A stretch of DNA of 64,000 nucleotides. Source: Amphiscolops sp. MND2022. Its lineage: Eukaryota. Below, piece after piece: positions 1 through 64,000 of this stretch (position 1 is the first letter of the stretch; every line of letters starts with the position of its first letter). A program made the position numbers and the translations under genes. The stretch lies in NCBI GenBank assembly GCA_964187785.1, contig OZ076414.1, positions 55,676,001-55,740,000 of the forward strand, in the 5' to 3' direction. Below the pieces are notes generated by a model. It did not search any database and had not been told where the DNA came from. It was given only the letters and a program-made list of their open reading frames with translations.

Positions 1-717
1 AGTCAAAACCTTCTTCTTGATAAGAAAGACCTCAGAAATTTTGATGCAAATTTTATGAGTTCAATCTCATAGCCTGGGAAAATAATTCAGGATCCTTACT
101 TGAAAATATGGCAAACAAAAGTGTTGATAACTGAAAAATGTCTACGTATAAACGACAAAAATAGTAACATAAACTATGTTAAGATAACATAGAAGTGATA
201 ATACGAATTAACGTGAATGTTACCGTTTTCTAGTAGCATTGGCAGACTTCCATAGCTCTATATTTGCCCGCATGGTGGCGCTAACTTGAGTTTCAGATTT
301 GTCAATACTGGCGCTAGATGGCGCTGTGTTCTTCTTAGAGAGCAACTTTTTCACGTTGGTCGCTCTCATTAGCGCTTGAGAAGGGACCACTGCTTCACGC
401 ATAGCGAACAGCTCAGATTTTTGAGGGGATAGGAGACTATTCGAAGAGCTGGCCAAAACAAGTTTCATTAGTCTTTTTTAAAAAAACCTTTTCGCCAGTA
501 GAGGCTATCTGAACGAAGCAGTAATTGAAAGATTATTATAAAGGAGTATTGTGGAAAAGAAGAGAAAAAAGTTCTTCCGTCGCTGTATTTTGACGAACTT
601 GTACGATGGAAGTAACACTGAGAAAAAACTGCACCAGACCAATTTAAACAAGACGCACACTTAACAAAATTTTGTCTCAGTAATTCGAGCATGAATATCT
701 CTCCTTGAATGCATATA

Positions 718-876
718 CACTCAACTCCGCTTATAACGATTGCCCGGGACCGGTGTTTTTTAATCGTTATATCCGAATATCGGTATAGGCGAAAATCGTT
801 GCCGGACCGTGAAACTCATCTATCGCTATAACCGGAATATCGTTATAAACGTAATCGTTATAAACGGAGTTGAGTA
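718..876. mobile_element. MITE, Tc1/mariner-type (TA-flanked, ~24-bp TIRs)
   Basis: TA|CACTCAACTCCGCTTATAACGATT ... AATCGTTATAAACGGAGTTGAGTA|TA: imperfect inverted termini, TA on both sides, no ORF. Confidence 0.7.
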
Positions 877-1289
877 TACTACGAAACTCACTTTATGTCG
901 TTGAATTCTATGGAAGAATTTTCATCTACTGGGTGTAAATTTGGGACAAAGCAAAACTTACTCGGGAAAATCCAATACTCACTGGTCAATGTTCTTTTTC
1001 CATATGAAATTTGAGAGTAGGTAAATTAATCAACAAGCAACGAAATAGGATGATGTAAAGCTCTCCAATTGGGTGACCTTGTCACAAAATCTGAAAGAAC
1101 TAGACCTCATGTCCAACACTACAACGGACTACTGACAACATGGCCCGTTCATTGCAAAACCGAGGCTCTTTTTAGTCGGCGCATTTTAGTAGAAAATGTG
1201 CCCGACTCTTACAGTGTGTAGTTTTTTTTACTCTTTACTCACGTAAGGTCCACTTTTTTGTTCAATTGTTCAGTTTGACCAAAACATAC

Positions 1290-1888
1290 CGCAAACCTTA
1301 GAACCTCATCGAAAATTATAAAACCGACGTCCAGAACCTTGAAAACCACTAAGGATCCCCACTTTGGCTATCTGGGTGTTTTTAACTTGGATTTTTTTCG
1401 GCACTATGAGACTTTTTTTCGAAAATTTTTTGATTGTACCAAAGGGTCCCCCTTCAATTTTTTGATATTTTGGAAAATAATAGATGTTTGAAAATCCCAA
1501 AGGGTCCCCTTTCAGATTTTTCGGCACTATGAGACTGTTCAAAATTGTCATTTTTCATCTGACATTAGGTTTTCTCAATACATATCCACCAATATTTTTT
1601 TTCAATACTATCCGAAATTTGAACGTAATATCCGGAGTAAAGCGCTATATCCGAATTTTTGACGTTATTTCCGAAGTATATTCCGTTTCACTGAGGAGGA
1701 GGAGGCGGAGGTTCGGAAACAAGTGCTCGCATTTGTCCCAGCCGCTATATTCGAACTTCTGAAGCGTTTTCCCAGCACGGAAGGCTTCCTTTGGGTGAAA
1801 CTTTTTTTGTGAATTTTTCATAAAACAACGTCATGAGCATATTTTGAAAATTTTGCACTTTTTGAGCCTTAGATATAGCGCCGACTTT
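1290..1888. repeat. Interspersed A-tract-rich non-coding repeat (copy 1; approximate left boundary)
   Basis: Ends in CTTTTTGAGCCTTAGATATAGCGCCGACTTT (1858-1888), identical to the reverse complement of 33510-33540. Shares AAGGGTCCCC/GGCACT subrepeats with the copy at 33.5-33.95 kb. Confidence 0.65.
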
Positions 1889-2960
1889 GGCCGTTCTCGG
1901 CTTGTTGGTAATACATACAAGTCTCTCTAGAAATGCAGTAAGTGTAGTGTTGAAGAACTATCCGATTTGAATAAACTACGCGTGATGATCAGGGAATGTT
2001 TCATGAACTTTTTGGGGGTATGTTCTAGGATAATGACCTTGTTTCTGAGAGTCATATTTTGAGTCACTTGGAACATTCTTCAAGTAAGTTCGATACCTTA
2101 ATTTCAATCTATCACTGCATAAACAACCATGGCAGACGTTGCAACATAAATATTTTCTTGAAATTTTTGATCGACATTTTGTTTTTGGTCAAAGTGAAAA
2201 GTAGTTTGGTCAAAAAATTAGCTGAAAATCAATGGATCAAGAATGCTTTGACCGATTTCAGCTAAGTTGACTCCCAAGATATGTTATGACTCCCTGGCAT
2301 GGTATGTCTCTAGGGTTATGACGCCTTATTGTCACCCTACTCTTTGAACATGTTTGGGTCATCAGCGGGACCCTTGTTCCTCAGGTCAGCAGCGGTCATG
2401 CCTCTTCCCCGAGTGGTTCTCCGAGTAGCCTGAGAAGTGTTCCTACTTTGCATCAGAGGGTGCACGTACGGCTTCTCATTGATGGCTACCTTCAGTCCCG
2501 GACGGGACGACTTCTGACTCAAAGCTCCTGTCATGTTTCCAGCCATGCGATTGGCTAACGAAGTGTGCCTACCGCCCGACTCCTCTTCGACGTCTTTCAA
2601 GCCGTGCACACGACTTCTGGTCATAGTATTAATGTTTTAATGACGAAGGTCAAATATTCAAATAACGTTTCAAAGCCAGGTCAAAACATCAGATGTTAGA
2701 ATGTTAGGTTAGTCACAAGCTTTAAATGCCTTGTAAATCTAAGTTGAATTTATTACGATTGGAAGGTATGAAAGTATGGAAACTTATGCTGAGCATTGTC
2801 AATCTAACAGAAAACCCTTAAACCGAGTGAAGGTTAGAGTTACAATTTTTTGGAGGACGTGATGTTCGTAGCTTCTCAAAGACAAACTAGAACGTCTTAG
2901 ACATTGGAGGTATTTTGTCAATAAAAAGTTTCATATTTCCATATTTGGTGGAATACTTAC

Positions 2961-3067
2961 CCCTTCTTTTTGACGGGTTTGACCTCTTCCTTGACCGTGG
3001 AGGCAGACTTGGGCACAACAGCATCCACCCAGTTGACCACCTTCTGTCTATCATCCCAATCTTTCAC
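2961..3067 (-). CDS. HYDIN: HYDIN exon (VKDWDDRQKVVNWVD...)
   Basis: TTTTAG acceptor, GTAAGT donor; DWDDR motif. Not in the ORF track. Confidence 0.8.
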
Positions 3068-6000
3068 CTAAAACATCTTGGTGTCCATAACTGGAATAAT
3101 GACACGCAGAAACATTTTGTTTCTCATGGGTTTGTTTTTAATAGTTTTTTTAAAGTTTTCTTCAGAAAACGTCCCTTATAAGTTTGTTCATGCCACGATT
3201 TAACGATAATTTACCATTTGGACTTTGGGTGGTATGACTCCTCGCCTCGTATCATCAAAACAACCCGTTTAAAAATGTTTTGAAAATAACAATTCGGTGA
3301 GACCAAATGGTCACCCCTTGAATTTTAGTGAGACTTTCATAGAAACTTTTCCATAGATGGACCACAACCTGATAATTTCACATTTATGTGATAAAGCAAA
3401 AACTAGAAGAGCCCAAAGGGTTTTTGGGTCATTTGGGTCTCTGAGAGGTCAAAACATAAAATTGAAATAAATATAACACAAAATTGAGAAAATTGAGATT
3501 CTGAAGAATAAAAAGACCATGCTCAATATTCCAAACCTCTTCAATTGGGACTAAAAACTCGATCAGCTCAGCCTTCATGTACACCTGTTGCTTCTCAATC
3601 TCCGTGGGCTCTTCGCTCACAAAGGTGGCTGTGATGTCTTTGGAGCATGACGCGTGAATGTGTCCCTCTTGCGGCGAAAACTTGATATTGGTGACATCAG
3701 AAGGCCAGGAGAAGCGGTAACAGTTTGAAGAGTGGTTCACAAGCGTGAACACAATCTGTTTTTCTGTCTTCGTGAACACTTGCCCGAAATTAAGACTGTT
3801 GTAGTCTAGGACTGAAACGGACACAAAAAGATTAGCTTATTTGGATTGACAAATTTTGTTTTGGTTCTCAAACAAGGAAATCAAGGAAATGATGTGAACG
3901 GGTGAAACTACTAGCTACCTATTAGCTGTTAGGTTGTGTATAAAAATACTCGGGAATGAAAGATTCTTAGCGAAGGAAATATGTTAAGGGCAACTCATTG
4001 TAATTATTATTCGACGTCACACAAACCATATTTAAAGAAAGAACAATTTTTTTCTACTGTGAAGCGTCTCCGTGATTTCAAACGTACCAAAGAAGAATTA
4101 GGAAGAAAGAACTTGGGTAGAAACAAAATTGTTCGGACACCAGAAAAGATCTTGGGCATAATTAATTTGACCAATTGAACGAAGAAGATAAGTTGGACAT
4201 AAACAGGAAATGAAAAAGGCCAATAAATGTGAATAATGCAATCAAATTGCTCCGACAGGATCAAATTTATCATATCTATTTTCAATAATCTTTTCACAAT
4301 TGGGCGCAAATTTCTATTCGTCTCTTTCAAAATGGTTCAATTTTCTCCTCGAACATAATTGAAGATTTTTTAAATGTTGGTTTCCGAAGAAGTCAAGGAA
4401 AGTTATTCGAATACCGGAACAGGCAAAAGCCTTATACAAGTATGGTCTGAACTAATGATGACAGAACTTGACAGCAACAGTGAGCAATGAACACAGGATG
4501 GGCAGCAGCAACGATAGAGATCACAAAAAACACACAACAAAAAATGTAGTAAAAACAAACACGAAGTGAAGAAAGCCATGGGCTGTGGACGATGGTGCTC
4601 CGAGGACACAAGAGATGACCTTCCCATGCCTTGTGACCCCAACAATGCGTGACTGACAGTCTCAGGTAAAAGGGAATTGGAGGAACCCCCCGGGACTACA
4701 GTGCCCCCTGAAGACGACGCGGCGTTTTTTGTGGGTGGTGCTAGATGATTAACAACAGAAGAGGTGGGGGACACACGTGCAGCTATCTCTACACCTTGTG
4801 GCCCCGCCCCTCCCCCAACTGCAGAGGTGGAGGAAGGGGCGACTTCGACTGCACTACCTGCGGAAGAGGATTGGCGGGGAGATTTGGCACCTCCCCCTCC
4901 ACCTGTTGTCATTCCTGGTTCAGTGAGGCCTTCCTCGCCGGTTCCAGGGAAAGATTCTTCAAATTCAAATGTTGAACGATGACCAATTTTTGTGGTTGCA
5001 AGATAACAACATAATGGGGGTAAATATCCGCTCATACAATTTAAAAAACCATGCATCTTCTCGAAAAAACTCTTGAAATCGAATGACCCAATTTTCTAAG
5101 TGAACATAACCATAGATAAAAATAAAATTTTGGTTTTGATGTAGAAGCCAAAGAAAGTTGTTGAAAAACGATTGAAGTTCATCTCCGATTCGATGGAATG
5201 AGGAGTTATATTGGTGTTCAACGTGGATATCAGAAAAAATGGCATCTAGTTCCAGAGGCCAAAAACTTCTGCTAACTAACCAGCATCGGAATCATCAATG
5301 ACGTCACTGTCAACTTCGCCCTCTTCTTCGATCTGATTGGTTGCAAGAACAGAGCCAATAGGAAGGCCGCTGATGTCTTTGATTGTGTGGATGTTTTCTA
5401 TCGTGATGTCTTCCATATATCCTTCGCCCAAGAGAACCACAGAGACATCTTCGAAGGGATTGTCTACTAAGGAGATTTGGATTTTTCCAATGAAACGAGT
5501 TGCCTCAGTGGGTGTGAAAGTCACATCAAATATTGCTTCTTCGCCCACGCTGAGTACTAGCCCGTACTTATGAGAAGCTCCTTCTTCTACAAAAAGAGGA
5601 AAAATTGTTGACCATTCACTTCAAAACCCTGAAGCGGAACCTCGCTGAAAATGAAAAACTAAGAAAACAACGTCTACGGAAAACATCTTTTTCATTCGGA
5701 AAATTCTCGTTTTTACGATTCTAAGCAACCTATAGGTACAACGCCCAGTGCCACAGCCACCACTTTTTAACTTTGCTTTGATGTTTTTGAGATGGTTGGT
5801 AAAACATAACACACATCAGAGTAACCAGAACTGAATCCTAGACTCTGACAGTACACAGTTGAATGCATTTGTTGAAACTATGTGAACAGACTCGGAATTG
5901 AGCTGAAAAAAAACAATTCAGTTTTTCTACGATGATTCAGAATTAATACTCGAATTTACCTTTTGGAGAGTAGATGCTCTGGTTCGACGAGACTTGGGTA

Positions 6001-9000
6001 ACATGAAACACTCCATTCTCATCCAATGGGTCAATGTAAACTGTACTTCTCAAATTGCCATCATTCACAAGCACTAATTGCATGGTCTGCTCTTGACCAA
6101 CCAGAAGCCTTCGATACATCATCATTGGCATTGACTTTTTGTTTTTCAAAGTGGGTTTTACCACAGTGACCCGAGGCAAGTTGCCATCGCCCACGAGTTC
6201 AAAGGTCAAGGGTTTGAACTTCTGGCTCAGAGAAGCAGGCAAACCCTCGACCTGAGCTTCAAAGATGCCCCCGTAAGTTTGCATGGACAAAGGTTTGAAG
6301 GTGACTTCGGCGAAGTAAGAACTGTGAGGTTGCACGACCGCCTTTTTGACCTCTACGTCAAACACATCGTGAACCTTCTTCGAGCTGCTACTAGAAGTTG
6401 TGACCGCGTTGAAAGACACTTCACATTTGACCTAAAAAACACCATCGAAGTAATTTAGTGATGGGTTCGGGTTTGCGAGTTTCTAGAGAGTTGCAGTGGA
6501 TTAGTGATAGTATGGGGTAAAATTCAGAAGAAATTTTATTTTCTTTTGGGTCAAGTTCAAAATTCTTTTGGGTCAAGTTCAAAATCAAAAGAAACTTTCG
6601 ACGGAACAGATCTATATGCAATTGGACACGCGGGTATCCTAGTCAACGTTTTTGACGTTTATAAATAAGTGCCTCCCGAAACGAATCTGAAAATATAGAA
6701 AGATTCGCGTTTAAGACAAAGACAATGAAAGAATAATTTTACCTTGTGTGGGTTTGTAATCTTGAAGCGGGCCTTGGCTGATTTGCCAACAACGACGTTG
6801 CAGAAGGCGAACTTATTCTCGTCCTCGCTGTAAATTCCTTGAACATGTTCAATCTGCGAATAAAATGTCTTCAAATTAATGGGTTTCTGAACAGATTTGG
6901 ATGATAAAATTATACAAATCAATCAGAAAAAAATTGCCAATTCACAAGCTTCGAAATTGACTGTTTTTTTTATCCCAGAATCATTATTTCGCCATCACGC
7001 CAAAACTACCACTGTTGGTAGTAGACTTACCTGATGGTTTTTCAGGTACAGAGCCAAGCTGCGACACACAACATGTTCCTCAAAAATGGAGGCGACGTCA
7101 CAGGTGTTGAACCCTGGAACCACTGCATCAGCCAGCACGTGGTATGGGATCCCATCCGGATTGTCTTTCGGATCCCTGAAAACACATTTTGTCAAAGCTT
7201 ATTCTCTATGGAAACAAACCAGAAATCAAAAATCTCTAAAAAACTGTTATCTCGGTAACATTATTGCTGTATACCTTCAAATTGTTTTTTGAAATTTGTA
7301 ATGAAACCTCGAAAACTTGCCAAAAAATCACATCACCTCAAAGGAGCAGAAACATTTGTGGCTTAGTTACAGCTTTTGGTTTTGTTGATTTGTGACAAAA
7401 CTACCAGGTTTTGTTAATCTCTAATACAATTACAAAGTCTAGTTCCTTTGAAAAAATTCTGACTGAACAATCGAAATTCCGGACTGAGAGAAAACTAATT
7501 TCATGAAATGAAATACCTGTCCGATATCTCAATAGCAAATTCCTCGTCATGTCTTCCAATGGCATCCGGGCAACACTCCACTTGGATCACTTGCTGGGCT
7601 TTCGGCAGAACAACTCCGAAGGCCGGATTCAGGATGAAAGGTCCAGTCAGGAGTTTGACACCTGCCAGAGTGTGGGTGGCAGGTCCAGATGAGGTTCCGG
7701 CGGCTGTGGCCATGTCTCCCCTGAAAGTGGATTTGGACATGGATGACTTGTTGCCAGAGCGGGCTGTGCCACTCGTTGCTTCCAGAGATCGTCCGGCTTT
7801 GTTTGAATCACTGCAAAAGAAGGAGGTCACTTACAAAAACATCAGAGAAATAAAAAACTAGTTTTATATGCCTGAGTTTGAGAATTATATGAAAAAACTT
7901 CAATAAGGATTGATCGGAGTAACCTGTTTGTTGCGAAGGAAATTTTTATACACTCAGAGCTAATACTTAGGTTAGGATGCCGCATGCGGCAGCAAGAAAC
8001 AAAAAGAGAAAATAATCACAACAAGAAGCACACTTATACACTATCTTGTGCAGAAGAAGTTTTCCAGTGCTCAATGTGATAGTTTCCGCTTCAGGTTCTT
8101 AGAGTACCAAGCCCAGAGCAATCCAATTTTTGCGTGGATTTTGAGTAACAGAAACACTGAAGGCAGAACATTGGTGGTATGGAAAAACTTAAAGCCACAT
8201 TATTGAAAAATTTTTAAAGAAATTTTTGTGCTTATAAGAAGTGCTTATAAGAGTGCTTATAAGAAGTCAGGAATGTTTTGTTTCGAAAATAACAAATTAG
8301 CCGGTATTCATTGAAATCAAAACAATGCTAAAACAGTTTTTAAAAAAGGTCCAAAATATGGAGGTCTGGAAAGCACGTTGTACATATCTAACAAAAAATT
8401 GAAAAAAAGTTAGATAAGAGCTGGAATCGAACTGAAGACCTTTTTTTGAACATTCAATTTTAATATGCAAAACGAATGCACGATTCAGACATCAAAAACA
8501 ATCCCAAATCTGGCGATACTAACAAACACTTTTAAGCTCAAAAAACTTGTGCAGTCATGAAGAAAAACTCGTTTCTTTTTCGATATATTACGAGAAAAAA
8601 AGTTCATTGCAGAAAGATTCCTCAATTAATTTAACATTGACAAGACATTCCCCTTTCGTGCACACACAGACCGCGGTTTCAATGGCTTCAAACAAAAATA
8701 ATAGTGTTCACTCAGGGAAACGAAACCACACATGAACCAAAGTAGAAACAAAAACACACAGCACACAAGGGGGATCATTCTATAGGGTGAACATAGAGCA
8801 CCCACAGTTGATCAGGAACCGTAGAGGGCGCCGCGCTCTTTTCCCGCGGGGGAGGAACAAGAGTGGGAGCAGCAGCGACGGGAATAGAGGGCACCTCTTG
8901 GGGGTGCGTTGCCGATGACTCAGTGCTAGCAGAAGACACTCTTGAGTCTGCACTGATAGTACTACTGAAAACCAGCCAAACAGAACTCAAAATCATTCGC

Positions 9001-12000
9001 CCAAGAAACTATCGAAGTCAGTAGCAAAAAGTAAAACTTGAAGAACACCCCGGAAAGTATCTTTTTCGTATTTTAATACTTCGAAACAGAAACCAGTAAT
9101 TAGAGATTAAAAGCTATTAACTACATCTTAAATGTGAATCATCCTGATTAAAATTCTTTTTTATTTTAAAAGAATAAAATTATTTTAAAAAGGTTTGCAT
9201 GCCAGAAGACTAAAACTAAAAAAGAGAGAAAAAAGAACAAAACTAGAAGGCAAAACATAAGTTTGGGAACAAAGCTTTCAACACAACAACTGCGTATTTG
9301 ACAGAAAAGAGATAAAACTGAGCTTCGAAACTTGCTTCATCTTAGTCAATCTTTGAATAAAGTTAGTCAAACTCTAGCTAAATCAGGCCAGGGATAGATT
9401 ATTAACCGATATTTTCGAAATTTAGTTTGATATGTTTTGATGGAATTTGTTGCAGATATTAGGGCTTTCAACAAAATGAATTGCATTCACAGAAAACATT
9501 TGCTTCAACGAACTCAATTTTTCTCAAAATTTTTATACACAACAGAAGCGTACAAACTTTTGGTTTCATAAACTTTTATATTATTCGTCGTAACTTCACC
9601 GTATGAGACATTATCATACGATTAATTACCCATCCCTGGACAAAACCATGCATGTAATGTGATCGATGCCATGAGGCATCAGTAAAGGGAACCTTTTGGC
9701 TTTGCTGTTTGTAGGAAGAAGTGCGTCTTCTGAGACAGGTTTGGTTATGTTGAACTTGAACTCGAACTCTCCCATGTTTTCTATTGCGAACTGCAGTTGT
9801 CGCTTGGAGTTGACGATGATGGACCCGAAATCGATGTCACTTCTGGGCAGCAGGGCATACTTGGAGTAGAGTGCCCTCACTGCTATCTTGATGGGGATAC
9901 ACGCAATCGTTTCCCCTCCACTGCCGGGCGCTGTGTTTGGATCTATTATCTGAAGACACCAAAAACCCGTAAATGATAAACTGGCATCGGACAAAGATAG
10001 TGCGATATCTAAAGGTTGGAATCATTACTTGTCAAAACTGCTTGAATGACGTGGAGTCTTTAATCAACCAGTTTTCGATTCGATCAACCCATCATTTAGA
10101 CATAGAAAGTTATCAAAAAGTAGATGTTTCGCAGAGGTTCCAAAACAAGAATATGAAAGTTTAGAAATTTTTCAAACACATCCCTATGTGAACACCGCAG
10201 AATAAAAACGACTGAAAATTCAATAATTAAATCAGAGATGAAATGAACAGCATGAAAAACACATCACATGAACTAGAGGTCACAAAAAACTCAACAAGAG
10301 TATCACTTCTTGCATGTTTCTGTGTTTTCTGAAGCTGTTTACGGGGTAGCACATGGTATTGACTGGCGAAAAATCGCCCGTTTTGATTTGCGTGTCGCTT
10401 ATCCGCTACTACTAATTGTAAGCATGGCATCGCTTCCGCTTAGCGACCCCGCTAACGCTATTAGCAGGTCAATTCACTGGTGTAGTACTAACATTGCATT
10501 TGATGATGGGCAGGTTGTTGATGTTGACCTCGTACTGGGAGACGAAGGTTATCTGCACTGTGGTCGGTCTGTCGTTGGGAAGAAGGGAGCCCCTGTTGGG
10601 ATACACACTGAACAGCTTCTCCATGTCTTCCGCATGTGCCCCCAGCTTCTCAACTGTCAGACTAAACAACAAAAGGAAAATTCGAGCCAGTGGAAGTCTA
10701 CTTTTTTAACTGAGACTCTTTTACTCTTTCCTGTTACCCCCCCCCTCAAAAGTTTACCACTTCAAAATTGTTTCTAAGTAGTCTGATCAAAAGTGAAACC
10801 TTTCTGCTTAACAGGAAATTAAATTCTATTAGAATAGTTTTTGTTTGAAATTTTTTTTACACATTGTGACTGTCATTAGTAGTAGTATGTGTTCCAATGT
10901 GGCCGGTATAAAGTGAGGAGTTCATTTACCCGAGAACTGTCCTATTTGAGTCAAATAACCTGTGAAGGTCATCGGACTCGATGAACTAATTATTTACTCT
11001 ACTAAAAGAACCTGTCAATTTTATCAGACTAGCCGTTGGCGAAAGTAATTATTTACTCAAATAAAAGAACCTGTCAATTTTATCAGACTAGCCGTTGGCG
11101 AAAGTAATTATTTACTCAAATAAAAGAAGCTGTCAATATTATCAGACTAGCCGTTGGCGAAAGTAATTATTTACTCAAATAAAAGAACCTGTCAATATTA
11201 TCAGACTAGCCGTTGGCGAAAGTAATTATTTACTCAAATAAAAGAACCTGTCAATATTATCAGACTAGCCGTTGGCGAAAGTAATTATTCACTCAAATAA
11301 AAGAACCTGTCAATATTATCAGACTACCGTCATTTCCTCTAGTGCCCCGCGGCCGCTTATGTTCCAAACTGTCAATATTATCAGACTATCGTCATTTCCT
11401 CTAGTGCCCCGCGGCCGCTTATGTTCCAAACTGTCAATCTTATCAGACTACCCGTTGGCGAAAGTCAAATAATCAACTTTCTCAGGTTGTTTTAGAATGA
11501 GAGCTACAATTTTATCCAATCATATTCCGTCAAGATCAATTTCTACCAACTTTTCCAATTTTGAAACCTTACCATCATACCTCAATTTTTGTAGTCACAA
11601 ACAAGTTACTTAAAATACCGAATTTTTGTGAGGATGTTAGAAAGCAGGCGAGAGATTTTGCTCCGTCGGGCCAGGGAGAATGGGCTACCCCACCTTACGG
11701 TGAGGCAAGCCGAAGAAGTGAATGGAGAGAATGGAGACCGGGCGATCTGGTTGATCGTCCCGGCTGAGCATAGTGTCGTCACGCTGAAGAACTTCCCTGG
11801 GAAGCTTCCGAAGCAAAGTAAAATTACAGACTTTTACAAGTAACTTGTTTAGTCTTTTCAAACCCAGCCCTTTTAAGGGCTACCAGTGATTTTTCTTTGA
11901 GTTTAAAGATTGACTTTCTCTTTAAACTTAAGGTTCTGATCCGGTTTCCTTTGAACTTTGTGGAACGCCAACTACAGGTTAGTTATTTCTTTTTCTTCGA

Positions 12001-15000
12001 ATCCCAGACCTCGTAAGGTTCACCTGAGATTTTCTTTGAGGTTAAAGAGATTTTCATTCTCTTTAATCTTAAGGGTCTGATCTGGTTTCTTTTGATCTTT
12101 GTTTAATGTTAATTATATATCAGTTTTTTGCGTTGTGATATTATTGGTCAGAAATCACAAGAATGTACTTAACCAATGTAGAGTCACTCAGTTTATTGTA
12201 ACCAATCAAAGGAGAGTTATAGATTCTCTCTTTAGTCTGAACAATATCATTTTATTCTGCAATCATGCCTAAGAGAAAGTTAACTAGTCGTGAAAAAGTC
12301 GGAGCGGAGTTCGGAATCCATGAACACAGAGGCACTAAGGAGAGGTGTGCCATCTGTCTTACACTTCGGAGGAAATGTTGGTGCTCGTGGGTTAGTTGCG
12401 GAGTGTGTGACTTTGTCTTCTGTAGAGCTGTCTGCTCTCAGTACATAGACAAATGTCCACACTGTCGCTCTACCTCTCTGAACATCCAACAGGAGTCAGA
12501 GGACGATGTCATCATGTCATCGAGCGACTAGTAAGTCAACTTTCTTTTCAACCCAGCCCTTTTAAGGGCTACCCTGTGCGAGAGATTGAAGTTGAAATGT
12601 TATTGCTTTCAATTTTTTCAATTGCATTGGTTTAATAATCGAATAGTTAAATTTCTATTTCACATGTGGGAAAAAAACTTCATCTTGAAGAAATCCATGC
12701 AAATATATTTTTTCAAGAGTCTATAAAACCATACATTTCCAGAATCCTCATGAAAAATACATGTCAGAAAACAATTCTAAAACTTGAAAAAATGTTTAAA
12801 GAAATTTTTTAGTGATTTTAGTGGAAAATATTAAGGAAAAATGATTTTTTCAAAAGTCTATAAAACCATACATTTCCAGAATCCTCATGAAAAATACATG
12901 TCAGAAAACAATTCTAAAACTTGAAAAAATGTTTAGAGAATTTTTTTAGTGATTTTAGTGGAAAATATTAAGAAAAGATGATTTTTTCAAAAGTCTATAA
13001 AACCATACATTTCCAGAATCCTCATGAAAAATACATGTCAGAAAACAATTCTAAAACTTGAAAAAACGTTTCGACAAAAATTTCTTGAAAAATTTCGAGA
13101 AAAAATGAAAAAAAATCAAAAAAAAATATTTTTTAAAAGTTCATTAAACCATACATTTTCAGAATCCTCATAACAAATACATCCCAGAAAACATATATAC
13201 AACTCAAAAAAACGTTTCAACAAATATTTCTCGAAAAAATTCGAGAAAAAATGAAAAAAAAATCAAAAAAAAATATTTTTTAAAAGTCCATTAAACCATA
13301 CATTTTCAGAATCCTCATAACAAGTACATCTCAGAAAACATATATACAACTCGAAAAAACGTTTCGACAAAAATTTCTTGAAAAATTTCGGGAAAAAATA
13401 TGAAAAAAAATCAAAAAAATTTTTTAAAAAAAGTTCATTAAACCATACATTTTCAGAATCCTCATAACAAATACATCTCAGAAAACATATATACAACTCA
13501 AAAAAACGTTTCAACAAATATTTCTCGAAAAAATTCGAGAAAAAATGAAAAAAAATCAAAAAAAAATATTTTTTAAAAGTCCATTAAACCATACATTTTC
13601 AGAATCCTCATAACAAGTACATCTCAGAAAACATATATACAACTCGAAAAAACGTTTCGACAAAAATTTCTTGAAAAATTTCGAGAAAAAATGAAAAAAA
13701 ATCAAAAAAAAATATTTTTTAAAAGTCCATTAAACCATACATTTTCAGAATCCTCATAACAAGTACATCTCAGAAAACATATATACAACTCGAAAAAACG
13801 TTTCGACAAAAATTTCTTGAAAAATTTCGAGAAAATATATGAAAAAAAATCAAAAAAATTTTTTTTTCGAAAGTTCATTAAACCATACATTTTCAGAATC
13901 CTCATAACAAGTACATCTCAGAAAACATATATACAACTCGAAAAAACGTTCCGACAAAAATTTCTTGGAAAATTTCGGGAAAAAATATGAAAAAAAAATC
14001 AAAAAAATTTTTTTAAAAAAAGTTCATTAAACCATACATTTTCAGAATCCTCATAACAAATACATCCCAGAAAACATATACAACTCAAAAAAACGTTTCA
14101 ACAAATATTTCTCGAAAAAATTCGAGAAAAAATGAAAAAAAAATCAAAAAAAATATTTTTTAAAAGTCCATTAAACCATACATTTTCAGAATCCTCATAA
14201 CAAGTACATCTCAGAAAACATATATACAACTCGAAAAAACGTTTCGACAAAAATTTCTTGAAAAATTTCGAGAAAATATATGAAAAAAAATCAAAAAAAA
14301 AATTTTTTTGAAAGTCCATTAAACCATACATTTTCAGAATCCTCATAACAAGTACATCTCAGAAAACATATATACAACTCGAAAAAACGTTTCGACAAAA
14401 ATTTCTTGAAAAATTTCGAGAAAAAATGAAAAAAAATCAAAAAAAAATTTTTTTTAAAAAAGTCCATCAAACCATACATTTTCAGAATCCTCATAACAAG
14501 TACATCTCAGAAAACATATATACAACTCGAAAAAACGTTTCGACAAAAATTTCTTGAAAAATTTCGGGAAAAAATATGAAAAAAAATCAAAAAAAAATTT
14601 TAAAAAAAGTTCATTAAACCATACATTTTCAGAATCCTCATAACAAATACATCCCAGAAAACATATATACAACTCAAAAAAACGTTTCAACAAATATTTC
14701 TCGAAAAAATTCGAGAAAAATATGAAAAAAAAAATCAAAAAATTTTTTTTTCAAAAGTCCAATAAACCATACATTTTCAGAATCCTCATAACAAGTACAT
14801 CTCAGAAAACATATATACAACTCGAAAAAACGTTTCGACAAAAATTTCTTGAAAAAATTCGAGAAAAATATTTTAAAAAATAAAAAAAATTTCAAAAGTC
14901 TATAAAACCATACATTTTCAGAAACCTCATGAAAAATACATCACAGAAGTCAGTTGTAAAAGTGGAAAAAATGTTTAGAGGAAATTTTTTGTTGATTTTA

Positions 15001-18000
15001 GTTAAAAAAAAAAGAAAAGAGTTTTTCAAAAGTCTATAAAACCATACATTTCCAGAATCCTAATGACTCGAGAAATTATGAAGAAATTTTTTGAGATCTT
15101 TGGAATTAATTTACAAAAAACTTTCACAATACTCAAATGTCACTTGAAAAAAAATGGAAATGAAGAAAGTTTATTATAGAAACTCAGCAAAAAAACGTAA
15201 TATTAAACTATCACAAACGTACGATAAATTTCCATATTTGTAGAGTACATGGGCAAAATAAATACAGTATAGTCCACATAAGTCTTGTCTTTGCAACCGA
15301 AAATTACACAAGAGTTTCACTGATCGGTTCGAATTGAATCGTATCTTTCTGTAGTAGTCCAACGGTCTTCCCAAGGAATCACCAAAATAGAGTATTCCGT
15401 CTCGATCCGCAATCATCACCCAATGGGTTCCGGGTTCAGTACTCGAGTCGCTGTTAATTAAACAGAAACTATTTTTGTCAATATTAAATGGAACCATATC
15501 TGCGGGAAAAGATCCCAAATATTTATACTTCAAGTTTTTAATTTTCGAGACAATAGATAATAGTTGTTCATTATCCATTCTTAACAACTGTTCCACTTTT
15601 GTCTAAATAAATTGTTGACAATCGTTCACCGAGGACAATCACTTCAATTGTTTCAGTCAGTGCTGTCTGGAAGAAAAGTTCTAGTCTGAGACTGGCAGCG
15701 ACTACATCAGGATAATACATTTGGACATTAGCCTCTTGTGTGGAGGTCAGATCAAACACTTGGACGAAATGATTCTCATACTCTGACAAAGGTATGTTTG
15801 GACCATCATCCTCAAATTTTAGAGCTTTCATCGTGGTAACATAAGTCTGAACAATATTTCTTGTATCCATCCTGACAATAACTTGATTTCCCCTCACGAT
15901 TCGCACTTCTCTAAGATCAAATTTTCTATAGTGAAAAGGGTTTGTTCCCAAAGTTCCAGTGAAAGCAGTGTTTGTATTCATTGCGATAGCTATTCGCCTA
16001 ATTGGTGCATTGTTGAAAATGTTCTCGTGAATAAACTGGTTCTGGTTGTTTGGAATAATGAATGTTTTACTAAGAACCTCTGTAAAGTTGTAACGAGCTG
16101 GTCTCTCCTTGATTGTTGCCTGGATAGTACGGATACAAGGTTCATCCACTGCAACTACTCTAGTAAAAAGAGAAGCTTCCTTGATTGTAGCATGGAAATT
16201 CTTTGTTTGGGTACTAATGAGATAAAAATTCGGTCGTGAACGAATGAGTCGAATTCTAACTTTGATATTGGGTAGAAGAAATTTGTCGCAAGTGAACACA
16301 TCGATCGCTAGCTTTCCATAAAACATTTTTTCTCCAGTGTTCACTGTCATTACTTTCCCCGTGAAAGGAGCGGAAGTAAAGTCGTTTGGGATATTTTCAT
16401 ACTGGTACCCTTGACATATTCCAATAGAATCTTTCAGACCTCGAGTTCCAGAAAATTCATTTGAAATTTGTGCTTTGTGAGGATACAATCCATTAGAAGT
16501 ATAAATTTGTTCATTGTTGAAGTAAACTTCACAGTTGGAGAAAAGCGAATGTAACGCATTGTTACTGAACATGACTTCATCTGCGTTTTCTAAGGCTACG
16601 CCATCCTTTTTCACTTCAACTTTCAATAGTAAATAAGTTTCCTGTAAGTCCAACATTACATTACGATCTGTCTCTAGATGGAAATCAATACTAGCTTCAT
16701 TCAGTGAATTAGTAGGGAAAGTCTGTTGAGTGTTGGACCAAAGAATAGGTTCCAAAATTGGAACTCCATCAAAAACATCTATTGAGGAGTGATTCACAGG
16801 AGTGGGTACAGACATTACTCTTTAATCTTTTTAAAGAAATCTTCGCGACTGCGTTTTCTCTTCTTTCGTTTAGAAATGAACCTTTTTGCTTTCCCTTTCG
16901 ACCTCCTAATTTTTTTCCGATGACCTCCTCCAATTTGTTTTTTTAATGTTGAAGAAGCTGTTTTCCTGATTGCTTTTTTGACGGATGATTTTCCGCTGAG
17001 GACATCCTCAACTTGCGGTATGGCTATATCGATAGCATCTCTTCCAATTTTTTTTGCAGCTGGTACAACAAAGCGTTTCAAGATAGGAAAAGCGGTACGA
17101 GCAATCGTACCAGCAAGTGCTCCGAGTCCTCTCCCTCGTTGACGTGGAACGCCACTAAAGTGAGGTAAATGAACATTTCTCATGATCAGATTGGAATCGA
17201 GTCTTTGGGACTAGCTTTCGTTTTTCTGAAAAGTAAAGTGAGTCGTGTTATGCCGACTGCAACGAAAGGGATTAATTCTCCTGTCGGACTTCTCAGTTCA
17301 ACTTTGATTGAATGTATTGAATTTTTCAAAAGTCTTCTGAATTGTAAATTGTCGAACGAAACATAATTGGAATACTTTGTGACGGATATAGAATCTCTTT
17401 GAATTTTATTATTGAACGGAAAGCATCTCAGAATTGGAGCTTTGGTATCACCAATGATTGAAAATTCAACGATATCAGTGTATACCATGACAGAGTGGAA
17501 ACGCAGAATATCTATTGGAAACTCACTCCTGTGAGGACCTTTGCTACTAAACCACACTGACTGACTAAAACCCAGTATCGAACATAAGTCCTGACTAGCG
17601 AAAACTAGTTGTGACTTGTCAGATGCTAACTCAATTTCACAGTGTCTAGTAATTGAATCAACCTTCCATTTTAGTTCGACACTTTGTCTGTTGCGCAACC
17701 TGAGTGCATCATTCATCGACTGAAAAATCTCATCTAATGATAAATACATTCCAGGCAGAATAGTCACAGATTCGTAAGATTCATTCAATGCTTCCCTCGT
17801 TTCTTCATTGTTGCTTTTTTTGGAAGTACTTCTCTGTGGTACGTACCAAAATTTACCCTCAGTAATGTTGTTATAAAGAGCAGGGTAAGTGATTTCAAGA
17901 AGAGCTACCTCCCAATCACCATCTAAGTACAATTGTTCGGGAAGAAAATTGGTAAACGAAGCAAGTGTATTGTCAGGGTAAATAGAAGAAGAAGCGTTCG

Positions 18001-21000
18001 AAACCAACTCGACAATAAAGTTATCCATCTGTCAAGTGATTTGACGAGACAATTCTGATTGGTAAAACTTTCCCAAAATTGTTTCTCCAGTCTGATCTTT
18101 GATTATGTAGGTAACAATAGGGTAGCGAGTAGCAATTTTAGTAATAGTGAACAATTCATCTGTGAATTGGGATTTATATCCTCGTCGAAAGGCTTTATCA
18201 ACTTTTGCGATTCGGACTCTGTCTCCGACGGAAAACTTTGCTTTACTTTGTCCAATTTTGAGAGGGTTGTACGAATTTCTGGCACCATACAAAACCTGAA
18301 GAAAATGTTCGTTCATCACATGCTTAGGTGCTAAGTTGGTGGCCGAGGACACGCGTGAATTTAGTGTTTCAACGAATGCGGGAAGCTCTTTCAAGTAATT
18401 GAAAGTATTCTTCTCCTCTAGATAACGATAGATAACATTTTTCAAGGATCGGATAACTCTTTCCGCGTAGGCTGCTTTAGTTTCACTGTTTGTATGATAA
18501 ACGACAATACCAACATCTTCACAAAAATTTTTAAAGTCACCGAGGAACTCTTTTCCACGATCAATCCAAAGTTTCTTGGGAAAATCCAATCCACTTGACG
18601 AACGTCCACACATCTTGACAAATGCATTTTCAGTACTTTTCGCACTCTTCGATTTCAGAGGTTCTACACGAACGAATCGTGAAAAAATGTCAACTGCAAC
18701 CAGTAAATACTTAACTCCTGAATTGTCAGATGCTAGTTTATCCATTTGCGCTAAATCCAGGCACCAAATATCATTGATAAATCTAGCTCGAGCAGAAAGT
18801 CGAACAAATTTTCCTCGTCTCTGTTTAAACTTTGTATAAGCACTCTTTGATTCGAGAAACGTTTCTACTTTCTTACGGGTAAGGCCACTGCTTTTACATA
18901 AACTTTTGATTGATCCATATGCTGAAGGACCTTTTCTGTACAATTTATTCAATTGTAATCTTTCAGAAAGCGTAATAGACCCATCCGGCATTGTCGTCAT
19001 TAAAAGCTTTAGAATTTTGAACAGTTGTTGGATCAAGATCTAGAACATTCAAAATTATTGTGAAGCGTGGATCGAATTCACCTTTCTTGCGTGTCAAGTT
19101 TGAAATAAAGTCCTCCACATCAATTTCAGTGTCAATATCGTCAACTATTATAGTTTTGTTGATCGAAAACTTGATGGAATCGTTCGTTGTCAGCTTTTTG
19201 AGAATTTTTTTTGCCGAGGAATTGTTCTTGTATTTATTCTCCAAGGTTTCTTCGAAATTGGGTAGCGACGATTTCAGAGGCGAATGGGGAGCAACTTTAC
19301 TAGTTTTATATTTAGGTTCAAAAACCATCGACTTACGATCAGTCTTCGGGGTTAATGACCCTCCTAATTTGAGATAAACTTGTCCTGGTGATTTTTCTTT
19401 TGTAGTTGTGGGTTCGAAGTAACTGTTGAATCGATTTTCCCACAAAGATAAGGGAATCAAGACAAACTTACTTTTGTCCATCAATCAAAATTATGTGCAA
19501 ACTTTTTCAAAACGCAACCACCAATCAATCTGATTAGCGAGAGTCCCTTCTCACTAGCTAGCAAAGCACGTCTTGTTCTCACAGAAGTCTTTGGGGAAAT
19601 TATCCGAATGATTAAAGATTCAAACCGTTTGATTTGCTTTCTCCGAATATCACAGAGATTCCCTTCTAGTAGATTTTTAACACACTCACATAAGAAACGA
19701 AGAAAGTCTTTGGAACATTTTTTGAGGAAAATTTTTTGGAGGGTTTTGTTGAAAGTCAGAAAGAGCTTCAGAGTAAAGTAATTCAGTGGTTTGATCATCT
19801 AACTCACACTGCCGAGCTCTACTGCTAGGTAGGTAAAACTGCGAAGGAAATGAAGTACAGTTTGTACAATAACGTATGAGATCATGAGTTTTTGGACTAA
19901 GGTCAATCATCAAGTGACCGAAAGGTTTTGTAGTAGCATCAATGTACCAATCTACTAGTTGACGTCCAATTCCTAATTGACGACTGAGAACTTTTACTTG
20001 TTGTACGTCACGCGGCGATTTGAAAAGAACAATATGCGTATTTTGTAGATCTATATCCCTACCGTTAGAGGATTTGTGAAAGAGATTGTGTTTAATGTAA
20101 ATACAACTCAACTTTTTGTGTCTTCCTGCAGTAGCCAAGTCGATGAATTTTTGCGATTTGTAAATTTCTTGACAGGAATCATCGAACACTAAAAGATAAT
20201 TGGTTCCATTATCTGGTAGATTGTCAATTAGATCAAAATCTAGCGATCCGATGAATTCTAACTTTGGAAACTCGCGAGTCATTTGTTCAAATAGAGGTTG
20301 ACTGTGTTTGAAAAAATACAAAACTTTGTCAAACTCAGGGAAAAAAGTTCTGCTTTTCAACATATCGAAAATCAAATGGGACTTTCCACAACCAGATGGA
20401 CCTACTATAGACATGAAAATCCTGTCTTTGGTGGAAATAATTTTGTTCATGTTAAGGTCTCGGAGAAGGTAAGATATAGCCAACAGCCCACGTTAAAATT
20501 GCAACCCAAACAGTTGACTCTTCACAAGAATTTGATAAAGCAATGCAAGTGATTGACGTTGAAACTAAAATGAAAATTAATAAACACTGAAAGAAAAAGA
20601 GGCTTGCGGATCTCGAACATTCTCGTCCCAAAAAGAACCAAGGTGATCGTTCTTGATTGTTTGAGTCAAACACAATCTGTTGAGGTGTAATTGTTTCCAA
20701 ACCATCAACACCATCACTCATTTCCGTGATCCAACAAACTAGATTTTGTGGTTGAATTTGGATAATGAGGAGACGATCATGATTTTGAAACAGTAAACCT
20801 AATCACACATCGAAATCACTGAAAAGCTTGGAATTATAGAACTTCAAATAGAGACAATAAAATAAACCAGTAATGTGTCCCAATAAACAAGAATTTGGTA
20901 GAATGGTATTGCTTTTGAAAACGTAACAATATCCGGCTCCTCTTGAATACGTTGTTTTCATGAAACCAGATGCGTCATGTAAAACTGCATGCATTCGGAA

Positions 21001-24000
21001 ACACTTCAGTCCACTGAATACTGCCTCGAGAGTTGAGTCACCAATTCCTATCAAACCGCCGAAAGGAGCTTGTCGATCAATTTCTATTAAATCAACTTCT
21101 GAACTGATGGAGAGACAACACGCCAAGAAAAAATTTTTACGTTTAGAATTTTTCTGGAAATGAGTATTGGTGGATATTTCTTTTTCAAGTGACAGAATCG
21201 AGTTCAAATTCATTGTTAGCCAAATGTTCACTGAGACTGTTCCAAAATGTCAATTTCAGGTACTGATATTGTTGACGTACAAAATTGTTTTAGTCGCAGG
21301 TATTCTTGACTAGAAAGGGCTAAGCTATTGATTGTAACAAACTTTGTCTTTTTAAATTGTTTAACTTCAATTTTACAGTTTGCAATTTTGTTATCTGTAC
21401 CCCAGAATGTCAATTCAAGTCTCCGTCTTCCGTTCGAATATTTGAAAGACTTGGAGTCTTTTATTGAGACAATTTCAATTTCTTTAGGTAACAGACTCGC
21501 TTCCAGTAGACTTAATTGTAAATGAAATTCAGGCTGACACTTGGATCCAAAAGTTTTGCACTCAATGAATTCAATTGTTCTTTTAACTTTTTTCCTTGTA
21601 ATAAGTTTTCTATTCTCTCCTATATCAATCATTATTCTATCCGACTCAATTCTAATGAAAAATGATTCATAATGAAAGCTCGATTATTTTTCACACGACG
21701 AGAAAGATGAATACAAAATACTTCAAAATACAACCATAACGAAAATAAAAAAGAACATTTAATCAAACTCTAAATGTGAATGTAGAGTTTTTCTTCCACA
21801 TTTTGTACTTTCTCAGTGATTCTCTCACAACTGCTTCCATCAGTTGACTATCGTGTCGTATTAGTTCCTCGAGTTCACCAACTCGCAGACTGAGTGCACC
21901 TTTCCGGATGAATTGATCATGTGTATCATTTCTAGTGTAGAGTTTCAATTGAATATATGTCTTTGAATAGTCGGTATTGTCATAGACTTTGAGGGACGCT
22001 CCCACAAATCGTCTCGGAGACTCACAAATATCCCAAAATTTAATTCCTTTCTCTCGATCTTCTTCCAAAGTAGGGAAATTGGACGGAGAATGACTTTGTG
22101 GGAAGTCTTGAATGTCTGTTCCATAGTTTGTATCTCCTTTGATGCACTCAAATTGTGTGTGAGAATCTTTATTGATTCGTTCCATACTTGACAATAATTG
22201 ACGAGTTTCATATAGAGAAAGAATAACGAGTTGATGTACTTTGTATTCCCCTCTGTCCTTCTTGAGAAGTTTGAAATGAACCCAGTCCGAAACTGTTTCC
22301 CTCTCATTTGAGTATTTTGGAATGTATACTCTAAGAGTTCTGAAAGGTACGAGGGAAAAGTCCCAACAATTTTCTTGTTCCAAAACTCCAACAGAATCTC
22401 GTTCTCTGTAATTGTTCAATGTTCGAAGTCCCAAAGTCCCAACTCCCATCTTAGGCTCAGTATTGGGTTCACTTGATGAAATGGAGGAAAGACTTCTTTT
22501 CATCTTGGTTGAATGTTTCAGGTAAAAGTAAAGTTAAAGTAGCTAGTAAAAAGATTAATAATTTTATTTATAATGAAGATGGAAGTAGATGTACCGAGTT
22601 CTTGAATTCCAGTTAAAAGGTGAAATAATGTTGAGTAGAATGACGAGTTGAATATTGACGTGACTATAATTGAACAAATGAAAGATTTCAAAAATCTGAT
22701 TCGCTTACACTTATGCTCGTTTGCTTGTCCTCGAGAGGACCAATCAAAAGGTTCGAATCATCGTTCTCGTCTCTCGTGTCTAGTCGGTGCCTCTTTCCTT
22801 CAATGGCCGAAGTTCCCATTCGCGGAATTCTCCTTTTGCGAGTCGCGACATTATCGTTGGCAGTTGACTGAGTGAATGAACTCTGATCGTTCAGTTCCCA
22901 GGCACCTTCCAACCTTTCCATGTCGTCTAAAAGTCCCAATTGATTGGCTGACAGCGGACAACGTGATAAGTCATGTTCGTAGAAAATCTCTCTCACACTT
23001 GGAGATATTGATTCACAATTCGTTACAGGTTGTAAAAGTAAGGTTGGGGTAGGGTCCAAAAATTGATGGCTAGGAATATTTTTGCGATGTAAAACTAACG
23101 ATGATAAGGCTACATCACTTTCTTGTTTCACACAGTGCATCCAAAGGTGGGACATTGAGAAGAGAACATCAGGAATGCAAATTTTGTTTGACACACTCCA
23201 ATCGTCCTGAAAAATTCGACTCTCTGTAACAAATACAATCTCTCCATTAGCTTCGTCCCAATGAAAAGTGATCTTTTCTTTGTCAGGTATTGTTTCAAAG
23301 CTGAATACTTTCATTTTAACAGTAGAATGAAATTTTAGGTGTCTAGTCTGGAGGAGATATGCAATGGAATGACTGTCGCCTGAAATCAATCAAGACGACC
23401 AACTCTCCAATAACAAAAATCTGTGATTGGTCACGACTTGGAATTTTCACTCTCTATCACACATTTGGAGAGGAATATCTTCTAGTGAAATCAGAGAATT
23501 AACTTCATTGGCTGTCACTCTAAATCATGAACTCGATCAAACGATTCAACACTTTCTCGCGAACCAATCAGAATTTTGTATTCGAGTTTATTATTTTCAA
23601 AATTAAAAGGAACTGACTAATTCAAAAGTTCCTACTTTTCACTCGCGATGCGTCATTTTTATCATTTCATTTTGCAGATAAAACCTTTCGTAGTACTTCG
23701 TTACTTTTCATTTTTGTAATAAATCTTTTCACTTTTGTGAATAACATTTTTCATGGCTTGTGGAACCCCCGATTTATTTCCACCTTTTTTTCAATCTTTC
23801 ACAGACTGTTGTTTGTTGGTCATTTTTGAATCTCAACCTTCACAAATCGACTTGAATAATTTCGAACAGTACGTCGTCGGTTCACATACAAAAATTTGTA
23901 AACAAGTTAACTGTTCTACTCACATAATTTTCTTTGATTCTCTCATACATTCCAAAGTAACCAAAATTTTTACGTCTACGAGTTTCAGATCACAACAGGT

Positions 24001-27000
24001 TGATTGTCTATTCACTGCGTTTAAATTTTATTTCACCGAAATTGTTGATCTGAAAGGTTCTATTTTTCAGAAACTGTTGGCTGCTGTTCACTTTCATCAA
24101 AGTCTACCTTATCCATCATTGAAACAACCTAGTTTGGCAAGAAAAAGATTATTCCGTAAACGATTCAAATTTCACTTTGCTAAAGCTATTTCTTCAAGAA
24201 GTATCCCTGGACCACGATTCAACGCAGACTTAATATCCAAAGTTGAACAAATCGTTTATTCACCTGTGGGTCTCGAATTTGTGAAATTAGTGGATTCACT
24301 ATCGTCTGGACAAAAAGTTACCCTTGATCATTTGCAGACCATCTTATCGCTCAATTAATTTACAAGATGCCGCACGATCGCAAGCAGTGTGACGTTTGCA
24401 ATAAACTTATTGCGAAAAATAATTTTGCTCGTCATATTAAATCTCATCAACACCGATGTCCAAATTGCCCCAAGACATTTGGAAAATTGGTGAGATTACA
24501 ATATCATATTGCAACAAAACATGGTGCAAATCGTGCGAAATCATTCGTTTGCAGAGTGTGTCATCAACCTTTCCAGACCTTTCATCAACTATCTTTCCAC
24601 AATCGTTCCCAACATCAAAATTATCCTTCAGCCTCCAACGTCAACAAGGAAATAGATCTGAGTGAATTCAACTCCGATCCAAATCTCTTGAGTGAGATGC
24701 GTACTGTACAACATTTTCTTACAGACTCAAAAATCCAAACAAGTAGGAAAATTGTTTATAATTTCAGACTGAATTCGCTAGATGAAAAGTTCATTGATGA
24801 GAAATTGGACTTTATCCATTCTGAACTTCCTTGTGCAGCAAAACTCAACTTTTCGTTTGGGTTTGTCTTGCAAAACATTCAGAACCTCGGCGAGTTTCGA
24901 TACTTTTACGCTGAGAATAACAATCCCGTTTTTCATTTCCCAGTCATATTTTCCACATTAGAAGACTTAGAATTTATCAAGGATCGTTATGAAGATGAAA
25001 ACGTCTTCGAGAGTATTATTCAACAGCGTCCAGACACAAAATGGCGATTTTACTGTGTGACTAATGTGACTTTCTTTGTTTATCTGATGCCTCGAGTTGC
25101 ACTTGGTTGTACTGATGTAGATTTACCCAATGCTTTGATTCGCAATAAGAGTGTTAAATGCTTTCTCTCCGACAGTAATAGCAACCCGTATCACGACAAT
25201 TTGTGTCTTTTTCGCGCTATAGCATTCGATCTTCATGGGAGTGAGAACTTGTCGAATAATACCCTTCTCTACTTCACATCGTTCTTGAGCGAAAGTGGAC
25301 AAGATGCAATTGATTTCCCTGGTGTTTCGCCAGAGGAAATTCCTCTAGTAGAAAAAATTACATCAGTTAATTTGAATATGTTTTCTTTGTATTACAATGA
25401 AGAAGGGTTACTACATGGGGAACTCTCACGAAGAAGTGCAGGACTTTTCAAGAAAGGACTATCTTTAGTTCAGTACAACAACCACGTGTGTTGGGTCAGT
25501 AACATCAACACTCTCTTGAAAAACTTCAGATGTCACAACTGTGACAAGTATTTCACAAAGAGCTCTCTATTGGATCGTCATTTGCTGAGTTGTGATGACA
25601 ATGTTAAACACACTTATCCCAATGGACCGTACGAACTTAGAGAAACAATTTTCGAGAAGCTGGAGGATATAAACATTCATGTTGAGACGGAGAGACGATT
25701 GTTCCAAAATTTAGCTGTGTTTGACTTTGAAGCTCTCGCTGTTCCACTAGGAAGCAACACTTCCAATCAAGAGAACACAACATGGATAGCTCGCCATGTT
25801 CCAATAAGCGTAGCTATTTCATCTAATCTTTGCGATCAACCTATTTTTATCTGCTCCAGTGATCCCAGGGAACTTGTCAGTCGGTTTGTCGATGAACTCA
25901 AAAAGATATCGGAAAAGAGTGCAACGCAATACAGAGATTTGTTCAAAAACGAACTCGATGAGATTGCAAAACGTGTTAACCATCTGATAGAAAAACTTCC
26001 TAGAAGAAAAAGACGACAACCTACAAATGATAATCTCCTAGATGAAGCTCACGAAGACAACAACGAAGAGATTGATGATGAAGACATTCAGAATGATCCC
26101 AATCTCATGGGTTTATTTCAGGAAAAAGAAACACTCACTCGAGTTTTATTGGAGTTGGAAAAGTACTGTGACTATCTACCTGTATTCGGATTTAACAGTT
26201 CGAAGTATGATCTGAATCTAATCAAACAGTATCTGTTGGAGTATCTCCTACTAGAACACGAATGTTCTCCATCGGTAATTAAAGTTAGCAACAAGTATAT
26301 TAGTTGCAGTTTCATGGGAATTCAGTTTCTAGACATTTTGAACTTTCTCGGAGGAGCAACATCCCTCGACAAATTTTTGAAAGCTTATGGTGCATCGGAA
26401 GAGAAAGGATTTTTTCCCTATGAATGGTTCGATGATGTAGTTAAATTGGAACAACCGTGTCTGCCCCCAGCTGAAGCGTTTTTCAGTAAATTGAAAAACT
26501 GTAATGTTCTTGATTCTGACTATCAACATTACATTCAGTTATTGAATCAAGGTGTTGCTGTTCCTGATGCTTTGAGAAAGCTTGGTTTGAAGGAAATACC
26601 AAAGACTAGAGAAGAGAACTATGAAGCCTTGGAAAGAATCTGGATTGAAGAAGGCATGTTGACGTTTCGTGATTTCTTGGAATGGTACAATGTTAAAGAT
26701 GTGAAACCTACCCTTGAAGCTATGTTGACGATGATGAAATTTTATCATGATAGAGGTATCGATATGTTGAAGCTTGGTTGTACTCTACCAAATTTAGCAA
26801 ATCGTATTCTTCATTCCTCGACAAACTTCAAATTCTTTCCATTCATCGAATCAGATCGACAGTATGATGATTATATTCGAAAATGGTTAACAGGAGGTCC
26901 ATCTATCATATTCACTCGATATGCGAAAGTGGGGGATACAAAAATCAAAAATTCTTCCAATGTCTGCAAAGCTATTGTTGGAATTGACGCTAGCCAATTG

Positions 27001-30000
27001 TATCCGTTTGCGATGACAAAAGAACTACCCACTGGTCCATACACGAAGTGGGAATTGAAAGATGATAATCGATTTCATCCAAACAGGTTGAGACGGAGTC
27101 ATTTTGAAGAATTGGTTCTCGAATTCCAACAATTCAAACGTCCTGAATGTTGCATACAAACTCAGTTCAATCGAAAGCAAAAGAAGTTTGGAAGATTTTC
27201 TGTGGATGGTTACTGTTCACATTGTTCCACAGTGTTCGAAGCAATGGGATGTTTCTATCATTTTTGTCACTGTCAAGAGAAACGTCGTTTACCTTTAGAA
27301 GACATCGAAAAAGGAGTGAAACGTCGACAATCTGATGCTTTCCGCAGAAGATTCCTCAGAAGTAAGGGATTAAACATTGTTGAAATTTGGGAATGTCAGT
27401 GGTGGAGAATGGTGAAATCAAACGAAGAAGGAGCTAAAGATTTCATGAAAAAAAGTCACCCCTTCATTCCCCCATTATCCGAAGCTAGTCTTCTCCAACG
27501 AATTAGACAGGAACAACTCTTTGGAGTTTTGGACTGCACTATTGAGGTTCCCATGGAGTTGCGAGATCAATTTGCTGATTTTCCACCAATCTTCAAAAAC
27601 TGCGATGTTTCTCGTGAAGATATAGGAACACACATGCAATCCTTCGCGCAGACAAATAACTTATTGAAAAAACCCACTCGCATGTTGATATCGAGTTTTA
27701 AACTAGAGCGGGGTCCAATTATAACACCACTCTTGAACTTTTATCTCGAAAAAGGATTGATTGTTAGAAAAATTCATTGGTTTCTTCAATACAAACCGAA
27801 GAAAACGTTTGAAGGGTTCGTTGCTTCGGTAGTGCAAGCACGCAGAAGAGGTGATGAAAACAAGGACTCTTCTGTTGTGGCTGAGACAATGAAACTGATC
27901 GCGAATTCTTCCTATGGATATCAAATCATGGATCGTTCGAAACACACAAACACCAAGTTTGTTGTGGGATCAGAGGTGGATAAGTTAGTCAATAATCGAA
28001 TGTTCAAGCGTTTCCACCACCTACCTCGCGAAATCTTTGAAGTGGAATTGGGAAAGAGGAAAATTGAACACAAAGAACCTATCATTGTTGGTTTTTTTAT
28101 ACTCCAATATGCTAAACTTGTCATGCTCCAATTATATTACAACTTTTTCAAAATCTTTTGTGATGATACCAAGTTCGAACTGATTGAGATGGATACGGAT
28201 AGTTTATACATGGCAATATCCGAGACGAATATCGAAGAAATCATCAAGCCTGAGATGAAGACTTTGTGGCAAAACTGTCGGTGGGCCGATTGTAGTGAAA
28301 GGGAATTCAAAGCCGATGGCCGATTCAATTTCTTCCCTAGAAACTGTTGCAGTCACCACAACAAATATGATCAAAGAACACCTGGTCTTTTCAAAGAAGA
28401 GTTTCGATGTACTGAAATGGTAGCCTTGTGTTCAAAGACATACTGTTGCTTTGATGCCCAATCAGAGACAGTAAAAATCAGTTGTAAAGGTGTCAACAAA
28501 TCTGCTCTGAAAAATGACAATCCCATGATGAAAATGAGGAGTGTGTTGCAAAAACAGGAGGAAATAACGTCTATTAACAGAGGATTCAGAGTGGTAGAAC
28601 AGAAAGAGATTTGTACATATGAACTGAAGAAACGGGGTCTCTCTTATTTCTATCCTAAACGAAAAGTTCAAGAAGATGGTATTCATACTGAACCTTTAGA
28701 TATTTAGTATTCTTATTCAGTTTTGTTTCAATTTGTACTCCCATTCATTTTCCAATTGGAAAAAGATTTTTTTTTACTTTTGTTTTAATTGGAGTCTGAG
28801 AAACTCGATAGATCAGGTGTATACTTTCCCAAGGAAATGAAAATGTTTGAACCTTGATTCACAACAAAGTCTCTTGTCATTAAGATAATTGAGTATTCAA
28901 ACGAGTCAATCACTTGTAATTTCTCAGTAGGTAATTACCTTCACTGACAAGTAGACTCATAAGCGGGAAACATTCTATCCGGGTAGTCTGATAAGATTGA
29001 CAGGTTCTTTTATTTGAGTAAATAATTACTTTCGCCAACGGGTAGTCTGATAAGATTGACAGGTTCTTTTAGTTGAGTCAATAATTACTTTCGCCAACGG
29101 ATAGGATTGACAGTTTGGAACATAAGCAGCCCCTTGGGGCACTAGAGGAAATGAGGTGTAGTCTGATAAGATTGACAGTTTGGAACATAAGCAGCCCCAA
29201 GGGGCACTAGAGGAAATGACGGGTAGTCTCATAAGATTGACAGGTTCTTTTATTTGAGTAAATAATTACTTTCGCCAACAGCTAGTCTGATAAAATTGAC
29301 AGGTTCTTTTAGTAGAGTAAATAATTACTTTCGCCAACAGCTAGTCTGATAAAATTGACAGGTTCTTTTAGTAGAGTAAATAATTACTTTCGCCAAAGGC
29401 TAGTCTGATAAAATTGACAGGTTCTTTTAGTAGAGTAAATAATTAGTTCATCGAGTCCGATGACCTTCACAGGTTATTTGACTCAAATAGGACAGTTCTC
29501 GGGTAAATGAACTCCTCACTTTATACCGGCCACATTGGAACACATACTACTACTGTCATTCTATTCGAATTTACTGCTTTTTGTGACTCAAAAAATCAGG
29601 CTGTAACTACAACATCTTCGAGACTGCTTAATGTGCAAGAAGCGATTGAGGGAACATTCATTCGAGGGAACAGTAATTGGACACCAATGATGGGGTTAAA
29701 TGATTCAATTAATGAGAAAATTTAACGGGGTTCATTTCTTGGTCATTATTGCCACAAACTTTTAAAACCAATAAAAAGTTTCCTCTAGTCAAATTTGCAC
29801 CATACGCGAAAGGACCATACCCAGGACATAACAAAAATTCTAACCAAATTCCAACTAAAATGTGAAATAATTTTCCAAAATTAGGACTAACTGGAACCCG
29901 CAGTCGTATCTTCCTTTGTTCTTCAGACTGATAGTCTGCTTGACAGTCTCGCCGACCCTGTTGGTGCCAAAGTCAATGCCTCCTTCGGTGCCCTTGGGGA

Positions 30001-33000
30001 AACTCATGTCCAGAGCCACGTCATAGGCCTCTGCCAGAATCTGGAGGTTTTCCAGTTGTACCAGACCCATAATCTGGTCTTTATCCGAAACCTGTAGAAA
30101 TGGTTCTATGCCGATATTTAATAGACTACATTTGAAGAAACGTTTTTGCTTCGACATCACTTTTTTCTGATCAGGTTTTTCACCCTTTCAAAAACTATAG
30201 AAAAGAAGAGAATCAAACAAAACCTTGGAAACGTGTTTTTTGCAAATTAGATGAATTTGGGGTCCACAAAGACGCATAACATGCCTTATCTGAAATTCGG
30301 TGATTATAGATTCGAAAACCGCACAACTCTAACCGGGCTCTTCAAACATTCTGCAGAGACCTTGTGCGTTCAATGGAAAACAATGGAAAACAACGATAAT
30401 ATTTCGTCTGCCAGAAAAACAACCCATCTAGCCAGTTAGCCCCAGTTTCGACACAACCATGGCTTACCTCCAGTCTGATGACTTTGCGAATGTTGGTGGG
30501 TTTGAGTCCCCTGAAGTGACAAGTGAGGGCGAACTCCTTTTTGGCGTCAATGATGCCCTGCTCCTGACTCATGGTGAAGTCCTCGCCAAGACCCTCGATT
30601 CCACTCAGGCGCCAGGCAACCGGCAACAGAGAAGTATTCTTGATGTAGATCACCCGCGAGTCTTTCCTGTTGAATAAGACCCAAGGGTACGTCAGGATAT
30701 AAGTTGCCGAAATTCCATCAAACATGAGAGTGTAAACCCAAAAAATGCTTTTATTGATTAGGATAAGTCCTCGCCAAGTTAGGAATTTGGCGAGGTTTCA
30801 AAAATGGAGAATAGAGAAAAGCTTCCCGACCGCATCTATTCGATGGTATTGGAAAATTTAAGATTTTCACTTAACCGAATAATCGTTTAAGATAACCGGC
30901 TAAGCGGTCATCCGATATCTCAACACTGAAGAAAATTTATTATACATAGGGCCAGGTTGCAATAACTTTTATATTACAATTCAAAAAGACTGCATTAAAC
31001 ACAAAATAGCTTCTGTGGCCCTTAATTTAAGACCAAAAGCTCTCAAAGTGCTTCAGCAAACAGTCCTGATACCAGTTTTTGTATATTGGAAAGCTCGGTT
31101 TATTTTTTCTTACCAATAAGGATATCAATTATAGTGAGCGGGTTAAAATTTCGCGACTTTCCGCAGCTTTTTCGTTGACAGATTAAACTTTTCAAAATTG
31201 GTTAACTATTTATTATTCTCTATTTAATGATAATCAAAGACACACTGTCTAAGAGCATTGATATTTTTTTTGAGTATCCACAAATTGACCTCACCTGTGC
31301 AAAAGAACTTTGTCAAACTTGAACTCCTTTTTGTCAAGTTCAATCTCTGGTCTCACTCCCGTGCATTGGACCTTGAAAATCAAAGGTTCGGGGTTTTCCT
31401 TCACACAACACACCAAAGTGTCTTTCACAATGCCCGGTGATTTGGGATACGCCCATATCCTCAAGGTTTGAGACTCCCCAGCCTTCAGCTCCATTGATGG
31501 AGGGTGAAATAAGAAGGTATCCCCTATGTTGTCCTTCAAAAACGTGACTGCCACTTGAGCAGGTACTGAAGACGTGTTTGTAATATTGAGACATTCCATG
31601 TTTTCGGGGTACCTGCCTTCAAGGTACGATTCCCTGGATTTGCCACAAATCAGGGGTCCGAACTCGTAATACTCGTTATTTGGGGACATGATGTATTTCT
31701 TGCTCACTATTTCCTCCTTCTTCAGATTTTTCTTTCGATTCGGGAAAACAACTCTGCGAAAAAAAGTATTGCGTTAAGAAACATTATTTTGCGTTAAGAA
31801 AATGTTGTTGCTCAAATACTTCGGGGCGGAAAATACCGCACTGTTGAGCGAGCGTCTTATTGGAAGTAATTGGTGGAACTACGGTGAACAATTTTACAGT
31901 AAGATCATTTCGGGCTCTAATTAAGTTGTAAAGTGCCACAAGAATTTCACTAATAGACCAACAACTGGTTTGGCTAATAAGTCCAGACGGATTGCTCAAA
32001 TATCGGAGCTGTAGTGTAATAGTCAGCACGTCAGGTCGTGTCATGATTCAAGAATCACGTACAAAATTTCGTTCAAGTATTCACAGGACAGACGTGGACT
32101 AATCAGATGTGGCAGCCAATCACAGATCAACACGAATACGATGAGAAAGCCTCTGTAGCACTGGAAGTGGACCCAACAGACAACTGAGAGAACTAGTGAA
32201 CTATAAACACGTTCAACCAGAACCTCTATCATTTCTTTTCGATATTTTGAGTATATCTTCAACTATGCTAAACTCCTTCTTACATTTTGTAAATACCTTC
32301 ATCTCTCTGAAACACTTTAATTAATTATTCAAAACATCAACTCTCACTTTCCGGAGAATCTCTATAGGAGAGAACCCTTCAGCTCCTAGAAGAATTGCCA
32401 AAATGAATAAAACTTTTCCACCGCTCTGCCTAAATCTTTGATCTATGACAGGTCGTGACTTGGAAAAATAGGATCGAATCTAAATCTTTCCTTTAGTGTC
32501 TAGATAGTTTGGTGGGGACTATACCCAGGCTTTTGATCTTTGCGAAACTGGGCAGATCTGCAGAATCTTCACAGAAGTATGCCGATTTTTTGGCATTAAA
32601 GAGTTTTGCAGTAATGGTTTTCTGCAGCTTCTAGGGAACCAATATACTGCATTTTTGGCTTCTTCAACTACTTTACCAAATATTTTCGATAGATCTGCAG
32701 AGCTCTCTACAGATCTGTACAGATTGCTGCAGAAAACGTTTTCATCATTTTGACATAAATGAGATTTCTCACCAGTTCTAAACATTTTAAATATACGTTT
32801 GACATCTCTGTGGGGTTTTATTGTGTTTTTGATTAGGTCATATTTTCTTCGAATCTGCACATATCTGCAAAGTTCTCCAAAAATATTTCAGATCTGCACA
32901 GATTCACAAAGGTCGAAAACCTGGGTACTAATTAAATCGCAAAAAGACAGTAAAAACGACTCAACCGACGTTCAAGGTTCTGTAGTACATGTAAAAGGTA

Positions 33001-36000
33001 AGATCTGAATCGTCAGCATAAAAACGGTTTTCGAAATTTCAATTTCCAAAAATTGTTACCTCGGTTCCTTGGAAATCTGCGGGAAAGCACACACTCCCCT
33101 GCAGAAGAGCTGGTATCTTCGTTTGGTGCTCATGATCTCGAAATTCAGAGTTTGGTCAAACTGTCCGATGTCGTTGGAAGAGAATCGCAATTTCAGAGTT
33201 ATCTCTCCTCCAGCCTCGATGACCCAGCGGAATTTTCCCAACCTGCAGCACAGCAAAGTGGAAAATTCCTCAAACGAAACAAGGGAATATGCCACGTGGA
33301 CATAGAGATGAATGTTAGACATGATGGGATGAACAAAAAACATGGAACATGAAAATTCACACAAGGGTTTTGTTCGTCAAATAAAGGTTGGTTTTGGACA
33401 TATGGCATCAAAGATCAGCTAAATTAACGGTTCCTGAAAACTTGTGTCATAAATTAACAACGAAAAGTTCAAATGAGTCACTTTAACAGAAAACAAGACT
33501 GGAACGTCTAAAGTCGGCGCTATATCTAAGGCTCAAAAAGCTCAGTTTTCTAAATATGCCCAGGATGTATTCATGAAAAGCTTTGAAAACACTTTCGAGA
33601 CACCCAAAGTGTGCCTTTCATGCTCGATATGACTGGAAAATCACTTTTCTCGACTGGAAACAAAAAAATTTTTTTGAAAATTTTTTCTGAAAAATTTTTT
33701 TTGAAAAAAACTTCGAAAATGTCGCATAACGCCGAAAAATGAAAAGGGGGGACCCTTTGGGATTCATTAACATACTTTCTGTTGCAAAATATCAAAAAAT
33801 CCGAAGGCGGACTCTTTTGAAAAATTAAAAATTTTCGAAAAAAAAATTCGCACAGTGCCGAAAAAAAATTGAAAGGGGGGACCCTTTGGAGTCTTCCGGT
33901 TTTGTAGGTTACGTAAAAAAGGTAAAAAACGAAAGGGGGGACCCTTTGCAGTAAGTTTGCATTGGTGGAACTTGGCCTGAGTGAACTTATCAGTTTCTGT
34001 AAAAAGTGGTACATACGCGATGAGCTCTGTGGTCTGACGAAAAAAAAAGAAAAAAAAACTAGCCACTGTAATAGTCGGGCTTTTTTCCTTAAAGGAAAAT
34101 GCGCCGACTAAAAAAGAACTGGTGAACATTTGAAAACTTTCTGTCACGAAGTTTTGAAAAGTTTTGAAAAATGATCATTGAGATGTAACCGAACGAGGAG
34201 CAATCATAAGATGTTCATCTGCTAAAGGCTGCACAGGCCTGATGTGCGGATAGCCAGAGTGTCCAGATATCCAGCAAGTTTATGAAGGAAACGTTTTAAG
34301 AAAAAGTGATGAATGCTGAATGAAATATTTCCATTTATAGGATACAGAAAACTCCAACTAAATGGATGTTGAAGATGCAAAATGGGAAAAGTGATATGGC
34401 GAAATTTTTCATGGATCTAAGAATCCTTTTCCCCGATCCAAGACAAAAACTTCTGGAACAGTTACCGAAAATCCCACTCATAATTGCTGACTCAAAACCA
34501 TTGCCAAGACCATAATATACTCGCAAAACTAAACGATAAAATATTCATTCCCATTTTGGTGATCAAGAGGATATAGAATACTCTCATAACTGAACGCAGT
34601 TTGATTGTTACAAAAGTTTTTGAATGGGACATGCAGTGAGGAAAATTTGAACCATTTGTTTAACCATTTGTTCCACAAATTGGTTAAATAATGGTTTGTT
34701 ACACGTTTGTAATCATTAACCAATCTGTTGAACAGATTCGGTTAAAAACATGATTTTAACCAATTTTGAAAATAAAATTTTTTGTCATTTCTGTGTTGTT
34801 TGACCAGGCCAACCAAAAACTCAGTCACAAACACAAAATTCATAAATGGTTGAGGAGTTAAAGTAAGGTCAGGCAGTCATGTCTAGTTTCCGCACCTTAT
34901 TATGAACTCCCAACCACTCATCCGATTGTGTTTTCAAGAACCTCGAGGAAATGGCCACAAAGGTAAACCCTAATGCGGAAAAGTTATAAAAAAAATTGGT
35001 TAAATTCAGATTCATGGCGAAAATTGGTTTAACAGTTTCTGTTTTTAAAAATTTTCAATCGGTTATTGTTAAATAATCTTTTAAAAAGATTTAACACAAC
35101 ATAACTGGGGACATGATACTACACTACACGATACAATGGTACTAACGGAATAACTTCCGTTTTTATGATAATAGGAAGTGTGACCGCAGTTTTAGCCGCA
35201 TCCACGCCGCTAGAGGGCTGCAGCACACTGACAAAACAACAACAACACGTTGGTGACGTCACTAATGTTGAAATAGAAGCCGCAGAAGTACTTGTGAGAT
35301 GTCACCCAAAATTGCTACTACATAATATCGTTCATATTTCGTGTTCATTATCGTTCATTTCGAGTTCAAACCCGATTATATTTCAAACTGTATTTTCAAC
35401 AGAACACAATTGAAAATCTACCAGACTTACCCTTTCTCATCATCGCTTCAAAGTTGAAATTGTTGATTAATATTTGAACAAATTTTGTCAATCAGCAAAC
35501 TTTTAAAATCGTACTTGAAAACTTATGAAAACGAAGAATTTTGAAACAAAAATTCGCAAAAATTACCAATTCGAAAAACTAACCACTGATCAGTATGAAA
35601 AACCATAACCAATGAAGTTCATTTAGACTTGACCTTGGCAAACTGGTTCTTTTCAACCTGTCTTTTTCAGGACTTATTTCTCCGAATTCGGATTGAATGC
35701 ATATGCTCTAACCCTTTCTGTTCATAACACTTTGTTTTTAACTTTGTTAAATCTCGCTTATGTACTGCAAAAGACTTTTTTCGTTGTCACATGTTATGTT
35801 TGAAACCAAGTCATGTCAAATCATCCCAAGTCCACATTTCTGAAAAACGAATTTTCATCCAACAAGCTGAGAACAGCTGGAGGTCAGCGCAAAAATTGGT
35901 CGTACACTTGTGAGATTCGAGCGGCAATTTTAGTCTCAATTAAAAGCTCCGACTAACTAAATCGATAACAAGGAATTATTCGAACTCTTTTTCTAATTCC

Positions 36001-36408
36001 ACAAAACCTGAAAAGTTATTGAGAAATAAAAAACGATGGTTGCTGTTCACAGAAAATTGGTTCTCATGGGCAAAAGCTCGACGAGCTGAAAAGCTCTTCT
36101 TTTATCCATTCCTGAAAGATAACTATAACGTTTGGTTTATAGTGTAACTTTTGGAATAAATAAACTATTCTATTCTATTCTAATAAAAACATGAATGGCA
36201 TTGAAAGATGAGCCTCATCTTTCAATGCAATTCATGTTTTTATTAGAATAATAGAACTGAGTTGCAACTAACTTGGGACTAGGTTGTCCGTCTTCTTCTT
36301 TCTCCACTTCTAGCTTGTTCTTCTTCTTACTCACAGCAGCCCCTGCAGCTGTCTTGCCCTGCTGGCTCTTACCCCCTACAGGAGTTTTCGCGTTATCCTG
36401 TGAGTTGG
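2961..36408 (-). CDS. HYDIN: HYDIN axonemal central-pair protein, partial gene (14 exons; continues beyond both ends)
   Basis: Exons 36273-36408, 33060-33242, 31295-31753, 30468-30666, 29892-30091, 10493-10661, 9693-9949, 7517-7810, 7031-7175, 6743-6853, 5960-6431, 5281-5586, 3537-3811, 2961-3067. All have GT-AG ends with matching phases. The joined peptide follows human HYDIN as I recall it (EFGPL.CGKSR, AEAYDVALD..FPKG.EGG.DFG, EDENKF.FCNV.VG, G.GNLPRVTVV.P, DWDDR). Confidence 0.93.
3537..3811 (-). CDS. HYDIN: HYDIN exon
   Basis: LDYNSLNFGQ...FTLVNHS...FSPQEGHIH; phase 1 to 0. Confidence 0.85.
5281..5586 (-). CDS. HYDIN: HYDIN exon
   Basis: FDVTF...LLGEGYMEDITIENIH; phase 1 to 1. Confidence 0.88.
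5960..6431 (-). CDS. HYDIN: HYDIN exon
   Basis: GDGNLPRVTVVKP...YRRLLVG; phase 0 to 1. Confidence 0.9.
6743..6853 (-). CDS. HYDIN: HYDIN exon
   Basis: EDENKFAFCNVVVGKSAKARFKITN; 111 bp, phase 0 to 0. Confidence 0.9.
7031..7175 (-). CDS. HYDIN: HYDIN exon
   Basis: PDGIPYHVLADAVVP...IFEEH; phase 2 to 0. Confidence 0.88.
7517..7810 (-). CDS. HYDIN: HYDIN exon
   Basis: PAFGVV...QQVIQVEC...FAIEISDR; phase 2 to 2. Confidence 0.85.
9693..9949 (-). CDS. HYDIN: HYDIN exon
   Basis: GGETIACIPIK...YSKY...IDFG...F.IEN; phase 0 to 2. Confidence 0.88.
10493..10661 (-). CDS. HYDIN: HYDIN exon immediately downstream of the Polinton-containing intron
   Basis: FSVYPNRGSLLPNDRPTTVQI; phase 2 to 0, matching the phase-2 donor at 29891. 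Confidence 0.88.
10878..11470 (+). repeat. Left terminal inverted repeat with ~59-bp tandem subrepeats
   Basis: First 157 bp identical to the reverse complement of the right end; then ~6 copies of AAAGTAATTATTTACTCAAATAAAAGAACCTGTCAAT(T/A)TTATCAGACTAGCCGTTGGCG and 2 copies of a GC-richer variant. Confidence 0.9.
11634..11843 (+). CDS. Polinton small protein (~69 aa) with C-terminal PCNA-interacting (PIP) box
   Basis: ATG at 11634; ends LPKQSKITDFYK*, matching Q-x-x-I-x-x-F-Y; followed by a stem-loop shared with the next gene. Confidence 0.55.
   Translation: MLESRREILLRRARENGLPHLTVRQAEEVNGENGDRAIWLIVPAEHSVVTLKNFPGKLPKQSKITDFYK
11866..11885 (+). terminator. Histone-mRNA-like 3' stem-loop (copy 1)
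   Basis: AGCCCT-TTTA-AGGGCT-ACCA, 22 nt after the stop codon. Confidence 0.55.
12265..12531 (+). CDS. Polinton Cys-rich RING-like zinc-finger protein (88 aa)
   Basis: Basic N-terminus MPKRK; CxxC...CxC...CxxC.x4.CxxxC.x6.CPHC; acidic tail; CCAAT/ATTGG boxes at ~12145-12210. Confidence 0.6.
   Translation: MPKRKLTSREKVGAEFGIHEHRGTKERCAICLTLRRKCWCSWVSCGVCDFVFCRAVCSQYIDKCPHCRSTSLNIQQESEDDVIMSSSD
12555..12574 (+). terminator. Histone-mRNA-like 3' stem-loop (copy 2)
   Basis: AGCCCT-TTTA-AGGGCT-ACCC, 23 nt after the stop codon; same TTTTCAA(A)CCC leader as copy 1. Confidence 0.55.
12710..15065. repeat. Tandem satellite inside the Polinton, ~17 units of ~135-150 bp
   Basis: Anchor AAAGT(C/T)(T/C)AT(A/T)AAACCATACATTT(T/C)CAGAATCCTCAT recurs about every 147 bp; long A-tracts. 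Confidence 0.92.
15174..15578 (-). CDS. Adenain-like cysteine protease (virion maturation)
   Basis: GTHWV (His), GDSLG (Asp), CGLYC (Cys); first ATG at 15578 overlaps the MCP stop. Confidence 0.9.
   Translation of the reverse strand: MDNEQLLSIVSKIKNLKYKYLGSFPADMVPFNIDKNSFCLINSDSSTEPGTHWVMIADRDGILYFGDSLGRPLDYYRKIRFNSNRSVKLLCNFRLQRQDLCGLYCIYFAHVLYKYGNLSYVCDSLILRFFAEFL
15571..16815 (-). CDS. Major capsid protein (double jelly-roll, Polinton PY/hexon-like), 414 aa
   Basis: Motifs typical of Polinton MCPs (DLQETYL.LKV, NALHSLFS..EVY.N, D.FT.DK.LLPN..VRI.L.RS, P.RI.I, NPF.Y..FD, FDLT); position between core protein and protease. Confidence 0.88.
   Translation of the reverse strand: MSVPTPVNHSSIDVFDGVPILEPILWSNTQQTFPTNSLNEASIDFHLETDRNVMLDLQETYLLLKVEVKKDGVALENADEVMFSNNALHSLFSNCEVYFNNEQIYTSNGLYPHKAQISNEFSGTRGLKDSIGICQGYQYENIPNDFTSAPFTGKVMTVNTGEKMFYGKLAIDVFTCDKFLLPNIKVRIRLIRSRPNFYLISTQTKNFHATIKEASLFTRVVAVDEPCIRTIQATIKERPARYNFTEVLSKTFIIPNNQNQFIHENIFNNAPIRRIAIAMNTNTAFTGTLGTNPFHYRKFDLREVRIVRGNQVIVRMDTRNIVQTYVTTMKALKFEDDGPNIPLSEYENHFVQVFDLTSTQEANVQMYYPDVVAASLRLELFFQTALTETIEVIVLGERLSTIYLDKSGTVVKNG
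16815..17183 (-). CDS. Basic core protein (adenovirus pVII/pX-like), 122 aa
   Basis: QRGRG|LG and QIGG|G adenain-type cleavage motifs, amphipathic middle, K/R-rich C-terminus. Confidence 0.75.
   Translation of the reverse strand: MRNVHLPHFSGVPRQRGRGLGALAGTIARTAFPILKRFVVPAAKKIGRDAIDIAIPQVEDVLSGKSSVKKAIRKTASSTLKKQIGGGHRKKIRRSKGKAKRFISKRKKRKRSREDFFKKIKE
17186..18028 (-). CDS. Minor capsid / penton protein, 280 aa
   Basis: F.V.L.SNAS...YPDNT.A.FT..LP..L.L.G.WEVAL.EI N-terminus; VY.DIV....IGD.KAP.LR; recalled as typical of Polinton pentons. Confidence 0.85.
   Translation of the reverse strand: MDNFIVELVSNASSSIYPDNTLASFTNFLPEQLYLDGDWEVALLEITYPALYNNITEGKFWYVPQRSTSKKSNNEETREALNESYESVTILPGMYLSLDEIFQSMNDALRLRNRQSVELKWKVDSITRHCEIELASDKSQLVFASQDLCSILGFSQSVWFSSKGPHRSEFPIDILRFHSVMVYTDIVEFSIIGDTKAPILRCFPFNNKIQRDSISVTKYSNYVSFDNLQFRRLLKNSIHSIKVELRSPTGELIPFVAVGITRLTLLFRKTKASPKDSIPI
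18032..19000 (-). CDS. Retroviral-like (rve) DDE integrase
   Basis: WCLDL..MD, Y.LVAVDIFSR, WIDRGKEF, KAAYAERVIRSLK, F.VGDRVRI, F..GY...FT.E.F.I, G.FY..EL; first ATG at 19000. Confidence 0.95.
   Translation of the reverse strand: MTTMPDGSITLSERLQLNKLYRKGPSAYGSIKSLCKSSGLTRKKVETFLESKSAYTKFKQRRGKFVRLSARARFINDIWCLDLAQMDKLASDNSGVKYLLVAVDIFSRFVRVEPLKSKSAKSTENAFVKMCGRSSSGLDFPKKLWIDRGKEFLGDFKNFCEDVGIVVYHTNSETKAAYAERVIRSLKNVIYRYLEEKNTFNYLKELPAFVETLNSRVSSATNLAPKHVMNEHFLQVLYGARNSYNPLKIGQSKAKFSVGDRVRIAKVDKAFRRGYKSQFTDELFTITKIATRYPIVTYIIKDQTGETILGKFYQSELSRQIT
18963..19481 (-). CDS. Polinton hypothetical protein (~172 aa)
   Basis: Long ORF in the co-oriented block; KFVLIP at the N-terminus; ATG overlaps the upstream stop (TGATG). 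Confidence 0.7.
   Translation of the reverse strand: MDKSKFVLIPLSLWENRFNSYFEPTTTKEKSPGQVYLKLGGSLTPKTDRKSMVFEPKYKTSKVAPHSPLKSSLPNFEETLENKYKNNSSAKKILKKLTTNDSIKFSINKTIIVDDIDTEIDVEDFISNLTRKKGEFDPRFTIILNVLDLDPTTVQNSKAFNDDNAGWVYYAF
19481..19798 (-). CDS. Polinton small basic protein (105 aa)
   Basis: LRFLCECVKNLLEGNL...RR.LL motif, recalled as a conserved Polinton ORF next to the ATPase. Confidence 0.7.
   Translation of the reverse strand: MIKPLNYFTLKLFLTFNKTLQKIFLKKCSKDFLRFLCECVKNLLEGNLCDIRRKQIKRFESLIIRIISPKTSVRTRRALLASEKGLSLIRLIGGCVLKKFAHNFD
19686..20450 (-). CDS. A32/FtsK-like genome-packaging ATPase
   Basis: Walker A GPSGCGKS, Walker B LLVFDD, AGRH arginine motif, HNLF, N.HIVLFKSPRD, PFGHL.IDL; first ATG at 20450. 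Confidence 0.95.
   Translation of the reverse strand: MNKIISTKDRIFMSIVGPSGCGKSHLIFDMLKSRTFFPEFDKVLYFFKHSQPLFEQMTREFPKLEFIGSLDFDLIDNLPDNGTNYLLVFDDSCQEIYKSQKFIDLATAGRHKKLSCIYIKHNLFHKSSNGRDIDLQNTHIVLFKSPRDVQQVKVLSRQLGIGRQLVDWYIDATTKPFGHLMIDLSPKTHDLIRYCTNCTSFPSQFYLPSSRARQCELDDQTTELLYSEALSDFQQNPPKNFPQKMFQRLSSFLM
20452..20721 (-). CDS. Small two-TM membrane protein (89 aa)
   Basis: Two hydrophobic stretches, C-terminal W..IL...VGYILPSP. Confidence 0.7.
   Translation of the reverse strand: MSDGVDGLETITPQQIVFDSNNQERSPWFFLGRECSRSASLFFFQCLLIFILVSTSITCIALSNSCEESTVWVAILTWAVGYILPSPRP
20803..21213 (-). CDS. Phospholipase-A2-like protein (PLA2X-type)
   Basis: HAVLHDASG His-Asp motif followed by G.GYCY; first ATG at 21213. 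Confidence 0.6.
   Translation of the reverse strand: MNLNSILSLEKEISTNTHFQKNSKRKNFFLACCLSISSEVDLIEIDRQAPFGGLIGIGDSTLEAVFSGLKCFRMHAVLHDASGFMKTTYSRGAGYCYVFKSNTILPNSCLLGHITGLFYCLYLKFYNSKLFSDFDV
21228..21632 (-). CDS. Hypothetical protein, possible PC4-like ssDNA-binding fold (134 aa)
   Basis: Beta-beta-beta-helix pattern ending SLALSSQEYLRL, resembling PC4 GISL...W..L. Confidence 0.45.
   Translation of the reverse strand: MIDIGENRKLITRKKVKRTIEFIECKTFGSKCQPEFHLQLSLLEASLLPKEIEIVSIKDSKSFKYSNGRRRLELTFWGTDNKIANCKIEVKQFKKTKFVTINSLALSSQEYLRLKQFCTSTISVPEIDILEQSQ
21763..22503 (-). CDS. Hypothetical protein with two PC4-like modules (246 aa)
   Basis: Two internal repeats: VHFKLLKK...VILSLYETRQL and YIQLKLYTR...ALSLRVGELEEL. 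Confidence 0.55.
   Translation of the reverse strand: MKRSLSSISSSEPNTEPKMGVGTLGLRTLNNYRERDSVGVLEQENCWDFSLVPFRTLRVYIPKYSNERETVSDWVHFKLLKKDRGEYKVHQLVILSLYETRQLLSSMERINKDSHTQFECIKGDTNYGTDIQDFPQSHSPSNFPTLEEDREKGIKFWDICESPRRFVGASLKVYDNTDYSKTYIQLKLYTRNDTHDQFIRKGALSLRVGELEELIRHDSQLMEAVVRESLRKYKMWKKNSTFTFRV
22688..23314 (-). CDS. Polinton hypothetical protein (~208 aa)
   Basis: Long ORF, first ATG at 23314; basic patches RKRR and KRHR near the C-terminus. Confidence 0.65.
   Translation of the reverse strand: MKVFSFETIPDKEKITFHWDEANGEIVFVTESRIFQDDWSVSNKICIPDVLFSMSHLWMHCVKQESDVALSSLVLHRKNIPSHQFLDPTPTLLLQPVTNCESISPSVREIFYEHDLSRCPLSANQLGLLDDMERLEGAWELNDQSSFTQSTANDNVATRKRRIPRMGTSAIEGKRHRLDTRDENDDSNLLIGPLEDKQTSISVSESDF
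23390..23752. promoter_or_regulatory. Divergent promoter region between the capsid arm and the replicase arm
   Basis: Head-to-head intergenic gap with several CCAAT/ATTGG boxes (GATTGG, CATTGG, AACCAATCAG). Confidence 0.45.
23753..24358 (+). CDS. Polinton hypothetical protein upstream of pPolB (201 aa)
   Basis: ATG-initiated ORF ending 8 nt before the polB start. Confidence 0.65.
   Translation: MACGTPDLFPPFFQSFTDCCLLVIFESQPSQIDLNNFEQYVVGSHTKICKQVNCSTHIIFFDSLIHSKVTKIFTSTSFRSQQVDCLFTAFKFYFTEIVDLKGSIFQKLLAAVHFHQSLPYPSLKQPSLARKRLFRKRFKFHFAKAISSRSIPGPRFNADLISKVEQIVYSPVGLEFVKLVDSLSSGQKVTLDHLQTILSLN
24367..28707 (+). CDS. polB: Protein-primed family B DNA polymerase (1446 aa) with N-terminal C2H2 zinc fingers and an inserted Vsr-like nuclease domain
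   Basis: Exonuclease motifs FDFE, GFNSSKYD, YNVKDV; polymerase motifs DASQLYP, KLIANSSYG, EMDTDS; three CxxC..H..H fingers; insert SVDGY...VFEAMGCFYHFCHC. Confidence 0.96.
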   Translation: MPHDRKQCDVCNKLIAKNNFARHIKSHQHRCPNCPKTFGKLVRLQYHIATKHGANRAKSFVCRVCHQPFQTFHQLSFHNRSQHQNYPSASNVNKEIDLSEFNSDPNLLSEMRTVQHFLTDSKIQTSRKIVYNFRLNSLDEKFIDEKLDFIHSELPCAAKLNFSFGFVLQNIQNLGEFRYFYAENNNPVFHFPVIFSTLEDLEFIKDRYEDENVFESIIQQRPDTKWRFYCVTNVTFFVYLMPRVALGCTDVDLPNALIRNKSVKCFLSDSNSNPYHDNLCLFRAIAFDLHGSENLSNNTLLYFTSFLSESGQDAIDFPGVSPEEIPLVEKITSVNLNMFSLYYNEEGLLHGELSRRSAGLFKKGLSLVQYNNHVCWVSNINTLLKNFRCHNCDKYFTKSSLLDRHLLSCDDNVKHTYPNGPYELRETIFEKLEDINIHVETERRLFQNLAVFDFEALAVPLGSNTSNQENTTWIARHVPISVAISSNLCDQPIFICSSDPRELVSRFVDELKKISEKSATQYRDLFKNELDEIAKRVNHLIEKLPRRKRRQPTNDNLLDEAHEDNNEEIDDEDIQNDPNLMGLFQEKETLTRVLLELEKYCDYLPVFGFNSSKYDLNLIKQYLLEYLLLEHECSPSVIKVSNKYISCSFMGIQFLDILNFLGGATSLDKFLKAYGASEEKGFFPYEWFDDVVKLEQPCLPPAEAFFSKLKNCNVLDSDYQHYIQLLNQGVAVPDALRKLGLKEIPKTREENYEALERIWIEEGMLTFRDFLEWYNVKDVKPTLEAMLTMMKFYHDRGIDMLKLGCTLPNLANRILHSSTNFKFFPFIESDRQYDDYIRKWLTGGPSIIFTRYAKVGDTKIKNSSNVCKAIVGIDASQLYPFAMTKELPTGPYTKWELKDDNRFHPNRLRRSHFEELVLEFQQFKRPECCIQTQFNRKQKKFGRFSVDGYCSHCSTVFEAMGCFYHFCHCQEKRRLPLEDIEKGVKRRQSDAFRRRFLRSKGLNIVEIWECQWWRMVKSNEEGAKDFMKKSHPFIPPLSEASLLQRIRQEQLFGVLDCTIEVPMELRDQFADFPPIFKNCDVSREDIGTHMQSFAQTNNLLKKPTRMLISSFKLERGPIITPLLNFYLEKGLIVRKIHWFLQYKPKKTFEGFVASVVQARRRGDENKDSSVVAETMKLIANSSYGYQIMDRSKHTNTKFVVGSEVDKLVNNRMFKRFHHLPREIFEVELGKRKIEHKEPIIVGFFILQYAKLVMLQLYYNFFKIFCDDTKFELIEMDTDSLYMAISETNIEEIIKPEMKTLWQNCRWADCSEREFKADGRFNFFPRNCCSHHNKYDQRTPGLFKEEFRCTEMVALCSKTYCCFDAQSETVKISCKGVNKSALKNDNPMMKMRSVLQKQEEITSINRGFRVVEQKEICTYELKKRGLSYFYPKRKVQEDGIHTEPLDI
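28982..29554 (-). repeat. Right terminal inverted repeat
   Basis: Reverse complement of the left TIR; same 59-bp subunits in a different order and number. Confidence 0.9.
29892..30091 (-). CDS. HYDIN: HYDIN exon immediately upstream of the Polinton-containing intron
   Basis: AEAYDVALDMSFPKGTEGGIDFG...LKNKGRYD; phase 0 to 2. Confidence 0.92.
30468..30666 (-). CDS. HYDIN: HYDIN exon
   Basis: KNTSLLPVAWRL...LGEDF...IRKVIRLE; phase 2 to 0. Confidence 0.92.
31295..31753 (-). CDS. HYDIN: HYDIN exon
   Basis: KKYIM...EFGPLICGKSR...IWAYP...CCVKENPEP...FDKVLLHR; phase 2 to 2. Confidence 0.93.
32524..32925. mobile_element. MITE, TA-flanked, ~40-bp imperfect TIRs
   Basis: TA|CCCAGGCTTTTGATCTTTGCGAAACTGGGCAGATCTG ... 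CAGATCTGCACAGATTCACAAAGGTCGAAAACCTGGG|TA; internal AGATCTG repeats. Confidence 0.7.
33060..33242 (-). CDS. HYDIN: HYDIN exon
   Basis: FRWVIEAGGE...GQFDQTLNFEI..TKRRYQLFCRGVCAFP; phase 2 to 2. Confidence 0.92.
33510..33950. repeat. Interspersed A-tract-rich repeat (copy 2, inverted relative to 1290-1888)
   Basis: 31-nt terminal identity with copy 1; repeated GAAAGGGGGGACCCTTTG units. Confidence 0.65.
36273..36408 (-). CDS. HYDIN: HYDIN exon (low-complexity linker)
   Basis: K/E-rich; GTTAGT donor in phase 2 matches the next exon; 5' boundary uncertain. Confidence 0.55.
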
Positions 36409-36955
36409 CTGTCAACATGAAAAACAACTAGTTTATACAATTCAATTGACGTTTTCAAAAAAATCGGTGTTTTGTTATATAAATCTGTCCTCCACTTGTT
36501 TAGGTTTTCAGTATTTATATATACGGGGACCATTACTGACACTGCAAGGAGGCTCTGAAGCTTGCAGCGAATCAACACTATCGCATCATTCAGTCATAAA
36601 ATTGCCCCTTGAACACTGGGCCATCATTTCCGTTGCAGATCAACATAGTTTCGCTTCGCACGGTCCCCTTTTGTATAAATTATGTCAATTTCCCCAATTT
36701 AACGTTTTTATTCAATTGATTTAACGTTTTGATGAAACAATGCTCAGCTGTTTTATGCTGAACGAATCTTTTGTTTTAAAAATAGTTTCTTTAAATGAAT
36801 GTCCTTGAAACTGAAAAAAATGTGTTTGAAAAAAATGATTTCAGGGTGGATGGTGTCACAGCCCCACTTGAGCTGTGAGTACTGCAGCAAATGCAACCCA
36901 GTCTTGGGAGAATAAATTAGGAAATGGACGAAGGAGAAAACGAAAACAAATAACC

Positions 36956-37155
36956 NNNNNNNNNNNNNNNNNNNNNNNNNNNNNNNNNNNNNNNNNNNNN
37001 NNNNNNNNNNNNNNNNNNNNNNNNNNNNNNNNNNNNNNNNNNNNNNNNNNNNNNNNNNNNNNNNNNNNNNNNNNNNNNNNNNNNNNNNNNNNNNNNNNNN
37101 NNNNNNNNNNNNNNNNNNNNNNNNNNNNNNNNNNNNNNNNNNNNNNNNNNNNNNN
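36956..37155. other. Assembly gap (200 N)
   Basis: Run of n characters. Confidence 0.99.
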
Positions 37156-40100
37156 CCCCTGTCATTTTTCTAGATTTTTTTTATGTATCTTGAATGCTAT
37201 TGTATCTAATTTATTTTCAATACCTCAATACCATACAGTATACTGTAAACTTTTTATCCGATATATAACCGTTCACAACTCTTCACCATCAAGTTGGCAT
37301 GCTTTTTAAAGACCTAATATCTGCAGCTCTCGATAATAATCTGAAGTAATCTGAAAACCGGTAACAACTTCTAAATTAAAAACAAATAATTTAACTGGTG
37401 CGACCAGTCCATCTCCCTTCTTTCCTTCCTTTTGCTACAACTTCCTGTACTAAGCATCCTTTAGTTCCATTATCGGTACACAAATTCGACTGACTAGACC
37501 AAAAGTGATTCGAATAAGTGTCGGCAAAAAATACGATTTCTTCTGTATTAACCATTCTTTAAAAGTGGTTCGACCTCGTAGTCGGTACATTCACTTCTGT
37601 ACTAATCACCACGAGTGATTCAGCTTCGTGCTGGTACACCTAAACTTTCTGTACTAATCAAGTTGGTTCGACTCTCGTCGGTACAATTGAAGTACTAACC
37701 ATTTTTGTTTCGACATTTTGTCTGTACACCTTTTCTGTACTTACAAAATTTTCTTTTTGGGTCAACATTTCTGTTGATACAACTCATTTCATAATTTTTT
37801 TTTGTAAAAATTTAATGCCTCCTCTAAATGAATCAGTTTGTACTTTGATAATTTTATTGTATCTTTTTGGCCTTCTTACGATCGTCCTTCTCGTCGTCGA
37901 CCATTTTTTGATTGATATCTTTCCCCAAGAAATCTATTTCACTCCCTTACCAAAAACCACTGTTTCTCACCAAAAATCTTGCAACTATAATCCTTTTTGT
38001 TTCATACATTCTTGCCATGCAAGTTTTTTGAGGTTCCTTGTTGAAAAAATCATCACCTGATTTTTCTGCTAATTTCCAAATCACATCCGCTTTCCCCACT
38101 CCCATCATTCCATGAACTCTACATTTTTCCTAAATCAATTTTAGTATAAATAACTCCTCCTTTATTTAATCACAGCAACATCAAGTTTTCAACTTCTCTC
38201 CTTTCAAAGATTTATGTCCCTCTTTCTCCTAAACGCAAACCTTTACATAGCCCTTTCGCAACTCCTCATAATCACATATTTAATCGTTGTCTCAATAACA
38301 TATTTTTATCGTCTCCTCCTTTACCTCACTCATAATATATTTCCAATACTGCAACGATCGTTTCATCAACTCCAACTCCCCACTGAACCTTCTGTTAACC
38401 CTGATATCATTTTCGCATTTGATATACTACCCTCATCGTCATTCATAATGGACGACCCACCACCTCTTTTGATTCCACTCCCCTTTTCCATTAATGATTC
38501 CAATTCTCGCCTTTCAAGCGAAACCACTCAAACATTAACCAATTTCCCTGAAAACCCTATCTATAACTCTACAGTTCCTCTGTGTTTTGGAACATGAATA
38601 CCCTGAAGATAATAAACAATACCTCTCATGCATCTGATACTTCTCAATATTGAAAACATGTCTCTAAAATTTAATACACCCCATATATCGCATGTTGATA
38701 CTCTTCCTTTTACCGCACATAAGGCAGAAGACTATCCATATTTCTCTTATATTTATACCATCGAAGGTAAAAATAAAAGTTAATTTAAACCCAACGCTTT
38801 TCAAGATATTCTTTTTTCAATTCACCATACACTTCCTTTAACTTTTAAAAGCTCTGAAAATGAAATCATTTTTCTTTCAACACCTCATCCATATTTTAAT
38901 AGTCGCTCCAACTTCACTTTTAGCTTCCTCCAAGTTTATCAAAACCCTAAACCTGAATCCAAAAGGTGCTCTGTTAGTATTCAAACGATTACCCATCACT
39001 CAGCTATCCTCCTATTCTCAGGATATATTGGCTACATTGAAGTTCCCGCCACTAATCACCACTCAATGAAGTTATTGATGTTAATTCTTTAATACACATT
39101 ACTACTACCCAGGTCTCTCAGAATCAAAACATCTTGTTCCTCGTTCCTCCCTCCTAAAAACTAGTTTTTAAATCAATAATCTACACCCATCTCAACTTTT
39201 GAACCGTTCTCTTCCTTCTTAGCCACACTCCCCATATATTCAACAGTTTTTAGGAAGTTTAGATTTCGGTACTCTGATGTTACTGATGATGAATATTCAA
39301 AACTCTGCTCCATTTTAGTAAAATATCAACATTGCTATGCCACTCTTCGCAATGATGTTGGAAAAATAGCCAACACTTTTAAAATCCGCCTCAAACCAAT
39401 TGCTAAACTCCACACTCAAAGACCTACCAAAATCTCTATTCTTTATAGAGACAACTCAAAAAGCTAATCGAAGAATTGAGAACCCGAAAATTTTTGCTGT
39501 AATCTTGGAAATCACCTCCATCTATTTTTACAAAATCCTCCTACTAATTGGTCATTTCAAACTCAGATGTATGCTTACGTTCACAATACTACTCCTCTTT
39601 CTGGACTTAAACTCTCCACATATCAAACTGTTTTTCATACACACCCTCGTATTTTATTAACTTTTTCTCTCAATTTACCCAGTGACTCTATTAAAACTTG
39701 TATGGCAACATACTGTAATTCACTTTGACTTCATACACAATACACAATAAAATGACCAAGATCTCAATCCCTTTTTCCACTCACTCCTATTCCCACAACC
39801 TATTCAATTATGGCTTTTAACAGCTGAACATGCTATGCTAGAGATATATTCTACTGTTCATCGTCATATCACCCATAAATAAAGTTCACAAAACTCCACA
39901 TTTGTAACCACACATTTAAAACAACTCCTTTTACAACTCTGTTTTAAGCACCAATTTTACACTTTTTAAAGTTTCTAACAACTTAAACCCCTCCGAATTG
40001 GCTCATACAAAATGATCATCCTCTATCCGATGTTACTTATGAACTTTTGACCTAAGATGGCTCTACATTTCACACTCATGGTATTATCGACATTTTCCTG

Positions 40101-40199
40101 AAAAAGCTCAAATTTTCCCATATCTCTGTCAATATCATTCAACTCCCTCTCTTCCTAACAACCCTGATACAGACTCCTATCAAGATTTTTCTACCAACT

Positions 40200-41700
40200 C
40201 ACATTAATATGAATCTGAAACCCCGTTCGAATCGTTTAACCCACTCACCTCTTTTAAAACCAATGCACAGACCAAACGAAACTTACATTCTCCTCCCACT
40301 TCCCAAAATTTTCTTTCTTCCGCTCCTCTAACTGCTATTGGCTTCAAACTGAACACTTTTTTAAATAACAAAATTAAAATTCCTCCTGAAATTCCATATC
40401 CTGGAACTCTCTTGTTTTGAAATTTTCCCCGGAAGTAAAATGTTTTGCAATAACACCACACCCTTATAAACCACACATAATTTTGACCACATCATTACAT
40501 ACAAAAAAAGGATTTGTTATGCACACTGGTAAACTTAACCTTTTTCAAAGACCTGAAGATGAACAACATGATAAACTCTCCAGTTAACTCTTTTCTGGTA
40601 AACTAATTCATGCTCAAAACTGACTTCTTTTTCTTGCTCTCAACTCCTCCCCTAAATTTGCTACTATAGAATAAGAAGCCCATATAAACACTAAATAAGT
40701 CTACTCCATCAATCATGTTTTTGAAACAAAGTCCGTCGCTGAATTTAACACTCTTCATACTACTTGTGAAGTTGAAAGAACTCATTTTCTAACCAATTTC
40801 GCAATGTCTGTTGAAAATCCAAAACTCGCTGCTTTCCTCCTAACTCAAAATCCTAGTATCTTTCTATATGTCCTATGCTCAACCGCATCTATGATTGTCC
40901 TCACAACCTCTCTCCTTTTTATACAGCTGAATAATGTTATGACAAAATCCCTGTTAAATATCTTTACAATGTTATGTATATTGACTCTATATCTCGTCAA
41001 ACGTATGAATATGCTAATCAAATACCATGTGAAAACCACCCCCAAAAGGTAAACAACCCCTGACTACGATCAATCTTTGTCTTAACTCCACAAATAATGA
41101 AAAAAGATCCTCCTCAACTCTTTGAACCTACTCAAATTCAATGAGCTACTAGCTCTAATACCTTTACAGCTCAAGATGCAGGTGTTTTTTCTCATAAAGA
41201 ATTTAAATATTTTTGGAATCGTGTTCTCCTCATTAAACACTCTGATAATACATTACAACTCCTTGGTAAGGCTATCAGCTATGAATTCATGACAACAATT
41301 TTCTGAACTCCTCCCAAAACATCAGTATAAATATCTTGGGAGTGATATCCATGACTATATGTTAAACCTAACTCCTTTTTTACACCTGAATGGTTCACCT
41401 ATGCTTTCATTAAACTTTTTGGTTACCCAGGTTCAATTTTAACCCATAGTGGAATTTGTTTTTCCACTGCTCTTTCTCTTCAATTTGCTTTGAACACACT
41501 ACTTAGTTCCTTAAAACCAATCTCTCTTAATTTTGCTTTTGGCTATGGATTTTTCAAAACTGTAACCAAAACAAGGATGACTGCTATGATTTATCCTCCT
41601 CATTCTAACTCTGACTCTGATGATTCTGATACACCTTCTCACTCTGAATCTAATACTAATTCAACTTTAAAACATTCTAAGGGTACTAAATAAAAACCTA
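40200..41700 (+). pseudogene. env: Pseudogenised chuvirus-like env glycoprotein
   Basis: CEVERT...MSVENPKLAAFLL, CYDKIPV...ID..SRQTY and QDAG align by eye with the intact 57626-59734 protein; in-frame TAA stops. Confidence 0.8.
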
Positions 41701-42208
41701 ATATTGAATCCAAAACTATAAGTCTCAAAACTAAAGACATCATGCAAAGAAACTTACCAAAACAATTTGTTTCTATTAGGAATGATTCACCTCACCTCCT
41801 AATTATAATTTAGATAATACTCCTCCTAATAACCTATCACCTCGTCACACACAATTACCTTCATGGTCTTCTCCCCTTTATATTCATAATTATATTTCTC
41901 CTGAAGTTACTAAATTTGACAACTCCTCCAATATATCCCCTATACATAAAAATTGGCAATCAATCAAAAAGTATTCCCCTACTCTACCACCTAATAAACT
42001 TAATGACCTTCCATTAACATCTGTCAAAAGTATATTCAGTCAACCTGACAGCTCCGTTAAAATTTACTCATCCTGTCGCTTCCCACCAGAAAACATTTAC
42101 GCCTCTTTCTTTCTTTAAAAACTTCATCATTTTCTCCCACTTTGCTAATCCTTCAGTTGCTGTTTCACAACTGCTAAACTCGCTTTCATTTCTCCAAATA
42201 TTTGCAAA

Positions 42209-44372
42209 ATTTTTTCATCGTCTCCCTATCACTTTCTAATTTCTATTTGTCTTCCTTTATACCGTCTATAAACGTCTAATCACATAGTTTTTCATCACTC
42301 ATTCTACGCAAAATTTTGTATCACCTCATCTCACCATCGCACTTTCAAATTTCCTAAACGTTTGTATAAACTAAAACAATAAATATTTCTATATCATCAA
42401 AAACTATCCTATCTCCAACCCAAAATTATAGACTTCATTTACTCACGAAGAAGAACTTCTTTCTAGTATTGCATCTTTGTCACCACCTCTTTCTCTTATA
42501 TCTGGCACTCTGAATTTCTCCGCTCTCACGCCAATTTCAAAGTCAAATTTCCTTCTTTATACATGAATCCAGCCACATGTAAATTTAGATTTCCGCAGGA
42601 TTGCAACTTCGAAAGCCTCCAAAAATTTACAACAACTTCTTTTCTGGTAGAATAAACGCATTCGCTTCATCCAATTCCACTTCAACTTTATAAAACCAAT
42701 TGAACATGATCTTAACACTATGGTAATATTACGTAACACCCCGATGATAATATTACTGCTCCTTCCGTTAAAAACTCCACCATCATACCTACCAATTTTT
42801 TTCTCAACAAAAACACCCACAAACTTTCGTCTTCCAAAACAACAAATTTACTTCACCTGTCTCGTACCATTCTCACTACTCTTTAAATAACCTCTACACC
42901 ATAGACAGTTATCGTAACTATGATTTGGTTAAGCAGTGTTATATTTTTGCTTCATATCATGATCCTACTCGACCTCTTTTAATCCTGCAAGAAGCTCTCA
43001 ACTTAAACGATGATTTATTATCACCCAATTATGTTACTACTAATGTCGCAAACTTCTTTCCGAAAATGAATAAATTAGTCGAAACGCCTTTTGATGATCA
43101 CTCTCGCTCTCTATACATCGCTAGTTCATAAACACTACTCTATTGCACAATTAAACTTCAGAATTGCCAAACTTTCTTCTTTTATTTTGAAAACACAATA
43201 CAAGCATTTTCCAGCCAAGAATTCTGATGAAATATTCCAACACCAGTAGTCCCAACAAAGCTCTTCCTAAACACGTCCCTCCTTCTACTTTTTTTTTCAT
43301 CGTCTCCCTATCACTTTCTAATTTCTATTTGTCTTCCTTTATACCGTCTATAAACGTCTAATCACATAGTTTTTCATCACTCATTCTACGCAAAATTTTG
43401 TATCACCTCATCTCACCATCGCACTTTCAAATTTCCTAAACGTTTGTATAAACTAAAACAATAAATATTTCTATATCATCAAAAACTATCCTATCTCCAA
43501 CCCAAAATTATAGACTTCATTTACTCACGAAGAAGAACTTCTTTCTAGTATTGCATCTTTGTCACCACCTCTTTCTCTTATATCTGGCACTCTGAATTTC
43601 TCCGCTCTCACGCCAATTTCAAAGTCAAATTTCCTTCTTTATACATGAATCCAGCCACATGTAAATTTAGATTTCCGCAGGATTGCAACTTCGAAAGCCT
43701 CCAAAAACTTACAACAACTTCTTTTCTGGTAGAATAAACGCATTCGCTTCATCCAATTCCACTTCAACTTTATAAAACCAATTGAACATGATCTTAACAC
43801 TATGGTAATATTACGTAACACCCCGATGATAATATTACTGCTCCTTCCGTTAAAAACTCCACCATCATACCTACCAATTTTTTTCTCAACAAAAACACCC
43901 ACAAACTTTCGTCTTTCAAAACAACAAATTTACTTCACCTGTCTCGTACCATTCTCACTACTCTTTAAATAACCTCTACACCATAGACAGTTATCGTAAC
44001 TATGATTTGGTTAAGCAGTGTTATATTTTTGCTTCATATCATGATCCTACTCGACCTCTTTTAATCCTGCAAGAAGCTCTCAACTTAAACGATGATTTAT
44101 TATCACCCAATTATGTTACTACTAATGTCGCAAACTTCTTTCCGAAAATGAATAAATTAGTCGAAACGCCTTTTGATGATCACTCTCGCTCTCTATACAT
44201 CGCTAGTTCATAAACACTACTCTATTGCACAATTAAACTTCAGAATTGCCAAACTTTCTTCTTTTATTTTGAAAACACAATACAAGCATTTTCCAGCCAA
44301 GAATTCTGATGAAATATTCCAACACCAGTAGTCCCAACAAAGCTCTTCCTAAACACGTCCCTCCTTCTACTT
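42209..44372 (+). repeat. Tandem duplication, 2 x 1,082 bp
   Basis: Units 42209-43290 and 43291-44372; I saw only two substitutions; duplicated ORFs are offset by exactly 1,082. Confidence 0.93.
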
Positions 44373-46416
44373 ATCTTGACATCTCCACTCCCCCTTCTCT
44401 AATTTCTTTTCAACAACCTCCCCCTTCATATGTACTACAAACTGTAAATCCAAATGTTTGCATCAACTCCTTTTTTGCCCAACCGATAAATTCATTACTG
44501 AAATTTTATATCTTCTACGACCACATGTCAAATTCTCACCTAATACAGAGCCTTTTGTTATTCTCAATCATGTTTTTCATACATATCGCCATCTTTAAAA
44601 TCTCCTCCAACTTCACATCACTGGTGTTCAAACCTTGAGTTTATCTTCCATTCAATTTTCTCAAAAACTTTTTCCTCTCGAAACTCCTTCTCAAATCCCA
44701 AATTCTTAAACTTTCCTCCTATGTATCTTTTCTCCTTCTTTTATAAACCTTCACCCATCTTTAAATTCCTTTTTACACGTTTTCATTTATCCGGTAATAA
44801 CAAAAAACACAAAAAAATTGTCACAAAACTTTTACAGCAAAATCTTTCTAAAAAATTGACTCTCAAGTTTTCTCTTTTCTCATCATTTTGACAGCTTTTC
44901 CCTGATCACTAACTGCAATTTCTTTCACCTTTCGGTTCCCAAGAAAAACAAACTTCATTACTTCTCCTATTGTCTAAATGGCAAGTGTAAATTACCATTT
45001 CGCAAAATTACTATGTTCATTTTCACATTTTGACATTTTGATCTCATTTATTGTATTCCATAACTTTCCATTTTACTTTCATCACATTTGTACAAAAGCC
45101 TCACTTGTTCACTATTCAGAAGTGACAAAAATTGAATACCATTAACCTTCTTTATCAAACCATAACGGTCTCTTTTCATCACAAAGATATTTTCCATTTT
45201 TGTTCCAGTTTTGCTTCATTCTCACTGGTTACTTTCTCTAGTCCAGTCGCTGTTTTCAATCAATTGGGTTGTCTAGAAAGTGTAGAATTTGGTAAAGATT
45301 TCTTTGAACTTTTAAACGAAATTCATTTTCACTTGTATAATCTTCCCAAAATCACTCTATTGTCGAAATCTATTGTCGAAAAGTAGAAATAACAATTCAC
45401 CGTGGCCTAAGATGCGGCCTGAAATGGACAGTGTATGAAATCCATTGTAGAAATGAAAAATGTCAATGTTAACAATAATTTTCGCTCCCAATGAGCCTAC
45501 CAACCAGTAACAGTGATTAAAAACGTTAATTGACAGTTGAAAGAAATGTACAATGCTATTAATCCATGTAAACCGAGTATAGTTGATAAATAGATGAAAC
45601 CACGGCCCAGACCTCGGCCTGAAACTGAATTTTCGATCCGTGCAATTCAAAAACTATAAATGAGTTGTGCTACTTTTCCAAGCCAATATCTTAATCAATT
45701 GGACTAATTAGTACCCTAAATAACGTCCCATAGACAATTTGTTTCATGTAAAATTTCAAGTGTTGCTTATTCAGCTTATTTCACTGTGAGAGGTGATTTA
45801 TTTTCCTAATCATCCTGGACCGTAGCTCAGGACCAGGACTTTCAACCCCTCTCTCAATCAATACTGCTAACGTGTTGTGAGTGAAGCTATAGTTCTGTTT
45901 GTTGGTCCACCAACATAATTACATTGATCATCAGTTCATGCAGTGATTAAATTGTTTGGACCTATTTGAGAAATTTCTCATTTTCATTGTTGCTTCGTTT
46001 CATCATTTCGCCTTTTGGGCGCGTGCAGTGATTCATTTTTAGTCATTTTGTTCAGCTTCGGCGTCCCAAAGAGGCAGGAATCGGAGGCAAAGGGAAGCGG
46101 GGTCGCAACTCAGACAGGAAGTGGACGCTTGCTTTCCCCGGAAAGCATGAACAAACTTAGAGTCTGAGTTCAGCAAAGCGGAACTGAACTTCCTGTTTCT
46201 CCGCCTTGGAAGGACGCCGGACTGAACGAGATGTGAAAGTATCACGGAATTTTCCCGTTTCACGTGTGCGAAAAGTATATATACTTGTAAAATTTAAATT
46301 AATTTGAGTTGAAAAATTAGTAATCTCACTTGTATAACAATTTTGTTTCCTTCGTTCCGTTAATCAATAAATGTTAAAACTTCCAACTTTCTTCAATTTT
46401 CGTCGAGAAATCGCAA

Positions 46417-46780
46417 ACCAAAAATGCCGAGAGATCGTCTAAAGAAAAGAAAGAAGAGATTCTTTATCCAGTTCACTAAGTGAACCCGAGACCGCTAGCC
46501 AGAGGACTGAAAACGTTCCTAGCATTTCAGACCGAGATTTTTCCAAAATTTCAGAAAAGATTGAAAATCCGTCAGTCAGAGGATAAAAGATACAGAGATT
46601 GGACAAAGAGATCCTCAAGATGATTGAAAATCTATCTTCAAAAATAGATTCAATGTCTGGCCAGGCATCCAGGACCGAAAATTCGGAAGTAGACCACGTA
46701 GATACGAAAAATCAAGCTTCAACGTCCAGATCAGTTGTGATAAACGAGTTGACCTCAACAGTGGGTCCACACACTTAGGA
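46417..46780 (+). pseudogene. Possible 5' gag-like remnant of a Gypsy element
   Basis: ATGCCGAGA... basic N-terminus then coiled-coil-like DFSKISEKIE..ILKMIENLSSKID, with frameshifts. Confidence 0.35.
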
Positions 46781-47599
46781 GAATAAAACGAATTGAAAGG
46801 TCAAAACTGTTTGATAGCGACTCAAGCTCCAATGAAGAAGTCTTGCATGTACTAGTTGAATCTTCGATTGAAGCTGTAGATGTTGTCAAATTGGAAACTC
46901 TCACAAAAGGCAAACCAATTAGGTTTTAGAAAAATCTGTTTTATAGTTACTCTTTGGAAGATGTTGCGTAGCATTGGGTACAATATTCGATTAGCGAATA
47001 GTAGGACACTTTAGAGTTGGAGATCTCAGTGCAAGGCATACATTTCAGTAAACGGCTAAGCGGATCCGGTTCGTGTGGATTCTTTGAAAACTTGTTGTAA
47101 ATGCTGAGTAAAATAAAAAAAACTTTGAAAAACAAACCAACGAAGCTTTCCGTCGTTTTATCTTGTTCACCGTAAAATGAAACCTGATTGTATTTCGTCA
47201 TTTTCTACTTTAGAGTCTTTCACCAACAGATCTTTTATTGCCTTTATTGTCTGCTTTGTGCTGTCTTTTTGTTTGTGTGGTTCAAAAACTCTAAAATGAC
47301 CACGCGATTTTTTTCAATCATTTGAAGTGAAAACTTAGAATTTTTTCTCGTAAAACAAATTTCAAGTGTCAAAAATGTTGAAGCTTTCTGACAAAAGTTG
47401 CAGAGAGTTATTTACAGCTCCGACGCATCGTGCACCGGTGGGCATTGGGATCATGGGAATGCAAGAACTGCTGGTTGTTTGAAGCGGTGTTGTGGTATCT
47501 CCAAATAGTGACCCGCTACCACCATGAATTGTGTATTCTGGTCTTTCTGCTGTAATCAATCCTAGCTGATATTGAAGTCTCAATCTCCCTCCCCGCTTT

Positions 47600-47913
47600 C
47601 CACTGTAGTGACATCCTGCATCCGGCATCAACTGGAACTCATCCGAGAAAGCATCTATTGCGTTCAACTGACAACTCCTGTTCTCACAAAACGTGAAAGA
47701 CGAACACTTCGAACTTTTTAGACATCGGAGTGCGCACTTGCGTTTCGAAGATGCCAGAAAAATTTCAAGGCGATTCGATTTTGCAAGACTTCCTTTGCGA
47801 AAATCATCAAATAGGACAATTTGCCGTTTGGCGTTTTCGCTTGCATCGGTGAATACCAGTGCCAGAGCAATAACAACGTTCCAATTTAAAAATAAAAACA
47901 TAGATCCAAGCAC
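47600..47913 (-). CDS. Secreted PAN/Apple-domain protein, first exon or fragment
   Basis: Hydrophobic leader (VVIALALVFTDA); CALRCLKSSKCSSFTFCENRSCQLN...C PAN cysteine pattern. No canonical donor after the domain, so possibly a pseudogene. Confidence 0.55.
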
Positions 47914-49299
47914 TTCTTTTTAACTGCTAATACTGGTTCGAAACTCTGGAAAACTGATGCGAAACTGGTTTTGCTCTTGAATAGTTTATACAAAGTTATC
48001 GTCTTGAAATATGTGCTAGTGAAGATTTTAAACTGCTTTGAAGATAATTGCAGCTTTAACTTTCATTGTTGACGAAGTGTTTTTACATCTGAGGAAGTAA
48101 TAAAGTTTCTTCACTTCATCCTCTTTCTAATGGTAAACTAAGGAAAAAGTCAACAAAGTATCAGGTGCGTTAGATGAAGCTTTAAAGATTTTAAGTTCGA
48201 CCATTTGTTTGTGTTGTTAAGAAAAAAGGAGAATCAAACTTCAGTCTTTTGTTGTCTCAGCAAATTTTTCCATTTTAAAGATAAAGACATTCTTTCTTTG
48301 TTCTAGATGATGACTTTGAATGAAAATCAGGGAACTTTTTTCATTGATGAAAAAATCGAACTCTATCACAATTTCAATGCAGATACCTCCTGAGATTTCA
48401 AAACTCCTCAGTGTTTGAAGAAATGGCAAGAAAGCCCTTTTTTGTATTCAAAGACTGCACTGCGCCAATTACAAGGAAGGGAACATGGAAGCAATCACAC
48501 ATTGGTTGGTACTTGGTAGTAAACTTCAATTTATGGTACCTAATTATTCCAACTGAACATCCAAGTACAACTTTTTTTTTCAACTTATGATTTTTTATCG
48601 TGAAGTTTCGAAACAGTCTGAGACTGAAGCTAAAGCTGTCTTGTCCATGTGGCACTGTTTGTAGCAGAAACAACAACTTCTTGAAGAGTTGTATAACGAA
48701 CAATTCCTGGTCAAATTACCGTGGTTGATATCGACACTTTTCAGGTCACAATTATTCGATTTGATTTCCCCCTTAATGCCTAAATGCCAACAAGGGGCGC
48801 AGTTTTGCATGAAAATTAGTTCAATCAGGTGCAGAAGAATATCGTATTAGTTATGATCGTATTTCGTTCTGAAATTGGCGAGGTTGAAACTTGCCCGAAA
48901 ACACTGTTATCGGGTACAAATTATTAACGTCTGGAAACTGGGTGAGAAAAGATATGCCCCGAAAACCCTATGTACCAGAAATCCCACAGCCGATATGTTA
49001 TGTTTTTATTCTAACTACTTTCTTTTTGATCCCGCCAATCCCTTCACAATGTCGACAGTTTTCTACATGTAAAAATATCTCCCATCAAAGCTCCTAAAAT
49101 GGCGATTTCAAAATCCTAGACTAATAGTATAAACTTTTACAAATCGGAGACGTTCAACCAAAGTCACAACTTTTATTCATACTACTTCTAATTACAACCT
49201 CAAAGCAAGTGCGAAGGTGTATATTTAATTTGGGTCACTAAATATTTGCAAGTGTGAATGCTGTGCACAATTACTGAATCCTTGACTTCCAGGTGTTGG

Positions 49300-52200
49300 A
49301 AAGGCGCAGGAGCCCACATCACGCCAAAAAACATCAACTTAGAGGATTCAAAAACTGATGATGCGTCTACCAGTCACAGTGACCCGGTGCGTCTACCAAA
49401 CGCAAAATTTTGGAAAACCCAAATAACTAGATTCTCGACGACTCCATTTAAATGAAAAATTACGAGTCAGACAGTATATTGTTTCTGACCCTCCTAATGT
49501 TTATTCTACTGAATATTATTCTTCACTTAAAGAAACATCATCAGCTGACTGGCAGCAACAGATGATGACTTCTTCAACATACTTGCACAACTTGCACCAC
49601 GAGTCCAACATACTACAACAAAATACTTCAATTCTACAACCCCTTCCGCTAACAAATGACCATAACCCCTAGTACCCCTACCCAGGGTATGGTTTTCACC
49701 CCTTTTGGGACAACACACTACTTTAACGAGTATCCATTTGGTTTTACAACAATCACCACAAACCAGACAGTGAGATAGGGCCTGACTCTTATGAAATCGG
49801 TAGAATTCTAAACCATACACTGACCGACGCGCTGAACGACTTGTGGCAAACTAGAAGTATTCTCGTCCATCCCCACAGGGGCTGGAGGAGTAGTTTCACA
49901 AAACTAGAACACAGGTGTCTTTACCAACAACAGTAAAAGCACATTCTAAGAAAACTTTAACAACCCGAACAGGTGAACCAGCCTTTGCACCGCTCACCAC
50001 TAACTTAAAAATTGTGCTCTAAGTTGTGCTTTAAGCGTGGACTCAAATTTAAACGACAAATGCTCTATTTTCCATTGGATTTTGGCGAACTAACATAAGA
50101 TGTTCTTGTAGAGACGGGAGCTTTGACTAGTGCGATCCGAGAAGATGACCTACGTCAAATGCGATTACTTGCCCCTCAGTCAATTGTCAAAGAGTGCCAA
50201 GTTCCAAATAATGGTCGCAAATGGACAGCTGTAAAATCCAAAGAGCACTGTCGAATTAAAATTTTAGGTCCACGACATATTTCTATGAATTTTCCGTTTT
50301 TCTCAAAACAAATGAAAACTGCGCACAACAAACACACTAACGTCATGGATCCTATCTGTACCCGCGAGGACGTTACTCTTCCACCCCTGATAGGCAACCC
50401 CTCTTACTGCATCCACAATTGTACAGTGACATCATAGTCTTTGCCATCCTTCAACCGAGCAATGCACTCACCAAGGATGGAGATATTACCTTCTGTGCTG
50501 CTCTAGTCGCACTGACCCAAAGTAAATCTACGATTCACGTGAATACCTTCACTGACCATCCTTATACGCCCAAGAAAAGTTCGCACATAGCAAATTTCTC
50601 TGGCACGACATCAGAACAGATGAAATATGTCAAACCTATAGATCCGGTGACTTTATGGCTCCTTCTACAGGAAAACCTCGAAAACGCCGCCTACTATGTG
50701 AGCAGCTTGAATGAATCCAACAGATTGGAGGACTTAAGACGAACTGCTGGTTCCCTGCACCAGAGGTTCCTAGAGAGCGTCTAAATCACCGACCAATCCA
50801 GTAACGTAACATGAAGGACCTCCAAGGCCTTCAGGATTAGAAAAACGAAACCCTCAGGATGATCCTGAGTCACGAAAACATTTTCTTCCTAATTTTGACT
50901 AGACTGATTCTATGTTGCAATCAGATGAAATAGCTCGCATAGAGGACCTATTGGTCGAATCCCACAAAATATTTGCAAGACATCGGTTCAACATCAGCAA
51001 CAGCTAGGCTTTCGAGGTCAAATTGACACCCAAGGCTGCTTCCCTTGCCTAAAGACAAAGTTTATCAACACCAATTAATCGCAAAGAGGACATCCTTATG
51101 GATATTGCACTTTTGTACCGCTTTGAGATAAAAACAACATTCCCATTTTCTAAATACGACAATCCGATCTGCAAAAGTCCATCTGCAAAAACGAAACTCA
51201 AAAGGAAACTACTACTTTTGGTTGATCCAAGGAAAATCAATTCTTCAATTTGGGATGATTACATCAACAACAATCGTAATGTCCGAACACTCATTGACGC
51301 AGCCCAACAAATCGCAGGAAAAAAGCTATTTTGCAATACCAGACTGCTCTCAGGAATACCACTGCATGCAAATGGCCGTACAAATGTCTATAGAGAAGCT
51401 GGCATTCAATTTTTCGAGCAAAACTTTTGCATATCGCAGACTAGCACGAGGATTCACTCGAGCGCTTTTCATTTTTTTGCGAGGAAATTTAGACAAAGTC
51501 ATCAAAGCCGAACAATTCGCTCAATACGTCGACGACATCGGAATACACGCCAATGATGCAGAACAAATCCTCAAAATCCCAAGCGCATTCTTTGAAGGCA
51601 TACAAAAGCAGGCTTGAAACTAACGATGCCTAAATGTCACTTTGGGATCACGGATATTGATTTTCAAGGACGCACCATCACCCCACTTGGGTTGAGGCCG
51701 CAGCGACCTTCAGTCCAAAATAGCCTGGAAGAGACGTAATTCCGAATTCAAAGAAAGCACTCCAAAGATACCTAAGCTTCTTGAATTCTTACCGCAACTG
51801 TATACCCAGGCTCTCAACAAACACCATTTTTCAAACAAATGAAAAATGAGAAAAAAGTCTTCATAACGACGGCCTCATTGCAAAAATTCACCGAAATAGT
51901 CAAGGCTCATGATCAATGATGCGAACTAGCACTACAACAACCCCTGTTTTACAAACAAATCGCTCTACGGCCGACGCTAATACTACGACAGCAGGTTTTG
52001 CAGTCCTTATCGAAGATGATCCATTGGAGAAGTTTACTTCTACCAGGAAAACCTTCGCACCAGTGGCCTATGGAGACATCACCTTCAGTCCCACCGAATT
52101 AACAAAGTCCAAATATGCTAAAGATATCTTAGTAAAGTTTTTTGGCTTTTTGTTTTCAAAGAATTTGGACATATATTTCTTGGAACCTCGAAAACGGTGA

Positions 52201-53400
52201 TCATACTAACAGACGAAAAATTAGTCACCTACATTTTTTGACAAAAAGAATTCCGCTTACAATTTAGAGTCCATGTGTTCTCGATGGGTAGGTAAAAACC
52301 ACTCTGTCCCTGACTATCTGTCAGGTCTAAAAATGTCGAAAACGTCGAAAGAATCTTTAGACTCCGTGAAGACGTCCCGGCATTATCTATTGAACTTAAT
52401 GTTCAGTCGGCTAGAGTCACAGAGCAAGACCAATACTTCTATACCGACGATGACGAAGAAATCAAAAAACGGCTCTGGCAAAGAAAAAACGAAGCCAGGA
52501 ACAATCCGTCTAATCAGCAGCCTGACATTTTGTTCGAGAAATTTAGTGTTCACTACGCCGCAAACCCTACAAAGTCAACTTCACAAAGACTGTCCAACAA
52601 CAACACCTTCGCTATTGAGCAACCCAACGAAATCCATTTACAGTAATTACGACTTAAACTGCTGAAAGAAGAATACCCTAAGTTATCCTACAGCAAGATC
52701 ATCGCTACCGCAGAGTAGTCAGATTGACCGGCTGTCCATCCAAGATGACAGTATTACTAGAGAGTCTTTCGACGAAACCAGAAACGTGTACAATGAATTT
52801 TGCAACAACGAAGCATCCGTAGACAATAAGTCAATTGGAAAGGACCCTTGTGAGTCTCTAAAACCAACACTTAAATGTCTTCTGGCTAATATAGACGTTA
52901 AGGGCAAAAATACTTTTCTTTGGCAGCACTAAACTACAAGTTCAGGATGTGAATCTTCCAGGATTTTTCATGGAAGGGTACCCAACAACATTTTGAACCA
53001 ACAATTTTTTTATTAATTCCAACCCGAAAATCCCACCAACAATGGATTTTGCGGGAGAATTTCAGCGAGGCACTAAAATAATCATTGATACGACGAAGAA
53101 AAACATGATGCAATCATATCTGAAATACAAGCATTTTACGACCAGAAAGCAAGAACAGCACCATTAAAAGAACAAGTTTTTCGTTTTATACTACAAGCTT
53201 TAGTTGATCATCAGGGTTCAAAAATGCCATTTCAAGAAATCCGGTACAATGGACCGTACGCCATCGAAAAGGTACTACCAAATGGAAACTACTTTGTACG
53301 CAAACTTAATACTAACAAAACACAAATCCCACAAATCCGTCTACGCAAGTATAACCCAAAAGGAAAAGACAACTTAAATCAGACTAACTCAAATCCTAAT
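49300..53400 (+). pseudogene. pol: Decayed Ty3/Gypsy pol (protease remnant-RT-RNase H-integrase)
   Basis: RT: AGKKLFC, CSQ.YH, TFAYRRLA.G, QYVDDIG (51525); RNase H: DA....GFAVLIEDD...PVAYG; integrase tail GPYAIEKVLPN (53251); many stops and frameshifts. Confidence 0.88.
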
Positions 53401-54218
53401 AAGTCCGAAGACTTCAAATACAAGTACTTTTAACTAGGTGATATACGTTTAAAAACTTAATCAGCAGACTAAAGGTGCCAACGATGGCACTGTAACAATA
53501 CATAACAACAACAGCAGAGCAAACTAGATAAATGAAAAGCAGTATTATGAAACAACATGGTACAAGTCTACAAATAAAAACGATTGTACTCAAATTACAG
53601 TTAACCATTACTGCAGCTGGCAAGAAGACTTTCCACGGGTTGAGTGAGCTCTGTATCAGACAACAACTGATTGGGACGTTTTCATGAACAGTGATGTTGC
53701 AAAGAATTAGGAGGCTCATCTGACGTTGACAAAAAAGACAGTGTGTCAACTGCAACATCCCGACTGCAGTTTCCAGCAGGGTCAATTGTATTCGATATTG
53801 AAGCTCGTCCAAAAAGATCAAAATCTGACCAAGGGCTGTAATTATCAGAAGCATTTCCAAAGGTAGGCTCCAAAGACAGGAATCTGAAACAGATGCGTCC
53901 GAGGTCTGGACTTCCACATTACGGCCAACATTGATGAAGAAAGATTGCACTGGAAAAACAGTGTCGGCCAGTTTACTTTTTGAATTGTCAGTCCGAACGG
54001 GACCGAACCGAACTTTACAAGCAACAAAGATTCCTCACGACACAAACAACTGAGCTTTAACGAAGCAAATGTGGACGAGACTTACGTCCAGCCTGGCCAG
54101 AGATGAAACCGACCGCATCAGGGATGACGTGCAAGGATACCCTTGTACTTCACTGAAGAGGAACTCTACGCGCGAGTCGGCCGATCTCCTCCCTATTACG
54201 TTGTTTAAGCGTTTCAAT

Positions 54219-56293
54219 TGTAAAGGTTCGATTGGGTTTAGGAGAAAATTAGTCTTCTGAGATTCTTGGTCAATAGTGTTTAGGAGTTAGTTTGCGACTA
54301 TGCCTTCCTAAACCTTTACAAAAGTTGTCTCTAGGTCTTCCGAGTTCGCAGGAAGGACTTTGTTTCGAGAGAAGAGTTTGAATATATGAAAAGAATTTGA
54401 ATTAGTTCGAGTATTATATTCAACAATGTTTGTTTTTACACAATACGCAAGAATACAATACAAACAGAATAATGTAATCATCCAAGTTGACACAAATATC
54501 CAATCAATAATATCTGATTTGTTTAGCATTCACCACAAATAAATACATCAATTATTTAGGGAGCAATGTTCAGGTAAGTTGTTTAAATACTATAAAAACT
54601 GGAATTTTCTGATCTTATTGTCCAACAATTTGATTAGGACAAGTGTGCTGACTTTTGGCCAGAATTCCAGTCTATTCAGACCGGTTTGGGGTTCCTAGAG
54701 TTCTCAACAATGTAGTGAGAGTTACTAAGTCTATTGACAATTCACGTGACACGTTTGTCACACGTTCTAGCTTATAGGAAGCGAAGAACTAGCTTATAGG
54801 AAGCTGAGAGTTAAATAAAATAGTTTTAGCCTATATGACCAGCCAATTACTAGGTCGAAGACAGGATTGTCTTGAGCATAGACTTATAAGAAGTCTTGCG
54901 AATCTAAGTAAATTAAGGGTCTTATCTAACCAGCATTCGCTAGGTTTTTGTTCGGACAAGATTGCCGATTGGGCTCGATCCAGAGGTTCGGTGCCGTGTT
55001 CTAAGAGTTTTAACCTATTGCAATGGACCAGCAAGTTTGCTAGGTCGAGAGGAAGACAAGTTTGTCTAAAGACTTTGAAGAAGTCTTGTGAGTCTAAGTG
55101 AGTTAAAGGCCTTATTTCAACCAGCAGTTTGCTAGGTTGCTTTTTAGACAAGATTGTCAGAATTCTGTTCAATACTTTATAAGGTTACATGCATTTTACT
55201 TTTTAATCAGTTTGTTTTACTTGCAAGTTAGCTGCAGTTATTGAAATGATCTAGACTAGCAGTCGCTAAGTCTTGACGCAATCGCGTACTAAGAGGAAAG
55301 TGATCTCCGTCGAGAATTGTTTGGGAGCGTTTAGCTCTAGTTAGTTTTCCCTATGATTTTCATAGGAGAACCTTGTCGGTTGTTTGTCTCTTCAGTCACT
55401 AGGACTGGGGGTTGTCTATAAAAGACAGGTAGTAAAAAGGAGCAAAGAAAAAAGAGAGAAATTTTGAGTTGTGAATTTTGAAGTTATTTTCTAAGTTAAA
55501 GAAAATAACTAACCTGAAGTTTGAAGCAAAGATTGGGTCGGAGAGATTTGTTCTCACAAGAGAGAGATTTTTTTGAGAGAGATGATTTATAGCAGAGGCG
55601 AAGAGGAGAGTCAGAGTGAGAGTGTGTGAGAGAGTTATGCGAGAAAATTATTAATCAATTTGCTAGAGTCCGGCTTTTTATACGAGCCGACCGAACGGTA
55701 CAACCAATCAAATCGGTTGGCGTTTTTTATTGGATACGAAATTATTTCGTCATTATCTCGTCAATATTTTGTCCATAATTGGAATCGCATTCACTATTGG
55801 ATGCAACCGAATAGAAGTCGGCGGGGATTGCATCAGCTACCGAATATGTTCGGCTAACCGAGTTGGCTGACGCAACTCTTTGTATTTGTCAGGGGAATTA
55901 ATCCTCTCAAGTGGGGGACTTTGTTCCCACTTGAGAATTCTTTTGTTTAAAATTGAGAATTTGGCCGTACAAGTGGCGCCTATTATTCTCTTTTCAGAGA
56001 TATTTACTGGCACAAGTGGCGTCGCATATTGTCTTTTCAGGGGAGATAAAAGATAATTGTTTGCACAAGTGGCAAGCGTTTTCTTTTGTAGAGGGGAATT
56101 CTCCCTTTCATATGACGCGCAGCTGTAATTTTGTTTATCTCTAAAATTCTTTCAAGCGTGCCTGGAGAATTGAAAGAATTTGAGTAAGAGTTCACAAAAA
56201 TTGAATAAAAAAAATTCTAGCTCCGATTGAATAATTTTCTAAATATGTTTTTTCAAATATTAAAATGAAGAGAAAGTTGTGTTAAACATAACA
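54219..56293 (-). repeat. 3' LTR (2,075 bp)
   Basis: Direct repeat of 61810-63884 (offset 7,591); one mismatch noticed (GACACGTTT vs GACAGGTTT). Confidence 0.96.
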
Positions 56294-56316
56294 ACTCACC
56301 CGGGGTTTAAGAATGA

Positions 56317-57069
56317 TTAAGTTGAAAGGGGGGCATACAGGGTATTTATGACTTTTACTTCGAAAAATATGGAATTGTTTTTTAGCCAGGGGTTCTCTGG
56401 GTTCATGAGTTCATCATGTGGGATGAAGCACAAGATGGTGATTGCTGTGTTGCTGGTTGTGGGAATAGGTTTCTTGAAGCACTCACTGTTATTGTTATTC
56501 GTCACAATGAGCTGTTTGTAGGGTTTGTAAATATTGCCTTGACCAAGGAGGTGTATCTCGATAACGCCTTGGAAGGGCCAAGTGAGTATCTCATCGTAGG
56601 GTCCCGGACACATAGCCAAGCATACTGACATGTATTTCCCTTTGGCAGTGTCGATGCCATAAGGGTAAGCTCGTAGATGAAAGGTGTACCCAAAGGGTTG
56701 TGAGAAGAAGATAGGGCTACAGACGTCTTTTAGGCTATTAGGATCACAATAGGGTGCTCTTACATGAGACAAACTTTTTTCGTATTTTTCAGCATTCTGA
56801 AAAATATCAGAAAATTGATCAAGCCTCCAAATAACTTTGTAGAGGTTCCAATCCCGTGGAATTGATTTCTTTTCGATACGAAGGATTCGCATCTCAAGTG
56901 CGTCGAGCTTTTTACTGATCTCGTGTATCATATCAGAATCAAATGTGTCATCTTTATATTGGGTGATATTGAGTTTTTGTCGAAGCAATAGTAACTCATT
57001 GATTAGGGAGTCCGTAAGGGACCTTTCATCTTCCAATTGTTCAATAAGGGTAGATGAGCTTGTGTTCAT
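56317..57069 (-). CDS. TRAF-like protein: coiled coil + MATH/TRAF-C domain, no RING or zinc fingers (250 aa)
   Basis: VIWRLDQFS, SPIFFSQPFGYTFHLRAYPYG, GKYMSV, GPYDEILTWPF, F.KP, FIPHDEL, LKNNSIFFEVKV follow the TRAF-C consensus. Confidence 0.9.
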   Translation of the reverse strand: MNTSSSTLIEQLEDERSLTDSLINELLLLRQKLNITQYKDDTFDSDMIHEISKKLDALEMRILRIEKKSIPRDWNLYKVIWRLDQFSDIFQNAEKYEKSLSHVRAPYCDPNSLKDVCSPIFFSQPFGYTFHLRAYPYGIDTAKGKYMSVCLAMCPGPYDEILTWPFQGVIEIHLLGQGNIYKPYKQLIVTNNNNSECFKKPIPTTSNTAITILCFIPHDELMNPENPWLKNNSIFFEVKVINTLYAPLST

Positions 57070-57105
57070 CTTGATAAGTCGTTCTGAAATTCAATGGAAA
57101 AGACT

Positions 57106-57615
57106 TTAAATAAATGCTGAAATATCTCTAATAGGTACCACAATCCTCTGGTAGCCTAGGGTCGGATTTTCCAATGTAAATTCTTGACGGTTAGAATCCC
57201 AGAATACAATATTCCAATGATTATATTCGCGTTTCAAGAGATAATTTAATTCGGTCCGGAATCGTGGGTTCCTGGTGAAAATATATTTATTAGCAGCTTC
57301 CTCGTTTTTTCGTTGTTGTCGTAGTTTCTCGTGAGCCGAGAGGGAAGCTTTTTGCCTTTTATGAGAACGCTTAATGGACGTTGAATGAGGTCGTTTAGTG
57401 GGTAGGGGTGTTGTTTTTAAGTTGTTGCGCGGAGGAGGTGGTGCTGTTTCAGTAACACCTTCTGCAATAGTTTCCGTTGAGAGAAACTCTAAATCTGTTG
57501 GGGAGAGCAAGGGGAGATCAAGTAGTCCGCTGTTGTCGAGTTTTGGTTCACCTGTTAATAACTCGATTTCTTCAGCCACAGTTTTGTCGGTTTGCATATT
57601 CTGAATACTAAACAT
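57106..57615 (-). CDS. Unknown accessory protein (163-169 aa): acidic N-terminus, Pro-rich linker, basic NLS-like patch
   Basis: Intact ORF between env and TRAF with its own splice acceptor; KRPH...KRSHKRQK. Confidence 0.7.
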   Translation of the reverse strand: MFSIQNMQTDKTVAEEIELLTGEPKLDNSGLLDLPLLSPTDLEFLSTETIAEGVTETAPPPPRNNLKTTPLPTKRPHSTSIKRSHKRQKASLSAHEKLRQQRKNEEAANKYIFTRNPRFRTELNYLLKREYNHWNIVFWDSNRQEFTLENPTLGYQRIVVPIRDISAFI

Positions 57616-57625
57616 AAAAATACAA

Positions 57626-59734
57626 TTACACTGGAGAAACAGTATGGGTATTCGAAGTAGGGGGCCTACTTATGGCAGGGTAAATGTGTTCGAGGGTTTC
57701 GTGCTCATTGTAATTTTTGTCTGGAGGGGTATCTGAGACCATTGGGTCATGTTGGGGAACTTGATTAAGTGTTGATATCATCGAAACTGTGAATAGATTG
57801 TAGGTTGCTGATAGAAGTATTTTGCCAATACCCCAAGAAGCTCCTGTAACTCGGTGTAGTTCAAATGAGCGAAATGTTATAACAATCACATTGACCAAAA
57901 ACTTGATAAGAAGAAATCCACCAAACCACTGTCCCAATTTGCTAAACCAGTATTCGATAATACCAAAAGTGCTGATGAACTGTTCCTTGAAATATCCTGG
58001 TGATATCATGTTATCCACATAGAAATTTGTACGTGGTGCAAAGTAACCAAATTCGTCTGGTCCTTTATCGGCAGCTGAAGGTATAATGAGTTCTCGTGAA
58101 AACTTTTGCAAGGCATTCCTCGAAGCCGCGCTGATCAGAATATTGTCCCAAAAATCGCTGAGTTGTCCTTTTGTGTACATTCCAGCATCTTGAGACTCAT
58201 CGAAAGCATCTTTTGTGAAAGGAGAAATCTCTTTCGGACCGAAGATAGCAGGTCTATCTCTATGTGTAGGCTCTGGATTTAAAGAAAACCAAGAGTCCTT
58301 GTCTTGCATATCTAGTTGAAAAAGGTTCTTTATTCTATCTGTGCAATTTTGGGTATTTGCGTTAGGGTAGGTTTGTCTGGTGATGGGGTCTACGAATTGA
58401 ATTTGTCCCTTGTAGAATATGGGTATTTTGTCATAACAATTGTTCATGACATGAAGAGGTGATGAAATCAGTGGGCATGAATAGAGCCAGGCGAGACTAC
58501 CATCAGTTTCAAGGAACATGGATCTATTTCCAGTAAGCATGTATCCAGCAAGGCGTGGATTTTCCAAAGACAGCATTAAAATAGTTAGAATTTGGGTTCG
58601 TTCCTGTTCGCACTGGTTTTTCAACATTTGAATTTCGGAAGATTGCAGTGCTCGGGTGCTTTCGAAGAACAGGTAATCCAGTTTTGTTCCAACTTGCATT
58701 TCATAATCCATGTTGAGCCAAGTATTAACGTACTTGTCTTTAACTGTGGCATCTCTGTTGTACACGTAAAGTCCAGGTTTCCCAGAATTGTCTGTGGAGT
58801 ATTGGAGGGTATAAGATCCTCTTGTTATCCCCATCTTTCTTCCGGAGGCCATGTCAAATCCACCGGTATGTATCACAATGTACATGGACTCGTAATTTGT
58901 GGGATATACGTCGTTTGGTTTGTTGCAGAATTTTTGAGGGTAGTTCTTCACTTCGAACAAAAATTTGGAGGAGGAATCGTTGGTGCTCACCATGTGATAC
59001 CTGTGTTCATTCTTTATCATATTCACATGTTCTTCTTTCAATACTGAAAGTACACAGTTATCTGGGTGGTCCCAAATATAAGCGTAGGGATCCAAGGATG
59101 TGCTTTGGCAACCCAGATCGTCAAGTTTGCATGGGAGAGGATTTCCATTTACATTGTGAACTGTTCCATCTCTCAGCTTGACGGGTAGGGTAACATCTTG
59201 AATGTGACTCTCAAAAGTATCTTTGATCATCCAAGACCTTCCAGTGCAATGGTTTCTGTTTTCTTCGCTCTTCTTTCCGTTCGTATAGGACTGAGTTAGT
59301 TTGTTTCCCTTTTTAAACTGGACCATGTGATCCAATATTTGTATCTTTCCCTCTTCTCGTGCTCTTCGACATTGTTCGGGGCTCAAATCGATATCGCTAG
59401 TTATTGTACTTTGTTCTGCATCGATACTCGCATGGTCATGATATCCACAATGCCATTTGAATCTACTGTGCTTTAGGCGGCACATAGTGGCATTGAGTTC
59501 TGTACGAAAGTGCTTCGTGTAGACAGTGATTATGGCTGGGTTGATTTCAATATTTTCTGGGGAAACGTGGCAGGGTCTCACTTGATTGAGCGCATATAAT
59601 TTGTTTTCGGTCATTTCTCCACAGTCATAGTGCGATACACTAAGCCTTTGTGCGATGTCATCCAGGTTTGGATTGGGGAGGCTATTGATTAGGGAGTAGC
59701 ACGTAATGAATAATATCAAAATTTTACTGCACAT
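57626..59734 (-). CDS. env: Envelope fusion glycoprotein, chuvirus (Jingchuvirales)-like class III fusogen (702 aa)
   Basis: Signal peptide; HYDC, C...HCG.H.H, C...C, W...DNC, QCEQER, ENPRLAGY, SCP, CYDKIPI, DAGMYT; C-terminal TM. The cysteine spacing matches chuviral glycoproteins as I recall them. Confidence 0.8.
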   Translation of the reverse strand: MCSKILILFITCYSLINSLPNPNLDDIAQRLSVSHYDCGEMTENKLYALNQVRPCHVSPENIEINPAIITVYTKHFRTELNATMCRLKHSRFKWHCGYHDHASIDAEQSTITSDIDLSPEQCRRAREEGKIQILDHMVQFKKGNKLTQSYTNGKKSEENRNHCTGRSWMIKDTFESHIQDVTLPVKLRDGTVHNVNGNPLPCKLDDLGCQSTSLDPYAYIWDHPDNCVLSVLKEEHVNMIKNEHRYHMVSTNDSSSKFLFEVKNYPQKFCNKPNDVYPTNYESMYIVIHTGGFDMASGRKMGITRGSYTLQYSTDNSGKPGLYVYNRDATVKDKYVNTWLNMDYEMQVGTKLDYLFFESTRALQSSEIQMLKNQCEQERTQILTILMLSLENPRLAGYMLTGNRSMFLETDGSLAWLYSCPLISSPLHVMNNCYDKIPIFYKGQIQFVDPITRQTYPNANTQNCTDRIKNLFQLDMQDKDSWFSLNPEPTHRDRPAIFGPKEISPFTKDAFDESQDAGMYTKGQLSDFWDNILISAASRNALQKFSRELIIPSAADKGPDEFGYFAPRTNFYVDNMISPGYFKEQFISTFGIIEYWFSKLGQWFGGFLLIKFLVNVIVITFRSFELHRVTGASWGIGKILLSATYNLFTVSMISTLNQVPQHDPMVSDTPPDKNYNEHETLEHIYPAISRPPTSNTHTVSPV

Positions 59735-59847
59735 TTTGGAACTAACTGGGGGAAATCTTAGGTGTTTGCCAGAGCTCAGTTTTCAGAGGGGCAAACTGTT
59801 AAGAAGAAAAAATCAAAAAGAGGAAAGTTAAACGGTAGCTTGCTAAC

Positions 59848-59996
59848 CGAGAGTTGGTGGAGTCGAATTTGACAACCAGTTAGAATCAAATTGATTCTAT
59901 TGTTGAAGAATGTTCTTCAGAAACGAGAGTTGGTGGAGTCGAATTTGACAACCAATTAGAATCAAATTGATTCTGTTGTTGAAGAATGTTCTTCAG
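59848..59996. repeat. 2 x 76-bp direct repeat containing two palindromes
   Basis: Units start at 59848 and 59924; each has AGAATCAA-A-TTGATTCT and TGAAGAA-TG-TTCTTCA. Confidence 0.85.
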
Positions 59997-60313
59997 GAAC
60001 TGAAACGAGACAATTATTGTCTAACGTTTTCAACCAGGGTGAACACCGAATTTGGATTTGATAGCTTGCTAACCAAAAATAGGTGTAGTCACAGTGATCA
60101 CTGCTTTAGATTTGAGATTGGTGCACAGGTCTATGGATTGAAGATTTCAGTGTCTGGCTCAATTGATAGCCGTTTTCATAAGTACTGAAAGTACACTCTG
60201 TTATCAGAAGTGAAGTTATGGAATTTGGGATTTGAAGTGAAAGTTGAGAAAGAGGATCGTAAAATTTTATTTACCAAACAAAAATTTATTTCAAAACGAA
60301 AATGAGATGAAAT

Positions 60314-60778
60314 TTACAAATCATAAAACTGGATAAGATCCTTGTACAATTTGCTATATTTAGGTGAAGTGACACACTCAATGTCCATGACACTGGTTAA
60401 TTCACCTAACACAAGCAGATCAAATTTGGTGATGTGCCTTTCAGGTCTCTGTTCGTATGACAGGAGGGAAGCGGCTAGTGACGCGTATAGAAGGGTGTCC
60501 TTGTAGATTTGTTTCTGATACTTTTTGTCAGGCAGGTCGTAACGTTCAAAGTGAACGCAAATCTTGAATTCGTAGGTCCAAGTCCACCGAATATAGGTGA
60601 TCAAAAATTGTTTGTTGTTTTCAGCAACGAAAATAGTCCAGGGGCAATTGAAACTGAGTTCTTCGTACTTTTTCTCCCAGAGGGTATCCCAGTAAATAGT
60701 AGGAGGAGGATAAATTTGAGTAATCCTCGGTTTTGTTCTTTTGCGTGAGTCTTTTTTGAGAATAGACTGTGGGTTCAT
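60314..60778 (-). CDS. Unknown ORF B (154 aa from the first ATG)
   Basis: ATG overlaps the ORF A stop (TAATG at 60780-60776); aromatic-rich, globular-looking. Confidence 0.65.
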   Translation of the reverse strand: MNPQSILKKDSRKRTKPRITQIYPPPTIYWDTLWEKKYEELSFNCPWTIFVAENNKQFLITYIRWTWTYEFKICVHFERYDLPDKKYQKQIYKDTLLYASLAASLLSYEQRPERHITKFDLLVLGELTSVMDIECVTSPKYSKLYKDLIQFYDL

Positions 60779-60996
60779 TAGAGATGGTTGTTTTCTCCTC
60801 TGAACAAATCCGAAGGTATGTCTCCCACAAATTTCATAAGGTGGAGAAAATAGTCCCAATATACTGAATGTTGATCTACAAAAACAATATCTTTTTTCGA
60901 GGTGATGTAGTGCCTTACACAGATATAGATTCTGTCTTGATGCAGCTCAGTTCTATAGATCCGGTAGAATTCGTTTTCAATTTTGATGTAGGTCAT
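60778..60996 (-). CDS. Unknown ORF A (72 aa from the first ATG)
   Basis: ATG 8 nt after the acceptor TTTTGACTATTTCAG. Confidence 0.55.
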   Translation of the reverse strand: MTYIKIENEFYRIYRTELHQDRIYICVRHYITSKKDIVFVDQHSVYWDYFLHLMKFVGDIPSDLFRGENNHL

Positions 60997-61021
60997 ACGA
61001 CGAACTGAAATAGTCAAAAGT

Positions 61022-61795
61022 TTTTTACCCACGGCAGAGATTGATACTATGATCGTTACCGTGCTGAAAAGTTATTTACCCACGGCAGAGATTGATACTT
61101 TGATCGTTACCGTGCTCGTTTTTGTGAAAAATTCTTTACCCACGGCAGAGATTGATGCTATGATCGTTACCGTGCTGAAAAGTTATTTACCCACGGCAGA
61201 GATTGATGCTATGATCGTTACCGTGCTGAAAAGTTATTTACCCACGGCAGAGATTGATGCTATGATCGTTACCGTGCTGAAAAGTTATTTACCCACGGCA
61301 GAGATTGATGCTATGATCGTTACCGTGCTGAAAAGTTATTTACCCACGGCAGAGATTGATGCTATGATCGTTACCGTGCTGAAAAGTTATTTACCCACGG
61401 CAGAGATTGATACTATGATCGTTACCGTGCTGAAAAGTTATTTACCCACGGCAGAGATTGATACTTTGATCGTTACCGTGCTCGTTTTTGTGAAAAATTC
61501 TTTACCCACGGCAGAGATTGATGCTATGATCGTTACCGTGCTCAATTTTGTGAAAAAGTTATTTACCCACGGCAGAGATTGATACTTTGATCGTTACCGT
61601 GCTCGTTTTTGTGAAAAATTCTTTACCCACGGCAGAGATTGATGCTATGATCGTTACCGTGCTGAAAAGTTATTTACCCACGGCAGAGATTGATGCTATG
61701 ATCGTTACCGTGCTGAAAAGTTATTTACCCACGGCAGAGATTGATGCTATGATCGTTACCGTGCTGAAAAGTTATTTACCCACGGCAGAGATTGA
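61022..61795. repeat. Tandem array of 15 units (51 bp, some 60-61 bp) in the element's leader
   Basis: Unit GCTATGATCGTTACCGTGCTGAAAAGTTATTTACCCACGGCAGAGATTGAT. Confidence 0.93.
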
Positions 61796-61806
61796 TGGTC
61801 GCACCA
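61796..61806 (-). promoter_or_regulatory. Primer-binding site (TGGTGCGACCA)
   Basis: Begins with TGG, 3 nt after the 5' LTR end; same 14-mer as 37393-37406. Confidence 0.8.
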
Positions 61807-61809
61807 GTT

Positions 61810-63884
61810 TGTAAAGGTTCGATTGGGTTTAGGAGAAAATTAGTCTTCTGAGATTCTTGGTCAATAGTGTTTAGGAGTTAGTTTGCGACTATGCCTTCCT
61901 AAACCTTTACAAAAGTTGTCTCTAGGTCTTCCGAGTTCGCAGGAAGGACTTTGTTTCGAGAGAAGAGTTTGAATATATGAAAAGAATTTGAATTAGTTCG
62001 AGTATTATATTCAACAATGTTTGTTTTTACACAATACGCAAGAATACAATACAAACAGAATAATGTAATCATCCAAGTTGACACAAATATCCAATCAATA
62101 ATATCTGATTTGTTTAGCATTCACCACAAATAAATACATCAATTATTTAGGGAGCAATGTTCAGGTAAGTTGTTTAAATACTATAAAAACTGGAATTTTC
62201 TGATCTTATTGTCCAACAATTTGATTAGGACAAGTGTGCTGACTTTTGGCCAGAATTCCAGTCTATTCAGACCGGTTTGGGGTTCCTAGAGTTCTCAACA
62301 ATGTAGTGAGAGTTACTAAGTCTATTGACAATTCACGTGACAGGTTTGTCACACGTTCTAGCTTATAGGAAGCGAAGAACTAGCTTATAGGAAGCTGAGA
62401 GTTAAATAAAATAGTTTTAGCCTATATGACCAGCCAATTACTAGGTCGAAGACAGGATTGTCTTGAGCATAGACTTATAAGAAGTCTTGCGAATCTAAGT
62501 AAATTAAGGGTCTTATCTAACCAGCATTCGCTAGGTTTTTGTTCGGACAAGATTGCCGATTGGGCTCGATCCAGAGGTTCGGTGCCGTGTTCTAAGAGTT
62601 TTAACCTATTGCAATGGACCAGCAAGTTTGCTAGGTCGAGAGGAAGACAAGTTTGTCTAAAGACTTTGAAGAAGTCTTGTGAGTCTAAGTGAGTTAAAGG
62701 CCTTATTTCAACCAGCAGTTTGCTAGGTTGCTTTTTAGACAAGATTGTCAGAATTCTGTTCAATACTTTATAAGGTTACATGCATTTTACTTTTTAATCA
62801 GTTTGTTTTACTTGCAAGTTAGCTGCAGTTATTGAAATGATCTAGACTAGCAGTCGCTAAGTCTTGACGCAATCGCGTACTAAGAGGAAAGTGATCTCCG
62901 TCGAGAATTGTTTGGGAGCGTTTAGCTCTAGTTAGTTTTCCCTATGATTTTCATAGGAGAACCTTGTCGGTTGTTTGTCTCTTCAGTCACTAGGACTGGG
63001 GGTTGTCTATAAAAGACAGGTAGTAAAAAGGAGCAAAGAAAAAAGAGAGAAATTTTGAGTTGTGAATTTTGAAGTTATTTTCTAAGTTAAAGAAAATAAC
63101 TAACCTGAAGTTTGAAGCAAAGATTGGGTCGGAGAGATTTGTTCTCACAAGAGAGAGATTTTTTTGAGAGAGATGATTTATAGCAGAGGCGAAGAGGAGA
63201 GTCAGAGTGAGAGTGTGTGAGAGAGTTATGCGAGAAAATTATTAATCAATTTGCTAGAGTCCGGCTTTTTATACGAGCCGACCGAACGGTACAACCAATC
63301 AAATCGGTTGGCGTTTTTTATTGGATACGAAATTATTTCGTCATTATCTCGTCAATATTTTGTCCATAATTGGAATCGCATTCACTATTGGATGCAACCG
63401 AATAGAAGTCGGCGGGGATTGCATCAGCTACCGAATATGTTCGGCTAACCGAGTTGGCTGACGCAACTCTTTGTATTTGTCAGGGGAATTAATCCTCTCA
63501 AGTGGGGGACTTTGTTCCCACTTGAGAATTCTTTTGTTTAAAATTGAGAATTTGGCCGTACAAGTGGCGCCTATTATTCTCTTTTCAGAGATATTTACTG
63601 GCACAAGTGGCGTCGCATATTGTCTTTTCAGGGGAGATAAAAGATAATTGTTTGCACAAGTGGCAAGCGTTTTCTTTTGTAGAGGGGAATTCTCCCTTTC
63701 ATATGACGCGCAGCTGTAATTTTGTTTATCTCTAAAATTCTTTCAAGCGTGCCTGGAGAATTGAAAGAATTTGAGTAAGAGTTCACAAAAATTGAATAAA
63801 AAAAATTCTAGCTCCGATTGAATAATTTTCTAAATATGTTTTTTCAAATATTAAAATGAAGAGAAAGTTGTGTTAAACATAACA
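61810..63884 (-). repeat. 5' LTR (2,075 bp)
   Basis: TGTTATG...TTTACA on the minus strand; TATAAAAA at ~63273-63266, CCAAT boxes, donor CAG|GTTAGT at 63105/63104. Confidence 0.96.
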
Positions 63885-64000
63885 CAATACTGACAGTTTT
63901 GTTTTTCTTTTCTAACTAGTCCCTCTCAGCTCTTCCTCCGCTGGCAGTCTCCAACTTTGGGTCAAGCTTGGACCTGTAAATGAAGTCAGTGAAAGAAAGG

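Follow-up and report, generated by a model that had tools for sequence, protein, structure and literature searches.

One Polinton (Maverick) in the 64,000-nucleotide stretch of DNA analysed here (hereafter, the window) carries at its left end two small genes, each followed by a histone-type 3′ hairpin, and the first of them, ORF1, encodes a micro-protein whose C-terminal PIP box is predicted to dock on PCNA. The feature is real. We give roughly even weight to a combined model in which the two genes form a hairpin-ended S-phase cassette and ORF1 is a PCNA-docking protein free of a degron. The features concerned are listed here by position in the window:

10878..29554, no strand assigned: Polinton (Maverick), family A of the genome, 18,677 bp
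10878-11213 and 29219-29554: inverted ends of the Polinton, 336 nt, 96% identity
11634..11843, + strand: ORF1, 69 aa, first ORF of the Polinton, 756 nt inside the left end
11814..11837, + strand: PIP box of ORF1, Q61-S-K-I-T-D-F-Y68, with TD at positions 5-6
11861..11885, + strand: histone-type 3′ stem-loop after ORF1, AACCC AGCCCT TTTA AGGGCT ACCA; stem-loop proper at 11866-11881
12143..12206, + strand: candidate promoter before ORF2, with three CCAAT/ATTGG boxes at intervals of about 30 nt
12265..12531, + strand: ORF2 (ZF), 88 aa, Cys-rich and possibly RING-like, with an acidic SIM-like tail
12550..12574, + strand: second histone-type 3′ stem-loop, after ORF2; stem-loop proper at 12555-12570, 3′ flank ACCC
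12685..15164, no strand assigned: satellite of 137/147 bp between the cassette and the core genes, repeat families D1, D2 and D6
15174..20450, − strand: core block of adenain-like protease, putative capsid proteins, integrase and packaging ATPase
18032-19000, − strand: integrase (Pfam rve, E 2.6e-11)
19686-20450, − strand: packaging ATPase, A32-type (Pfam Pox_A32, E 3e-6)
24367..28707, + strand: putative protein-primed family B polymerase, 1446 aa, with N-terminal C2H2 fingers

The element has the terminal inverted repeats, 6-bp target duplication, integrase and packaging ATPase that define a Polinton/Maverick; its termini read AGTAGT, and the duplicated target GTCATT lies at 10872-10877 and 29555-29560. 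The adenain-like protease is a weak match (Pfam Peptidase_C5, E 0.016). The putative capsid proteins, so labelled by analogy with Polinton gene sets, gave no match in searches of Pfam families and the PDB; they have 1140 homologues, all without a name, and are encoded by long intact ORFs in the expected arrangement. For the 1446-aa protein, Pfam and PDB searches matched the zinc fingers only and not a polymerase; we read it as a putative family B polymerase from polymerase motifs and from gene order.

Several further observations concern the architecture of these elements. Tandem repeats of 59 to 65 bp lie in and beside the terminal inverted repeats (window 10925-11465 and 28921-29462). The word GTATAAAGTGAGGAG, possibly a promoter or origin site, is common to families A and B near their otherwise different termini (window 10904-10920; L072:532), and both families carry an AT-rich satellite, different in each, directly after the hairpin cassette (window 12685-15164; L072:2400-4900). 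At residue 131 of a 201-aa ORF before the polymerase (window 23753-24358, + strand) stands KRLF, a cyclin-docking-like RxL motif; every family inspected has a homologue of this ORF. Elsewhere in the window, a 702-aa chuvirus-type fusion glycoprotein (56317-59734, − strand; PF24664, E 1.5e-39) adjoins a MATH-domain ORF; direct repeats at about 54218 and 61809 enclose both, which likely belong to an envelope-bearing LTR element. The segment 38001-45000 is strongly C-skewed (GC skew about −0.5) and contains an internal duplication of 1082 nt.

Judged by its copies, ORF1 behaves as a real gene under purifying selection. The protein is laid out as a conserved N-terminal helical part (about aa 4-41), a variable linker and the C-terminal PIP box; a structure model of low confidence (pLDDT 56) places helices at residues 5-15 and 23-33. 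A DNA search of the 1.07-Gb genome gave 31 matches. Twenty-seven ORF1 starts are distributed over 16 loci, and of these 16 have the full PIP box, one has I at position 8, and 10 have no PIP box, being truncated, interrupted or frameshifted; among the dispersed copies, 9 of 11 are intact with a consensus PIP box. Within this genome, five intact lineages that have diverged to 60-86% identity with the window protein keep the reading frame and differ at dS of about 0.25-1.1. Their dN/dS values range from 0.24 to 0.73 (below 1 in 10 of 10 pairs), and the length of gap runs is a multiple of three in 6 of 6 cases inside ORF1 vs 3 of 30 outside, frame statistics that are inflated because the lineages were picked as intact, with gap runs that are not independent events. 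The first-pass annotation had named conservation in related copies, beforehand, as a point on which its proposal could be refuted; within this genome, both the ORF and the anchors of the PIP box are kept.

A word search found no homologues of ORF1 outside this genome. Four matches came from a profile search against 1.84 billion representatives, three of them corresponding to broken copies also present here. The fourth relative (P0125/P0127) comes from another genome, is 55% identical and 56 aa long, and stops before the PIP box; it weighs against universal conservation of the motif, and may itself be a broken copy. No Pfam family matched ORF1 at E 0.1, PDB sequence and fold searches (with the model at pLDDT 56) returned nothing meaningful, and the Atlas recognition score was below a useful level.

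The C-terminus of ORF1, KQSKITDFYK followed by the stop codon, fits the PIP consensus Q-x-x-[ILM]-x-x-[FY]-[FY] and leaves one residue after the motif, without K or R at the +4 position. The window has 141 ORFs with a length of at least 50 aa, and no other among them contains a PIP match. Across 300 simulated elements, a match fell anywhere in 64, in the last 12 residues of an ORF in 6, and in a terminal position with T[DE] in 1, under a somewhat lenient null, since the simulated elements averaged 32 ORFs vs 47 in the real one. Within the motif, Q, K, I, T and F are invariant in six aligned copies; the codons of position 2 vary (AGT, AGC, TCG, TTA, TTG), Q, I and F are fixed, and the changes D>E and Y>F are conservative. 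At position 8, a single intact lineage carries I in place of Y, and all intact lineages have TD or, in one of them, TE. The +4 basic residue is absent: the window protein and most intact copies end one residue after the motif, and two array copies extend three residues further, with V at the +4 position. The flanks are basic, with a net charge of +2 to +3 in 7-residue flanks (+3 in the window copy), almost all of it N-terminal, in agreement with the positive flanks described for PIP-box proteins (PMC6881253).

The first-pass annotation had described a Polinton micro-protein (11634..11843) with a terminal PIP box and, because the protein ends one residue after it, without the +4 basic residue needed by CRL4-Cdt2, and this description holds. 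The degron signature is given as Q/N-x-x-Psi-T-D-aromatic-aromatic-x-x-x-R/K (PMC3973308); since ORF1 lacks it, the resistance to CRL4-Cdt2 degradation that had been proposed is fairly inferred. The consensus with TD is there, but the claim of p21-like high affinity was overstated, as the basic C-terminal tail of p21 is missing. Basic flanks are described as adding up to four orders of magnitude to p21 affinity (PMC6881253), and with one residue downstream of the PIP box, p21-level affinity should not be assumed for ORF1. We predict, with good confidence, that ORF1 binds PCNA.

An unlikely alternative, yet the strongest of those considered, is a version of the first-pass proposal in which ORF1 is a plain p21-like competitor, stalling host replication and thereby freeing nucleotides or forks for the element. 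PIP boxes containing TD have been described as outcompeting other PCNA partners (PMC3973308), and the lack of a degron, together with TD or TE in all intact lineages, would suit such a role. The basic C-terminal flank of p21, however, is absent from ORF1. Further, the N-terminal part is conserved as much as the PIP box (51 of 72 bases invariant in codons 1-24 vs 16 of 24 in the PIP box), which a bare competitor would not need; this pattern, with a linker that is not conserved, suits a two-part adaptor better than a bare inhibitor. Histone-type mRNAs are destroyed once replication stops, and a stalling factor encoded by a hairpin-ended message would therefore switch itself off.

The partner gene and the histone-type hairpins had been missed in the first-pass annotation. 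Nine Cys residues of ORF2 are invariant across five copies, including family B at 36% identity, and the acidic SIM-like tail is present in family A. A cross-brace RING fold, which would need eight zinc ligands, is suggested by the structure model (pLDDT 59), whose top Foldseek match (E 0.099) and top Z score (3.0) were weak and fell on the RBX2 RING, and by Atlas leads to RING-type clusters at 0.85-0.89 (below 0.9, and so leads only). Pfam gave no match for ORF2, and a word search with the ZF alignment gave no homologues.

The distance from the stop codon to the hairpin is 22 nt for ORF1 and 23 nt for ORF2. AGCCCT TTTA AGGGCT occurs twice in the window, vs 0.04 occurrences expected, after only these two genes of the element and in sense orientation. 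All four core histone genes of the host end in AACCC GGCCTT TTTA AAGGCC ACCA; the flanks of the Polinton hairpins follow those of the host (AACCC on the 5′ side; ACCA after ORF1 and ACCC after ORF2 on the 3′ side), the 5′ flank not being the Rfam consensus ccAAA, and the first stem pair is A-U in the Polinton hairpin vs G-C in the host. Over 11 distinct ends (7 Polinton, 4 host), 66 of 66 cells are paired, with two-sided changes in 3 of 6 pairs; the shuffle test of this covariation is inflated by the relatedness of the ends and is not to be read as a probability. The G-C second pair, the U-A top pair and the UUUA loop are invariant, so that the structure expected of a histone 3′ end (6-bp stem, 4-nt U-rich loop, G-C second pair, U-A top pair, covariation) is found in full. 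The G of the second pair has been described as the only base-specific contact of SLBP (PMC10388802; PMC3884669).

Genome-wide, the A-U-closed hairpin has 57 matches vs 1 for the reversed control, and all 57 lie in the left ends of two Polinton families (A and B), an assignment made from a match to ORF1 or ZF before the hairpin, or from flanks in common with such copies. A looser pattern has 6277 matches vs 0 in the control, the 100 listed all being of the histone or the Polinton form. On Rfam RF00032, the Polinton hairpins score 18.5-19.8 bits and the host histone ends 25.7-30.2, with the gathering cut-off at 34; at that threshold, no match was found in the whole window.

The CCAAT/ATTGG boxes lie at −122, −92 and −63 in the window and at −121, −91 and −62 in a diverged copy. 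Host histone genes have 2-3 CCAAT boxes, yet so do two core Polinton genes, and no promoter words beyond the CCAAT boxes are common to the cassette and the host histone genes. No AATAAA follows ORF1 or ORF2, which is uninformative, as 11 of 14 genes checked also lack it.

The host genome contains tandem histone quartets, SLBP and a canonical PCNA, from which we infer that the host is an animal. The RNA-binding domain of SLBP was found in the genome (near G000:C2:10225965), and PCNA (G000:C8:32922513-32923352) matches the human protein at E 2e-91; the gene is intronless and encodes 279 aa with an acidic C-terminal extension (L041:1033-1872, − strand). A U7 snRNA candidate scores 33.9 bits vs a cut-off of 34 and has a fitting Sm site (motif as given in PMC5054213). 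Downstream pairing with this candidate reaches p<0.05 in 3 of 23 distinct ends (host H2B and two ORF1 array variants); p is 0.086 and 0.30 for the two hairpins of the window, and host H2A, H3 and H4 are not significant. The candidate itself (G000:C1:48204247-48204302, − strand; L148) has the Sm site AAUUUUUCUAG and a 3′ hairpin, and its 5′ end is complementary to a T-rich element after host H2A and H2B, not to a purine-rich one.

We consider it probable that the Polinton hairpin functions through SLBP. It is improbable, more so than the competitor role, that the hairpins are something other than histone-pathway 3′ ends (an SLBP decoy or storage signal within a longer RNA, a general transcription stop or a DNA-level site), with expression of the PIP gene independent of S phase. 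The pairing with the U7 candidate in only 3 of 23 ends, the Rfam scores below threshold and the retention of the hairpin in some copies without an intact ORF before it are all consistent with another role. Against this stand a sequence-specific hairpin placed in sense orientation after only two genes of the element, its spacing of 21-23 nt from the stops in two families, and the copying of host-specific flanks.

The distribution of the cassette bears on whether it serves the element's own replication. In family A, ORF1 and ZF are both present, with two hairpins. Family B, whose polymerase is 51-56% identical to that of family A, has ZF in 3 of 3 elements inspected (one of them covered end to end), a hairpin called in two, 21 nt after the ZF gene, and no ORF1. 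In 4 of 4 inspected elements of distant, more abundant families, neither ORF1 nor ZF nor hairpin was found. In a capsid search, 101 of 1615 candidates were scored and fall into three identity bands; ORF1 is missing from families B, C and D, which retain the core genes and occur in many copies. The absence of ORF1, ZF and hairpin from other families marks the cassette as accessory and dispensable. Further, no such arrangement was seen in 41 loci with capsid genes, taken from viral and metagenome contigs and totalling 177,232 bases, a weak negative given that these loci are mostly partial and probably lack the element ends. Two hairpin matches occur in them, neither preceded within 100 nt by the end of an ORF, and an unrelated ORF of 179 aa (L126) has a PIP consensus close to its terminus; the hairpin pattern has 0 matches in the viral contigs.

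Two arrangements of left ends within the genome are also worth recording. At G000:C11:23642000-23677000 (L082-L086), truncated Polinton left ends of about 1-2 kb each form a head-to-tail array on one strand; several subfamilies are included, many copies start at the element terminus, and there are no core genes in 60 kb. This array could reflect repeated insertion into an earlier copy's satellite, or a small-RNA trap for the cassette. At G000:C10:780000-800000 (L088, L089), a family A element is adjacent to a stack of several left ends of family B, all of which carry a hairpin; this suggests that the ends of these elements serve as insertion sites for one another.

ORF1 might instead be an adaptor of the p66/Pol32 kind, required in transposition for processivity or repair, that connects host PCNA with the element's polymerase or integrase, an idea to which we give marginally less credence than to another role for the hairpins. 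Polymerase subunits carry a PIP box at their extreme C-terminus, as ORF1 does, and a scan of the 1446-aa polymerase found no consensus PIP box of its own. Families B, C and D, however, are numerous and have the core genes without ORF1. Further, a related, transposon-derived family-B2 polymerase without a PIP box is described as processive alone and not stimulated by PCNA (PMC3511435), which also agrees with the first-pass statement that protein-primed PolBs are not known to need PCNA. A core role in repair for integration, as suggested there, is doubtful given three complete-looking Polinton families of this genome without ORF1. That the PIP match is incidental, kept through a nearby conserved DNA signal or the youth of the copies, is very improbable. 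In favour of this reading, synonymous changes in its codons are few, and the sample is small, from one genome, with an outside relative (P0125) lacking the motif; against it, a terminal match with T[DE] arose in only 1 of 300 simulations, and free positions change where anchors do not, at dS of about 0.25-1.1.

In the combined model, to which we return, ORF1 and ORF2 would make up an accessory cassette that a single Polinton clade conserves at its left end. The host SLBP/U7 pathway would cut their mRNAs after the hairpin, limiting expression to S phase or to stages in which histone mRNA is stored. ORF1 would then dock on replication-fork PCNA through its PIP box, escape CRL4-Cdt2 and persist. 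As a two-part adaptor with a helical head and a PIP tail, it may place a partner, from the element or the host, on PCNA and compete with host PIP proteins, and so help the element in dividing or germ-line cells rather than serve the element's own polymerase. The PIP box and the hairpins independently point to the same part of the cell cycle, which raises the standing of both. A more far-reaching version is possible but doubtful: as non-histone genes in the SLBP/U7 pathway, the pair would form an S-phase or maternal/early-embryo module, in which a PCNA adaptor resistant to degradation and a ubiquitin ligase of RING/SIM type together remodel fork loading, for example to block the inheritance of silencing on the element.

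If the model is true, an integrated DNA virus ties its gene expression to host S phase without regulators of its own, and poly(A)-selected RNA-seq would miss the resulting mRNAs, so that Polinton activity may go unnoticed. The PIP micro-protein would also offer a direct entry to how Polintons meet the host replisome, their life cycle in animals being largely unobserved.

Among known systems, the PIP degrons of p21/CDKN1A, Cdt1 and Set8, as described in PMC3973308, resemble ORF1 in the canonical PIP consensus and the rare TD pair; ORF1 differs in having neither the +4 basic residue nor a C-terminal basic flank, and in being encoded by a mobile element. Membership of the Cip/Kip (p21) family was considered and rejected, as ORF1 lacks a CDK-inhibitor domain, with no Pfam match at E 0.1, and has neither a basic C-terminal extension nor a PDB relative. 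Small clamp-binding proteins include p15PAF, POLD4/p12 and the phage beta-clamp inhibitors, and PIP boxes occur in transposons, for example in LINE-1 ORF2p. In these, too, a small protein or motif engages a sliding clamp to selfish or regulatory ends; ORF1 showed no similarity to them in sequence or fold, however, and its motif sits on a stand-alone micro-protein.

The "Oncoid" genes of Polintons and adintoviruses, interpreted as cell-cycle manipulators (PMC8502044), are accessory ORFs too, likewise small and carrying paired CxxC along with short linear motifs. Identity with the adintovirus Oncoid (LxCxE beside paired CxxC; PMC8502044) was rejected, since no LxCxE occurs in the 17 element proteins scanned. 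Neither PCNA nor hairpin occurs in the main text of that paper. Among the papers listed from mainly open-access literature, no precedent appeared for a Polinton with a histone stem-loop, SLBP, PCNA or a PIP box; the supplements of PMC8502044 and of a nematode Polinton preprint (10.1101/2023.08.22.554363) could annotate such ORFs.

The closest likeness of the hairpins is to the histone stem-loop (RF00032; PMC1924863, PMC3884669, PMC10388802), with which they have in common the 6-bp stem, the UUUA loop, and the G-C second and U-A top pairs; the likeness to histone mRNA ends extends to the host flanks AACCC and ACC, the short distance after the stop and an intronless ORF. The histone hairpin pathway has been described as exclusive to replication-dependent histone genes (PMC1924863; PMC4604434), and natural non-histone genes on this pathway would, if confirmed, be an exception to that exclusivity. 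The Polinton hairpins differ from histone mRNA ends in just this respect, following non-histone genes, and in closing the stem with an A-U rather than a G-C first pair.

Follow-up and report, generated by a model that had tools for sequence, protein, structure and literature searches.

[quoted passage not shown] This metazoan 3' stem-loop (Rfam RF00032), which is processed with the U7 snRNP, has a stem of six base pairs and a loop of four bases (preprint 10.64898/2026.10.14.759114), with a G-C pair at stem position 2 that provides the only base-specific SLBP contact (PMC10388802; preprint 10.64898/2026.10.14.759114), and lies shortly after the stop codon (metazoan median 30 nt, typically 23-31). 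The mature mRNA ends 3-6 nt after the hairpin. Two adenines directly 5' of the stem and one adenine 3' of it are needed for full affinity of human SLBP (PMC10388802), and a purine-rich element complementary to the host U7 snRNA follows at a fixed distance. In Caenorhabditis elegans the histone hairpin has a G-C basal pair and the loop CTTT, with a binding protein that is specific for the first loop base (PMC1924863, Table 1). Polintons (or Mavericks) are self-synthesising transposons with terminal inverted repeats (TIRs), a retrovirus-type (rve) integrase, an A32/FtsK-type packaging ATPase, a protein-primed family B DNA polymerase, an adenovirus-type cysteine protease and a double jelly-roll capsid protein, and our literature searches found no paper that links them with histone stem-loops or histone-type 3' ends, and no report of a PIP-box protein or of an IAP-like RING protein in these elements.

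We analysed a window of 64,000 nucleotides from Amphiscolops sp. MND2022 (GCA_964187785.1, contig OZ076414.1, positions 55,676,001 to 55,740,000), in which a preliminary description had noted the same histone-type hairpin after two unrelated open reading frames (ORFs) of a Polinton. That observation is confirmed: the 22-mer CCCAGCCCTTTTAAGGGCTACC occurs exactly twice in the window, in both cases on the + strand, with no other match at up to 3 mismatches and 0 expected in 100 shuffles, and the stems begin 22 and 23 nt after the stops of ORF1 and ORF2. A loose scan (6 pairs with G-U allowed, at least 3 G-C pairs, loop TNTN, AC flank) finds only these two sites in the window, as does an Rfam scan at E<=10 for Histone3. 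The CCAAT boxes noted before ORF2 are also present (P about 0.007 for the cluster), although CCAAT precedes ORF1 as well. To this account we add that the identity covers a 31-32 nt module, that a third, degenerate copy follows no ORF, and that the 5' flank, and not only the basal pair as had been stated, departs from the histone consensus. Coordinates and supporting evidence for each feature are given in the table.

Features of the Polinton and of its left-end genes (positions are those of the window)
Position	Strand	Feature	Evidence
about 10878-29554		TIR-bounded Polinton, about 18.7 kb	
10878-11470	.	Left TIR with sub-terminal 59-bp and 62-bp tandem repeats	Inverted repeat arms 10878-11213 and 29219-29554, 336 nt, 96% complementary; tandem repeats at 10987-11330 and 11307-11452
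11516-11565	+	Upstream region of ORF1: CCAAT boxes (11516, 11555), TTTGAA (11560)	Conserved in the copies at locus L048; promoter function inferred
11634-11843	+	ORF1, 69 aa, C-terminal PIP box QSKITDFY	Paralogues keep the motif (QLKITEFF, QLKITDFY); Ka/Ks 0.41-0.57; no Pfam family
11853-11884	+	3' module 1: pyrimidine tract, hairpin 11866-11881 (AGCCCT/TTTA/AGGGCT), ACC; 22-mer at 11863-11884	RF00032 19.8 bits; hairpin present in the minimum-energy fold
11902-11926	+	Second A/T-rich hairpin (8-bp arms) holding the purine run AAAGATTGA (11905-11913)	Run starts 21 nt after ACC
12006-12021	+	Degenerate third copy of the hairpin, inside a tandem duplication of the stretch that follows module 1; follows no ORF	Lacks the loop U1 and a Watson-Crick pair at stem position 2; the L048 u-type units lack this duplication
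12143-12224	+	Upstream region of ORF2: ATTGG (12143), CCAAT boxes (12173, 12202), TATAGA (12218)	Nearly invariant across copies
12265-12531	+	ORF2, 88 aa, 10 Cys, IAP-type RING-like	Ka/Ks 0.11-0.32; best PDB sequence matches all RING domains (XIAP, cIAP2, Arkadia), E 0.03-0.23; no Pfam family
12543-12573	+	3' module 2: pyrimidine tract, hairpin 12555-12570, ACC; 22-mer at 12552-12573	RF00032 19.4 bits
12580-12591	+	Purine-rich tract GAGAGATTGAAG, candidate histone downstream element	Starts 7 nt after ACC; identical in all intact copies
12707-15066	.	148-bp tandem array (about 16 copies) between module 2 and the minus-strand gene block	
15174-23389	-	Minus-strand core genes, including a protease-like ORF (15174-15596), a 414-aa presumed capsid ORF (15571-16815), the rve integrase (18032-19036) and the A32-type ATPase (19686-20483)	Pfam rve E 2.8e-11 and Pox_A32 E 3.3e-06, both above their cut-offs; Peptidase_C5 weak, E 0.016, below its cut-off; the 414-aa ORF has 1140 homologues but no family or structure assignment
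23753-28707	+	201-aa ORF and 1446-aa ORF (presumed protein-primed DNA polymerase B with N-terminal C2H2 fingers)	No direct Pfam polymerase hit; homologues at loci L002 and L004 carry weak or faint DNA_pol_B_2 hits; zinc-finger matches
28980-29554	.	Right TIR	

The element shares with Polintons its TIRs, rve integrase, A32-type packaging ATPase and size of about 18.7 kb, and it has a large polymerase-like ORF and a weak adenovirus-type protease match. ORF1 ends QSKITDFYK, which fits the PIP-box consensus Qxx[L/I/M]xx[F/Y][F/Y] (PMC13604413), a motif that usually lies in a disordered tail, and which is kept in three paralogues and in the ORF1 homologue at locus L047. The PIP-box reading of the preliminary description holds at the level of sequence motif. 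RING fingers have eight zinc ligands in cross-brace spacing, and the RING-like reading of ORF2 is in line with database matches, although these are weak, and an AlphaFold model of ORF2 (pLDDT 46) was too poor to be used in a structure search. Searches with ORF1 and ORF2 of a collection of 5.8 billion proteins found no homologue. An exhaustive search of representatives with ORF1 gave four hits, one of which (P0121, locus L052) is a 312-bp satellite in a large genome and a false positive, and a match of ORF1 to a C-type lectin neck repeat is likewise spurious. Scans of viral contigs yielded no locus with the hairpin and one distant locus with a relative of the 414-aa ORF. Host ORFs carry TRAF-MATH, PAN and CFAP65/hydin-like domains, showing that the host is an animal.

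RF00032 is the only relevant family hit at both sites, on the coding strand only, the hairpin matches it better than any other Rfam family, and for this single pre-named family E is about 2-3e-4 in the whole window. However, both sites score 14 bits below the gathering score of 34. The six-base-pair stem, four-base loop, G-C at stem position 2, U at loop positions 1 and 3 (the loop is TTTA in all intact copies), U-A at the top of the stem and ACC on the 3' side, which includes the 3' adenine, all fit the histone pattern, and the distances from the stop lie at the lower edge of the metazoan range. The basal pair is A-U instead of the G-C of the consensus. Nevertheless, an identical stretch of 19 nt, AGCCCTTTTAAGGGCTACC, A-U pair included, lies 31-43 nt after ORFs with the Pfam Linker_histone domain (E about 1e-28) in three metagenome contigs (L006, L013 and L030), where RF00032 gives 32.7-36.4 bits, and it is also found in contigs L016/L022, next to 5S rRNA genes. 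The hairpin is therefore a natural histone variant, and the deficit in score comes from the flanks. The contigs with H1 genes have an A-rich 5' flank and a purine run starting at +11, whereas in the window the two 5' adenines are replaced by CC, with the A run 3 nt further upstream. The purine-rich tract starts at +7 after copy 2 and +21 after copy 1, while other loci with the same hairpin cluster at +10 to +12 (mode +11 in 35 loci), such that it is 4 nt too near in one case and about 10 nt too far in the other. With the C. elegans hairpin, five of the six stem pairs are the same, as read from the published table. No RF00032 hit reaches the gathering score in 109 kb of further contigs from the same or related samples.

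Both ORFs are under purifying selection, and diverged paralogous copies in the same genome keep the hairpins. In a paralogous unit with a Ks of 0.43-0.59, the ORF2 3' block is 64/66 identical, against 88% in the spacer and 85% in the ORF (P 0.01 and 0.002), and the only two changes in hairpin 1 compensate, from C-G to U-A. Covariation nonetheless rests on this one event and is not significant in a shuffle control (37/500), and neighbouring non-coding DNA is also well conserved, so that for hairpin 1 the block is no better kept than the spacer (P 0.48). Non-compensated changes in hairpin or flank are seen only in units whose ORF2 is broken (locus L046 and unit u2 of L048), although in L048 u2 ORF1 is intact yet its hairpin has one unpaired position. 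The duplicate hairpin that follows no ORF has lost the diagnostic bases. The motif and both ORFs are absent from the more distant relatives examined (L003, L004, L051 and L053-L055), and they are also absent after the ORF1 homologue in L047, which confines the arrangement to one element lineage in one genome. We do not count the absence of AATAAA/ATTAAA after the two ORFs as evidence, because most other genes of the element lack these signals too.

We suggest that the two left-end accessory genes of this Polinton, encoding a PIP-box protein and an IAP-like RING protein, carry a copy of the animal histone mRNA 3' stem-loop as their 3' end signal. Under this hypothesis, host SLBP would bind the hairpin in their transcripts, which would be cut a few nucleotides after it and stay without a poly(A) tail, and their amount and translation would follow host S phase, when PCNA and nucleotides are available for the element's own protein-primed replication. 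Our analyses establish the sequence identity to a natural H1-type histone hairpin, its position and strand, its conservation and one compensatory change, whereas SLBP binding, U7-dependent cleavage, the lack of poly(A) and coupling to S phase, as well as PCNA binding by ORF1, are inferred from sequence alone. The interpretation in the preliminary description, that these genes are expressed as histone-like mRNAs, is thus only partly supported: we regard it as plausible, about as likely as not, and previously unreported, while the low scores, the missing 5' adenines, the placement of the purine tract and the restricted distribution weigh against it.

Among alternative explanations, all of which we consider unlikely, the least so is that the module is a relic, in which a piece of a host histone (H1-like) 3' flank was captured once, duplicated with the 3' UTR, and persists without a role in expression because the copies are related and partly homogenised. 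The two copies share the module and similar UTR sequence from the stop onward, as a duplication would leave, a third copy exists inside a tandem duplication, the left-end module is prone to tandem amplification, and the restricted distribution and off-consensus flanks are also consistent with this view. However, the hairpins stay perfect or compensated despite the synonymous divergence between the units, the ORF2 3' block is better kept than spacer and coding sequence, and in the u-type units hairpins 1 and 2 differ, so there is no ongoing homogenisation between them there.

A second, slightly less likely possibility is an RNA hairpin that acts without SLBP/U7, for example as a 3' UTR stability or translation element, or as a pause signal, on ordinary polyadenylated mRNAs. 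The hairpin forms in the predicted folds, the compensatory change fits any RNA helix, and the atypical downstream element and missing 5' AA would be accommodated. Yet the exact identity of loop, helix orientation (purines at the two bottom 5' positions, pyrimidines above) and ACC with real histone hairpins would be unexplained, and the fold z-scores of the UTRs, which include an extended pairing between the upstream pyrimidine tract and the downstream purine tract, are ordinary (-1.15 and -1.74). Least likely is a DNA-level signal, a near-palindromic binding site for a dimeric host or element protein acting in transcription, replication or recombination at the element's left end, since although the 16-mer is palindromic apart from its central 4 bases, the compensatory change preserves this symmetry and the site lies within about 1.7 kb of the TIR in a region of tandem amplification, both copies keep the same orientation relative to their ORFs and the same distance from the stop (22-23 nt, and 22 nt in the u1 unit), the central TTTA and the flanks (CCC and ACC) are asymmetric and invariant, and there is no copy in the right TIR region or in promoters.

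A broader and more doubtful reading is that mobile elements in animals have repeatedly taken over the histone mRNA 3' end pathway, with this Polinton using it for two accessory genes, and unrelated retroelement-like genes in other organisms ending in the same hairpin with a well-placed downstream element. In this view, histone mRNAs would no longer be the only class of SLBP-dependent, non-polyadenylated mRNAs, and selfish elements would have a direct line to S phase. For the element described here, a virus-like transposon that places this signal behind a predicted PCNA-binding protein and a RING-like protein would be the first non-histone, non-host user of the pathway, and would also show a simple way for an element with its own presumed DNA polymerase to restrict helper proteins to S phase.

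The two hairpins considered here sit at the left end of an element of ~18.7 kb, which is bounded by inverted repeats whose arms are 96% complementary (coordinates of all features are collected in the table below). The element encodes an rve integrase and an A32-type ATPase, together with a weak adenovirus-type protease match, a 414-aa ORF with 1140 homologues that is presumed to be the capsid protein, and a 1446-aa polymerase-like ORF, whose homologues in related copies carry weak DNA_pol_B_2 hits and whose N-terminus matches C2H2 zinc fingers (PDB Sal-like and ZBTB proteins, E 3e-4 to 8e-3). This is a Polinton/Maverick, and its ORFs are uninterrupted. A tandem array lies between the accessory genes and the minus-strand core genes, and related arrays occur in three contigs that hold related elements or copies (L004, L046 and L048). 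The window matches a contig (ctg181185) of ENA assembly ERZ25074608, and flanking host ORFs carry TRAF-MATH, PAN and CFAP65/hydin-like domains, so the host is an animal. ORF fragments with weak CFAP65/HYDIN-type Ig-like domain hits lie on the left flank, within about 0.9-5 kb of the left end of the element, and the Polinton may sit in or next to a ciliary gene. Elsewhere in the window, a 702-aa ORF next to a TRAF-MATH ORF matches the rhabdovirus-type fusion glycoprotein family (Pfam Monjiviricetes_fusion, E 1.5e-39) and may be an endogenous viral or element-borne envelope gene, while a near-perfect hairpin or inverted repeat scores on both strands against microRNA precursor models, far below their gathering scores.

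Coordinates of the features discussed in the text (window positions unless a contig is named)
Feature	Position	Strand
Inverted repeat arms of the element	10878-11213 and 29219-29554	
ORF1, with C-terminal PIP motif	11634-11843	
22-mer, copy 1	11863-11884	
Hairpin 1	11866-11881	
Pyrimidine tract upstream of hairpin 1 and purine-rich tract downstream	11853-11861 with 11905-11913	
Third, degenerate copy, in a tandem duplication	12006-12021	
ORF2, Cys-rich	12265-12531	
22-mer, copy 2	12552-12573	
Hairpin 2	12555-12570	
Pyrimidine tract upstream of hairpin 2 and purine-rich tract downstream	12540-12549 with 12580-12594	
148-bp tandem array, about 16 copies	12707-15066	
C2H2 zinc-finger matches in the 1446-aa polymerase-like ORF	24367-24650	
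ORF fragments with weak CFAP65/HYDIN-type hits	5943-6419, 9626-9994	-
Near-perfect hairpin or inverted repeat	36176-36250	
702-aa ORF with fusion glycoprotein match, next to a TRAF-MATH ORF	57626-59734, 56317-57069	-
Amplified left-end module in another copy, same assembly	L048:1-8400 and L049:1-7700	

The preliminary description of a shared histone-type stem-loop shortly after the stops of two ORFs is confirmed by our analysis. The 22-mer CCCAGCCCTTTTAAGGGCTACC occurs exactly twice in the window, with no other match within three mismatches and none expected by chance, and the hairpins begin 22 and 23 nt after the stops of ORF1 and ORF2, respectively. The identity between the two sites covers a module of 31-32 nt, and the degenerate third copy follows no ORF. 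ORF1 ends in QSKITDFYK, a canonical PIP motif (consensus from PMC13604413), which is joined to a conserved N-terminal region of ~45 aa of unknown fold and is kept in all homologues; ORF1 may be a PCNA-binding helper for the element's replication, of which we found no report in Polintons. The only PDB sequence matches of ORF2 are RING domains of XIAP, cIAP2 and Arkadia, at weak E-values. CCAAT boxes, which had been described before the second ORF, precede both. In both 3' UTRs the pyrimidine tract just upstream of the hairpin can pair with the purine-rich tract downstream, enclosing the hairpin, yet the z-scores are ordinary and this may be chance.

At gathering thresholds, Rfam finds nothing in the window. 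At relaxed thresholds, the Histone3 model (RF00032) hits both sites, on the coding strand only, with 19.8 and 19.4 bits against a gathering score of 34, and these are the only Histone3 hits in the window. Over all 4227 families the E-values are about 1, while for the one family named beforehand they are 2-3e-4. An exact scan of metagenome contigs for AGCCCTTTTAAGGGCTACC returned 41 loci. In three of these contigs (L006, L013 and L030) the motif lies 31-43 nt after ORFs with the Pfam Linker_histone domain (E about 1e-28), and two more (L016 and L022) look the same and sit next to 5S rRNA genes; at these sites RF00032 scores 32.7-36.4 bits. The hairpin with its A-U basal pair is therefore a natural histone hairpin, and the 13-bit deficit of the Polinton copies comes from the flanks. 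Of the published determinants (preprint 10.64898/2026.10.14.759114; PMC10388802), the Polinton copies possess six pairs, a four-base loop, G-C at stem position 2, U at loop position 3 and one 3' adenine, but they lack the two adenines directly 5' of the stem, which are CC here. Furthermore, in loci that share the hairpin a purine run starts 10-12 nt after ACC in most cases, whereas in the window it starts at +7 after copy 2 and at +21 after copy 1.

Related copies exist only in the same assembly. One contig (L002) holds a 99% copy, and another (L046) a decayed copy, while L048/L049 hold a complete element, in front of which the left-end module (sub-terminal repeats, ORF1, hairpin 1, ORF2, hairpin 2) is amplified into three tandem units of ~1.7-1.8 kb plus two short units with a truncated ORF1. 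Between the window and the intact L048 copies, Ka/Ks is 0.11-0.32 for ORF2 and 0.41-0.57 for ORF1, with Ks of 0.2-0.6, and both ORFs are therefore coding. In a comparison of the window with the tandem unit u1, the ORF2 3' block (from the stop to 28 nt past the hairpin) is identical at 64/66 positions, against 88% identity in the spacer (P = 0.01) and 85% in ORF2 (P = 0.002). Hairpin 1 shows two changes in the same comparison, which compensate each other (C-G to U-A), and the chance of such a compensating pair is 0.02-0.03. However, this compensation is a single event and is not significant in the shuffle control, and the block around hairpin 1 is no better kept than the spacer. In L048 u2, where ORF2 has one frameshift, there is one unpaired position in hairpin 1 and a changed ACC after hairpin 2, whereas in L048 u3, where ORF2 has two frameshifts, both hairpins are intact. 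In L046, ORF1 has one frameshift and one stop, ORF2 has one frameshift, and there are non-compensated changes in both hairpins.

Elements with 56-69% identity in the 414-aa ORF (contigs L003, L004, L051 and L053-L055) have neither the two ORFs nor any histone-like hairpin. The closest non-identical relative of this ORF (69% identity) comes from a Tara Oceans metagenome scaffold (L053), which hints that the host lineage is marine. The only ORF1 homologue from another sample (L047, 49-60% identity) keeps a PIP motif, but carries one in-frame stop and has no such hairpin after it. Consequently, the feature is confined to one element lineage in one genome.

The best explanation, which we consider about as likely as not, is that these two genes use the host's SLBP-dependent histone mRNA 3' end pathway. 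The proposal of histone-like 3' processing in the preliminary description is only partly supported: the exact identity to real histone hairpins, the position after the stops and the conservation between copies are shown by our analysis, whereas binding by SLBP, cleavage and cell-cycle control are inferred from sequence alone. Among the alternatives, all of which appear unlikely, the one that survives best is that the module is a functionless captured histone flank, although the conservation at high synonymous divergence argues against it. Slightly less tenable is an RNA hairpin that acts independently of SLBP; the same orientation, the fixed distance from the stops, the asymmetric loop and flanks, and the exact identity to real histone hairpins argue against it. 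The same observations argue against a DNA palindrome bound by a protein, which is the weakest of the three.

Histone mRNAs are described as the only known animal mRNAs of this type (PMC4604434; PMC10388802), and full-text searches found no paper linking Polintons, Mavericks or retrotransposons with histone stem-loops. The same 19-nt histone-type hairpin also lies 28-42 nt after non-histone ORFs in further metagenome contigs (L005, L010, L014, L039; L024, L026, L043; L020; L017, L023, L028, L029, L032, L034, L037, L038, L042), mostly with a purine run at +10 to +14. One ORF family among these has an RG-rich start and a coiled-coil-like middle, L026 has a reverse-transcriptase ORF (RVT_1) upstream of the hairpin-bearing ORF, the L020 ORF has a GDSL-esterase/OSK-like domain, and another group shares a repeated 3' module. 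Retroelements may also use this signal. If the histone-type reading of the Polinton hairpins is true, it represents a known signal in a new setting, and would tie a predicted PCNA-binding protein and a RING-like protein to S phase.

Follow-up and report, generated by a model that had tools for sequence, protein, structure and literature searches.

A RING-less TRAF gene on an env-bearing Gypsy retrotransposon of the acoel Amphiscolops and its possible action on host signalling

The TRAF gene and the element around it

The window analysed here, a stretch of 64,000 nucleotides from the acoel Amphiscolops sp. MND2022, carries on its minus strand (57069-56317) a single ORF of 250 amino acids, intronless and uninterrupted, enclosed by a pair of long terminal repeats (Table 1). 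Pfam searches matched its product to TRAF-mep_MATH (E=5.5e-22) and MATH_2 (E=8.1e-22, model positions 3-136 of 136), and returned no RING or zinc-finger family for it. The closest solved structures were those of TRAF1/5/2 (sequence E~1e-12, Foldseek E~1e-11), and an AlphaFold model (mean pLDDT 69.7) placed two helices ahead of the strands of the TRAF-C sandwich. The protein has the architecture of the TRAF family, a TRAF-N coiled coil joined to a TRAF-C beta-sandwich. ORF, Pfam, structure and LTR analyses confirmed the preliminary description of the window, which had placed an intronless 250-aa ORF with coiled coil and complete TRAF-C domain inside LTRs. The splice acceptor claimed for this gene was also found at exactly the distance given, as the end of a TTTCAG 14 nt 5' of the ATG, and is regarded as a candidate acceptor. 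A YAG at this position was present in all 18 copies displayed, from both subfamilies of the lineage (22 loci were examined, 4 of them outside the pattern), and 12 of these 18 copies belong to the subfamily in which synonymous sites are near saturation.

Table 1. Features of the TRAF-bearing element in the window, and one example of the palindromic family D from elsewhere in the genome.
Feature	Position	Strand	Remarks
5' LTR, 2075 bp, TG...CA	61810..63884	-	self-alignment and flanks; target duplication ATTG 63885-63888
Truncated primer-binding site, 11 nt	61796..61806	-	gag-pol deletion junction directly behind
Tandem array, 51/61-bp units	61013..61797	-	between pol and env in full copies
154-aa ORF	60314..60778	-	conserved in lineage A; dN/dS ~0.11 between subfamilies
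env, 702-aa viral fusion glycoprotein	57626..59734	-	Monjiviricetes_fusion PF24664, E=1.5e-39; dN/dS 0.016-0.027
163-aa ORF	57106..57597	-	between env and TRAF in all four lineages; own candidate acceptor
Candidate splice acceptor AG	57084..57085	-	14 nt before TRAF ATG; site kept in A1 and A2
Intronless RING-less TRAF	56317..57069	-	helices 3-38 and 45-68, TRAF-C 78-243
Plus-strand primer-position motif, not purine-rich	56294..56308	-	just before 3' LTR; nearly identical in A and B
3' LTR	54219..56293	-	1 mismatch to 5' LTR; target duplication ATTG 54215-54218
Family D example (L107+L066+L100)	G000:C1:103.76-103.78 Mb		

The window copy reads, in order, LTR, truncated primer-binding site, tandem array, 154-aa ORF, env, 163-aa ORF, TRAF and LTR. 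Since its two LTRs (2075 bp, TG...CA) differ by 1 mismatch and are flanked by the 4-bp duplication ATTG, the insertion is very young. The copy has no gag-pol, about 10.4 kb being missing right after the primer-binding site by comparison with a fuller copy (L022+L093), and its Gypsy identity was therefore taken from sister copies. Pol was found upstream in 18 of 19 of these and gag only in 1 of 19; their pol has the Gypsy-type order PR-RT-RH-IN behind gag, with Tf2-like SH3/IN C-terminal matches. By domain order, LTRs, target duplication and primer site, the sequence identifies the element as a Ty3/Gypsy LTR retrotransposon. The env ORF, 3' of pol, codes for a viral fusion glycoprotein in lineages A and B (PF24664, E~1e-39), of a class that we take to be gB-like. 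Neither small ORF had a Pfam match, and the 163-aa ORF also had no usable match in the Atlas; the latter is 42% identical between lineages A and B and 38-47% identical to its counterparts in C and H, with a dN/dS of ~0.10.

Other features were observed in the same window. A decayed Gypsy pol at ~50000-54200 on the plus strand (RVT_1, E=0.0012) is the site into which the TRAF element was inserted, and an ORF with a PAN domain at 47362-47901 on the minus strand is probably an exon of a host gene. A Polinton/adintovirus-like element spans ~15100-29550, with an rve integrase at 18032-19000 and an A32-like ATPase at 19686-20450. A 1446-aa polymerase-like ORF and capsid-like and protease-like ORFs, which had no Pfam match, were presumptively assigned to it by motif.

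Copies, lineages and constraint

Copies of the window TRAF at 98-100% identity were located in at least 35 places, 34 of them without a stop, and at least 13 further near-complete copies at 82-89% identity; these counts are lower bounds, from the scoring of 150 of 513 candidates. Some old TRAF copies of this lineage, called A, are broken. The cassette of env, small ORF and TRAF surrounded the gene at 39 of 39 other lineage-A loci examined. Three further LTR lineages (B, C and H) have the layout and primer site of A: full copies of all four have in common the same primer-binding site, longer than that of the window copy, and the order env, 163-aa ORF, TRAF, LTR is constant. Lineage B has 98 matches in the genome, lineage C has 58 near-complete copies among 126 matches, and 3 copies of lineage H were examined. 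Env and the small ORF adjoined TRAF at 35 of 35 loci checked for B outside family D (31 distinct places; family D is described below) and at 15 of 15 for C. In B and C, TRAF shows apparent stop-start coupling to the upstream ORF, whose stop in C overlaps the TRAF start (ATGA). For pol as for TRAF, C goes together with H and, with weak support, A goes with B.

In two single copies of lineage B (L085:5221-6672 and L086:2907-4412) the small upstream ORF and TRAF stand in one frame, likely through individual frameshifts. A PAM2-like motif opens the TRAFs of lineages C and H (L117:2882-3823 and L257; PF07145 E=0.0077 in C, below the cut-off), and the start of the protein P0077, from another dataset, resembles it. 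Relatives from other datasets comprise P0003 (59% identity), P0061 (44%) and the families P0077/P0078/P0093; we infer that relatives of these types are element-borne. The best matches to P0061, P0078 and P0090 in this genome are 44%, 37% and 42% identical, respectively, so that none of the three has a close copy here. The 78 loci recovered by a metagenome scan held generic TRAFs, and neither env nor pol accompanied any of them.

Constraint on the protein was estimated by simple pairwise counts rather than codon models. Between subfamilies A1 and A2 the dN/dS of TRAF was 0.041-0.048 at dS ~1.4, in pairs that share one branch and with 6 of 8 A2 copies intact; in the same comparison gag gave 0.056, pol 0.031 and env 0.016-0.027. 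Among 19 A1 copies of TRAF, 14 synonymous and 9 nonsynonymous variants were counted, on 156 and 594 sites, respectively (p=2e-5). Values were 0.10-0.13 in lineage B (11 of 12 intact pairs) and 0.11-0.17 in lineage C (3 divergent pairs), while H/H2 was uninformative with dS near 0. By these codon comparisons, the LTR-borne TRAF is under strong purifying selection and is no passenger, its protein being maintained by the element's own success. Presence in this copy alone with neutral evolution, which the preliminary description had named as evidence against its reading, is the opposite of what was found.

TRAF is the fastest-diverging gene compared: identity between lineages is 22-38% for TRAF, 44-59% for gag, 57-75% for env and 56-77% for pol, whereas host orthologs of the gene stay 72-94% alike. 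Fast divergence of the element gene beside stable host orthologs is the pattern expected of a host-interaction gene. Values of dS were unequal within a single pair of subfamilies (A1/A2: gag 0.48, pol 0.72, env and TRAF 1.4; C1/C2: env 0.61, TRAF 1.94), which suggests module swapping between subfamilies.

A cellular relative and the origin of the gene

The closest cellular gene is single-copy (G000:C3:90.87 Mb) and codes for 493 aa in four predicted exons of 90, 713, 474 and 205 nt, with three predicted GT-AG introns of consistent phases. Its N-terminus, the 5' end being a gene model, contains the remnant of one zinc finger, and a search of ~52 kb upstream on the gene's strand revealed no RING-like motif. 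Its orthologs (72-94% identity) include a named one from the acoel Convolutriloba macropyga, RefSeq XP_075250303.1, of 482 aa, in which only MATH domains exceed the cut-off. Judged from these models, the cellular parent is RING-less, as is the Convolutriloba ortholog, and loss of the RING through capture, which the preliminary description implied, is not supported. Elsewhere in the genome, a gene with RING and zf-TRAF domains lies at C10:42.09 Mb; no TRAF-C exon was found in 28 kb downstream, so that it is at most a candidate for a full TRAF.

The TRAF-C domain of the window protein is 40% identical to that of the cellular parent and 26-31% identical to those of other TRAFs. In three trees, built from 42, 28 and 25 rows (near-duplicates and long rows were removed for the latter two), the window protein, the parent and its orthologs stood apart from canonical TRAFs with support of 98/97, 99/96 and 99/97; the split sets the parent, its orthologs and all element copies together and is starred for support in each tree. 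Lineage A was the first branch within this acoel group (97/91, 83/84 and 77/87), with little resolution among the rest. The phylogeny proposed earlier to find an intron-containing parent thus yielded a single-copy, four-exon relative, but as A branches first, another or a lost paralog may have been the donor rather than the gene identified. A single origin of all LTR-type rows gave p-AU 0.069, and a grouping of A with B gave 0.24 and 0.17. One ancient capture rather than several would fit the shared position of the gene, and is neither shown nor rejected by these tests. Lineage B is closest to the host-lineage gene at its N-terminus (39-43%); a recent re-capture in B from this genome's own host lineage was weakly rejected on TRAF-C (p-AU 0.043).

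The gene is also found in a second class of mobile element, family D, which forms a palindrome of 18 kb with arms of ~9 kb, AGTAGT...ACTACT ends and a 6-bp target duplication, the ends and duplication being what we take to be Polinton hallmarks. It has more than 100 matches in the genome, weak similarity to the Polinton of the window (E=2e-5) and an arm ORF that matched only hypothetical clusters in the Atlas. The TRAF in its central loop is 58% identical to the host gene and weakly constrained (dN/dS 0.45-0.82). The last intron of the parent (phase 2) was present in 9 of 12 family D loci checked and absent from A, B, C and H. The other parent intron spanned by these copies is absent from the LTR lineages and also from D, and is therefore less informative. 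As the four LTR lineages lack the last intron, which parent and D retain, the LTR-type gene appears to have been captured through RNA, and family D likely represents a separate, DNA-level capture. The zinc-finger remnant, found only in the cellular gene, favours transfer from host to element. The proposal of a transduced host gene was thereby borne out, by an intron-free TRAF on a Gypsy element and a cellular relative with introns, and it is very likely that the TRAF is a selected, host-derived gene of the element.

Proposed function, rival readings and known systems

We propose that the mRNA of an already RING-less host TRAF was likely copied into an env-bearing clade of Gypsy retrotransposons, where the ORF is retained as a selected accessory gene behind env and the 163-aa ORF. 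It would be expressed from a sub-genomic message, by the candidate acceptor in A and by stop-start coupling in B and C. The predicted trimer would then likely compete for the partners of the parent TRAF, and this competition may damp a signal of stress, death or defence, independent of NF-kB, in cells that produce the element's particles or are reached by them. In planarians, knockdown of a TRAF raises caspase-3 (PMC7586133). That the element TRAF acts on host signalling, four LTR lineages thereby tampering with stress or defence, is probable. Overall, the odds that it does so as an antagonist rather than as an activator are about even. Antagonism is not the default, since ISKNV ORF111L, the only viral TRAF to have been characterised, possesses a RING and is pro-apoptotic (PMC3352826). 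The explanation as a whole, a captured accessory gene that competes with the parent TRAF to damp a signal, is the best available, and we give it about an even chance.

A homotrimer of the window protein was predicted with a score of 0.72, against 0.00 for the best of 3 controls, a result that the existence of solved TRAF trimers may explain; at least 69% of contacts agreed between runs, and pLDDT was at least 80. The same mark was attained by 21 of 30 microbial and 7 of 16 animal pairs, as against 0 of 23 single chains. The serine triad of TRAF2 type is absent, the element having S/E/C at these positions and the parent I/A/C, which makes canonical PxQxT binding unlikely, and the protein falls outside the TRAF1/2/3/5 receptor-binding class. 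Of the other TRAF2 hot spots, the element keeps R393/Y395 (R133/Y135 here) and F456, with C in place of F410 and I in place of C469, on TRAF2 residue offsets that are partly presumed. The hot spots are those of PMC6125299, mapped via TRAF1/5 alignments. Of the two properties that the preliminary description had required of the protein, trimerisation is predicted and binding of canonical TRAF motifs is unlikely. The groove differs from that of a parent-type protein at 8-10 of 18 sites, and its conservation does not significantly exceed that of the other sites (p=0.19), so that it gives no evidence of ligands common with the parent; at the trimer interface, 5-8 of 22 sites match host orthologs (p=0.23 against background), which lends no support to mixed trimers with the parent.

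The strongest rival to competition with the parent is that the TRAF fold now serves the element's life cycle, its trimer being a scaffold on which env is trafficked, particles are assembled or RNA is handled, and has lost its contact with host signalling. The constant place of TRAF, which in every lineage comes right after env and the 163-aa ORF, the apparent stop-start coupling in B and C, the divergence of groove and interface from the host and the sub-threshold PAM2-like start in C and H would all suit such a role. The divergence of a structural part, however, should not exceed that of gag or env, yet TRAF is the fastest; no such gene features in the descriptions of many env-carrying Gypsy elements (PMC13524379), and a Polinton-like element without env carries a TRAF too. 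Such repurposing is considered unlikely.

Alternatively, the protein could be an activating mimic, an unregulated adaptor that, in stem or germ cells, turns on a pathway of survival or proliferation and so resembles an oncogene more than a decoy. As the parent itself is RING-less, absence of the RING does not imply inhibition; RING-less TRAF1 can be a positive or a negative scaffold (PMC4858697), and the ISKNV TRAF activates its pathway (PMC3352826). Lineage A, however, has lost most of the parent's N-terminal region, including a block kept in B and D, and this would be the part that recruits effectors, a role deduced from PMC6125299. We hold this reading to be quite unlikely.

The preliminary description had instead pointed to a decoy that would arise by cutting the RING off a canonical TRAF, a dominant negative in the TNFR/TLR route to NF-kB. 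The missing RING, the predicted trimer and the retained R133/Y135 of the polar pocket agree with it, as do the RING plus zf-TRAF gene and 12 TIR-domain matches in the genome. But the parent and its ortholog were already RING-less, the serine triad is missing from both element and parent, and acoels are reported to be without TLR, MyD88, IRAK and NF-kB (PMC12849515), a source that calls the acoel immune pathway unknown and in whose text neither "TRAF" nor "TNF" occurs. Our own searches of the genome with PF00554 (RHD) and PF00020 (TNFR) gave no match; since NFAT-type genes, which all acoels are reported to have, likewise escaped the RHD search, neither blank is informative. The TIR-domain matches (L132, G000:C13:29.80 Mb and others) lie in some cases in long frames of 385-633 aa, and the genes are candidate upstream partners in an animal reported to have no TLRs. 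The NF-kB setting is thus not upheld, and the dominant-negative reading is very improbable. A decoy role in a looser sense may still be plausible: the element TRAF would be a shortened copy of a lineage-specific scaffold rather than a RING-cut TRAF2/6 directed against NF-kB. A neutral passenger or retro-pseudogene amplified with the element, to which broken old copies and the dN/dS of only 0.45-0.82 in the Polinton-like family might point, has next to no likelihood. As far as constraint on the protein goes, it is refuted in the LTR lineages by dN/dS counts of ~0.045 at dS 1.4 in A and 0.10-0.17 in B and C and by retention in four lineages with saturated synonymous sites.

The earlier statement that no Gypsy-type element with a TRAF had been described did not stand. 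In planarians, MATH_TRAF_C occurs together with BIR and BCL2-like domains in Burro1/GYPSM1, and as an accessory ORF in a relative from Dugesia; the authors suggested that these domains meddle with apoptosis and ubiquitination (PMC6431247). Burro1/GYPSM1 and the Burro-like element of Dugesia tigrina resemble the acoel element in being Gypsy LTR elements with an env-like region and MATH_TRAF_C, in a separate accessory ORF in D. tigrina; Burro, however, exceeds 30 kb, and its TRAF-C, which is accompanied by BIR, BCL2-like and ankyrin domains, lies within a giant ORF1 or upstream of it (PMC6431247). The acoel element, compared by description, is ~20 kb, with a stand-alone TRAF with coiled coil as last ORF, a separate env and an identifiable parent.

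Invertebrate errantiviruses are usually drawn as gag-pol-env. The gB-type Ty3/gypsy "ancient errantiviruses" (PMC13524379) are like the acoel element in their LTR-gag-pol-env order, multiple intact copies and fusion glycoprotein, and unlike it in that the latter has extra ORFs around env, TRAF among them; the text of that paper contains neither "TRAF" nor "acoel", and its 7 supplements contain no TRAF and none of five acoel taxon names. Mammalian TRAF1 (PMC6125299), the top PDB match, is likewise RING-less with coiled coil and TRAF-C, but by the trees it is not orthologous, and it keeps the TRAF2-type hot spots that element and parent do not. ISKNV (iridovirus) ORF111L is also a host-derived TRAF in a viral genome, but that of a large DNA virus, with a RING, TRADD binding and apoptosis through caspase-8 (PMC3352826). 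The ORF3s of bdelloid LTR elements are likewise captured 3' accessory ORFs, common to unrelated element classes; they code for a GDSL esterase or a DEDDy nuclease and show no significant departure from neutrality within the genome (PMC5408684), in contrast to the strong constraint and traceable host gene of the acoel TRAF. No account of an acoel element with a TRAF was found in the mainly open-access literature covered.

A TRAF on a Gypsy element was thus already known from planarian Burro, and the acoel case adds a RING-less parent, retention in four lineages and a second carrier class. An adaptor of host signalling is retained as accessory gene throughout the clade, in the way of complex viruses, and here the parent is traceable and the constraint measurable. 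The presence of a host adaptor in two classes of mobile element marks what such elements may need to overcome and offers a bait for pull-down experiments; with the planarian precedent, it suggests repeated pressure on TRAF signalling in stem-cell-rich worms. A bolder reading, which we offer tentatively as rather doubtful, is that an antiviral or cell-death checkpoint independent of NF-kB has the RING-less TRAF of acoels as its hub, and that two unrelated classes of virus-like element, an errantivirus clade and a Polinton-like element, captured this TRAF separately and diversified it into antagonists, in convergence with planarian Burro. If this were true, the partners of the element TRAF would expose the missing immune signalling of acoels.
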